Shown: piece after piece, positions 1-32,000 of the stretch
Position numbering within the stretch: the first letter of the stretch is position 1
How the letters are laid out: each line of letters starts with the position of its first letter
Assembly: GCA_002763085.1 (NCBI GenBank)
Contig: PFCY01000067.1
Location: 1 to 32,000, forward strand
DNA: 32,000 nt
Reading direction: 5' to 3'
Origin: Candidatus Pacearchaeota archaeon CG10_big_fil_rev_8_21_14_0_10_32_14
GTDB lineage: Archaea > Nanobdellota > Nanobdellia > Pacearchaeales > GW2011-AR1
Made by a program: the position numbers and the translations under genes
Notes under the pieces: model-generated
Databases searched by the model: none
Seen by the model: only the letters and a program-made list of their open reading frames with translations
Told to the model about the DNA's origin: nothing

Positions 1-419
1 TAAGATACTTTATGAAATATACTGAATTCAAGCAGAATATGGGGAAATATTTACGTCCTTAACTATAGTTATTATGCAAGAAGATTAAATCTAGATGGAA
101 CATATAATCCTCAGGGAGAATTAATATTTTTTTCTTTAGATGAAGTAAATCATAAAGTTGAAAAAGTGAAAGTTGTTGGAAAACTTAGAAGAACGGTTGA
201 TTTCAAAAAATAAAAAATAAAAAAGTATTCTATTTAAAAAAGTATGAAGAATGTTTGCTTTGATAGGAGGTTTTGATTGTCCAAATTATTTGTAAGATGT
301 ATAAATATTGCAGATACTCCAAGTAAATAATAACTTTAACTTATTCTAAGTTAATTTTATCACCTTTTTTTCTTATCATCAATTACATTCAAAATTTTTC
401 CATTAATCCTCGTCATCAC

Positions 420-478
420 CGAAGAAATTCAAACGGAGTGGAATTTCTGAGTCATAAATAAGCGAGCGAAAGCGAACG
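420..478 (-). repeat. Conserved intergenic element, copy A (core). Read on the minus strand: TCGCTCGCTTATTTATGACTCAGAAATTC-N10-GAATTTCTTCG. It is the inverted paralog of 29386..29451.
   Basis: Hand alignment of the reverse complement of 420..478 with 29401..29451 gives about 80% identity. Both copies share a TTATTTAT(G/A)A TATA-like box and a GAAATTC/GAATTTC hairpin. Weaker collinear similarity (ATG(G)AAAA(A)TTTT, TAAGTTA, GGAGTATCT, AATAA(A)TTT(T)GAC) extends to about position 240. Confidence 0.6.
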
Positions 479-512
479 CTATTCTTAAAAACTATTCTCA
501 ATTAACTTTATT

Positions 513-1049
513 ATGAAAAACAAAAAAGGAGATGCTTTAAATATTCTATATCGATATATAATTTTATTATTGATAGCAATTCCAGGCATTTCTATTTTTT
601 ATTTTCTATTTACCTCATTAACAATTTATCCTGTTTATTACTTAGTTCAAATTTATTCTAAAGCAACACTGTATGGAAACTTGATAACTCTATCAAACAA
701 CATTTCTTTGGAAATAGTTGGGGCTTGTGTCGCTGGTTCAGCTTACTTGCTTTTAACAATCCTTAATTTATCTACCTCTAACATAAAACTAAAAAAGAGA
801 ATTCTCATGCTCCTGTCATCATATTTTATTTTTTTAATTTTTAATATAATCAGGATCGTATTTCTCGGATATCTAGTATTTATTGGATCCGCTTACTTTG
901 ACATTGTTCATTCAGTTTTATGGTATGGAATAAGCACCATTTTCGTTGTTGCATTATGGTTTGCTCAAATTCATTATTTCAAAGTCAATTCAATTCCGAT
1001 CTATTCAGACATAAAATTCCTTTATAAAAATTCTACTTTATTAAAATAA
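513..1049 (+). CDS. Exosortase/archaeosortase-family membrane protein (pacearchaeosortase-like), 178 aa
   Basis: Polytopic hydrophobic protein carrying the family's catalytic-triad context: Cys72 in EIVGACVAGS, Arg114 in FNIIRIVFLG, His133 in FDIVHSVLWYG. The small size is typical of the DPANN-type archaeosortases. Confidence 0.6.
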   Translation: MKNKKGDALNILYRYIILLLIAIPGISIFYFLFTSLTIYPVYYLVQIYSKATLYGNLITLSNNISLEIVGACVAGSAYLLLTILNLSTSNIKLKKRILMLLSSYFIFLIFNIIRIVFLGYLVFIGSAYFDIVHSVLWYGISTIFVVALWFAQIHYFKVNSIPIYSDIKFLYKNSTLLK

Positions 1050-1724
1050 TGAATTTGAACTTTTTTTAGTTTCATTCAAAACATTAGAGTCTTTTAAAAC
1101 TTCGACAACATATCTTTCTGTTCCCTCAAGTATCTTACAGTCTTTTACATAAATTTTATAACATGATGGACCATACTGTTCGATCATAGTTTCATTTCCA
1201 TATTGAATATCAACAATAGTATATCTTCCTTGGCTATCACAAGTTGCATTAGGATCTATTATTGCCTTAATTTTAACAGCATTAAGAATTTGCACCATAT
1301 TTGCGATTGCAATCACTCCCTTTCCTCCACAACCAAATTCATCTGTATTATTTAAGACCAACATTTCCCTTTTATTCATTTCACCCTCAAATTCTATTTT
1401 TTGAAGTTCTCTTGGGTCCGTTCTAAGATAAACATTATAATTGATTTTTTTTGTGTTATCATAAATAACAAAAGAGGTATGATAAAAAGATAATTTTCCA
1501 TCTTTAATGATGTCATAATTAAATCCCCCATCATTAAATTTATTTAAAGATTGATTAAACATATAAAATGATAAAACCCCGACTATCCCCACAAAAGAAA
1601 GTATTAAAATCCAAGTCAAAATCTTATTATATTTCTTATCCTCTGCTTCTTTCAAATCATCCTTTTCCGGAGTTCCATTGACGACAGGTGGAGTCGTTTC
1701 TTCAATTTCCTCTTCTTCATCCAT
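1041..1724 (-). CDS. Hypothetical single-pass membrane protein (acidic N-terminus, TM helix, ~170-aa extracytoplasmic domain with Cys pairs)
   Basis: 227-aa ORF. TM segment ILTWILILSFVGIVGVLSFYMF follows the acidic stretch MDEEEEIEE. No family recognised. Confidence 0.5.
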   Translation of the reverse strand: MDEEEEIEETTPPVVNGTPEKDDLKEAEDKKYNKILTWILILSFVGIVGVLSFYMFNQSLNKFNDGGFNYDIIKDGKLSFYHTSFVIYDNTKKINYNVYLRTDPRELQKIEFEGEMNKREMLVLNNTDEFGCGGKGVIAIANMVQILNAVKIKAIIDPNATCDSQGRYTIVDIQYGNETMIEQYGPSCYKIYVKDCKILEGTERYVVEVLKDSNVLNETKKSSNSLF

Positions 1725-1780
1725 AAATTATTCAATTCATAATCCCTTTTAAGTGTTATTATATTCGGATATTTATAAGA

Positions 1781-2371
1781 TTATTTTACTCCAAGAATAT
1801 TAAAAAGCGCTTCATCAGAAAGCATAGACAGATCAGATTCCTTCCCCTCAATGATCAAGCAGTTTTGCTCTTGTCTTATTGAATTAGTTTCATTCACTTT
1901 GATGATAATAAAATTATCACTGCACGATTTAACTATCATATCTTGAGGACAATCTTTCTCAACAAAACATGCTTCTTGAATTCTCTCGACATATGGATTA
2001 AGGTTCGTCGCTAAATCACCAAGAGCAAAATCGTTTCCTGTAGAATAATATAAAGGTTTGCTATAATAATTATTTATTGGATTAATGACGCCCTTCTCAT
2101 AACTGACTGTATTCGTCTGCTTTGGATTAAACTGAAATATGTAATTCACTCCATTTATATTGCTTGTCCAATAGCCGTTTGAATACTCAAATTTATAATT
2201 ATTATAATCCACCTTTGTCGTCGATGTTGAACCGGACCCGCCTTGACCCGATGAAGTAAATGCATATCCGAGCGTGCTTAAAAGCATTAAAAATACAAAA
2301 ACTCCTCCGATGATATAAGCGCTTCGTCTTTTCTTTTTATCTGCATCTGTCTTAGACATCAATTTTCTCAT
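1781..2371 (-). CDS. Hypothetical membrane-anchored or secreted protein
   Basis: 196-aa ORF with a basic N-terminus (KKKRRSAY), the hydrophobic helix IIGGVFVFLMLLSTLGYAF, and a Ser/Gly/Thr linker. Confidence 0.5.
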   Translation of the reverse strand: MRKLMSKTDADKKKRRSAYIIGGVFVFLMLLSTLGYAFTSSGQGGSGSTSTTKVDYNNYKFEYSNGYWTSNINGVNYIFQFNPKQTNTVSYEKGVINPINNYYSKPLYYSTGNDFALGDLATNLNPYVERIQEACFVEKDCPQDMIVKSCSDNFIIIKVNETNSIRQEQNCLIIEGKESDLSMLSDEALFNILGVK

Positions 2372-2450
2372 TAAAATGAACTTATTTGCTCATTTAAATA
2401 TTTTTTCAAATCTCTACTTCTTTTAAAAAATAATAAAATTAGATTAGTAT

Positions 2451-2485
2451 AAAGAAAAAAAATAAAATAAAAAAAGAAAAAAAAG
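2451..2485 (-). terminator. Oligo-T tracts (archaeal-type terminator) just downstream of the S-layer-like gene
   Basis: The minus strand reads TTTTTTTTCTTTTTTTATTTTATTTTTTTT, starting 13 nt after the stop at 2498. Confidence 0.4.
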
Positions 2486-2497
2486 TTTATTATTGAC

Positions 2498-4993
2498 CTA
2501 ACAACCGCTTAAGCAGACATCAGTACCTGTAACTCCTACAGTCCAGATATAAGCATTACCAGCAGTAGTAGCAACCGTTTCCGGTTCATTTACTAATCTG
2601 TCAGTAGCAGCTTTTGTATCATCAGCACTGTATCCAGCAGCGATTAAAGCAATCTTTCCTGTTGAGAATTTATCAGCAACAATTTGGATCAAGTATTTGT
2701 TTTCACCAACACTTGTTTTAGCGACCCAGTCGCTTCCACATGTTCCAGATGTAACACCTAAAGCTTCAGCAGTAGCAGTGTTTACACATGATCCTCCAAC
2801 TAGAATGACATTCTTGTCTTTCCATTGGTCTTTTTCAGAATCCATATAAACCATATTTCCTGCCTCTCCTGTTGATGAACTACTAGCTTCAGACAAATAT
2901 GCCTCAGCGTAAGTTTCAGAATCTCCAGTAGGATAGTAAATCTCTACATAGTCTTCATTAGGTTTTGTGTAATGAATAATTCTTGAAGCAACATCATCTT
3001 TGATGTATGTTTCATATGAACTTGTCTCACCTAATTCTAAACCAGCATTCTGTATATTATTGATTGCAACGCCACCGCTTACAGCACCATTGACTTGTGA
3101 TATTTGTAAATTATTATCACTTGTATCATCAATAGTTATGTTAAAAGCATCGCCAGCAGCAACATTATCATCTTTATCTTCATCAAAGAAGTGCATTCCA
3201 TAAGACGCCATACCATATCCAGCAGTAGCAGTAGAATTTGGAGTGTATTCTTCTCCAGAACCAACACTATCAGTATCATTTATTTGGAAAGCTCCAGGTG
3301 TATTTGCAGATCCAGATATAACAGGGTAAGGAAGTTGTATCTTTAATCCTCCAGCAGTATATATCGTGCTAAAGTTTACATTTGAAGATGCAGTAAATAA
3401 TGCAGTCTCATTTCCTCCTGCAGTATATTGGACACTTGTGATAGTAAATGTAACATCTCCTATGTCACAATCATCACCAGCAATTTTTCCTCCACAAACT
3501 TCTACCCAATCATTAACAGCACCAGAATACTTATCAATTGTAGTTTCATTTCTATTATCTCCTGAGTCATAAGCAATCTTAGCTCTTAACAAGTAAGATT
3601 CAGAATCAGTAGTTGTAGCATATGAAGCAACAAAATACTTATGATAATCTGCACCACTCTGCTTCTCATAGTATTTTAGAGTTGTATTTCCAGATGTAGC
3701 TAGTCTATCATCAGACGCCTTTCCTATTCCAACTAAATCTCCAGTAGCATTTGCATACAATATATCAAAATTAACATTTCCATCTTTAATTGGAAGAGAT
3801 AATTCAATATTTGTACCCGAATCTCTTTCTACAATGATTTTCTCTTCTTCATTTCTCTTTAAGTCATTCATAGAAAACTTAACTGCTTTAAACCCAGGCA
3901 TAGTTAAATCAACAACTGGAGAAACGAAAGCTTCATCATCCGTCTTCCATTCTATTTCGATTTTATCTACCTTTATGGTTGTTGCAGTACCAGACCCATT
4001 GTATACCCATCCTTTAAGTCCAGTGATTGTATCATCGTTAAGCTTTATATCGCTTCCTGAAGTTATCTCTAATTTTCCAGTACCAATACTGAACGAAACA
4101 CTTCCTGTTTCTCCAGATACTTCAAGTTTGCTGATATCTCTAACTCCTATAAATGAACCATCAGAAAGTTTGTGAGTTTCTCCTTTTGAGAGTTTATCAT
4201 TTCCAGGAACAACAACACCATCAACAGTGAATTTAACTTCATCGTTGTCAATAAATGCTATTCCAACCTCATGACCTCCCACAGTAGCAGTTTCTCCTTC
4301 AGATACACTTCCAACTTCAGCAGAATCAAGTAAAGTTAGTTTCCCTAAGAAACCAGCACTACCTCCGCTAACATCAAAGTCAGATACGTAATATTCTTTT
4401 CCAAGAAGAGGGATTACGCTTGTTTCAATATCTTCAGCTTCTCCGCTTACAACATCTGATTCTGGATCTGATGTAAATTGTAAAGTGTAATTCATAACCC
4501 ATGTACTAGACGGAATCTGGAATCCAATAACTGGTGTCTTATCACTAAGCCCAGCAGCTTCTTCATAATCAGAATCTCTAAAATGTTTTAATTCAGGTTT
4601 TCCTAAAATAATAGTTTGTTCATAATCGTAAGTATCACTATCAGAAGCAGAATAAGTTCCATCTGCTAATAATATACTTAAATCATCATTATTTATAGTT
4701 CCTGTTAAAACAGCCCATGTGTTATTTATATTCAGATGATCACTACTTTTTCCTATCATAACACTATCACCGGTCGGAGTTCCTCCGCTAGTTGGTACTT
4801 TGTCTGCTAAATAGCTCGATATACTATTTGCAGCAGTTAAATCCGCAGATGGCGGAGCACTAGCACCATATACAATAGCTGGAGTAGATGACGTGAATCC
4901 TGTTGGGAAATTTGCAGCAGCTGCAAAACCCGCAGTACTTCCAATCATTACAGCGCCCGTTAATATTGCCGATATTTTTCGAAAGTTAAACAT
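2498..4993 (-). CDS. S-layer-like major surface (glyco)protein, 831 aa
   Basis: Sec-type signal peptide (MFNFRKISAILTGAVMIGSTAGFAAAA). Long Thr/Ser/Gly/Asp-rich sequence with many N-x-S/T sites and almost no Cys. The C-terminal region with ILVGGSCVNTATAEAL resembles the (I/V)VGGP..N motif of methanogen S-layer proteins. Strong SD: GGAGGT 9 nt upstream of the ATG. Confidence 0.6.
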   Translation of the reverse strand: MFNFRKISAILTGAVMIGSTAGFAAAANFPTGFTSSTPAIVYGASAPPSADLTAANSISSYLADKVPTSGGTPTGDSVMIGKSSDHLNINNTWAVLTGTINNDDLSILLADGTYSASDSDTYDYEQTIILGKPELKHFRDSDYEEAAGLSDKTPVIGFQIPSSTWVMNYTLQFTSDPESDVVSGEAEDIETSVIPLLGKEYYVSDFDVSGGSAGFLGKLTLLDSAEVGSVSEGETATVGGHEVGIAFIDNDEVKFTVDGVVVPGNDKLSKGETHKLSDGSFIGVRDISKLEVSGETGSVSFSIGTGKLEITSGSDIKLNDDTITGLKGWVYNGSGTATTIKVDKIEIEWKTDDEAFVSPVVDLTMPGFKAVKFSMNDLKRNEEEKIIVERDSGTNIELSLPIKDGNVNFDILYANATGDLVGIGKASDDRLATSGNTTLKYYEKQSGADYHKYFVASYATTTDSESYLLRAKIAYDSGDNRNETTIDKYSGAVNDWVEVCGGKIAGDDCDIGDVTFTITSVQYTAGGNETALFTASSNVNFSTIYTAGGLKIQLPYPVISGSANTPGAFQINDTDSVGSGEEYTPNSTATAGYGMASYGMHFFDEDKDDNVAAGDAFNITIDDTSDNNLQISQVNGAVSGGVAINNIQNAGLELGETSSYETYIKDDVASRIIHYTKPNEDYVEIYYPTGDSETYAEAYLSEASSSSTGEAGNMVYMDSEKDQWKDKNVILVGGSCVNTATAEALGVTSGTCGSDWVAKTSVGENKYLIQIVADKFSTGKIALIAAGYSADDTKAATDRLVNEPETVATTAGNAYIWTVGVTGTDVCLSGC

Positions 4994-5321
4994 TTTTTTA
5001 ATAACCTCCTTTCACCTTTATGAGTATTGCCCAAAAGGCAACCCAGTACGGTTAATACTGTGTAAATATAAAAATCAAATTTTCTTTATAAAGGGTATAG
5101 GTTTAACCCTAAAAACACCCCTTTTTATCAATTTTCCCCATATTTATTTATAAATATAGCGATACCATTAAATAGTGAAATATACCTTACCTACATATCG
5201 AACGAAAGGTTTATTAATATATGGTACATTATTATAATATATATTATTTGATAACCAATAACTCTATAATATATATTACAGATATATAAATAAATAAAAC
5301 CCCTATTCAAAATTTATTAAA

Positions 5322-5672
5322 ATGGCGTCGAAGATAAGAGAAATCACAATTACACAGTCAAAGGGTGCCTTTTCTATATTTAGAAGACAAGAGTCAGGTA
5401 AAGAAGACTATGATTTTTCCGGAGTATTAGCATTAAGACAATTATTGAGTAATGAGAAAGCAAGAATACTTCATGTCATTAAAACCCAGAACCCGTCTTC
5501 AATATATGACCTCGCTAAAAAGCTCAGTCGCAGTTTTAAATCAGTAAACGACGACATAAAACTTCTCGAGCGTTTCGGTCTTGTTGAATTATCTCAGGAA
5601 AAAACAAAAAATCGAATTCGCCATAAACCCAAACTAGTTAGCGATCATATTACTATTAATCTTAAGATATAA
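5322..5672 (+). CDS. Winged helix-turn-helix DNA-binding protein (ArsR/MarR-like putative regulator)
   Basis: 116 aa. Has the pattern ARILHVIKTQNPSSIYDLAKKLSRSFKSVNDDIKLLERFGLVEL, typical of wHTH proteins. It is convergent with the pilin-like array, with stops abutting at 5672/5673. Confidence 0.5.
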   Translation: MASKIREITITQSKGAFSIFRRQESGKEDYDFSGVLALRQLLSNEKARILHVIKTQNPSSIYDLAKKLSRSFKSVNDDIKLLERFGLVELSQEKTKNRIRHKPKLVSDHITINLKI

Positions 5673-6167
5673 CTATTTAGTATAAATTCTCATATCAATT
5701 TTTAGGTCATCTTTCACATTCTTTGTCGGTCCCAAAAAACTCCTTGACGTATTTCCGTAACTGATATTGACTAATGTTTCTCCATCATCAATAATAGCTA
5801 GAGAATAACCTACCATTCCTCCCCTATCATCCGAACTCCAACTCGAGTTCATTATTCCAGTAAGTTCCCTCTCCAAAACCTCACAGCTATCTTTAGAATC
5901 ATAGCACTTCTTTCCTTGAGAACAGTCTTTTATTAAATGAACAATATTCCTATAATCATATTGCGACGTAAGTGCACATTTCGTCGTATACTGTTTCATG
6001 GCTGAAATAAAGCTATCCACCTCATAACTTTCAATCTCTTTCTCACCTTTTTTGTTTACCGAAAAAGCTAAGAAAACGAGTATTATTATCATGACTAGCA
6101 CAATAATTAAAACAAAACCCACCATTTCCTCCTGCCCCCTTCTTTTATAAACCCTCACTTTTTTCAT
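5673..6167 (-). CDS. Pilin-like protein with class-III-type signal peptide (164 aa)
   Basis: N-terminus KRRGQEEMVGFVLIIVLVMIIILVFLAF (basic residues, Gly, short polar stretch, then a hydrophobic helix). ATGA overlap with the upstream gene. Confidence 0.5.
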   Translation of the reverse strand: MKKVRVYKRRGQEEMVGFVLIIVLVMIIILVFLAFSVNKKGEKEIESYEVDSFISAMKQYTTKCALTSQYDYRNIVHLIKDCSQGKKCYDSKDSCEVLERELTGIMNSSWSSDDRGGMVGYSLAIIDDGETLVNISYGNTSRSFLGPTKNVKDDLKIDMRIYTK

Positions 6168-6730
6168 TTTGCTATCTCCTTATTTTCGTATCTTATTTTA
6201 ATTTTGGCAAGCTCACATACCTCAATATTTTTCGTCTCTTCCCTATTATAGATATCTTTTCTGCATAAAGCGACATAGTTTGTAACATAACTTTTTTTGT
6301 TGACTTTTTCATTATATATTGTTATATCTCTACAATTAGGATAATTCTGGAAAGAACATGTAACATTTGACAATAGTTTGGGATAAATTTTCTCTATTTG
6401 AATTTCTGCAACTCCCCAAAAATCACCATAATTCTTTGATTGATCTTTTAGGATCATTAATTTGTCAAAATCTACACAATCAACCTCTCCATCCCTAAAT
6501 GACCGCCCGCATGAAAATTCAGGAGAATTCGCAAGTTTTGAAATTAATTTTCTTGCATTTTGTTCTTCAAGTTCAGTTGCCTTAGCCCTAAGATTACTCA
6601 CTTGATAAACCATAAAGAACATTCCGATTAAAACAAAGAATATCATAATTGCAATTAACATGAACGCCATCTGTTGAATTTTTAATTGACCCAATCTTCT
6701 ACCAAAGACCGCATATTCCGCTATTTCCAT
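6164..6730 (-). CDS. Pilin-like protein with class-III-type signal peptide (188 aa)
   Basis: N-terminus GRRLGQLKIQQMAFMLIAIMIFFVLIGMFFMVY. The start overlaps the upstream gene by 32 nt. Confidence 0.45.
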   Translation of the reverse strand: MEIAEYAVFGRRLGQLKIQQMAFMLIAIMIFFVLIGMFFMVYQVSNLRAKATELEEQNARKLISKLANSPEFSCGRSFRDGEVDCVDFDKLMILKDQSKNYGDFWGVAEIQIEKIYPKLLSNVTCSFQNYPNCRDITIYNEKVNKKSYVTNYVALCRKDIYNREETKNIEVCELAKIKIRYENKEIAK

Positions 6731-7625
6731 TTTTTACCTCCAATTCCTTTACTTGCATTGACATTTGACTTAATGATCTTGAACTTGAATATGTAGAAAC
6801 AGAAATTCCAAGCGTTCCCAAATCCGGCGCCATATTATTCTGACATCCTCTAAGGTTCAAGAAAATAGCTTTTTTCTCATATATTGTATTAAGTTGCTCC
6901 ATTCTTTTCATAAGTCGCTTTATCTGACATTCATAATAATCTTTATCACTAAAAACAGCGCCATAAATCAAATTTCCATCAAAATACAACTCCTCTCCGT
7001 CTTTCACAACATATCCTTGATCATATTTAACAACGACATCACAATTTCTATCACTTGAAAAACAAATTCTTTTCGCTTTCGATGAACAATCAGGATTTAT
7101 CTTAAAATTATCTTGCGATAATCTCCGTAAATCACTTTTTATTTCTGAAGGTGGATCGACAAAACAAAATTCATCGTCTTCACTTGTAATTATTATCATA
7201 TCTGCAACTTTATATGGATAATCAAACGGCATAATAAATAAATAAAATTTCTTTCCTTCTATCTCTTTCTCTGAAAAAATATACTTATTCTGAAAACTCA
7301 CACTATCACTCTGTTCACTAAATTTTCCTAAAGACTCATGCGCAGTGCTTATCGATTGAGATCCAAAGTTTCCATAATCGTCACATTCGAAATCTAGCCT
7401 ACTTCTAGATGGTGTTTCTATAAAATTTGATGAACCACTCTCAATTCCAATCTCAAAAGGATTGAGTAATGTGCCAAGTTCTTTAGAAGAAGCAGTATCT
7501 ATTTCATTATTTTTAAGTCCTATAAATTTTTGAGCCATAAAAAAAGCAAATGCAAGTATTATGACCCCTGCCATTATCGCAAACATCCAACCAAAAGAAA
7601 TATCTAGATAACCTCTTTTCTCCAT
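6699..7625 (-). CDS. Pilin-like protein with class-III-type signal peptide (308 aa)
   Basis: N-terminus MEKRGYLDISFGWMFAIMAGVIILAFAFFMA. Only 1 nt separates it from the upstream stop. Confidence 0.45.
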   Translation of the reverse strand: MEKRGYLDISFGWMFAIMAGVIILAFAFFMAQKFIGLKNNEIDTASSKELGTLLNPFEIGIESGSSNFIETPSRSRLDFECDDYGNFGSQSISTAHESLGKFSEQSDSVSFQNKYIFSEKEIEGKKFYLFIMPFDYPYKVADMIIITSEDDEFCFVDPPSEIKSDLRRLSQDNFKINPDCSSKAKRICFSSDRNCDVVVKYDQGYVVKDGEELYFDGNLIYGAVFSDKDYYECQIKRLMKRMEQLNTIYEKKAIFLNLRGCQNNMAPDLGTLGISVSTYSSSRSLSQMSMQVKELEVKNGNSGICGLW

Positions 7626-7626
7626 T

Positions 7627-8178
7627 TTAGTTCGCCTTTTTTATGATTACGAGTGAACTTCCCTCAACTCTATTTAATGTCACACTTAATTTTCCATCGA
7701 CAGTATCAATGCAATAAGGATTTGTCGTTTTTGTAATTTCATCTAAGTTTATATTATCCATAGTCACAGAATCAACTCCCACACTTGATTTTTCTGGATA
7801 AAAATACATATTTTGTCCGTCTCCAGAATAGAACCCCATTGTCGAATATATTTCTGTACTGCCTCTTCCCCGAACACAACCCCTTCCAGAAGTGACCCCA
7901 CAATTATAATCAATAAAACAAATTTTATCGATTCCTTTCGGAAAAGAATATTCTCCTAAAGAATCGTAATTTCCCCCAGAATTTTTGTGCATATCATTAA
8001 TATCATCTTGAAAATCTTTAATTGAAGTATTCACTTTTATGAATTTTTGAGTATTAAGAACTTTTATTATTGCATAAAATGCCAGCGCCATAAAAATAAT
8101 TATTAACAGAATAGAAAAAATCATCCCAAAAGATAATTCCATCGCACCGATTTTCTTAATTCTTTTCCCTCTTTTCAT
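7627..8178 (-). CDS. Pilin-like protein with class-III-type signal peptide (183 aa)
   Basis: N-terminus KRIKKIGAMELSFGMIFSILLIIIFMALAFYAI. A GGAG lies 6 nt upstream of the ATG and is supplied by the last 37-bp repeat unit. Confidence 0.5.
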   Translation of the reverse strand: MKRGKRIKKIGAMELSFGMIFSILLIIIFMALAFYAIIKVLNTQKFIKVNTSIKDFQDDINDMHKNSGGNYDSLGEYSFPKGIDKICFIDYNCGVTSGRGCVRGRGSTEIYSTMGFYSGDGQNMYFYPEKSSVGVDSVTMDNINLDEITKTTNPYCIDTVDGKLSVTLNRVEGSSLVIIKKAN

Positions 8179-8292
8179 TTTTTTCTCCAGGGTCTTTTTC
8201 TAAAAGAGCCCCCCGTTTTTTCTCCAGGGTCTTTTTCTAAAAGAGCCCCCCGTTTTTTCTCCAGGGTCTTTTTCTAAAAGAGCCTTTTTCAT
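8179..8292 (-). repeat. Tandem 37-bp repeat x3 (8179..8215, 8216..8252, truncated 8253..8284), followed by a relic ATG at 8292..8290
   Basis: Plus-strand unit ttttttctccagggtctttttctaaaagagccccccg. The first two copies are identical. Each unit contains the imperfect palindrome GGGTCTTTT-TCT-AAAAGAGCC (9-bp arms, 1 mismatch). Confidence 0.9.
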
Positions 8293-8314
8293 TAACAATG
8301 ATAGAATTAATTAC

Positions 8315-8321
8315 TTATAAA
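8315..8321 (-). promoter_or_regulatory. TATA-like box (TTTATAA on the minus strand) upstream of the 37-bp repeat leader
   Basis: It lies 23 nt upstream of position 8292 in the 177-bp gap after the G2b stop. This spacing would place the TSS near the start of the repeat array. Confidence 0.3.
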
Positions 8322-8355
8322 TTATTCTTCCTCTTGATTCTGACTTAAAATAAAT

Positions 8356-10674
8356 TTATGTAGCAGGAGCACTTACCGCATTAGCAAAAGGCCGAGCAAC
8401 AATACTGCACTGGTTAGGATTTGGCTGATTTCCAAACTCATCAGAACATTTTATATAATAATTTGAATTTATGTTCCAATCCGTCGAGTGCTGATTTTCG
8501 TCTGATGTAGAAGAAGTCATCTTTGTTCCATCAGCATACAAATAATTACAAGATTCCTTTCCATAAACACATTCGCTGACTTCATTTGTGATAACTCTTA
8601 ACTTATTATCTTCATCATGATAAATTCTCGTAACAATCGGCGCCTCATTATCTGACTCAACTCTAAACTGAACGGTTGTATTATCTGAATTTCCTCCTAA
8701 ATCTATGCACTTCAAGAAATATTTATAATTTCCTTCAGGTAAATGCAATTCCTGCTTATGTGCAACACTGTTGTAATTCAAATCAGAGAAAAATAATATG
8801 AACGAATCTGTTGCCCCCGTTGTTGAATAATAACAATTTGATTGCCCTTCATTAAATCCCGCGAAAGTTTCTGCTTCAAGATCGACTTTTATAACATTTG
8901 TAGAATCCCTTATTGTTTCATTTGGAGAAACGTCTGTAATCAACAATGGTTGCGAACCTTTAACAGTAAAAATATAACTCTGAAGATTTGGATTTCTGTC
9001 TGCTTCAGGCGCTTGTGGCTGATCAAGACATCTAAAGTAATATTTATTTTCTTCTCTATCTTTAAGTCCAGTCAGTGTCGTTGAACACTTGTAAAGCATC
9101 TGCGCATTCATCTCAAACACCGAGGAAGAACACTTCATTGTATTAGCCATTGTTTTATATTCTCTATCCACAAAATCCCACCTGCAAGTTGCTGGCTCGT
9201 TTACATAAACTTCTAAAGGAAGAGAAGATGTATTATATGCAACTGGCATTCCATTTATCAAATTAGTGCTAACAATTTGTGCAGGAGTTGTGTCAGGTCC
9301 TTTCTCAACACAGAATTGGAATACAAACTCTCCTTCATTTTGATTTCCGTTCGCATCTTGACACGAAACATAAAGTTCATAATCCGCGTCGTTATTTATT
9401 GTAATCTCTTCTCCATTACTGCTCGGTCCAGGCAAACTCAAAATTTGAGTATGATTTCTTAGAAGCAAACTATTTCCTCCAAAGAAGAATTTCATTTCAT
9501 CAAACGGTTTAACTTTTCCGTCGGAATTTCTTACATAATCAATCTTACATTTTGCCGGTTCGTTTGTTGTAACTCCAAACTTAAACGGAGTAAACGCTTT
9601 AACACAACCCGTTTTTGTCTCAGTTGATTTTATGAACGTTCCTCTATTCGGCGGATTCTTTGTGTTGTCTGGAGTATATTTATATCCAGGTGATAAAACG
9701 CTCGTCCAAGGTTCAACGATTGGTGGATCAACATCTTTTCTATTTATCCAAACACATTCTTGATTATCAGTTCCTGCGTTGACTAATTCACATCCTTGTC
9801 CAAGAGATTTACATTGATATTCGCTGCAAGGAAGTATGCTTTGTTTATTGCATTGCTCACAATATTGTCCACCCGTCGGCGCATCCCATGGTAAACATTC
9901 AAACCTAACCGTTTCAGATTTTTCTTTTTTATTCATAAGTAAAAATATTGCTATACCTACTGCTGCTCCTGCAGCTAGCCCCCATCCCATTCCTGCAATG
10001 TTACCAACGAATCTTCCAACTAGAACTCCCGCCCCAATTGCTGCCGTTGCTGCATTTCTTGTCGTTTCGCTGTCCGTTAAAAATCCAGCCGCAAAATAAG
10101 TTATACCTGCAGCTGTTAATCCCCAAGATGCACTCGAAACAAGATTATCCATCATCAAACCATTTGTCATTGAAGTTGCTCCAGGTTTAGGAATATATTC
10201 TTCCTTAACTGGATCCCATGTTGCTTCTTCTCCGAAACCATATATATTTCCAACAGAATTCCATAATCCTCCAGTTTCAGCCTTTGTGGGTTCTTGCTTA
10301 GTTATATCCTTTCCTCCATTGGTTTCATCATTCAATGAAAAATCACTAGGTGGCTCTTTAGATCCACCATATTTTATTTGCGGAGCAGGATATGGTGCGC
10401 TCGAAGGTAAACTGCTAATCTGAGTACCAACGAGTGGGCCTTCTATTCTTCCTGCAGGACTTGAAATTTCTGTACCAACGCCAGCAATCTTCCAACTTTC
10501 TGAACTCTGAAGAGGAATTGATGAAGGAATTCCATCTCGTGGATCTACATCTTGTCCACCAACAATACCAAAACTTAAAGAAATCAAATAAGCAATCGCA
10601 ACAGTCGCAACTATTAAAGTTATAATTTCACTCCCAGCGATTAATTTTAATCCTCTTTTATTTCTTTTTATCAT
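8356..10674 (-). CDS. G2b: large surface protein (772 aa). It has an N-terminal class-III-like signal/TM, a Gly/Ala-rich hydrophobic block, a Cys-knot-like motif and 4 Ig-like repeats. It is homologous to the C-terminal half of the 1339-aa ORF.
   Basis: KRGLKLIAGSEIITLIVATVAIAYL at the N-terminus. ECLPWDAPTGGQYCEQCN..CSEYQCKSLGQGCELVN matches KCLAWQPPVGGDKCGECN..CSKYRCESLGTACRIVN in G1. There are four units ending in YVSCQDANGN, YFRCLDQP, YFLKCIDLGGN and YIKCSDEFGN. Confidence 0.75.
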   Translation of the reverse strand: MIKRNKRGLKLIAGSEIITLIVATVAIAYLISLSFGIVGGQDVDPRDGIPSSIPLQSSESWKIAGVGTEISSPAGRIEGPLVGTQISSLPSSAPYPAPQIKYGGSKEPPSDFSLNDETNGGKDITKQEPTKAETGGLWNSVGNIYGFGEEATWDPVKEEYIPKPGATSMTNGLMMDNLVSSASWGLTAAGITYFAAGFLTDSETTRNAATAAIGAGVLVGRFVGNIAGMGWGLAAGAAVGIAIFLLMNKKEKSETVRFECLPWDAPTGGQYCEQCNKQSILPCSEYQCKSLGQGCELVNAGTDNQECVWINRKDVDPPIVEPWTSVLSPGYKYTPDNTKNPPNRGTFIKSTETKTGCVKAFTPFKFGVTTNEPAKCKIDYVRNSDGKVKPFDEMKFFFGGNSLLLRNHTQILSLPGPSSNGEEITINNDADYELYVSCQDANGNQNEGEFVFQFCVEKGPDTTPAQIVSTNLINGMPVAYNTSSLPLEVYVNEPATCRWDFVDREYKTMANTMKCSSSVFEMNAQMLYKCSTTLTGLKDREENKYYFRCLDQPQAPEADRNPNLQSYIFTVKGSQPLLITDVSPNETIRDSTNVIKVDLEAETFAGFNEGQSNCYYSTTGATDSFILFFSDLNYNSVAHKQELHLPEGNYKYFLKCIDLGGNSDNTTVQFRVESDNEAPIVTRIYHDEDNKLRVITNEVSECVYGKESCNYLYADGTKMTSSTSDENQHSTDWNINSNYYIKCSDEFGNQPNPNQCSIVARPFANAVSAPAT

Positions 10675-10677
10675 TTT
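10644..10677 (-). repeat. 34-bp direct repeat, copy 2 (covers the start codon and first 10 codons of G2b, and the HEPN stop)
   Basis: 33/34 identical to 11285..11318. The plus strand reads attttaatcctcttttatttc(t/g)ttttatcatttt. Confidence 0.9.
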
Positions 10678-11036
10678 AATTTTTTATTGTCTAATTTTTT
10701 TAATTCTTTTTTTAATTGTGGGATTTTATTTTGTATTACGTCCCAAAGAAGTATAGGATTTATTTTAAAGTAAGCATGACTAATAACATTTCTAAAATCA
10801 ATAAAACTTTTTATTTCTGTCTTATAATCTCCCCATAAATTAGGTGGAATTTTTTTTAATGATTCTCCGATTATTTGCATTCTCATACCATTAGAATCAA
10901 TCGCATCTTGATTTCTCGAAAACGAATTAATATCTGATCCTCTAACCGAATTCTCTATATTCTCAATTGCCCTTTCAATGTCTTTAAGCCACAAATTATA
11001 TTTTGACATATTCCACCTCTTTTTTAACATGTTCAA
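10671..11036 (-). CDS. hepT: HEPN-domain (DUF86) toxin of a HEPN/MNT toxin-antitoxin pair
   Basis: Rx4H motif RNVISH near the C-terminal third, with a size typical of DUF86. The more likely start is Met10 (MSKYNLW, nt 11009). The stop shares an ATGA overlap with the G2b start. Confidence 0.75.
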   Translation of the reverse strand: MNMLKKRWNMSKYNLWLKDIERAIENIENSVRGSDINSFSRNQDAIDSNGMRMQIIGESLKKIPPNLWGDYKTEIKSFIDFRNVISHAYFKINPILLWDVIQNKIPQLKKELKKLDNKKLK

Positions 11037-11286
11037 GCTCCGGTTTCAAATCACTTTCAATAACTAAATCAACTTTTCTTTTCGTAATTTTCTCAAGGAA
11101 GTAATGCGTTTTCATATAAGTATCAAAACTGATTTCATTAAATTCAACAAGTAAATCTACATCACTTTTTTCATTTTGCTTATTTTTTACAAATGAACCA
11201 AAAAGTCCTATTTTACTTATACCGATTTTTCTAAGAGTTTCCTTTTCTTTCTCTATACTTTTAATTATTTGAGTTTTTGTTATCAT
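10996..11286 (-). CDS. mntA: Minimal nucleotidyltransferase (MNT) antitoxin
   Basis: GS-x(n)-D-x-D signature: GLFGSFVKNKQNEKSDVDLLVEF. 96 aa. It overlaps the HEPN gene, which is the canonical MNT-then-HEPN order. Confidence 0.8.
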   Translation of the reverse strand: MITKTQIIKSIEKEKETLRKIGISKIGLFGSFVKNKQNEKSDVDLLVEFNEISFDTYMKTHYFLEKITKRKVDLVIESDLKPELEHVKKEVEYVKI

Positions 11287-11318
11287 TTTAATCCTCTTTT
11301 ATTTCGTTTTATCATTTT
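11285..11318 (-). repeat. 34-bp direct repeat, copy 1 (overlaps the G2a 3' end). It encodes a relic mini-ORF, MIKRNKRGLK-stop (11315..11283), duplicated from the G2b 5' end.
   Basis: 33/34 identical to 10644..10677. The relic ORF's TGA overlaps the MNT ATG (ATGA). Confidence 0.9.
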
Positions 11319-13038
11319 GATTTGCTTCATTTTCAGTTATTATTCTATATCCGGTATTATATCCTTGAACATTGATGAAGTTTTTATTATTTCCACAATC
11401 TCCTATCGCTGTACACATATTGTTTTGAGTTAATTCCCACGAACTTTCTAAACATTCACAATTCTCTACACATTTCCACTTTCCGCCAAGCGCTTTCTTT
11501 TCATATTTAACAACACATTCTTTATTCGCCATTGTGCAAAGTGATTGTGCATCTCCTTCCTCCCAAAAATTAAATCCAGGCGCAATTAATGGTAAACAAG
11601 CTCCAGTCTCACTTCCAACACTCTTATCTCTTAAATTCGCTTCATCAACAGGATCTCCAATTGCATTTCCAGTTATGCCACTTCCAGATGTTGTAGTTGT
11701 CGTCGTACTTGTGAATGGTTGAGAATTTGCCGTGCTCGGAAATGCTTCTCTAGCTTTTACATCCGACGCCGCTTCTTGTCTCGGTGCATTTATTTCTAAT
11801 CCAGGATACCATTTACAATCTCTTGCATCAATATTTTCACAGTCTAATTTATTGACTTGAGCAAAACAATCTTGCCATTTATTTGGCCTGCACGCCGCAA
11901 CTTTATAATCATTCACACTACTCTGAATACAAATTTCTTGTCTAAAATCTGAACAAGGCTCGACGGTAACTTCTCCATTATAACAAAGCATTCTAAAATG
12001 CCTGCTTCCCGGAAGACTTTTACCAATTCCTTTTGCATTATAACACCACGTCTCTCCATGCTGATAATGTTCATTTTCAAAATCACAAGACAAATCTCTA
12101 CAAACATAATCTCCATATTTCGGTCGAGACGAATCTTGACTTTGGCTGTATGCTTTACAAGTTGAACCTAAAAAATAATCACAATTTCCACACGACGCAC
12201 CCTGAACTCCAGTATTAGCAGAATTAGGATTACAACTTTCTTCTATTGGAACAACCTTACTCCAATAAAGAGTATCATCAGCACCACCATCAACTTTTGA
12301 AGCATCATAAATATTAGCTAAATTCCCACACGTATCAACAAAATAAACTTCATCTCTACCTTCAACACAAGTCGTTTTCTCACTCTTACCGCAAGATGTT
12401 CCTAAACTTTCGTCAGAACACAAAAACCCCGGATGAAAACTGACCGTTGAATTATCATCGATATTATCCGTTCCTTTAAGATCGTTGCATTCTTTTTGTG
12501 TCACAAATTTACATGTTATATCAAATTCTTTTTCATAAACGCAAGCGCCTTTTACATCTGAAGTAGCTGATGCAATACATTCGACTTCGTTAGTGATATC
12601 ACGTCTATAATTTGTTTCAAGTCCATAAAGTTTTGAAAGCCGTTTACATCTTGTCTGAGTAACAAATGCCGCCTGATCATTTAATAAACAACATCCTAAA
12701 TTACACTGAGGTGGAAGTCCATTCACCGCATCTTTCCAAACTCCTCCTTCTATATCACAAACTTTCTCAGGAGTATTTTCACTACATGTTCCTTCATTTG
12801 AATCAATACAATATCCCATTCTGCAATATGATGCAGCCGCACATGATGTTGGTGTACTTCTAAGTTCACCGCTCGTATCGCATTCAGATTGCGGCGCGTT
12901 TTGACACCATGCACCCGTCTTTGTTTTTTCACAACAATATGAAACTTCTTGACTTGATACAATAATTGACGAATATAAAAAAGCGATAGCTAAAATTAGA
13001 AATATTCCTAAAATAAAACCTCTTTTTCTCATTCCCAT
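11299..13038 (-). CDS. G2a: secreted Cys-rich protein (579 aa), homologous to residues ~104-606 of the 1339-aa ORF
   Basis: Signal/TM RKRGFILGIFLILAIAFLY and dozens of Cys. Shared blocks include TCVEGRDEVYFVDTCGNLANIYD (G1: TCVDGRDEIYFLDSCGNVGNIYD), PGSRHFRMLCYNGEVTVEPCSDFRQEICIQS (G1: PGSRHWKRICIDGKVKIEPCQDYRGQICVQS) and CTAIGDCG (G1: CMSIGDCG). Confidence 0.75.
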   Translation of the reverse strand: MGMRKRGFILGIFLILAIAFLYSSIIVSSQEVSYCCEKTKTGAWCQNAPQSECDTSGELRSTPTSCAAASYCRMGYCIDSNEGTCSENTPEKVCDIEGGVWKDAVNGLPPQCNLGCCLLNDQAAFVTQTRCKRLSKLYGLETNYRRDITNEVECIASATSDVKGACVYEKEFDITCKFVTQKECNDLKGTDNIDDNSTVSFHPGFLCSDESLGTSCGKSEKTTCVEGRDEVYFVDTCGNLANIYDASKVDGGADDTLYWSKVVPIEESCNPNSANTGVQGASCGNCDYFLGSTCKAYSQSQDSSRPKYGDYVCRDLSCDFENEHYQHGETWCYNAKGIGKSLPGSRHFRMLCYNGEVTVEPCSDFRQEICIQSSVNDYKVAACRPNKWQDCFAQVNKLDCENIDARDCKWYPGLEINAPRQEAASDVKAREAFPSTANSQPFTSTTTTTTSGSGITGNAIGDPVDEANLRDKSVGSETGACLPLIAPGFNFWEEGDAQSLCTMANKECVVKYEKKALGGKWKCVENCECLESSWELTQNNMCTAIGDCGNNKNFINVQGYNTGYRIITENEANQNDKTK

Positions 13039-13190
13039 TTTATTTTTTCAAACTCCTTAAATGAATTAAAATCGAAACCATTAGTCCGAATGCAGATATA
13101 ATCATCTGATTTAAACTGAAACATTGAGTATTTACTACAATCAAAGATAGATAAATGAGTATAAAAAAATTCAGTAGATTTCCAAGCCAT
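13029..13190 (-). CDS. Possible 53-aa ORF (MAWKSTEFFYTHLSIFDCSKYSMFQFKSDDYICIRTNGFDFNSFKEFEKIKWE), not in the supplied track
   Basis: Hand translation. It fills the gap between the 57-aa gene and G2a. Its TGA forms an ATGA overlap with Met3 of G2a (nt 13032). There is no family support, and it could simply be a leader carrying the AAGGAG SD of G2a. Confidence 0.25.
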   Translation of the reverse strand: MAWKSTEFFYTHLSIFDCSKYSMFQFKSDDYICIRTNGFDFNSFKEFEKIKWE

Positions 13191-13209
13191 GTTAACAATT
13201 CTTACTCCA

Positions 13210-13383
13210 TTATTTTATTAAAATTTTAATTATCCCATAAATGAGAATTATGATCGCGATTATCCCTAATGCCCATAAAATATAATCCATCCAATTTATT
13301 TTTTTCACACTCTTTTTCCTCATTTTTTCATTTCCTTTTTTTAATTTTTCTCCAGGGTCTTTTTCTAAAAGAGCCTTTTTCAT
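13210..13383 (-). CDS. Small single-pass membrane protein, 57 aa (MKKALLEKDPGEK...WMDYILWALGIIAIIILIYGIIKILIK)
   Basis: The track ORF begins at a TTG (13410) inside P2. The ATG at 13383 makes an ATGA overlap with the P2 stop. Clear C-terminal TM helix. Confidence 0.5.
   Translation of the reverse strand: MKKALLEKDPGEKLKKGNEKMRKKSVKKINWMDYILWALGIIAIIILIYGIIKILIK
13345..13383 (-). repeat. 39-bp perfect direct-repeat partner of 8254..8292
   Basis: tttttctccagggtctttttctaaaagagcctttttcat is identical at both loci, with the flanking bases differing on both sides. Confidence 0.9.
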
Positions 13384-14174
13384 GCTCCTATTCCATATCC
13401 AGGTGGCCAAGCAACACTTCTCGACGCAAACTGAAATTTACTTTCTGGATTGTTTCTATCTGTTAAAATATAAATCGTCGTCCCGTCGCCCTCTTTGTAT
13501 TTCTCCACCTTAAGGTCAGGATAGATATTCATGTATGTTGTCGTTTCCGCATCCCCATATTTTGTTTCATATTCGAGGATGCTTGAAGCAATACCTATAT
13601 GTTCATAAAGATTATTATTCAAAACTATCTCTAATCTATCGATCGTCGACGTCTCATCACCTTTTTTAATAGTGAGTTCTCTATTGAAAGTAACTAAAAT
13701 TCTTTGAGGCAATAGTTCTGCGCTCGTCACATTTTTTTTCACAATGTTTATTGAATAGCCCTCATTTTCATATTGTGCTATAAGATCATTAAAACAAGAA
13801 TTTTCTTCCTCTTTGATTCCTTTAACTATTTCATCAGCAACTTGTTTAAAGAGCAATGGTTGTTGCATCACACATGTTTTATAATATTCATTTGTATAAC
13901 ATAAATATTCAATCTTACTTCCTTTATACTCGTAAAATAACTCCGGCTCTAAATAACCTCCTTGATTAGAAAGATTAACGACGACTTCACTGACTTTGTC
14001 TTCCAAACAATTTTGAATAAAACTTTGTGGAGATACTTTATTTCCGCCAGTTATATCTTTTATATTCGGCCAAAACATATAGAATAAAATCGCAGCAAAA
14101 ACGACTATCACAGCTATTATGATAAATATTGTAACTTGTCCCTTACGATGCAATATTCCCTCTTTTCCAATCAT
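13380..14174 (-). CDS. P2: pilin-like protein with class-III-type signal peptide (264 aa), paralog of P1
   Basis: HRKGQVTIFIIIAVIVVFAAILFY. It aligns with the 260-aa ORF at CLED, QGGY, YLCY, Q(Q/E)PLL, CF, YPD..(V/I)EK, TIY, F.FA.R and the C-terminal PPG(Y)GIG. Confidence 0.6.
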   Translation of the reverse strand: MIGKEGILHRKGQVTIFIIIAVIVVFAAILFYMFWPNIKDITGGNKVSPQSFIQNCLEDKVSEVVVNLSNQGGYLEPELFYEYKGSKIEYLCYTNEYYKTCVMQQPLLFKQVADEIVKGIKEEENSCFNDLIAQYENEGYSINIVKKNVTSAELLPQRILVTFNRELTIKKGDETSTIDRLEIVLNNNLYEHIGIASSILEYETKYGDAETTTYMNIYPDLKVEKYKEGDGTTIYILTDRNNPESKFQFASRSVAWPPGYGIGA

Positions 14175-14195
14175 TTTATTTTAACGAATACACAA

Positions 14196-14203
14196 TTTAT
14201 AAA
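14196..14203 (-). promoter_or_regulatory. TATA-like box TTTATAAA, 22 nt upstream of the P2 start (possible internal, near-leaderless promoter)
   Basis: Located in the 37-bp gap between the G1 stop (14212) and the P2 ATG (14174). Confidence 0.3.
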
Positions 14204-14211
14204 CTTTTTAT

Positions 14212-17200
14212 TTAGTTATATGATGCTTCCGGATAAACTTTTATAGCGCAATCGCCATTTATATTTCCGAAAACATCTTTGCATTTTATGAAGTAAGTAA
14301 TCCCGCTGTTCCACGGAGCGCTATGTTTTGTATCAAATACATTTGTCATCCTGTTCACAGTGTCGTCGCCTAAATTAAAATCACATCTATTATTTGTATA
14401 CGAACAAGCTGCTTCTTCATCTGTAATAATTTCTAAACCATTTCTATATAAAACTCTCACAACTTTCGGTGGCTCATCATCAATTCTCACACTAAAAGTC
14501 GTATTCGCATATGCAACTTCCCCCGCAGTATCTCTGCACTTAAAAAATAATTGATGATTTCCTTCTAAATATTGCAGTCCTCTTTGAGTATGGGTTGAAG
14601 CTAAAGTATTAAAGAACTCAATCATTCCAGTATCCACTCCGCTCTGACTAAAAGCGCAGGAAGATACTCCATTATTTCCACCACCAGTTGTCCTAAGTTC
14701 AAGATCAACCAATATTTGAGGAGTATAACCTGAAACAATTTCTCCTTTTGGTTTTACAACTTCAATTTGTAATAAATTCTCAACAATATTTAGAGTGTAA
14801 GAATATCCATCATTTGTATTTCTACTCTCCCCAGGTTTAGGAGTGTATTCCTCATAATCAAGCCAAGGTTGATCTCTGCATTTTATGAAATAAGAATTCT
14901 CTCCTCTCGTAAGTCCGTTTAAAGTAGTATAACAGCTATATCCCAAAGATGAAACTTCATCTACAAATTCAGAACAATTTAAACCAAAACTCATTTCATC
15001 ATAAGGAACATTTCCAACAGACGCAAGTTCGTATTTACATTCTGCTGGCTCATTCAAGTTAACGATTAAAGTTACATTTTGAGTGTTATGATTCAATTGC
15101 GCGCCATCTTGAGGATAAATAGAAGTGATTCTTGGCGGAGTTAAATCCGGACCTTCTTCGACGCAGAAATCAACTAAATAATCTCGAGTATTGATATTTC
15201 CTTGTATATCTTGACATTTTATATAAAACTTTGTCGCGCCAATTCTATCTCTTATATCTCCTTCAAGATCTCTTACATCAAGACTGCTCAAACTCGGCAT
15301 CTTTATATCCAGGGTATGATTAAATAAATATAATGTGGTGTCGATATCAGTAAACTCCATTTCTTCATATTGCGTTCCACTCACTGTCGAAAGTTTACAC
15401 TGCGCAACTTCATCAGTTGTAAGAGTGAATTCAACATTTGTAAATTCAGGTATACATGCACCATCGTCTCTTCTGACTTTAACATGTTCATTTTCAACTT
15501 CATCTTCAAATCTATATCCTTCATCAACTACTCCCGATTTTATGAATGGAGGAGAATGATCATTTGCATTTATCTCTTCACATCTTGCATCTTTAGTATC
15601 GTCATTTACAATCCTACACGCCGTTCCTAAACTTTCACATCTATATTTACTACAAGGATACATTTCAGAATCAACATTACATTCACCGCATTTATCACCG
15701 CCGACAGGAGGTTGCCACGCCAGACATTTAAATTCAACGGGGATTTGTTTCGTTTCACCTATTCCTATTATTCTCATGATTACTGCAACTATTACAGCGA
15801 CTACAACCGCCCATATTAATGCTGTCAATGCCACTCCAAGTCCTCCAGCTAAAAATCCTGCTCCACCACCAAATAAATTCGCTCCAATAAATCCTGATAT
15901 TCCTCCAGCAATCATTCCTCCAGCAACTACTGCCATCGCTGCTTGCCCTTCAAGTCCAAATATTTTTGCAACAAAAAATCCAACTGTCGCTCCAGTTCCT
16001 ATTCCACTAAATGCCGCCATAAATCCTCCAGCGCTAACTGCCGTCGCTGGTGTAGCTCCATTAATAGCGGTCATGCTATATGGAACAGGCGATCCCGCTG
16101 CTTGAAGACCCGGATTGAATGTCATTGCATATATCGGTGAACTAGCCGCAGCTCCAGCTCCAGCTGTTGAACTTCCCACTCCTAAAAATCCAATCACACT
16201 AGCAACAGTTCCAATACCTCCCGCATAAAGTCCAATTTGTCTAAGTAATGCTAAAGTTTTATTATTTTGATCAAGTTCATTTCCGTCAGAATCTCTAAGT
16301 GGAGTTCCAGTTGCATTTAGAATTTGATTTATATCTTTAGGTTTTGCATATAATCCTTCGATAACTTCGTCATATTCACTAATTTTATTTAAGTATTCTG
16401 AAGTCAGTCCAGGAGATCTTGATATACTATAACTTTGAGACAAATCGCCGACGTAATTTACACTCGCTCCGCAGTCTCCTATTGACATGCACAGATCATT
16501 CATCTTATCAGCAAAGCCAGCCTCAGTACATGCTTTGTTTGCTTTCCATACCCATCTTATTCTCGGACGACCATTCCTGAAATGAATTTCTTTGACTTTG
16601 ACTGCAATGCAAGTTCTGCTCGCAAGAGAGCATAAATCTTGAGATAAAGTTCTTTGATCTGGAGCTAAATCAAAACCACGAGGGTATTTCGGAACACACA
16701 TATCAAACTTGAATTTATCCGCAGCATCAACAGTTTTAACGAAACAATCTTCATTAGAATTACAATCTTGTATCATACTAGAAACTCCGCTAGCTCTAGA
16801 TTCGTCACTATCTTCAACTCCGTCCCTAGAATTATAACTCAAACATTCAATTGCCTCATTTAATTTACATGAAGATACAGAAAATTCATCTCCATTTTCG
16901 CTTTCTATTTCACTTTGTACACATATTTGACCACGATAGTCTTGACAAGGCTCGATTTTCACTTTTCCATCAATGCAAATTCTTTTCCAGTGCCTGCTTC
17001 CGGGTGTATCTCTTCCTTCTCCAATCGCTCCGTCATACACACACCAACTTTCTCCATTCTTTCTATATCTATTTCCAGTCTGTTCGCTTGAAGGACAATT
17101 CATGTTTAAACATTGTAATGTTCCCGACGAAGATTCACCACATCTACTTCCTAAAAATCTATTACAATTACCGCAAGAATTAGACTCGGCATTTCCATTT

Positions 17201-18231
17201 TCAGATTCACTTCCGCAAGTATCAACTTTACTTACAACTGTATTCCAATAAGTCGGATCATCTTTTCTTGCTTCATCATAAATGTTTCCAACATTTCCGC
17301 AACTGTCTAAAAAATAAATTTCATCTCTTCCATCAACACATGTTGTGTCAGTTGTTTTTTCACATATTGTATTTAATTCTTCATTTGAACAGAGTTTACC
17401 TTGATATGAGGTTCCGCCATCTAATACACATTGTCGCGCCGATATAAACCTACACCTGTTTCCCTCTTCTTCTTCGACGGTAAATACACATGCCCCCTTC
17501 TCTTCAGTTTCAGCTTGGGCTAAACATTCATATTCTGTTTTTATATCTGATCTAAACGGATCTCCATTATATCTATCTCCAGCCATATATCTGCATGCCT
17601 GTTCCGTCGTAAAGATCGCTTCATCTCCTAAAACACAACATCCTTTGACACACGCATTATCCGGAATTTGTAGATCTATACAGCTCTCATCTCCGGGATT
17701 ATCAGCCACAAATCTAACATTATCTCCATGACATTCTCCAAGAGTTGACATTGGACTGCAAGTTCCAAAGTGATCATCTATGCAACATCCAACTCTGCAT
17801 CTTGCATCATTTTCGCACAATGTCGGCGAAATTGGCGAACTCGAACTGCAAATTCTTGAAACCTCTGTGCTGAGTATGTCCTGACAAATCGCTCCACTGT
17901 TTGTTAACGCGCAGCAATTCATCATCGGCTCACCAGTCAATTCTATATCATTTGATGGAGGTGTCAACGTGTTTCCAGGAATTAAATTATCACTATCACT
18001 TTGTGCAGAAACACTTGGAATTAAATCAGCTTCATTTATTGCAAAATTAATTATTTTTGAGAAAATATTTTCTCCATCTGTTTCTATGATTATTCCATCA
18101 TTCAACACTGATTCAGATTCATGAATAGTATAAGCAAAAGCAAAAGTTGCAATTATTAAAATTGAAATTTCTAAAAATACTAAAAAGTGTTTATTATATC
18201 CCATTATCCAATTCCGGGAGGGATTCCACAT
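14212..18231 (-). CDS. G1: giant Cys-rich surface protein (1339 aa; 1330 aa if it starts at Met10, nt 18204). It is a fusion-equivalent of G2a + G2b.
   Basis: N-terminal TM FLVFLEISILIIATFAFAYTI. Cys-rich domain at residues ~104-606. Gly/Ala-rich hydrophobic block at ~664-822. Cys motif at 836-884. Four Ig-like repeats extend to the C-terminus. The Met10 ATG shares one base with the P1 stop (TAATG). Confidence 0.8.
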   Translation of the reverse strand: MWNPSRNWIMGYNKHFLVFLEISILIIATFAFAYTIHESESVLNDGIIIETDGENIFSKIINFAINEADLIPSVSAQSDSDNLIPGNTLTPPSNDIELTGEPMMNCCALTNSGAICQDILSTEVSRICSSSSPISPTLCENDARCRVGCCIDDHFGTCSPMSTLGECHGDNVRFVADNPGDESCIDLQIPDNACVKGCCVLGDEAIFTTEQACRYMAGDRYNGDPFRSDIKTEYECLAQAETEEKGACVFTVEEEEGNRCRFISARQCVLDGGTSYQGKLCSNEELNTICEKTTDTTCVDGRDEIYFLDSCGNVGNIYDEARKDDPTYWNTVVSKVDTCGSESENGNAESNSCGNCNRFLGSRCGESSSGTLQCLNMNCPSSEQTGNRYRKNGESWCVYDGAIGEGRDTPGSRHWKRICIDGKVKIEPCQDYRGQICVQSEIESENGDEFSVSSCKLNEAIECLSYNSRDGVEDSDESRASGVSSMIQDCNSNEDCFVKTVDAADKFKFDMCVPKYPRGFDLAPDQRTLSQDLCSLASRTCIAVKVKEIHFRNGRPRIRWVWKANKACTEAGFADKMNDLCMSIGDCGASVNYVGDLSQSYSISRSPGLTSEYLNKISEYDEVIEGLYAKPKDINQILNATGTPLRDSDGNELDQNNKTLALLRQIGLYAGGIGTVASVIGFLGVGSSTAGAGAAASSPIYAMTFNPGLQAAGSPVPYSMTAINGATPATAVSAGGFMAAFSGIGTGATVGFFVAKIFGLEGQAAMAVVAGGMIAGGISGFIGANLFGGGAGFLAGGLGVALTALIWAVVVAVIVAVIMRIIGIGETKQIPVEFKCLAWQPPVGGDKCGECNVDSEMYPCSKYRCESLGTACRIVNDDTKDARCEEINANDHSPPFIKSGVVDEGYRFEDEVENEHVKVRRDDGACIPEFTNVEFTLTTDEVAQCKLSTVSGTQYEEMEFTDIDTTLYLFNHTLDIKMPSLSSLDVRDLEGDIRDRIGATKFYIKCQDIQGNINTRDYLVDFCVEEGPDLTPPRITSIYPQDGAQLNHNTQNVTLIVNLNEPAECKYELASVGNVPYDEMSFGLNCSEFVDEVSSLGYSCYTTLNGLTRGENSYFIKCRDQPWLDYEEYTPKPGESRNTNDGYSYTLNIVENLLQIEVVKPKGEIVSGYTPQILVDLELRTTGGGNNGVSSCAFSQSGVDTGMIEFFNTLASTHTQRGLQYLEGNHQLFFKCRDTAGEVAYANTTFSVRIDDEPPKVVRVLYRNGLEIITDEEAACSYTNNRCDFNLGDDTVNRMTNVFDTKHSAPWNSGITYFIKCKDVFGNINGDCAIKVYPEASYN

Positions 18232-18986
18232 CCCCTTACCGCAAATACAAATTCTTCATTTGTCGTTTTATGTTTAATTGAATAAATTGTAGAACTATCC
18301 TCTGCTCTGAATTTTTCTATATCATAATCAGGATACAAAACCATATAGCCAGTCTGCTCAAAATTACAAAACCAAGATTCTTGACTGATAATTTCTTGAA
18401 CAACGCTTGAAAGATCATAAAATTTAGACATCTTCACGACCTTGATGTTCTCAAGTTTTCGTTTTTCTCCATCTTTACTTATGACGAATTCATTATTTAT
18501 TTTTAGAATTACCCTGTCAGGAACTAGTTCAACATCAAAACTCAAATCATCGACTGAAATGTCGGCTGTAAAATCTTCTTTCTCAAGCTCATCATTAAGT
18601 TTAAGAAAACAATTTTTCAATTCTTCTTCAATATCATCATGAATTTCATTCTGAAGATGTCTTAGTAAAAGTGGCTCTTGATTTATGCACCTCTGATAAT
18701 TGTTTATATTGTAGCATAAGTAGGCAACATCCTTTCCCCCATAATTTATTGTTAAATTGCTTTCAGCATATCCTCCTTGCGAAGAAATTTTGTTCAGCGA
18801 TGCCGTCAAATCATCTTCTAAACATAGATCAACATAAGTTTCTGGATCAAAATTTGTTTTCTTTGAAATTTGGGGTTTTATATCACCCCTTAAAAGTAAA
18901 AATAATAAAATCAAGACAACGATTAAAACTCCTATTATTACAAACATCGTTACCTGACTTCTTTTATTTTTAGCATAATATTTCAT
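18204..18986 (-). CDS. P1: pilin-like protein with class-III-type signal peptide (260 aa), paralog of P2
   Basis: KNKRSQVTMFVIIGVLIVVLILLFLLL. Full-length similarity to the 264-aa ORF. The start forms an ATGA overlap with the RHH gene's stop. Confidence 0.6.
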   Translation of the reverse strand: MKYYAKNKRSQVTMFVIIGVLIVVLILLFLLLRGDIKPQISKKTNFDPETYVDLCLEDDLTASLNKISSQGGYAESNLTINYGGKDVAYLCYNINNYQRCINQEPLLLRHLQNEIHDDIEEELKNCFLKLNDELEKEDFTADISVDDLSFDVELVPDRVILKINNEFVISKDGEKRKLENIKVVKMSKFYDLSSVVQEIISQESWFCNFEQTGYMVLYPDYDIEKFRAEDSSTIYSIKHKTTNEEFVFAVRGCGIPPGIG

Positions 18987-19135
18987 TTTTTCCTTTTCAT
19001 TTCTTCATACAGTAATTTAATTGCCTCTTCAATTGCATGAGATTTATTTCTGTAATATGAATTCTTCATTATTTCATCCAGAAGTTTTTCAGTTTTCTCA
19101 TCAATAGTCGCCGATACTCTTGATTTTTCAGCCAT
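18983..19135 (-). CDS. Ribbon-helix-helix (CopG/Arc/MetJ-like) DNA-binding protein, 50 aa; not in the supplied ORF track
   Basis: Hand translation: MAEKSRVSATIDEKTEKLLDEIMKNSYYRNKSHAIEEAIKLLYEEMKRKK. It has the RHH layout: an N-terminal beta-strand (RVSATID) followed by two helices. GAGG lies 5 nt upstream of the ATG, and the TGA overlaps the ATG of P1. Confidence 0.6.
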   Translation of the reverse strand: MAEKSRVSATIDEKTEKLLDEIMKNSYYRNKSHAIEEAIKLLYEEMKRKK

Positions 19136-19163
19136 TTTCCTCTTTTAATTGTAATACAAAATA

Positions 19164-19220
19164 TATTTAGTAATAACAAATATATTTTATAACACTAAGT
19201 TTACTATGTATTACTAAATA
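19164..19220 (-). promoter_or_regulatory. 12-bp perfect inverted repeat (tatttagtaata at 19164..19175, tattactaaata at 19209..19220) flanking a TATA-like box (about 19183..19192). Candidate operator/promoter of the RHH-led array.
   Basis: The arms are exact reverse complements separated by 33 bp. On the minus strand, TTATAAAATA lies between them, about 50 nt upstream of the RHH ATG. Confidence 0.3.
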
Positions 19221-19267
19221 ATATATTAAATTCAACTATAAAAATGTTTTCATAAAAAATCTTAGAA

Positions 19268-19675
19268 TTAAATTTGAGTTTTTCCTGCTAAATATAATTC
19301 GACATCAACTCCAAGACCTGCAAGTTGAATTAGATTGGGTTTTCTGGCAGGAAGCATATGGGCTTCATTAGCTGTATAATCGACAAGCGGTCCAATGTTT
19401 AGTCCAGCAAGTTGAATATCATTTAATGGTCCTTCTCCTCTTAACATCTTAGCCTCGTGCGCCATATTACAAAAAGGATCCCAATTCCATCGGTTAGCTT
19501 GCAACTCTTTTATCCGTGTTTCATCCTCAGGATGTTCTTGAAGATATTTTTCCTTTTCATCCCGCCCACCTCTTATCAAATCACATAAATAGGAAGTATG
19601 CTCTCTTTCTTCTCTCCCTACTTCAACAGAATCTTTTATCGCCTCATAAAATGTTTCCAAGAATTCATTGCCCAT
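19268..19675 (-). CDS. Hypothetical soluble protein (135 aa) with an internal N(D/L)IQLAGL repeat
   Basis: ORF only; no family recognised. Confidence 0.4.
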   Translation of the reverse strand: MGNEFLETFYEAIKDSVEVGREEREHTSYLCDLIRGGRDEKEKYLQEHPEDETRIKELQANRWNWDPFCNMAHEAKMLRGEGPLNDIQLAGLNIGPLVDYTANEAHMLPARKPNLIQLAGLGVDVELYLAGKTQI

Positions 19676-19728
19676 TACTCATAATGTTCGTTGAAGTTTA
19701 AATAGTTTTATGTAATCCACAAAAGAAA

Positions 19729-19980
19729 TTATTTTTTAACTGATTGAGGATATTCATCTCTTAGAATCTTCAATAAGTCTTCTTTTATTTGATTTCCTGA
19801 TTTATTTCTAAACCCACGGCCTTCAGAACCTTCATATTCGTAATAACCTCTGGAAAATCCGCTCATATATATTTCAATAACTTTTTCTTCATATTCGCGG
19901 GCTATATCTCCAATTTTGACTATGTCTTTTGAAACAAGTCTCAAGAATTCTTTATACGCCTTTTCATCTTCTTCATTCAT
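19729..19980 (-). CDS. Hypothetical small soluble protein (83 aa)
   Basis: ORF only; no family recognised. Confidence 0.35.
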   Translation of the reverse strand: MNEEDEKAYKEFLRLVSKDIVKIGDIAREYEEKVIEIYMSGFSRGYYEYEGSEGRGFRNKSGNQIKEDLLKILRDEYPQSVKK

Positions 19981-20040
19981 TGAAAAGTTTATTTTTTTAA
20001 GTTAATAAATAAAATTATTGTCTAATATATACTCTTTAAT

Positions 20041-20778
20041 TTAATCCTCAGTCTCAACTCTCGGCGCTAAAATAAATGTCAATTCCATCTTTTCGCCTTT
20101 ATAGTCAATCCTCAAAGGATGTTCGCTAGCGAATTGCAGAATTGTTTTTTCAACAAGCTTTGCTCCTTTCATAAATTTTTGTAAATATTCTAAACTATAT
20201 CTTGCCTTGCAGTTTTCAGCTTCCATCTTAACTTCGTCTCCGCTAAATTCACTTCTTGCAGAATTCAAACTTTTTGCTTCTACAATAAATTTCCCATCTT
20301 GGACTATAAAAGAACATGCATCACTTACAACATTACAATCATCTACCGCATCAATTATATCTACCGAATTTATTTCAACTTTTGCAGAAAATTCAAGATT
20401 CGGGACTTGCTTCTCTTCAGTATCGACTTCGATCAAAACTAAAGTAAAATTTCTTATAATTCTGTCGTGGATGCTTATCTCAAGTATATTGCTATTTTCT
20501 TTTTTTTCAAGAACCAGAATACTTTTACTGCCGCATCTCCTCAAAATAGCTTTTAAATTATCTAAATTGACACCAAGCGCTTCCTCTTTTACTTCAGCAA
20601 TATATTGTGAAAAAGCAGACTTTGGAATTTTGAAACTCACAAGTGAAACGTTCGCCGGATCCATAGCTGTTATTGAAAGCCCATATTCACTAAACCGAAT
20701 TTTAACTTCAGTTACAAGTTCACTTATGAGTTCTATACTTCTTGAAAGAAGCGCCGGATTTTCAAACTTAACTAACAT
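20041..20778 (-). CDS. pcn: DNA polymerase sliding clamp (PCNA)
   Basis: 245 aa. The N-terminus (F..a..l...ie.is.lv.E....f...Gl.i.amD...V.lv) and the two-domain length are typical of archaeal PCNA. Confidence 0.9.
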   Translation of the reverse strand: MLVKFENPALLSRSIELISELVTEVKIRFSEYGLSITAMDPANVSLVSFKIPKSAFSQYIAEVKEEALGVNLDNLKAILRRCGSKSILVLEKKENSNILEISIHDRIIRNFTLVLIEVDTEEKQVPNLEFSAKVEINSVDIIDAVDDCNVVSDACSFIVQDGKFIVEAKSLNSARSEFSGDEVKMEAENCKARYSLEYLQKFMKGAKLVEKTILQFASEHPLRIDYKGEKMELTFILAPRVETED

Positions 20779-20913
20779 TTTACAAAAACTTCTATATATC
20801 CTATTTTTTAAGTATTATTGTAGTCAAAATGGCTTAAATAAGCCACATACTCACTATCTTTATTTTTAACAATTTATTTAAACTTATCCATCAAACATCT
20901 CACGTAAAAGAGC

Positions 20914-22251
20914 ATGGAACAAAACAATTCTTATAAAAGTCAAAATGAAAGCGAAGAGGTTTCACAAAAAGAAAAAAGAGTTAGAAATCTGACAGCTTTG
21001 TATTATTCTCGCCCGGAAATCCAAAAAGCGATGTATGAATTTTCCAAAAATCGAGAAATCGCTCCAAGGTTCTTTGAGGGATTTGGAAAAAGACCGGACG
21101 TTCTTCAGTATTACTCTGACATTTTTTCTCTTTCACAAAAAGGGGCGACATCATTTCATTGTAGCGAAGAATTATGGAGTGATCCACTTCAGATTGTAAC
21201 TGGGATGAACGAAAAACAAGCAAACGAGCTTAGGATTGGATGGGATTTATTGATTGATATTGATTCAAAATATATTGATTACAGTAAAGTCTGTGCAAAG
21301 ATAATAATAAAATTCTTGGAATTTCAGGGAATAAAAAATATCGGAATAAAATTTTCAGGGAGTAAGGGATTTCATATAATAGTGCCATGGAAAGCATTTC
21401 CAAAAATTGTTTTCGGTCAAAAGTCTTCAGAGATGTTTCCAGAGTGGCCAAGGATAATTTCAAGATATATTACTGAAAGAGTAAAAGATGGATTAGTAAA
21501 AGAACTTTCAAAACTAACGATAGGACCGACTTCAGCATATATAAAAGACCAAACCGTCTCACAACTTGTAATGCCAGATATAATTCTCGTCTCATCCAGA
21601 CATTTATTCCGTATGCCATATTCCCTCCACGAAAAGACCGCTTTAGCAAGTATTGTTCTCGATAAAGATAAAATAATGGATTTTGATGTCCAAGATGCAA
21701 ATCCACTCAAAGTCACAAAAGAAAAGATTTATCCATTTAATCCAGAAAATACGAAAGATGGCGAGGCCTCCCGTCTTTTAATGCAAGCACTCGATTGGTA
21801 TAAAGATCAAAACATAAACGAAGACACACAAACGCAATCATCAAGAAACTTCGACTTCAAACCGATAAAACTTGAAAAAATTTCCGACGAGTTTTTTCCC
21901 CCTTCAATAAAACAGATTCTTCAGGGCGTACAAGATGGTCGCAAGCGCGCATTATTTATTTTGATAAATTTATTTAGGTCCATAGGGATGGAAAAAGATG
22001 AACTTGAAAAAAGAATTTACGATTGGAACAATAAAAATGAAGTCCAGCTTAAAACAGGTTACATAAAATCTCAATTAATGTGGTCTTACAGAAATAAGAT
22101 TGTTCCCCCCCCAAATTTTGACAAATATTATTATCAAGGCATAGGCGTCATTCCGACACCCGAAGAAATACGACTAAGAAATCCTATTAATTACGTCCTT
22201 AAAAAATCAGAAATGCAAAATCAAAATCAAAATAAAGTTAAGAAAAAATAA
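20914..22251 (+). CDS. priS: Archaeo-eukaryotic DNA primase: PriS-type catalytic domain fused to a PriL-C-terminal-like helical domain
   Basis: AEP motifs are present: WDLLIDIDSK (DxD), KFSGSKGFHIIVPW (sGxGfH) and SSRHLFRMPYSLHEKT. The C-terminal FFPPSIKQILQGVQDGRKRALFILINLFRSIGMEKDELEKRIYDW resembles the FPPC(M/I)..L...GR....L..FL...G motif of PriL/Pri2, but with Ser in place of Cys. Confidence 0.8.
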   Translation: MEQNNSYKSQNESEEVSQKEKRVRNLTALYYSRPEIQKAMYEFSKNREIAPRFFEGFGKRPDVLQYYSDIFSLSQKGATSFHCSEELWSDPLQIVTGMNEKQANELRIGWDLLIDIDSKYIDYSKVCAKIIIKFLEFQGIKNIGIKFSGSKGFHIIVPWKAFPKIVFGQKSSEMFPEWPRIISRYITERVKDGLVKELSKLTIGPTSAYIKDQTVSQLVMPDIILVSSRHLFRMPYSLHEKTALASIVLDKDKIMDFDVQDANPLKVTKEKIYPFNPENTKDGEASRLLMQALDWYKDQNINEDTQTQSSRNFDFKPIKLEKISDEFFPPSIKQILQGVQDGRKRALFILINLFRSIGMEKDELEKRIYDWNNKNEVQLKTGYIKSQLMWSYRNKIVPPPNFDKYYYQGIGVIPTPEEIRLRNPINYVLKKSEMQNQNQNKVKKK

Positions 22252-22257
22252 TTGTTA

Positions 22258-22408
22258 TTAATCACAGGCTTCATCCCAAATTAAATTTTTTTGTGAGATT
22301 TTGTTTGTAATTTACTTGCCCACCCAAATTGAGTCCCACCCTAATACCAAACAAAATCTTTATTAAAATAAATTAATTTTTGTAATATGGGATGAAGCCT
22401 TAATCACA
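22258..22408. mobile_element. MITE-like element. The 133-bp body (22267..22399) has 12-bp perfect terminal inverted repeats (ggcttcatccca / tgggatgaagcc), flanked by the 9-bp direct repeat ttaatcaca (22258..22266 and 22400..22408).
   Basis: All repeats were verified base by base. A second internal 12-bp stem is formed by agattttgtttg (22296..22307) and caaacaaaatct (22348..22359). The element has no ORF and sits in the primase-downstream intergenic region. Confidence 0.5.
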
Positions 22409-22443
22409 TAAAATTTTATAAACCCTATTTCATTTTTTTATCC

Positions 22444-23190
22444 ATGAAAAAGAAGGTGAAGAAGTTTCTTATCTTATCTGTTCTCGGACTTCTACTTGTT
22501 AATCTGACTTTTATTAGTGCAACGATTTTAGTTTTGAAGTACGGAAGAGTAACACTTAATCCTGGAGAAAAGTATACCGTTAATATTCCTTTTTTGGGGT
22601 TGTCTAAATCATCACAAATTTGCGGAACAGCTCAAACAACTTCAGGAAAAGAATTGAGTGGAGTAACCATCAACGTATACTATAAAGGAGAAAATAATAT
22701 TTTAAGAACTGCAACAACTGATTCCCAAGGCGAGTATTGTTTAACTCTCCCCGAAGTCAAAACAAAAAAAGAATATGATATCAATATTTCTTTTGATAAT
22801 GTAACTCAATCTGGAGAAGATATAAAATTAGGTAGCAATAATTATACTCTAGAATTTGATGATCATGATACTTTCAGTAAAACTTCAGACAAATTTGTGA
22901 CCTTAAAAGGTAGAATTTACAATGAAAACGCATTGATAGAAAACGGTCGATTCGAGGCTAGTGTAAGATATTATCCATCAAACGGTTCTTCTAAGCAAGT
23001 TCAGGCTTCTCACACATATTACGTTAATATTGATCCCGAACAAGTTTACGAATTTCCTAATGATGAAATGAATGTGACTTGGACAATCCCGTCTGATGCT
23101 CAAACTGGTGAATATAGATTTTTGATGAAAACTTCTTTTAACGGAAAAGAACGAAGTAGTTTGTACTCGTATTTCACATTAACAGAATAA
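22444..23190 (+). CDS. Secreted or membrane-anchored protein with a carboxypeptidase-regulatory-like (beta-sandwich) segment
   Basis: N-terminal signal/TM (KKFLILSVLGLLLVNLTFISA). The pattern CGTAQTTSGKELSGVTINVY...TATTDSQGEYCLTLP is typical of CarboxypepD_reg-like domains. Confidence 0.5.
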   Translation: MKKKVKKFLILSVLGLLLVNLTFISATILVLKYGRVTLNPGEKYTVNIPFLGLSKSSQICGTAQTTSGKELSGVTINVYYKGENNILRTATTDSQGEYCLTLPEVKTKKEYDINISFDNVTQSGEDIKLGSNNYTLEFDDHDTFSKTSDKFVTLKGRIYNENALIENGRFEASVRYYPSNGSSKQVQASHTYYVNIDPEQVYEFPNDEMNVTWTIPSDAQTGEYRFLMKTSFNGKERSSLYSYFTLTE

Positions 23191-23246
23191 TTTATTCAAA
23201 ATCTTATCATAACAAATTTTAAAAACAACAAATAACTGTATCTATC

Positions 23247-25382
23247 ATGAAAAAGAGTGTGTCAATGTTTGTAATTCTTACAGTCATATTTTTATTTATA
23301 ATCTCTGCCAATTTAGTTCTAGCTCAAACTACGACGTCAGGCAACAATACGCCAGAGGCAAAAGTTTCAAAAGCATACACTTGTCTTGAAAATAAAGTCA
23401 AAGGAAAATGCGATACCTTGACGCTGGATCAACAAATTTTTTCAATACTTGCTTTAAAATACGATTCAAACATCCGTTCAGAATGTAAAATGTCATTAGT
23501 TGCCCAAGCAGACCTTTCAGCAAATAATAAACCTAAATGCTGGCCAAAAGATAGATGTGGAATTAAAACAACCGCCCAATCGATTCTCGCATTAAGTAGA
23601 ATAAATGAAAACACGGATGACGCAGAGAGTTGGCTCATCTCTCAAAACACAACTCCAACAAATCTAAATTGGTATTTGCAAATAGAAAGCAATGAAGAGA
23701 CAACTTGTTCAATTTCATACGGTCCAACTGGTCCAAATTACAATAACCAATTAATAATTGGAACAAATAAAAAAATCTCCGGCGATGCTGGTAGCTGTCT
23801 ACCGATTGATACTGCTGGCGGAAGTTACTGGTTAAGAATAAATTCAGGTTCAGATTGTTACACTCGAACTTACACAATAAAATGTAACAAAGGATTTTTA
23901 ACAACTCTTTTATATAAGAGAAGCGGTTCTTCTACAGTCTATGTTTCAGATATTGTAAATTCAGCATCTGCCGACGGAGAAACCTCTGAAAAAATAAATT
24001 CTGTTTGTTTTGGTAAAAACGGAATTTGTGATTATGAAGGAAGTTTATGGGCTTCAATTACTCTTGACGCTTTAGGTTACGACGTAACCTCTTATTTACC
24101 TTATTTAACTTCTAATTCAGTAGATTATCCTAAGTTGCTCCCAGATTCATTCTTATACCTTCTAAAAGATTATCCTGACTTTTATGGCAACCTAATCAAT
24201 TTACAAAAGCAAAGTCTTTGGGAAGTTTCGGGAGATAAGTTTTATGATACGGCTTTAGCGTTGCTTGCATTAAACACTTTAGACATTTCTCAAGTTACCG
24301 AAGCTAAAACAAAACTTCTAACTCTTCAAGACGCCGAAGGATGTTGGCAGGGAAATATTCGAAACACTGCATTTATTTTGTTTTCAGCTTGGCCACGACA
24401 ATCGACTATAATTGATCCAGTTGTAGACACACCCTGCGATGATGGAGACAATCCCGCTGGATTCTGTAGATCAAGAGACAGTTGTTTAGAAGATGGGGGA
24501 GAAGTTTTAGAAAATTTTGATTGTTCAGGAATTTCAAAATGTTGCAGTGTCGAAGAGATCTTAGCCACTTGTGATGAAGAAGGTGGAAAGATTTGTAGTT
24601 CATCAGAAAGATGTACTGGGCAAGAAACAGATCAAGTTACCGGAGTTCAATTAGGAGAATCATGTTGTTTGCTTGGAGATTGTGTACCAAACATTCCAGA
24701 TACTGAAACAGATTGTGAAAGATTTAACGTCGGTGGTGTTTGTAAATCTGAATGTGGTATTGACGAAGATTCAACTAGCGATGATTGCGGTTCCGATATT
24801 TCATCAATATGTTGTATTCCTCTTGAAGGATGCACAAACGACAATCAATGTCAAACTGGCCAGGTTTGTAAAGCAGGAGAATGTGTAACTAAGAAAAAAT
24901 CTAGTTGGTTTATTTGGCTTTTAATAATTTTAATAATTCTTGTTATACTTGCGATTATATTTAGAACTAGAGTTAAAATGTTTTTACTTAGATTTAGAAA
25001 AGGAAAAGGAGATTATAAACCTCAAGGAGGACTTCCGCCTCGAGGACTTCCGCCTCGACCAGGTATGCCACCTCAAGGCATGCCACCACAAAATAGATTT
25101 GCACAAGGCTCACCTTTAGCAAACAGAGGAATGCCTCAAAGAAGTCCACCACCTCAAATCAGACCAATGTTTGGAGGCATGACACAAAGAATGTTTCCAC
25201 CTCGACCACAATCACCTCCACAAAGACAAAGTCCCCCTACTCCTCAAAGACAATTACCTCCCTCCCCTCAAAAATCAATAACTACTAAAATAACAACTAC
25301 AAAAACTACTTCAAAGCCTGCTCCAAAGAAAGATAAAGACTACGAAGACGTAATGGAAAAGTTGAAGAAGATTAGCAAATGA
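23247..25382 (+). CDS. Type-I membrane surface protein (711 aa): signal peptide, alpha/alpha-toroid (prenyltransferase/terpenoid-cyclase-like) repeats, Cys-rich modules, a TM helix, and a ~140-aa Pro/Gln-rich cytoplasmic tail
   Basis: Signal MFVILTVIFLFIISANLVLA. Repeats TTAQSILALSRIN, YDTALALLALNTL and QDAEGCWQGNIRNTAFILFSAW. Three ~40-aa CC-containing Cys modules. TM WFIWLLIILIILVILAIIF. Tail GGLPPRGLPPRPGMPPQGMPPQ... Confidence 0.6.
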   Translation: MKKSVSMFVILTVIFLFIISANLVLAQTTTSGNNTPEAKVSKAYTCLENKVKGKCDTLTLDQQIFSILALKYDSNIRSECKMSLVAQADLSANNKPKCWPKDRCGIKTTAQSILALSRINENTDDAESWLISQNTTPTNLNWYLQIESNEETTCSISYGPTGPNYNNQLIIGTNKKISGDAGSCLPIDTAGGSYWLRINSGSDCYTRTYTIKCNKGFLTTLLYKRSGSSTVYVSDIVNSASADGETSEKINSVCFGKNGICDYEGSLWASITLDALGYDVTSYLPYLTSNSVDYPKLLPDSFLYLLKDYPDFYGNLINLQKQSLWEVSGDKFYDTALALLALNTLDISQVTEAKTKLLTLQDAEGCWQGNIRNTAFILFSAWPRQSTIIDPVVDTPCDDGDNPAGFCRSRDSCLEDGGEVLENFDCSGISKCCSVEEILATCDEEGGKICSSSERCTGQETDQVTGVQLGESCCLLGDCVPNIPDTETDCERFNVGGVCKSECGIDEDSTSDDCGSDISSICCIPLEGCTNDNQCQTGQVCKAGECVTKKKSSWFIWLLIILIILVILAIIFRTRVKMFLLRFRKGKGDYKPQGGLPPRGLPPRPGMPPQGMPPQNRFAQGSPLANRGMPQRSPPPQIRPMFGGMTQRMFPPRPQSPPQRQSPPTPQRQLPPSPQKSITTKITTTKTTSKPAPKKDKDYEDVMEKLKKISK

Positions 25383-25444
25383 AATTTATCTTATAATCAT
25401 TTCCATCTCAAAAATATTTATTAACTCTATTTCTATCTAAGTTA

Positions 25445-26743
25445 ATGAAAAAGAGTGGTTTATTATTTATTTTGATCTTATTTGTAATTCCGTTTATTTC
25501 GGCTAATGAATATTTTTACAATACAGAAATAAAAAAAGGTGAAACGTTTCTCGTTACAATCGATGGAAATTTTGTAGATTCACTTCTTCCCGATAATATA
25601 GATTTCTATCGTGGACAAGTTAAAGTTCCTTTAGACTATGACGTTACAAAAATTGACGATCTTTATTACATTTATGCATTAATTTCTGATCAAGCGCAAA
25701 GCGGAAACTATTCACTACGAATAAAAGAGGTTGGTTACTATAAAGGTTCCCAAATTATTGAAGACGAAATAAGACTGAATTTCACAGTGCTGGATAGCTT
25801 CGCAGACTTTTCTATTAACAAAGGGTTCATCTCAACAAACCAAGATTTTTCTTTCAAGGTCCAAAATCTTCAGGAAGGAAGAATTCAACTCCAGATTAAT
25901 GAAGAAATATTAAGTGGAGATACTAATCCTCTTGAATTTTCATACGACAATTTATTTAATGAATCTAAATCTATAATCCTAAAATCGGGAGAAGAGAGAG
26001 AAATTATTTTTGATACGACATCTATTTCAAAAACAACTTTCAGAAATATAATTGTCTCATCAGCCCAAACAGCTTACACAATACCTGTTTTTATTTTTGC
26101 TAATAAAACTGAAGTGATAACCGACCCCTCTCAAACATCAAATTTCAAATTCAGTCCAAGCGATCTTAACTTCACGACGTCAACTGATAATAAAAAAACT
26201 GATTACATATACATAGTTAACACTGGAAAATCAAAATTAGAGAATATTAAAATAGTTTTATCAGAGTCTCTCACTCCTTATGTTAAATTATCTACATATA
26301 AGATCTCAAAACTTGACTCAGGTTCTGAAGCAAAAGTTGAAATGTATACTACTTCAAAGTCAGAAAGTTCTGTAGAAGGTGAAATCACTGCTTCCATGAC
26401 AAATGAAACAATTATAATTCCAGTTAAAATAAGTTTTGTTAAGGGTTATGTTCCGCTGCCCGTTAATGACACAAATTCTACATACGGCGGTGGAGGTAAT
26501 GTGACTCCTGGCGGTGAAGATACTGGCACTTCAAAAAGTAGTTTTTCATTAACTAAAATAATCGGGTGGGGGCTTCTAATTTTAGTGATCTTATTCTTGG
26601 CTTGGTTTTATGTTAAGAAATATAAAAAAGCAAAAAAGAAAGTTGACATTCTTGACATCGGAGAAAAAGGTGGACTTAGAAGGGATTCAAGTGGGCTTCC
26701 TCCTCGTCCAACACATAATCTTCTTGATTTAAAGCGAAGATAG
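25445..26743 (+). CDS. Type-I membrane surface protein (432 aa) with a short cytoplasmic tail carrying a GLPPRP motif
   Basis: Signal LLFILILFVIPFISA, a beta-rich ectodomain with N-x-S/T sites, and the TM IIGWGLLILVILFLAWFYV. The tail is KKYKKAKKKVDILDIGEKGGLRRDSSGLPPRPTHNLLDLKRR. Confidence 0.55.
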   Translation: MKKSGLLFILILFVIPFISANEYFYNTEIKKGETFLVTIDGNFVDSLLPDNIDFYRGQVKVPLDYDVTKIDDLYYIYALISDQAQSGNYSLRIKEVGYYKGSQIIEDEIRLNFTVLDSFADFSINKGFISTNQDFSFKVQNLQEGRIQLQINEEILSGDTNPLEFSYDNLFNESKSIILKSGEEREIIFDTTSISKTTFRNIIVSSAQTAYTIPVFIFANKTEVITDPSQTSNFKFSPSDLNFTTSTDNKKTDYIYIVNTGKSKLENIKIVLSESLTPYVKLSTYKISKLDSGSEAKVEMYTTSKSESSVEGEITASMTNETIIIPVKISFVKGYVPLPVNDTNSTYGGGGNVTPGGEDTGTSKSSFSLTKIIGWGLLILVILFLAWFYVKKYKKAKKKVDILDIGEKGGLRRDSSGLPPRPTHNLLDLKRR

Positions 26744-26755
26744 AATATATCCTAT

Positions 26756-27250
26756 TTAATTATCTTGTTTAGGTTTTGAATTATCTGATTTTTTCATAAC
26801 TCCCGCAAGTTTTTTCAATTGATCTTCAAGTATTTTTTTTTCAACTTGGGTGATTCGCGTTATCTCATCATAACCATGTAATTGCGCAAGAAATTCCTGG
26901 AAAATTTCATTCCATCCATTATTTGTCAACGCTAAAAGCTCTGGATAAACTATTTCAACGTGGGCGGGCATATATTTCATTGCGACCATTGCTAGTTGTA
27001 AAATCTCCTCGACATCAATTTCAACTTCTGCAAAACTTGTAAAAAATTCAGGTCTATCTTTCATAGGTATTGGAGAATTTATTTTTTTCCTCAATATTTT
27101 AACTCCTTTTTCTTCACCCATCTTTTTTATCATCCCTTCAAGCGTTTCAACTAAATGTTCTGGAGGTTTGCCCACAACCTCAATAATCAAAATTACATTT
27201 ATGTTTTTTGTTTCCTTATTCCTCTCTTCTTTTGATCTAGACGATTCCAT
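26756..27250 (-). CDS. Hypothetical soluble protein (164 aa)
   Basis: ORF with charged termini. It overlaps the upstream 268-aa gene by 14 nt. No family recognised. Confidence 0.4.
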   Translation of the reverse strand: MESSRSKEERNKETKNINVILIIEVVGKPPEHLVETLEGMIKKMGEEKGVKILRKKINSPIPMKDRPEFFTSFAEVEIDVEEILQLAMVAMKYMPAHVEIVYPELLALTNNGWNEIFQEFLAQLHGYDEITRITQVEKKILEDQLKKLAGVMKKSDNSKPKQDN

Positions 27251-28043
27251 GTTCTTTTTTTATGTATTTTTTACCGTAACGCAGTCCATAAAGTCCAGCG
27301 AGTACTAAACTAAAAACCATTAAGCCCTTAAAAGCAAAATTGTTTGAATTTTTTTCCTCACTATTCTCATCAAAGTCGCTTTTTATATTTTGTGATAATT
27401 TTATGACCTCAATCTCATCACCTGTTTCTTGAGTGTCACTTTGACTTATTTTGTTTATTTCATTATATGAAATTTTTGTTACTTCTTTTTTTGTTCCTTC
27501 AACCACCTCTTCTTCTGGTTTCTCTATTTCATTATTTTCCTCCCTCTTAGTATTTTTCACTTCATCTTTCTCCTTCTCAATCACAACTTTTCTCTCTATC
27601 ACCTTTTCTTCATCATCTTTATTATTACTGTTACCATTTACATTTATTTCATACCCCGTAAAACTTTTTGAAGAACTCCCTCCATTTTTCCTTATTTTAA
27701 TTTCAATTTTCCCCTTCCCATCGTAATTCTCCACTTTCATATTAAATTCCCCCTCAGAATTCTTAATCCCCCCATTTACATAATAATAAGTCGTCTGCCA
27801 CTTTTCTTTATTATCGTCGTAAATTTTTCCAATTCTCGTTCCATGATCATCTAAAATATCTATCTTCGCATCATAATTCGCATTATCGTCTCCAAACCCA
27901 ACAAGTTCAATTCTAAAAGTAAATTCTTCTCCAGAATTTACTTCATCAGGATAATCAACTTTTATAGAAGATTCAGCAGAAATATTATTTAAGATTAGAG
28001 ATAAACTTATTATGAAAATCAATACGATAGCTCCTCTTTTCAT
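27237..28043 (-). CDS. Secreted protein with an acidic/Lys-rich linker and a C-terminal TM plus basic tail (possible sorting signal)
   Basis: Signal AIVLIFIISLSLILNNISA. The C-terminus is FAFKGLMVFSLVLAGLYGLRYGKKYIKKEHGIV. Confidence 0.5.
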   Translation of the reverse strand: MKRGAIVLIFIISLSLILNNISAESSIKVDYPDEVNSGEEFTFRIELVGFGDDNANYDAKIDILDDHGTRIGKIYDDNKEKWQTTYYYVNGGIKNSEGEFNMKVENYDGKGKIEIKIRKNGGSSSKSFTGYEINVNGNSNNKDDEEKVIERKVVIEKEKDEVKNTKREENNEIEKPEEEVVEGTKKEVTKISYNEINKISQSDTQETGDEIEVIKLSQNIKSDFDENSEEKNSNNFAFKGLMVFSLVLAGLYGLRYGKKYIKKEHGIV

Positions 28044-28089
28044 TTATTAATAAGAATTTTAGGGTTTAAAGAAATTATTATATTGGATA

Positions 28090-28632
28090 TTATCTCTCAA
28101 ACCTTTCCCCATATCTCTCCGCAAAATCATCATATTCTACATTTGTTTTATTTCCTTCTTTTACTGATTTTGCAATCCAAATCTTTGAAAATATTTTATT
28201 TTTTAAATACCAAGCGCATTTCTCTCTCTCTTCTTTAGATAAAATACCATTAATTTTCACTTCAATACCTATCACACTATACATCTCATCATGAACATGC
28301 TGAATTGCGATAAAATCAGGAAAGCCCGTTCCAATCGTCATAACTTTTGAAAACGGATTAAATTTCCTTTTTGCGATTATCATCTGTTTCGTTTCTAGAT
28401 CAACATTATTGCTCCATTTATCTACAATTCTCCCTTTAAGTTCTAAATCTCTTCTTACAATCAATTCAAAACGCCCTCCGGCAGCTCTTGATTTTCTCCC
28501 TTTTTTTACTTCAGATTTCTTTTTAGAAATCGGCACGCCCTTTTCATTCCAAGAAGTTTCGTATTCCTCACTTCCAGCTTTTTCAATCATCTCCATAATT
28601 TTTTCTTTATTTTCTTTTTCAATTTTTTTCAT
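28090..28632 (-). CDS. PD-(D/E)xK nuclease, Holliday-junction-resolvase (Hjc)-like, with an N-terminal Lys/Glu-rich extension
   Basis: AAGGRFELIVRRDLELKG (the G..FE..v...L..G pattern), then GFPDFIAI and IGIEVK (the PD...E-x-K pattern), followed by WIAK as in Hjc. Confidence 0.5.
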   Translation of the reverse strand: MKKIEKENKEKIMEMIEKAGSEEYETSWNEKGVPISKKKSEVKKGRKSRAAGGRFELIVRRDLELKGRIVDKWSNNVDLETKQMIIAKRKFNPFSKVMTIGTGFPDFIAIQHVHDEMYSVIGIEVKINGILSKEEREKCAWYLKNKIFSKIWIAKSVKEGNKTNVEYDDFAERYGERFER

Positions 28633-28682
28633 TTTAATTGAATAGTGATTAAACTTAAAAAGCTTATCTTATTCCAAAAATA

Positions 28683-29138
28683 ATGAAAACCAAAGTTGTA
28701 GCATTGGACGTATACGGAACTCTCATTGCAAGCGATGATTATGATAATGAACTGCCTCCACGAGACGGACTTGCCGAATTCTTCAAAAAATGTTCTTCTC
28801 ATGGAATTAACGTTGTTACATCTTCAGATGTAAATATTGAAACAATGAAAAGAGAATTAGGAGAAGCTTTTTCAAAAAGAAATCTGGAATTATCATTGTT
28901 TGACAATTTTTTTAGGATTACCACATTTAATCAAGTTAATCCTGAAAATCCTCTTCCAAAAGATTATCTTCCCATTCTCATGCATTATAAAATTCAACCC
29001 CCAGAATTACTCGTCGTAGGAGATAATCCGTACCTAGATTTCACCAAAGCTAAAGAAATTGGCTCTCAAACATTACAAGTTCCAAAATATATTATAAAAG
29101 AAGATGGTTTTGATTTTTCTTCTATAGAATTAATTTAA
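28683..29138 (+). CDS. HAD-superfamily hydrolase (small, capless type)
   Basis: Motif I VALDVYGTL (DxxxT), motif II VVTSS, and motif IV LLVVGDNPYLD. Confidence 0.6.
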   Translation: MKTKVVALDVYGTLIASDDYDNELPPRDGLAEFFKKCSSHGINVVTSSDVNIETMKRELGEAFSKRNLELSLFDNFFRITTFNQVNPENPLPKDYLPILMHYKIQPPELLVVGDNPYLDFTKAKEIGSQTLQVPKYIIKEDGFDFSSIELI

Positions 29139-29333
29139 CTACAGATCTCTTGCCTGTAAAGTTCGTCTTTGATTTGCTTTAGCTCTTTCAAGTCCATCCT
29201 TTAGAATTTGCTCAACCTTTTTTTCAAGAGCCCCACCAACTTCATCAGCGACATTTGGAACTTTGTTCTCTTTGTCAAGATCTTTCACTGCTTTTTTAAT
29301 ATTGCTTCTAACAATTAATTGTCCCGCTGGCAT
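29139..29333 (-). CDS. Histone-fold-like small DNA-binding protein (DUF1931-like)
   Basis: 64 aa. The pattern V..DA...L..kVe.il..a.eRAkaN.RkT..a.DL is matched by ADEVGGALEKKVEQILKDGLERAKANQRRTLQARDL. Confidence 0.45.
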   Translation of the reverse strand: MPAGQLIVRSNIKKAVKDLDKENKVPNVADEVGGALEKKVEQILKDGLERAKANQRRTLQARDL

Positions 29334-29385
29334 GATTTAAAGAATAATCTGTAAGATTTAAATCTTGCGTTAGTTGATTTTAATT

Positions 29386-29451
29386 CCTTCGCTCATGGAG
29401 TCGCTCACTTATTTATAACTCTGAAATTCTGCTCACGCTTGAATTTCTTCG
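29386..29451 (+). repeat. Conserved intergenic element, copy B (core): TTCGCT..TCGCTCACTTATTTATAACTCTGAAATTC-N11-GAATTTCTTCG
   Basis: See copy A (420..478). Collinear weaker similarity continues downstream to about 29600. Confidence 0.6.
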
Positions 29452-29511
29452 TTAACTAAACGTGTGATATTACATGAAAATTTTTTAAAATATGCATGAA
29501 CATTCTAAGTT

Positions 29512-29652
29512 AGCAATTACCAGGTGGAGTATCTACTTACCTTTCTCAAGTAAATCCTCTCATCTCTCACAATAAATTTTGACTTTACTTCAAAATTTAT
29601 CGCTAATTTTTCTTGCGAAGCTTCGATAGTGCTAAGCAATTACCATGTGGAG
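29512..29652 (+). promoter_or_regulatory. Two 18-nt direct repeats AGCAATTACCA(G/T)GTGGAG (29512..29529 and 29635..29652). The second abuts the TATA-like TTTTATATATAA box of vapB.
   Basis: 17/18 identity, 123 bp apart. The TATA-like box at about 29657..29669 lies ~25 nt upstream of the vapB ATG (29690). Confidence 0.3.
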
Positions 29653-29689
29653 AAAGTTTTATATATAACTAAGGTTATATATTTCCACA

Positions 29690-29887
29690 ATGAAAGGGCT
29701 ATCAAAGACTCGCGTTATTGGGGGTTCATTAATAGTGACCATCCCTTCCAATATAGTGAAAACTGAAAGATTAAGAGAAAACGAAACTGTTGAAGTTGAA
29801 ATAAGAAAAGTTAAAAAGAATTTCTTTGGATCCTTGAAGGGAATAGGCAAGTTTACTGAGGAAGATAAATTAAAAGAACAGATTTAA
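29690..29887 (+). CDS. vapB: AbrB/SpoVT-type antitoxin (VapB-like)
   Basis: IGGSLIVTIPSNIVKTERLRENETVEVEI fits the swapped-hairpin AbrB fold pattern. It is 65 aa and ends 2 nt before the PIN gene. Confidence 0.7.
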   Translation: MKGLSKTRVIGGSLIVTIPSNIVKTERLRENETVEVEIRKVKKNFFGSLKGIGKFTEEDKLKEQI

Positions 29888-29889
29888 TA

Positions 29890-30273
29890 ATGAAAATTCT
29901 TGTTGATGCTTACGCTTGGATAGAATATCTCAATGGAAGCAGTGAAGGCGAGAAAGTTCACAAGATTCTTCAAGGATCGGATGAATGTTTGACGTTATCT
30001 ATAACTCTCTGTGAAGTGATAAGTAAAGTCAAAAGAAATAAATGTAATTTTGAAATTGCATATGAAGCGATTCATTCCAATTCTAGAACAATCGATCCAA
30101 CTCCTATCATGTCTAAAGAAGGCGGATTAATTCATGCCAAAATGAGAGAAAAAATAAAAAATTTTGGACTCGTCGATTCTTTACTACTCGCATGCGCAAA
30201 ACATCACGACGCTAAAATACTTACTAGCGATAATCATTTTAAAGGATTTAAAGAAGTTATTTTTTTGAAGTGA
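29890..30273 (+). CDS. vapC: PIN-domain ribonuclease toxin (VapC)
   Basis: ILVDAYAWIEY (the first acidic residue) and LVDSLLLACAKHHDAKILTSDNHF (the conserved D...T.D). 127 aa. Confidence 0.8.
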   Translation: MKILVDAYAWIEYLNGSSEGEKVHKILQGSDECLTLSITLCEVISKVKRNKCNFEIAYEAIHSNSRTIDPTPIMSKEGGLIHAKMREKIKNFGLVDSLLLACAKHHDAKILTSDNHFKGFKEVIFLK

Positions 30274-30387
30274 TGTTAATCCCACGTTGATTTTCTCCAA
30301 AGAAAATCAATCGATTATTAATCTCAAATTTCCATCTAATTCAATTTGTGGAAATTTGCCATTCTTCCTAAAATTTCTTTAGAAATT

Positions 30388-30672
30388 TTAATTTAATAAG
30401 TAAGTCCTAACAACAATAGTTCCATCCACAATCAATCCTAAAACTCCTATAAGAAATAAAATAAATCCTATCCAGTCCGGAGGAACCTTATCCGTTTGAA
30501 GTATCCAAATCCCAACACAAATCAAAAAAACAAATGTTGTTAATCCAAACAAATCAAAAAATGATGGTTCAGTGATAATATTCACTATAATAATTGTCAT
30601 AATAGCAAGACTAAAACCTACAATAGCATAAATCATATTCTCAGATTTATTTCTTCTTGGTTTTTTTATCAT
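30388..30672 (-). CDS. Small 3-TM membrane protein
   Basis: 94-aa ORF with three hydrophobic helices. The start may be Met13 (nt 30636), which removes the overlap with lysS. Confidence 0.45.
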   Translation of the reverse strand: MIKKPRRNKSENMIYAIVGFSLAIMTIIIVNIITEPSFFDLFGLTTFVFLICVGIWILQTDKVPPDWIGFILFLIGVLGLIVDGTIVVRTYLLN

Positions 30673-32000
30673 TATTCTTTTTTTCTTTCTTCACTTTATT
30701 TTTAGTATCTATCTTTTTACTTTCAACTTTCTTTTCACTCTTAGTTTTATGTTCCTTATTTTCAACTTTTTGATTTTTCAGTGGTCTAAGTAACGGGAAC
30801 ATAACACATTCTCTTATCGGTTTATCAACAATGAACGCAAAAACTCTCTCACTCATTCCAAAACCGCACGTCGGAGGCATACCATATTTCAGTGCTTCAA
30901 CAAATTCTTCATCGTTCATCTGCGCTTCTTCATCGCCCTTCTCTCTCATCTCCGCTTGTTTTTTGAATCTTTCTTCTTGATCAAGTGCATCATTCAGTTC
31001 AGAATATCCATTCCCTAATTCACTTCCAGCAATCAAAACAAAAAATCGTTCAACAACACGAGCATCTTTTGAACTTTTTTTAGCAAGTGGGGAAATTTCA
31101 ACGGGCTGATTTATAACAAACACAGGCCCAGCGATATTCTTCCTGCAATATTTCCATAAGGAATCAATCAGTCTAGGTTTATCTATCGGATCGTAATCAA
31201 CTCTGAGTTCTTTTAATTTCTTTTCTATTTCTATTTCCGATGCATTCCATATATCAACACCAGTCCTTTTTTTAATTTCTGAAGCATAATCAATTCTTTC
31301 CCATTTTTTATCGACATCAACTTCATGTCCTCTTGTTTTGAATTTTGAAGTACCTAAAACTTTTTTCACAACATATTTGTAAAGCTCTTCCACAACTTCC
31401 ATTCCTTTTTCATAATTTGCGTAAGCCATATAAAATTCCATTTGAGTATAATCTTGCAGATGCTCTGGAGAAGAACCTTCATTTCTGAATTGTCGTCCTA
31501 TCTCAAAAGTTTTCTCAAAACCTGCAACCATAAGTCTTTTTTGCCAAAGTTCTCCCATAGAAATTCTCAAGAAAACATCTATGTCCAAATTATTATGATG
31601 AGTAATAAAAGGCCTCGCGTCAGCTCCGCCTGTTGTATTTTCTAAAACTGGAGTCTCAACTTCTATAAAATCTTTTGAAAGCAAAAATTCTCTTACCGAT
31701 TTCCAAAAAATAAATTTCTTATAAAACAAATCTTTGATTTCTGGATTCAAAACAAAATCTAAATATCTTTTTCTATATCTATCTTCTTCATCTGTTAAGC
31801 CATGCCATTTTTCAGGTAAAGGCAAAATACTTTTTGAGAGAATTTCTATTTTATTTACAAGTATTGAAAATTCACCCGTTCGAGTTTTGAATGTTTTTCC
31901 CTCCACTCCAACAAAGTCTCCAGAATCAACATAACTCTTGAAAAATTCAAATGTCTTATCCGGAGTTTCCTTATCTTGAAAAACGATCTGGATATCTCCA
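30647..32000 (-). CDS. lysS: Lysyl-tRNA synthetase, class II (5' end outside the window), with a ~45-aa Lys-rich C-terminal extension
   Basis: Class II motifs are present: FIEVETPVL (motif 1), FRNEGSSPEHLQDYTQMEFY (motif 2, FRNEG) and PPTCGFGMSERVFAF (motif 3). The track 'start' at 31906 is a GTG inside a frame that stays open to nt 32000 (...GDFVGVEGKTFKTRTGE is the OB-fold anticodon-binding domain). Confidence 0.9.
   Translation of the reverse strand, partial: GDIQIVFQDKETPDKTFEFFKSYVDSGDFVGVEGKTFKTRTGEFSILVNKIEILSKSILPLPEKWHGLTDEEDRYRKRYLDFVLNPEIKDLFYKKFIFWKSVREFLLSKDFIEVETPVLENTTGGADARPFITHHNNLDIDVFLRISMGELWQKRLMVAGFEKTFEIGRQFRNEGSSPEHLQDYTQMEFYMAYANYEKGMEVVEELYKYVVKKVLGTSKFKTRGHEVDVDKKWERIDYASEIKKRTGVDIWNASEIEIEKKLKELRVDYDPIDKPRLIDSLWKYCRKNIAGPVFVINQPVEISPLAKKSSKDARVVERFFVLIAGSELGNGYSELNDALDQEERFKKQAEMREKGDEEAQMNDEEFVEALKYGMPPTCGFGMSERVFAFIVDKPIRECVMFPLLRPLKNQKVENKEHKTKSEKKVESKKIDTKNKVKKEKKNNDKKTKKK

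Follow-up and report, generated by a model that had tools for sequence, protein, structure and literature searches.

What does a one-strand array built around two copies of a giant cysteine-rich protein, one encoded as a single polypeptide and the other as two, do for a small-genome archaeon, and how did the fused and split states arise? We analyzed a stretch of 32,000 nucleotides (the window), which a sequence-only reading had attributed to a small-genome DPANN archaeon; in agreement, its P1 protein has a 100% identical match in Candidatus Pacearchaeota archaeon CG10. The region holds a genuine gene cluster that is conserved among the Pacearchaeota and Woesearchaeota, tiny archaea that probably depend on hosts. 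It encodes six pilin-like proteins (P1, P2 and S1 to S4) and two giant Cys-rich membrane proteins (G1 and G2). The genes of the array are as follows, with an arrow at the cleavage-site-like position of each signal motif:

18983 to 19135, minus strand: RHH leader, a CopG-type ribbon-helix-helix DNA-binding protein, 50 aa (Pfam RHH_1)
18204 to 18986, minus strand: P1, 260 aa, class III (prepilin-like) signal motif KRS↓QVTMFVII
14212 to 18204 (longest ORF to 18231), minus strand: G1, fused giant protein, 1330 aa from Met10
13380 to 14174, minus strand: P2, P1 paralogue, 264 aa, class III-like motif RKG↓QVTIFIII, 4 Cys
11299 to 13038, minus strand: G2a, split N-terminal half (GN domain), 579 aa, own signal peptide, 43 Cys
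10996 to 11286, minus strand: MntA-type nucleotidyltransferase, type VII toxin-antitoxin (TA) antitoxin (Pfam NTP_transf_2, 1.4e-13, 51.5 bits, cut-off 21)
10671 to 11036, minus strand: HepT-type HEPN RNase toxin (Pfam HepT-like, 1.6e-16, 60.6 bits, cut-off 23.5)
8356 to 10674, minus strand: G2b, split C-terminal half, 772 aa, family-type N-terminal signal/anchor
7627 to 8178, minus strand: S1, pilin-like, 183 aa, orthologue consensus KRG↓QMQLSFGMIFSIILI, 4 Cys
6699 to 7625, minus strand: S2, pilin-like, 308 aa, KRG↓YLDISFGWMFAI, 8 Cys
6164 to 6730, minus strand: S3, pilin-like, 188 aa, RLG↓QLKIQQMAFMLIA, 6 Cys
5673 to 6167, minus strand: S4, pilin-like, 164 aa, last gene of the array, RRG↓QEEMVGFVLII, 4 Cys

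All genes from 19135 down to 5673 lie on the minus strand, as had been claimed. The further claim that most junctions are ATGA or 1-nt overlaps held in part. Read directly from the sequence, RHH/P1, HepT/G2b and S3/S4 are joined by ATGA and P1/G1 by TAATG, with the RHH stop overlapping the P1 start and the HepT stop overlapping the G2b start; three junctions are looser, namely G1-P2 (37 nt), P2-G2a (341 nt) and G2b-S1 (177 nt). For G1, the database gene call starts at Met10 (18204) within the longest ORF, 14212-18231.

The proposed duplication was confirmed at the level of homology. P1 and P2 align end to end (33% identity over 255 aa, E=7e-46), and G1 aligns through residues 96-476 with G2a (34% identity, E=2e-63) and through residues 759-1337 with residues 172-765 of G2b (32% identity, E=1e-79). 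In an alignment of 66 sequences, the G1-G2a homology reaches approximately G2a residue 553, with an invariant C481...C548 and a GDCG motif. The four C-terminal repeats went undetected by self-BLAST and were recovered by profile-profile comparison (hhalign probability 92-98%, E 6e-7 to 5e-14).

The sequence-only reading had gone further, proposing that the components diversify by tandem duplication and by gene fission or fusion. We surveyed 80 species representatives with related loci (GTDB Nanoarchaeota); at least 586 matching stretches were found in GTDB species representatives. Across the 80 species the usual layout is a small regulator, P, fused G, P, split GN and split GC, often followed by S1 to S4. 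The predicted P+G synteny was present in all surveyed loci: G1 has a P upstream of it in 72/72 and a second P downstream in 72/75, and 62/63 contain a second G. At least 384 G1 homologues were found, nearly all of 1150-1390 aa, while G2b matched 1221 cluster representatives at E<=1e-30 and approximately 143 of its best 150 relatives are split-length. The split form of G2 is the dominant state worldwide among G2b relatives. In neighbor-joining trees, every split GN (69/69) and split GC (35/35) falls in one clade, apart from the always-fused G1 clade, and the P tree mirrors the G tree, with 71/71 P genes that precede a split G2a forming a single clade. The G1 copy is always fused and G2 is mostly split, with fused forms nested within. 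These topologies indicate that the P+G unit was duplicated anciently. Local diversification was not borne out; a fused copy beside a split one is the conserved, ancestral layout in the 80 species.

Between G2a and G2b lies the MntA/HepT pair, which the earlier gene list had overlooked. The adjacent MNT and HEPN genes each pass their Pfam threshold, and their NCBIfam scores (44.1 and 32.4 bits; MntA_antitoxin at 1.5e-11) fall below the 60-bit equivalog cut-offs. Like known HepT/MntA (HEPN/MNT) type VII modules, the genes at 10671-11286 match both Pfam families and show the usual overlapping antitoxin-toxin order, but here they are co-directional inside a surface-protein operon. Their position exactly between the halves could mean that G2 was recently broken by insertion and is a decaying pseudogene, with the module pair a local duplication that is still diversifying. 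Extra module copies in a few genomes (L014, L020, L022, L037, L043, L059) would fit, as would the nesting of fused G2 among split forms, from which it follows that the split/fused state changed more than once. However, most species have the split without TA genes, and in L002 the halves overlap by 4 nt. Both halves are conserved, each has its own export signal, and cysteine parity is kept in both; among the best 150 G2b relatives, approximately 95% have the length of a split half. The TA cassettes themselves occur at two different junctions in roughly 10 of 80 species and show no grouping by junction. A recently broken G2 pseudogene is refuted by the 80-locus survey, and we give this explanation almost no credence. 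The MntA/HepT pair is not the cause of the G2 split, and would be a passenger inserted at a gene boundary.

What kind of protein is G? In order, G1 consists of an N-terminal signal/anchor, the GN ectodomain (43 Cys), four Gly-rich hydrophobic segments, a 7-Cys knot and four Ig-like repeats (GC, 21 Cys). G2a has no membrane segment past its signal. G2b runs from its signal/anchor through a low-complexity linker and hydrophobic Gly-rich segments to the 7-Cys knot and four Ig-like repeats, and all 21 of its 21 cysteines lie beyond residue 255. Among relatives, exactly 21 Cys columns are conserved in GC, of which the membrane-proximal knot accounts for seven, and Cys content reaches 7.4%. The four Gly-rich hydrophobic segments in mid-G are conserved and are predicted to anchor G, including G2b, in the membrane; because their number is even, the two ectodomains of G can lie on one side of it. 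Conservation in G is lowest in the membrane region, and the Gly positions in its hydrophobic segments are nearly invariant. Across orders G is conserved at 30-55% identity with all Cys retained, which is unusual for a host-specific adhesin. Given the signal peptides or membrane anchors and the paired cysteines, the P, G and S proteins are likely located at the cell surface.

The claim that these Cys-rich domains form an uncharacterized family stood, with no match in Pfam, NCBIfam, PDB sequence profiles, or Foldseek searches of the PDB and BFVD; the sole similarity of G is a set of weak Ig-like matches in the four C-terminal repeats. Foldseek placed the AF2 model of G2a (pLDDT 76; residues 30-410 mostly above 88) with no known fold, the best hits being E=1.6 in the PDB and E=0.21 in BFVD, and GN had no match in Pfam or NCBIfam and nothing at E<=1 among PDB sequence profiles. 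GN is a new fold. For the GC repeats, Big_13 scores 15.6 bits on the window G2b, under the cut-off of 27, and matches 18/28 orthologues at E<=0.01 (best 1.2e-6; 29.1 bits in L014). The GC repeats are likely to be beta-sandwiches.

A pattern in the cysteines bears on how the split halves work together. The Cys count is odd in mature G2a (62/64 orthologues) and in G2b (33/35), and both halves are odd in 30/34 loci with complete G2a and G2b; it is even in P (151/154) and in all S1 to S4, and the total in fused G is even in 34/41. Because each half has an odd count and the P and S proteins an even one, we propose that one intermolecular disulfide joins G2a to G2b. The evidence for this proposed link is Cys parity, and since the sequences are related, simple binomial p-values overstate its support. 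G2a and G2b would probably re-join outside the cell via this disulfide, which would be the bond that links GN to GC within fused G1. Such an arrangement would resemble two-chain viral glycoproteins (influenza HA1-HA2, retroviral SU-TM), where a membrane-anchored and a distal chain share one intermolecular disulfide. In those systems, however, a single precursor is cut by proteolysis to give both chains; here two genes encode them, the link is inferred and there is no viral fold similarity.

A class III (type IV prepilin-like) signal motif is common to P1, P2 and S1 to S4. It is present in 154/157 P orthologues, and (K/R)xx(G/A/S)↓Q followed by a hydrophobic helix is present in S1, S2 and S3 (26/26 each) and S4 (25/25). 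The motif resembles the signal of Haloferax pilins and archaellins, RGQ↓VGIGTLIVF. No Pfam or NCBIfam pilin model matches P or S1 to S4, and P has no hit to any other family in these two collections. The P1 ectodomain is alpha/beta with 6 Cys, and its AF2 model (pLDDT 86) shows a flexible linker following the membrane helix in place of a continuous pilin helix. With Foldseek this domain matched no pilin or other PDB structure (best E=5.7e-3, TM 0.15), and a search of PDB sequence profiles with P yielded a single chance-level hit (0.28) at E<=1.

How close is the array to known pilus systems? With type IV pilins (Haloferax volcanii PilA1-6, Methanococcus maripaludis Epd) it shares several features (bioRxiv 10.64898/2026.04.22.720090): the N-terminus is short and basic, G/A stands at -1 and Gln at +1, a hydrophobic helix of about 20 residues follows, and several paralogues lie side by side. 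It differs in that P and S lack a pilin profile match, the ectodomains are Cys-rich, the P1 alpha/beta fold has no PDB relative, and assembly genes are missing nearby. We clustered and scanned the conserved genes within 10 kb of the 80 loci, which include Hjc, an AI-2E transporter, FtsZ and aminoacyl-tRNA synthetases, and saw no pilus ATPase (FlaI/PilB type), platform protein (FlaJ/PilC type) or prepilin peptidase; likewise the window and the 10-kb flanks contained no class III signal peptidase (PibD/FlaK/EppA). The Sulfolobus bindosome (Bas system) also has large non-filament ectodomains tethered by pilin-like N-termini and encoded with small pilin-like proteins (BasABC), and the P1 linker between helix and globular domain is a further likeness; here, however, there are no substrate-binding-protein domains, ABC transporter or BasE/BasF homologues, and G has no consistent class III motif. 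Four small pilin-like proteins beside a very large non-pilin surface protein recall the minor-pilin/PilY1 tip of bacterial type IV pili and the GspH-I-J-K pseudopilus tip of type II secretion, but homology is lacking, G is polytopic with two ectodomains, the system is archaeal, and S1 to S4 are unlinked from P/G in about half of lineages.

Our preferred reading, with a probability of roughly 0.45, is that the array encodes a pilin-based, multi-protein complex at the cell surface of Pacearchaeota and Woesearchaeota. We hypothesize that an archaeal prepilin peptidase would cut P and S1 to S4, and that their hydrophobic N-terminal helices would keep them together, either as a membrane-anchored bundle or as a short stalk resembling a pilus or a bindosome. 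This bundle would associate with G, anchored by its four Gly-rich membrane segments, and each P would bind its own G (P1 with G1, P2 with the G2 module). The complex would mediate contact, and its partner would be either a host cell or the envelope of the cell itself. Pacearchaeota have been reported as strongly host-attached (PMC7906910). An adhesin or host-contact function may apply; a housekeeping role in the envelope would agree about equally well with the strong conservation.

Transcription would be controlled by the small leader regulator, here RHH. This leader matches Pfam RHH_1 at E=4.1e-5 (23.8 bits, above the gathering cut-off of 20.5), and an orthologous RHH is found in approximately 13 loci. 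As a general feature the RHH leader was not upheld; in most relatives a winged-helix protein of about 61 aa holds the position instead (approximately 28 loci). Further elements in and beside the array are:

19151 to 19187, no strand assigned: direct repeat just upstream of the RHH gene, 19-nt period, 1.9 copies (Tandem Repeats Finder, score 60)
13345 to 13375, minus strand: 31-nt repeat, single exact copy directly after the P2 stop codon
8179 to 8284, minus strand: 31-nt repeat, three exact tandem copies with a 37-nt period, immediately upstream of S1
5322 to 5672, plus strand: convergent winged-helix regulator, HVO_A0114 family (Pfam PF25212, 6.6e-17)
2498 to 4993, minus strand: S-layer-like secreted protein, 831 aa (Pfam S_layer_C 1.9e-4, just under cut-off)

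The direct repeat with the 19-nt period is a candidate operator. The 31-nt repeat occurs as four exact copies in the window against 0 expected by chance; it was not found in 83 related loci, and its tandem copies showed no stable RNA fold (z=-1.4).

Downstream, S1 to S4 are adjacent in only about half of the loci with enough flank, and elsewhere the array stops after G2b. In the synteny survey the convergent winged-helix regulator keeps its position in 23 loci, and the S-layer-like gene follows this HTH gene in 18. The 831-aa protein is a conserved neighbor, and its membership in the apparatus is putative. A possible but less probable explanation is that of a housekeeping envelope scaffold, neither adhesin nor filament, which anchors or organizes the S-layer or acts in envelope biogenesis; P and S1 to S4 would then be uncleaved monotopic proteins and G a membrane-to-S-layer connector. 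Near-universal single-locus conservation, strict gene order, the strong conservation of G, and linkage to the S_layer_C-like gene and surface proteins y711 and y432 are consistent with such a scaffold, as are the lack of an assembly ATPase or platform gene nearby and the flexible tether of the P1 model. FlaF sets a precedent: FlaF/FlaG of the archaellum are monotopic, have a pilin-like N-terminal helix, do not form filaments and bind the S-layer (PMC4425475). P and S nevertheless share no sequence or fold similarity with FlaF/FlaG and keep a cleavage-site-like G↓Q motif; five families conserve G/A at -1 and Gln at +1, which resembles a processing site and not just an anchor. The S-layer gene link, moreover, is confined to the lineage group with adjacent S1 to S4, and similarity to S-layer proteins is absent.

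The glycines of G allow another explanation, which we regard as improbable. Through glycine-zipper-like segments, G could oligomerize into a membrane channel, or serve as a bridge between cells or as a fusion device, its ectodomains docking on the host membrane for metabolite uptake with the pilin-like proteins as accessories. Four conserved Gly-rich segments with nearly invariant Gly between two ectodomains would suit this role, two paralogues that are always kept would suit a hetero-oligomer, and these organisms, whose metabolism is minimal, have been described as attached to hosts (PMC7906910, PMC8204110). Yet G resembles no transporter, fusogen or viral glycoprotein, the membrane region is its least conserved part, and the locus has no energy-coupling component.

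The odd-cysteine pattern of the split halves is a new observation here. Extending the pilin-based surface complex to its fullest form, which we put forward as possible but less probable, a previously undescribed envelope machine would define the Pacearchaeota and Woesearchaeota: a pilin-primed apparatus for host contact or nutrient acquisition, in which G would be a new two-ectodomain class of protein with new folds, and one of its paralogues would be made from two genes and re-assembled outside the cell via a single conserved disulfide.

The ORF map of the window agrees with the array described in the sequence-only reading, and the paralogies claimed there were confirmed by alignment. The features discussed below are as follows.

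19151-19187: direct repeat with a 19-nt period, directly upstream of the leader gene
18983-19135, minus strand: RHH leader gene
18204-18986, minus strand: P1, pilin-like protein
14212-18204, minus strand: G1, fused giant Cys-rich protein
13380-14174, minus strand: P2, paralogue of P1
11299-13038, minus strand: G2a, split counterpart of the N-terminal ectodomain of G (GN)
10996-11286: MntA nucleotidyltransferase, between G2a and G2b, forming a type VII toxin-antitoxin pair with HepT
10671-11036: HepT HEPN RNase, between G2a and G2b, partner of MntA
8356-10674, minus strand: G2b, split counterpart of the C-terminal ectodomain of G (GC)
8179-8284 and 13345-13375, minus strand: 31-nt element GGCTCTTTTAGAAAAAGACCCTGGAGAAAAA, four exact copies
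8178 down to 5673, minus strand: S1-S4, four small pilin-like proteins

P1 and P2 align end to end with 33% identity (E=7e-46). G2a aligns with G1 residues 96-476 (34%, E=2e-63), and in a 66-sequence alignment the homology extends to the C..GDCG block close to the G2a C-terminus, while G2b residues 172-765 align with G1 residues 759-1337 (32%, E=1e-79). The four C-terminal repeats had no match by self-BLAST and were recovered by profile-profile comparison (hhalign probability 92-98%). Tight junctions at most boundaries had also been claimed, and this stands in part: read directly, RHH/P1, HepT/G2b and S3/S4 overlap in an ATGA and P1/G1 reads TAATG, whereas 37 nt separate G1 from P2, 341 nt P2 from G2a and 177 nt G2b from S1. 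The MntA and HepT genes had been overlooked.

Hundreds of species carry the operon. We counted at least 384 G1 homologues, nearly all of 1150-1390 aa and all without an assigned name, and GTDB species representatives contain at least 586 matching stretches, in genomes that bear a Pacearchaeota, Woesearchaeota or Nanoarchaeota label. Querying the full library with G2b by phmmer gave 1221 cluster representatives at E<=1e-30, and about 143 of the best 150 are split-length. The window's proteins then served as BLAST references for assigning the ORFs of 80 retrieved loci. In the commonest layout, primase, y711 and y432 (the latter two conserved surface-protein genes) point away from a co-directional series of PCNA, small regulator, P, fused G, P, split GN, split GC, S1, S2, S3 and S4, which is followed by an opposing HTH gene and a forward S-layer-like gene. 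A P gene lies upstream of G1 in 72/72 loci, and 72/75 have another one downstream; of 63 loci, 57 carry the second G in split form, five in fused form only, and one lacks it. The fused/split arrangement had been read as local diversification, which this conserved layout does not bear out, and the reading of G2 as a broken gene is refuted. In one lineage group the array stops after G2b and continues with Hjc and an aminoacyl-tRNA synthetase, without S genes, making P-G-P-Ga-Gb the invariant core.

In neighbour-joining trees, built without support values, every split GN and split GC sequence falls in one clade (G2), apart from the always-fused G1 clade, and five fused proteins that occupy the last module position branch within G2 at two or more places, so the fused/split state has changed more than once. 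The P tree shows the same pattern as the G tree, so P and G duplicated as a unit and co-evolved; a few genomes among the 80 loci carry three modules. The N-terminal signal/anchor of G2b resembles the fused-G N-terminus rather than an internal segment, and one fused G2 is missing the first 143 residues present in its split sister, so fission involved more than a stop codon. Fused and split versions of one protein have long stood side by side, a clean evolutionary case. In one G2b orthologue (L068:18619-21627, 1003 aa), the linker joining the N-terminal anchor to the membrane region contains a Hint/PT-HINT (intein-like) domain (residues 93-228).

We considered insertion of the toxin-antitoxin pair as the cause of the G2 split and rejected it, since most species have the split without these genes; in L002, for example, the halves overlap by 4 nt with no toxin-antitoxin genes. 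A search for remnants of the pair in the 341-nt P2-G2a and 177-nt G2b-S1 gaps gave weak matches only (best E=0.001 over 18 aa), which we do not count as evidence. MntA/HepT cassettes occur within the operon in about 10 of 80 species (window 10671-11286; L009, L011, L013, L017, L021, L065, L066, L070, L077). Each one runs in the direction of the operon and lies at the P2/G2a or G2a/G2b boundary, with its HepT stop codon overlapping the start of the following gene, and their MntA identities of 36-80% do not sort by junction. Five more loci have HEPN-domain ORFs, and a PIN-domain (VapC-like) protein (29890-30273, E=6.5e-15) adds a second toxin-type gene to the window.

G proteins consist, in order, of a family-specific signal/anchor, the GN ectodomain, four conserved Gly-rich hydrophobic segments, a 7-Cys knot and the four repeats, which match Big_13 Ig-like domains weakly. 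The GN model has pLDDT mostly >88 over residues 30-410, and the G2a model had no significant Foldseek match in the PDB or the viral BFVD; HMM profiles of G and of split GC found nothing among PDB sequences. The view that the Cys-rich domains lie outside characterised families therefore holds in these searches.

The cysteine counts suggest how the split protein could still work. The GN and GC domains of G1 contain 43 and 21 Cys, as do G2a and G2b, respectively; of the exactly 21 Cys columns conserved in GC, 7 belong to the knot and 4+4+2+4 to the repeats. Across species, mature split G2a has an odd number in 62/64 sequences (39-47 Cys) and split G2b in 33/35, and both halves are odd in 30 of the 34 loci where both are complete. 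Whole fused G is even in 34/41, P in 151/154 and S1-S4 in all. Parity is kept although absolute counts vary; these counts come from related sequences, and simple binomial p-values overstate the support. The few even-Cys exceptions showed no co-variation between G2a and G2b. The simplest reading of the parity is that all Cys would be paired, with one disulfide linking GN to GC. In module 2 this bond would covalently re-join both gene products, a simple and testable account of a functional split G.

In essentially all orthologues the N-termini of P and S1-S4 consist of basic residues followed by G/A/S, a mostly Gln position and a hydrophobic helix, the arrangement that typifies archaeal class III signal peptides (see also bioRxiv 10.64898/2026.04.22.720090). 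Neither P nor S1-S4 matched a pilin profile, and 75 S1/S3/S4 orthologues gave scattered chance hits only against Pfam pilin families. In the P1 model (pLDDT 86), a flexible linker connects a membrane helix to an alpha/beta domain. The model had no significant Foldseek match in the PDB, and HMM profiles of P and S2 found nothing among PDB sequences. P proteins end in a conserved tail, C..IPPG[FIY], which we ruled out as a PGF-CTERM signal because no membrane helix follows it.

The array is RHH-led in the window, as described, but this is not general: at the position preceding P1 (L002-L083), about 13 loci share the window's RHH type, about 28 have a ~61-aa FaeA-like/HTH_24 winged-helix protein, and a single one (L060) has an AbrB/MazE-like protein. 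The leader has been replaced non-orthologously among species. The 19-nt-period repeat may be an operator, and an AT-rich TATA-like stretch lies further upstream of it. Of the four copies of GGCTCTTTTAGAAAAAGACCCTGGAGAAAAA, three form a tandem array immediately before S1 and the other comes straight after the P2 stop codon; the element occurs in 0/83 related loci, no significant RNA fold is predicted for it, and Rfam and tRNA scans of the window gave no matches. Two ORFs (135 and 83 aa) at 19268-19980, between PCNA and the RHH gene, likewise have a counterpart in 0/83 related loci.

Candidatus Pacearchaeota archaeon CG10 encodes a protein identical to P1, and the neighbouring genes (PCNA, fused PriS-PriL primase, archaeosortase-like and S_layer_C-like proteins, with several more secreted or anchored proteins) are consistent with a DPANN source. 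The primase (20914-22251) adjoins PCNA in conserved synteny with the operon, and is ~890-970 aa in L004, L036 and L048 owing to an internal LAGLIDADG intein. The archaeosortase-like match is weak (178-aa membrane protein, 513-1049; EpsH, E=7.7e-6). Beyond the primase, the pair at 23247-25382 and 25445-26743 comprises y711 (34 Cys, C-terminal membrane helix, Pro-rich tail) and y432 (signal peptide, C-terminal membrane helix), surface proteins conserved in 33-41 loci, neither with a Pfam match.

The set is conserved, exported, disulfide-rich and multi-protein, with pilin-type N-termini and a dedicated small regulator. From these sequence features we hypothesize, at a probability of roughly 45%, a pilin-based surface complex in which each P would partner the G of its own module and a disulfide would link the G2 halves. 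Such a complex may either contact a host or organise the cell's own envelope. No assembly ATPase or platform was found among the operon's conserved neighbours. This, with the strong conservation and the S-layer linkage, speaks for the rival reading as an envelope scaffold, which we consider less likely than the pilin-based complex; a channel or bridge role appears considerably more doubtful still.

Among uncultured archaea, Pacearchaeota and Woesearchaeota rank with the most abundant and diverse; their genomes are minimal, and they are thought to be host-attached. We know of no molecular apparatus for this lifestyle. Strong host attachment has been reported for Pacearchaeota (PMC7906910), and the operon's families may belong to 'Module 98', 51 mostly unknown families common to both groups (Castelle et al. 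2021, PMC8204110). Our literature searches found no account of the operon. Clusters of pilin-like and large surface proteins are already known; new here are the folds and the unusual fused/split paralogue pair. With ~10 genes and ~4,500 codons in a tiny genome, including confidently modelled domains without a known structural relative, the operon is a strong candidate for the host-attachment apparatus, and its products are specific targets at which metaproteomics, cryo-ET labelling and structural work can be aimed.

Follow-up and report, generated by a model that had tools for sequence, protein, structure and literature searches.

Transmembrane glycine zippers, exemplified by VacA and MscL, pack helices through the GxxxGxxxG motif. 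In the SlyB family, a two-helix glycine-zipper hairpin acts as a membrane anchor. Two preprints assign a glycine zipper 2TM domain to SlyB and present YfgH as an outer-membrane lipoprotein with a glycine zipper (bioRxiv 10.64898/2026.06.08.730324, 10.64898/2025.12.22.696046). Exported glycine zippers are reportedly needed for the translocation of T6SS effectors and for the activity of T7SS toxins (PMC10240207, PMC10434224). In archaea, the arCOG01314-associated putative secretion system is defined by a neighbourhood of a DUF4350 protein, a MoxR ATPase and vWA (Makarova 2015, PMC5898192).

We analyzed a window of 32,000 nucleotides (positions 1 to 32,000 of contig PFCY01000067.1, Candidatus Pacearchaeota archaeon) that encodes a large protein, G1, in which a hydrophobic helix, a Cys-rich N lobe, a Gly/Ala block and an Ig-like C lobe follow one another from the N- to the C-terminus. 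Its parts, all on the minus strand and numbered as in the window, are:

14212..18231, minus: G1, 1339 aa (from the ORF and its translation)
18121..18189, minus: TM0, N-terminal hydrophobic helix, ~residues 15-37 (KD19 2.31)
16471..17916, minus: N lobe, residues 106-587, Cys-rich ectodomain, 43 Cys
16270..16470, minus: polar linker, residues 588-654, with conserved VNYxGxG...PVxGQxAxP motifs (alignment consensus)
16183..16269, minus: H1, residues 655-683, a helix of weak hydrophobicity in which G667, G671 and G674 are conserved
16042..16182, minus: Loop 1, residues 684-730, rich in G/A/S/T/P, of variable length (pLDDT<50)
15961..16041, minus: H2, residues 731-757, with the glycine zipper G743-G747-G751-A755(-G759)
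15946..15960, minus: tight turn FGL(E/Q)G(Q/D), residues 758-762
15871..15945, minus: H3, residues 763-787, with the glycine zipper G772-G776-G780
15847..15870, minus: Loop 2, residues 788-795, a short Gly-rich uncharged turn (pLDDT<50)
15766..15846, minus: H4, residues 796-822, strongly hydrophobic (KD19 3.05)
15727..15765, minus: junction GIG-(K/E)TK-x-V-x-V-x-F, residues 823-835
14215..15726, minus: C lobe, residues 836-1339, a 7-Cys knot and then four Cys-bearing Ig-like beta-sandwich domains

G1 has 384 homologs at E ≤ 1e-3, every one named 'hypothetical' and all from Nanoarchaeota/Pacearchaeota. The database copy of G1 (P0001) begins at Met10, and its numbering is 9 lower. Nothing significant was found in Pfam, NCBIfam and PDB-sequence searches with G1, the block, or the second-copy proteins G2a and G2b described below, and no paper describing the G1/G2b family was found in searches of the DPANN literature. 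Most likely, G1 is a very large surface protein, rich in disulfides and so far uncharacterised, that belongs to the tiny symbiotic archaea of the DPANN group. An antisense ORF (15776-16105, plus strand) was rejected as a gene, being a shadow of the Gly/Ala codons. TM0 carries Q or E at the helix start in every motif-matched sequence (102/102 G1-type and 86/86 G2b-type, the motif having been matched in 102/120 and 86/120 sequences, respectively) and also bears a FAFxY motif; in G2b-type sequences K-[KR]-G lies upstream. TM0 is either a signal peptide or a retained anchor. With crude position anchoring, the conserved TM0 Q/E showed no significant covariation with K/R where H2 ends (P about 0.36).

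The earlier note on this DNA had described, at nt 15766-16242, a charge-poor, Gly/Ala-rich block with dense GxxxG/GxxxA spacing between Cys-dense flanks. The coordinates are correct, and correspond to residues 664-822 of the G1 reading frame. The composition held as well: the block contains 20.8% Gly and 20.1% Ala (41% Gly+Ala) vs. 9.0% and 6.6% in whole G1, no Cys, and 4 charged residues of 159 (R664, K756, E761 and R819; binomial probability of ≤4, 1e-12), whereas residues 106-587 and 836-1339 hold 43 and 21 Cys, respectively. The dense GxxxG spacing is not above chance as a raw count (7 observed vs. 6.5 in composition-preserving shuffles, P = 0.48). Against the same kind of shuffles, small-xxx-small pairs (42 vs. 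34, P = 0.013) and three-member zippers (25 vs. 15.6, P = 0.009) were in excess. The block text quoted in that note covers residues 668-826, a trivial offset.

Gly periodicity across homologs, which the earlier note had proposed as a check, is conserved. In 89 G1-type sequences (G1 and homologs), Gly reaches 50% or more in eight columns (743, 747, 751, 759, 762, 772, 776 and 780), which give four i,i+4 pairs vs. 0.93 expected (P = 0.004); at positions 772 and 776, the G1-type and the G2b-type paralog families both show 90% Gly or more. Glycine-zipper transmembrane motifs are present as G743-G747-G751-A755-G759 and as G772-G776-G780. The conserved Gly register, and not the raw number of GxxxG motifs, is the convincing evidence for a zipper. 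A Pfam scan of four block sequences at E up to 10 matched no glycine-zipper family (Gly-zipper_2TM/Rick_17kDa_Anti, Gly-zipper_Omp, _OmpA, _YMGG and Transgly_assoc were checked): the G1 block and one other gave zero matches, and the remaining two matched only Pam17 (0.015), UQCC3 (3.3) and a holin family (8.4). A block profile found 321 clusters among 1.84 billion representatives, and in these the block is located where the G1- or G2b-type architecture predicts, which ties it to the G1/G2b family. We show that the block is conserved, family-specific and of membrane length; structure prediction makes it helical, with no helix markedly amphipathic by hydrophobic moment.

G1 resembles the VacA and MscL zippers in that conserved small residues recur at i,i+4 along one side of helices that carry no charge and are of membrane length. 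It differs in that the block has no sequence or profile relation to such zippers, that a large ectodomain flanks its helices on either side, and that some homologs lack these helices or have a Gly-poor hairpin instead. With the SlyB/YfgH type G1 would share a two-helix glycine-zipper hairpin anchor, but those proteins are bacterial, small, lipid-anchored and of the outer membrane, whereas the G1 block is archaeal, has 3-4 helices, is presumably embedded in the cytoplasmic membrane and drew a blank in the Pfam scan (E up to 10). The T6SS/T7SS effectors Tde1 and TelE (PMC10240207, PMC10434224) are likewise secreted proteins with an uncharged Gly-zipper segment that can enter a membrane, and they set the precedent for a host-insertion reading; there the motifs are short and belong to small toxins with dedicated secretion systems, whereas G1 shows no homology to them and no toxin domain.

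AlphaFold (AF2) predicted three membrane-length helices (H2 731-757, H3 763-787 and H4 796-822) separated by turns of 5 and 8 residues; the ten-residue pLDDT block means are 69-75 over most of H2. Approximate Hessa sums, a crude measure of hydrophobicity, are -2.7 for H4, +1.9 for H3, +2.6 for H2 and +4.4 for H1. H4 is the only strongly hydrophobic span of the block (sum ≤ +1.0 in 98% of homologs), is as hydrophobic as genuine membrane helices encoded elsewhere in this genome, and has small residues at 808/812/816. H2 has K756 close to its C-terminal end. Conservation is high in the H2-H3 turn (G759 and G762, 87-92%) and in the junction (G823 and G825, 98%), and this junction is retained even in variants without a membrane helix. 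Loop 2 has a median length of 6 residues and would be cytoplasmic. Loop 1 contains many alignment gaps (median length 28 residues) and is far longer in some homologs; in L054 the whole middle region reaches up to 330 residues. The Gly positions of H1 are 80-98% conserved, and AF2 places helices at 655-671 and 676-683 with pLDDT<62. We infer that H1 is exported and does not span the membrane. The polar linker before it has on average 5.8 K/R and 8.5 D/E residues. H1 is the positional equivalent of the G2b N-terminal helix, and the fused G2 copy in L054 retains an internal TM0-like segment at this position.

The N lobe is homologous to G2a (A2 alignment), whose AF2 model reaches pLDDT ≥90 at 259 of 579 residues and, when averaged in blocks of ten, stays mostly ≥80 from residue 30 to 400; the lobe is therefore predicted to be a confidently folded Cys-rich domain. 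Its Cys number is odd in 79/99 homologs (43, 45, 47...). Foldseek found no match to the N lobe in the PDB or the viral library BFVD at E ≤ 0.001, and thus no fold relationship to a viral fusogen. No fold similarity to the ectodomains of viral or cellular fusogens (class I-III, fusexins) was seen, the N lobe giving no match in these two libraries and the C lobe only generic Ig/FN3 chains. The C lobe (AF2 pLDDT mostly >90) gave 468 Foldseek matches at E ≤ 0.001, all to Ig/FN3/cadherin chains, including GhpA, an S-layer protein and Ig/FN3/cadherin ectodomains; it shows the tandem beta-sandwiches of bacterial Ig (Big_13-type) domains, and precomputed PF19077 matches are present in G2b homologs. 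Its Cys number is 21 in 90/99 homologs, with pairs placed in repeated xCK[YL] ... [YF]IKCxD motifs that we read as probable strand B/F pairs of the Ig fold. Cys numbers are odd in both lobes and shift in steps of two.

The second copy and the neighbouring genes, on the same strand, are:

18204..18986, minus: p260, prepilin-like gene upstream of G1, N-terminal K-R-[GS]-Q-V-T-I-F and a hydrophobic stretch
13380..14174, minus: p264, p260 paralog, upstream of G2a
11299..13038, minus: G2a, 579 aa, signal peptide and N lobe only, 43 Cys
10671..11286, minus: HepT/MNT toxin-antitoxin pair between G2a and G2b (Pfam HepT-like, 1.6e-16)
8356..10674, minus: G2b, a 772-aa paralog of G1, with an N-terminal helix, then a P/S-rich linker, a shorter block and the C lobe
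9934..10164, minus: G2b hydrophobic block, residues 171-247, equivalent of H2-H3-H4
5673..8178, minus: four consecutive prepilin-like genes (183, 308, 188 and 164 aa), each with [KR]x[GAS]-Q/A and then a hydrophobic helix

G2b has 267 homologs and is 32% identical to G1 759-1337; its block is the shorter equivalent that the earlier note had located at these nucleotides. G2a is its partner, split off from it: most loci encode the second copy as these two genes, and L043, L054 and L064 as a single fused one. In some homologs the G2b-type linker contains LysM domains or ~1000-aa Cys-rich inserts, which argues that the linker is outside. Many G2b-type proteins have an H2 and an H3 of which neither resembles an autonomous membrane span, and in many the N-terminal helix and H4 alone are clearly hydrophobic. 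Short 'G2b' homologs starting at H3/H4 were dropped as evidence for H4 as a signal anchor; P0149 is a scaffold-gap (N's) artefact.

All six small families carry a class III (prepilin-type) motif, K/R-x-[GAS]-Q (or -A) followed by a hydrophobic stretch, and K-[KR]-G with a hydrophobic helix is also found at G2b-type N-termini. The synteny of p260 and, in many loci, the order of the four consecutive genes are conserved; p264 has about 2000 homologs, every one named hypothetical. None of the six families had a pilin-domain match in Pfam or NCBIfam, and a p260/p264 profile gave only chance-level matches among PDB sequences. A link of the p260/p264 family to the DPANN-specific 'NEQ255 secreted protein' cluster (Makarova 2019, PMC6393860) is unproven, that name being absent from the best 120 of 1999 matches. 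The G1/G2 gene cluster further includes a transcription regulator, an S-layer gene and an archaeosortase-like gene, and toxin-antitoxin cassettes of the HepT/MNT kind recur in it at varying positions. The locus, which adjoins PCNA and primase, is a core conserved by vertical descent and no variable host-range island. Of 600 candidate stretches from species-representative genomes, at least 510 code for a relative, and the family is confined to Woese-/Pacearchaeota-type DPANN genomes. We define G1/G2 here as a lineage-specific, near-universal pair of large surface proteins.

Like the arCOG01314 system (PMC5898192), this locus combines archaeal envelope proteins having a few membrane helices and extracellular Ig-like domains with nearby S-layer genes. 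It differs in that neither G1 nor G2b has a Pfam match to the arCOG01314 family, and no MoxR ATPase, vWA or DUF4350 genes were found in the window or related loci. Small prepilin-type genes beside very large surface proteins recall PilY1 and modular pilin operons (PMC9934059; bioRxiv 10.64898/2026.04.22.720090). Unlike type IV filament operons, however, the G1/G2 loci have no assembly ATPase, platform protein or prepilin peptidase within 10 kb (82 loci) and no pilin Pfam match, and the central membrane hairpin proposed for G1 would, unlike PilY1 or modular pilins, block extraction into a fibre.

Natural variants bear on which side of the membrane the lobes lie. P0094 (represented on 27 contigs), P0112 and P0116 consist of a signal peptide and both lobes, with no other hydrophobic 19-mer; the lobe Cys numbers are 45 + 25 in P0094 and 45 + 21 in P0112. 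In P0104 the block is replaced by two strong helices, FNIAVAVVTILLVLEIIFF-TYP-FSIPVIIVYIILMYLF-GIGK, that form a Gly-poor hairpin. These forms, together with the split or fused second copy, show that both lobes are on the same, outer side and that the block crosses the membrane an even number of times. An outer location of the C lobe is also supported by its predicted Ig-like fold and its matches to ectodomains and an S-layer protein. The earlier argument that two external flanks demand even crossings or a re-entrant segment is thus upheld by P0094, P0112, P0116 and P0104, the Ig-like C lobe and the Cys counts.

Counted naively, the helices number three, and an odd total is what the earlier note had named as refuting; we resolve this through the natural variants. 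All three AF2 helices bear conserved small-residue stripes, as if H2, H3 and H4 were all packed within the membrane. Other topology signals are mixed. A positive-inside charge tally over all loops of both paralog families gave no clear bias. The conserved KTK after H4 alone would suggest a cytoplasmic flank, but the flank GIGETKQIPVEF has a net charge of 0, unlike the true stop-transfer helices of the window, which are followed by RTRVK...RFRKGKG or KKYKKAKKK, and so is not cytoplasmic-looking. A C-x5-7-C pair at the start of H4 (25/99 homologs) would, if a disulfide, place Loop 2 outside.

On balance, the block is probably a glycine-zipper hairpin anchor, formed by H4 with H3 or H2, in the cell's own membrane and with both lobes outside. 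The N-terminal helix would export the Cys-rich N lobe; the chain would then pass through the exported hydrophobic H1 and the floppy low-complexity loop, enter the cell's own membrane and come back as a tight helical hairpin, beyond which an extracellular stalk of Ig-like domains would follow. H4 would pair with one glycine-zipper helix, most likely H3 in G1 and maybe H2 in many G2b-type proteins, a choice that rests on crude hydrophobicity sums; the non-spanning helix would rest in or on the bilayer beside the hairpin. The small-xxx-small faces of H2, H3 and H4 would allow tight helix packing and perhaps oligomer contacts. We infer both which helices cross and that the membrane is the cell's own, and the job would be to anchor or organise a complex at the surface, together with the prepilin-like proteins encoded next to G1 and G2 close to the S-layer gene. 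Of the three roles proposed in the earlier note, only anchoring gained positive support; pore formation and host-membrane insertion remain unsupported speculation.

Other readings of the block have to be weighed against this. If H2, H3 and H4, or H4 alone, crossed the membrane, the Ig-like C-terminal half would be cytoplasmic; the three membrane-length AF2 helices fit such an arrangement, as do the many G2b-type proteins with clear hydrophobicity only in the N-terminal helix and H4, the K-rich residues after H4, and the Cys pair at the H4 start, as a possible external disulfide. We consider an odd-pass anchor improbable, however, because the variants lacking a membrane helix and the two-helix variant keep both lobes behind a single signal peptide, the 21 near-invariant Cys in xCK[YL] ... 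[YF]IKCxD motifs imply disulfides, the Foldseek matches are all extracellular chains, the fused and split forms imply that the lobes work together, and the C lobe has 4.2% Cys vs. 0.4-1.6% in cytoplasmic proteins of the same window. That the stretch is merely a flexible low-complexity Gly/Ala spacer joining two domains outside any membrane is hardly credible: low-complexity, length-variable and predicted disordered describe Loops 1 and 2, and the raw GxxxG number is as expected from composition, but H2, H3 and H4 are column-conserved, predicted helical, membrane-length and essentially uncharged, and H4 is as hydrophobic as the genome's bona fide membrane helices.

Viral fusion peptides have a composition resembling that of the Gly/Ala-rich H1 and H2 segments. 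Although exported, H1, Loop 1 and probably one zipper helix lack charge and are rich in Gly/Ala, an unusual makeup outside the cell, and H1 and H2 are, by sequence, compatible with a putative fusion peptide or loop. This likeness, the exported zippers reported for T6SS and T7SS proteins (PMC10240207, PMC10434224), and the restriction of the family to presumed episymbiotic DPANN, beside surface and prepilin-like genes, favour a membrane-active element, in which H1 and H2 or the whole block, in the manner of a fusion peptide or a glycine-zipper toxin segment, would insert into a host membrane and fuse, permeabilise or bridge it while the DPANN cell is associated with its host. Such a role is nevertheless unlikely, given an N lobe without fold similarity to viral or PDB proteins, a C lobe made of a generic Ig chain, heptad repeats and a cleavage site not having been identified, members that lack the block entirely, and a vertically conserved core locus near PCNA and primase; moreover, H4, a strong membrane helix of the ordinary kind, would keep the protein in the membrane of its own cell. 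A long shot combines this with the anchor: H1, H2 and the floppy loop would be a deployable host-membrane insertion device, held by the H3/H4 hairpin on a pseudopilus-like stalk of the six prepilin-like neighbours. Quite improbable, too, is an oligomeric channel in the cell's own membrane, in which zipper helices of several copies line a pore, like those of VacA or MscL-type channels, and the lobes form a gated outside vestibule. No homology to any channel or glycine-zipper family was found in Pfam, NCBIfam and PDB-sequence searches, and loop lengths are highly variable; members with no block or a Gly-poor hairpin retain the rest of the protein, so the membrane part is dispensable and can be substituted, which fits an anchor and not a pore. 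The zipper register conserved in H2, H3 and H4, a semi-conserved Lys in H2 and a Lys in G2b-type H3 that could face a lumen, and two paralogous copies per genome that could hetero-oligomerise, speak for the channel.

Among archaea, the uncultivated Woese- and Pacearchaeota are abundant and have small genomes. Membrane activity of the exported zipper helices, if real, would make the family a candidate for their missing machinery of host contact; if not, the block would be an ordinary, well-documented membrane anchor. If the insertion device were true, it could form an intercellular bridge or pore supplying these archaea with lipids and metabolites, and G1 would represent a cell-cell fusogen or porator in archaea with a new class of fold. 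The two-lobed, middle-tethered architecture is in itself unusual, with the block fixing the geometry so that both lobes are outside, and the G1/G2 proteins are concrete targets for cryo-ET, proteomics and heterologous expression.

The G1 ORF lies in a stretch of ~33% GC, a low-GC archaeal genome piece, with genes for PCNA, a fused PriS/PriL primase and a class II aminoacyl-tRNA synthetase.

14212..18231, minus strand: G1, ORF of 1339 aa

The annotated start of G1 overlaps the end of p260, its small neighbour, by 28 nt (window 18204-18231). The database copy of G1 (P0001) begins at Met10 (1330 aa), hence translation may really begin 27 nt further downstream. The earlier note placed a charge-poor Gly/Ala-rich block between two Cys-rich regions at nt 15766-16242 (residues 664-822), and position, composition and Cys counts agreed with it. 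The 159 residues contain 20.8% Gly, 20.1% Ala, no Cys and four charged residues, a charge depletion far above chance (binomial 1e-12), and are flanked by 43 Cys in residues 106-587 and 21 Cys in residues 836-1339. The shorter equivalent in G2b, the block and C-lobe part of a split paralog (32% identity to G1 759-1337), is also real (residues 171-247, nt 9934-10164, ORF 8356..10674). Opposite the block, a 109-aa Pro/Ala/Thr-rich antisense ORF (15776-16105, plus strand) was rejected as a gene, since it merely mirrors the run of GGN/GCN codons.

The claim of dense GxxxG spacing did not hold for the raw count (7 in the G1 block vs. 6.5 in shuffles, P=0.48); small-xxx-small motifs and three-member zippers were modestly enriched over shuffles (P about 0.01). 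Among 89 aligned G1-type sequences (G1 and 88 homologs, 30-56% identity), the helical part had at least 50% Gly at columns 743, 747, 751, 759, 762, 772, 776 and 780, which form four i,i+4 pairs vs. 0.93 expected (P=0.004). The Gly periodicity, whose absence from homologs would by the earlier note's own test have refuted its reading, is thus present. In the first helix, G667, G671 and G674 are conserved at 80-98%, and in a joint alignment of the G1-type and G2b-type families Gly makes up at least 90% of columns 772 and 776, and small residues occupy 808/812/816 of the fourth. The evidence for the putative zipper rests on this conservation, not on the raw motif count in a single sequence.

AlphaFold2 was run on G1 residues 590-1339 with 90 sequences (mean pLDDT 79.5) and predicted the following elements.

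Residues 655-683: H1, low-confidence helix
Residues 684-730: loop 1, predicted disordered
Residues 731-757: H2, helix
Residues 763-787: H3, helix
Residues 796-822: H4, helix

Ten-residue pLDDT means of H2-H4 were mostly 67-81, and 50-51 at helix ends. H2 and H3 are joined by a conserved 5-residue turn (FGLxG-D/Q), and H3 and H4 by an 8-residue Gly-rich turn (loop 2); loops 1 and 2 vary largely in length across homologs. In some homologs (P0094, at 7955-11794 of locus L033, P0112, P0116, P0070 and P0104), the block is swapped for polar sequence, amphipathic K-rich helices or a plain two-helix hairpin; in L033 and L036 the block-replaced copy is an additional paralog in tandem, accompanied by a p260-like gene of its own. 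The C lobe was modelled as a small 7-Cys knot followed by a chain of Ig-like beta-sandwiches (pLDDT mostly >90), and its Foldseek matches were Ig/FN3/cadherin ectodomains, the grappling-hook protein GhpA and an S-layer protein. For the N lobe, the structure of its split counterpart G2a was predicted instead (model m9acb096dc2a2, window 11299-13038); G2a has 43 Cys and reached pLDDT of at least 90 at 259 of 579 residues. Foldseek returned no match at E<=0.001 in PDB or BFVD (viral models), the best sub-threshold matches being fibronectin type I and vWF D'D3 fragments (E about 0.2-0.3), and in this model the 43-Cys N lobe appears to be a new disulfide-rich fold.

Counted naively, three helices would leave the C lobe in the cytoplasm. 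Five independent observations oppose this reading. Three homologs, P0094 (1279 aa, 27 contigs), P0112 and P0116, combine a classic signal peptide with both lobes, contain no other hydrophobic 19-mer, and have polar sequence instead of the block, with the conserved GIG-x-TK junction still at its end. The lobes of P0094 (45 and 25 Cys) and P0112 (45 and 21 Cys) keep the full Cys complement, and in all three, with no membrane helix besides the signal peptide, the entire mature protein would be exported. In P0104 two strongly hydrophobic helices separated by TYP, an even count, immediately precede GIGK. The second paralog, split into G2a (N lobe) and G2b in most genomes, is a single fused gene of 1301-1385 aa in three species, which indicates that the two lobes act together.

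10670-14662 of locus L043: fused second paralog
11680-15837 of locus L054: fused second paralog
12800-16705 of locus L064: fused second paralog

They look like a clean case of a gene split or joined at a hydrophobic helix. C-lobe Cys number 21 in 90 of 99 homologs and include repeated pairs, xCK[Y/L] ... [Y/F]IKCxD, which may be read as strand B/F pairs of Ig-like domains. N-lobe counts (43, 45, 47...) are odd in 79 of the 99; both lobes are usually odd and the total even, a parity that would fit domains held by disulfides, with possibly one bond between the lobes. Cytoplasmic proteins of the window have 0.4-1.6% Cys. Some G2b-type linkers hold LysM domains or Cys-rich inserts of about 1000 aa, which places this linker outside. 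Finally, the H4 flank GIGETKQIPVEF has net charge 0; in the two clear type I proteins of the window, by contrast, the flanks on the cytoplasmic side are strongly basic. Because natural variants and these four further lines agree, we conclude that both lobes are extracellular, as the earlier note had argued, and that the block crosses the membrane an even number of times, one of the options it named.

By approximate biological-scale sums, H4 is the sole clear membrane span (medians: H4 -2.7, H3 +1.9, H2 +2.6, H1 +4.4; control membrane helices in the same window, -0.6 to -7.8), and H4 is certain to be one of two crossing helices. An internal segment of the fused L054 protein, GLTALVLAFANAGSWLVGMGVVSGQD, is the counterpart of the signal-peptide-like N-terminal helix of split G2b and occupies the place of H1 in G1. 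Since the sequence after that helix is outside in G2b, H1 and loop 1 of G1 are best placed outside, leaving two crossings among H2-H4. The P0104 hairpin and the hydrophobicity ranking favour H3 with H4 in G1-type proteins; in many G2b-type proteins H3 has lysines, and H2 would be the better candidate. The crossing helices were not singled out by counts of charge bias, by a test for covariation or by hydrophobic moments. The non-crossing zipper helix would presumably rest against the hairpin, within or on the bilayer. In 25 of 99 homologs the otherwise Cys-free middle has exactly two Cys; in the sequences inspected (e.g., P0007, P0008, P0022, P0025) they form a C-x5-7-C pair around a GG or GP turn directly before the H4 core. 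This pair could form a disulfide, bind a metal or carry a lipid modification, and at the loop 2/H4 junction it is in tension with a cytoplasmic loop 2.

Database relatives of G1 (384) and G2b (267), all annotated as hypothetical, come from Nanoarchaeota, Pacearchaeota or Woesearchaeota, and with one genome per species at least 510 of 600 candidate stretches encode a relative. A block-only profile matched 321 clusters among 1.84 billion representatives, with the block at the place expected from G1- or G2b-type architecture (C-lobe start motif in 114 of 138 newly listed matches); the module is therefore family-specific. Across 82 loci the gene order is p432, p711 and primase (reverse); PCNA, p260, G1, p264, G2a, (MNT/HepT), G2b, p183, p308, p188 and p164; an HVO_A0114-type HTH gene (reverse); genes for an S-layer-like protein, p196 and p227; and an exosortase-family gene.

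513-1049, plus strand: exosortase/archaeosortase-family membrane protein
1041-2371, minus strand: p227 and p196, small secreted or anchored proteins
2498-4993, minus strand: S-layer-like protein, 831 aa
5322-5672, plus strand: HVO_A0114-type wHTH regulator
5673-6167, minus strand: p164, prepilin-like N-terminus
6164-6730, minus strand: p188, prepilin-like N-terminus
6699-7625, minus strand: p308, prepilin-like N-terminus
7627-8178, minus strand: p183, prepilin-like N-terminus
10671-11286, minus strand: MNT/HepT pair between G2a and G2b
13380-14174, minus strand: p264, prepilin-like N-terminus
18204-18986, minus strand: p260, prepilin-like N-terminus
23247-25382, plus strand: p711, signal peptide, 34-Cys ectodomain, one membrane helix, Pro-rich basic tail
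25445-26743, plus strand: p432, signal peptide, sequon-rich ectodomain, membrane helix, KK-rich tail

The order of the cluster-end genes is identical in many species; the S-layer-like protein has a weak S_layer_C match, and PGF-CTERM was not seen in it. In most related loci p711 and p432 are kept just upstream of the primase, and they may be part of the same envelope supercluster. MNT/HepT toxin-antitoxin cassettes recur within the envelope cluster at varying sites (before G2a, between G2a and G2b, after G2b; sometimes two per locus) in L010, L011, L012, L016, L017, L032 and L048; MNT-HEPN genes in housekeeping contexts are reported in DPANN (Makarova 2019, PMC6393860).

All six small proteins, like their orthologs, start with [KR]-x-[GAS]-Q/A and then about 20 hydrophobic residues, as archaeal class III (prepilin) signal peptides do. 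They have 4-8 Cys each and no relative in Pfam, NCBIfam or PDB, and in dozens of species they keep a fixed order relative to G1 and G2. G2b-type N-termini read K-[KR]-G-x-L-A-x-S-Q/E-I; 102 of 120 G1-type and 86 of 120 G2b-type sequences were motif-matched, all with the N-terminal Q/E. Pfam and NCBIfam gave no pilin match, genes for an assembly ATPase, a platform protein or a prepilin peptidase were absent within 10 kb in the 82 loci, and the six may form a pseudopilus-like set with no assembly machinery nearby.

The G1 block works like a transmembrane glycine zipper and, read as a hairpin, like the two-helix glycine-zipper anchors of bacterial SlyB-type lipoproteins; a Pfam scan placed it in no glycine-zipper family. 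Ig-like S-layer-associated archaeal membrane proteins with 2 or 4 TMs (Makarova et al., PMC5898192) and a DPANN-specific secreted family adjoining S-layer-like genes (Makarova et al., PMC6393860) have been reported; identity with either was sought for this cluster and not established, and no description of the G1/G2 family was found in the literature searched. Among the roles suggested in the earlier note, anchoring stands as the most likely. A membrane-active block, forming a pore or inserting into a host membrane, has a precedent in the exported glycine zippers of T6SS/T7SS effectors (PMC10240207 and PMC10434224), but Foldseek detected no fusogen-like fold in either lobe, some family members do without the block, and the locus is conserved and housekeeping-like. 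We regard this role as improbable, yet worth an experiment. In this two-lobed surface protein, specific to DPANN, the block most likely serves as a central anchor in the form of a glycine-zipper hairpin, and G1 is part of a conserved cluster of envelope and prepilin-like genes.
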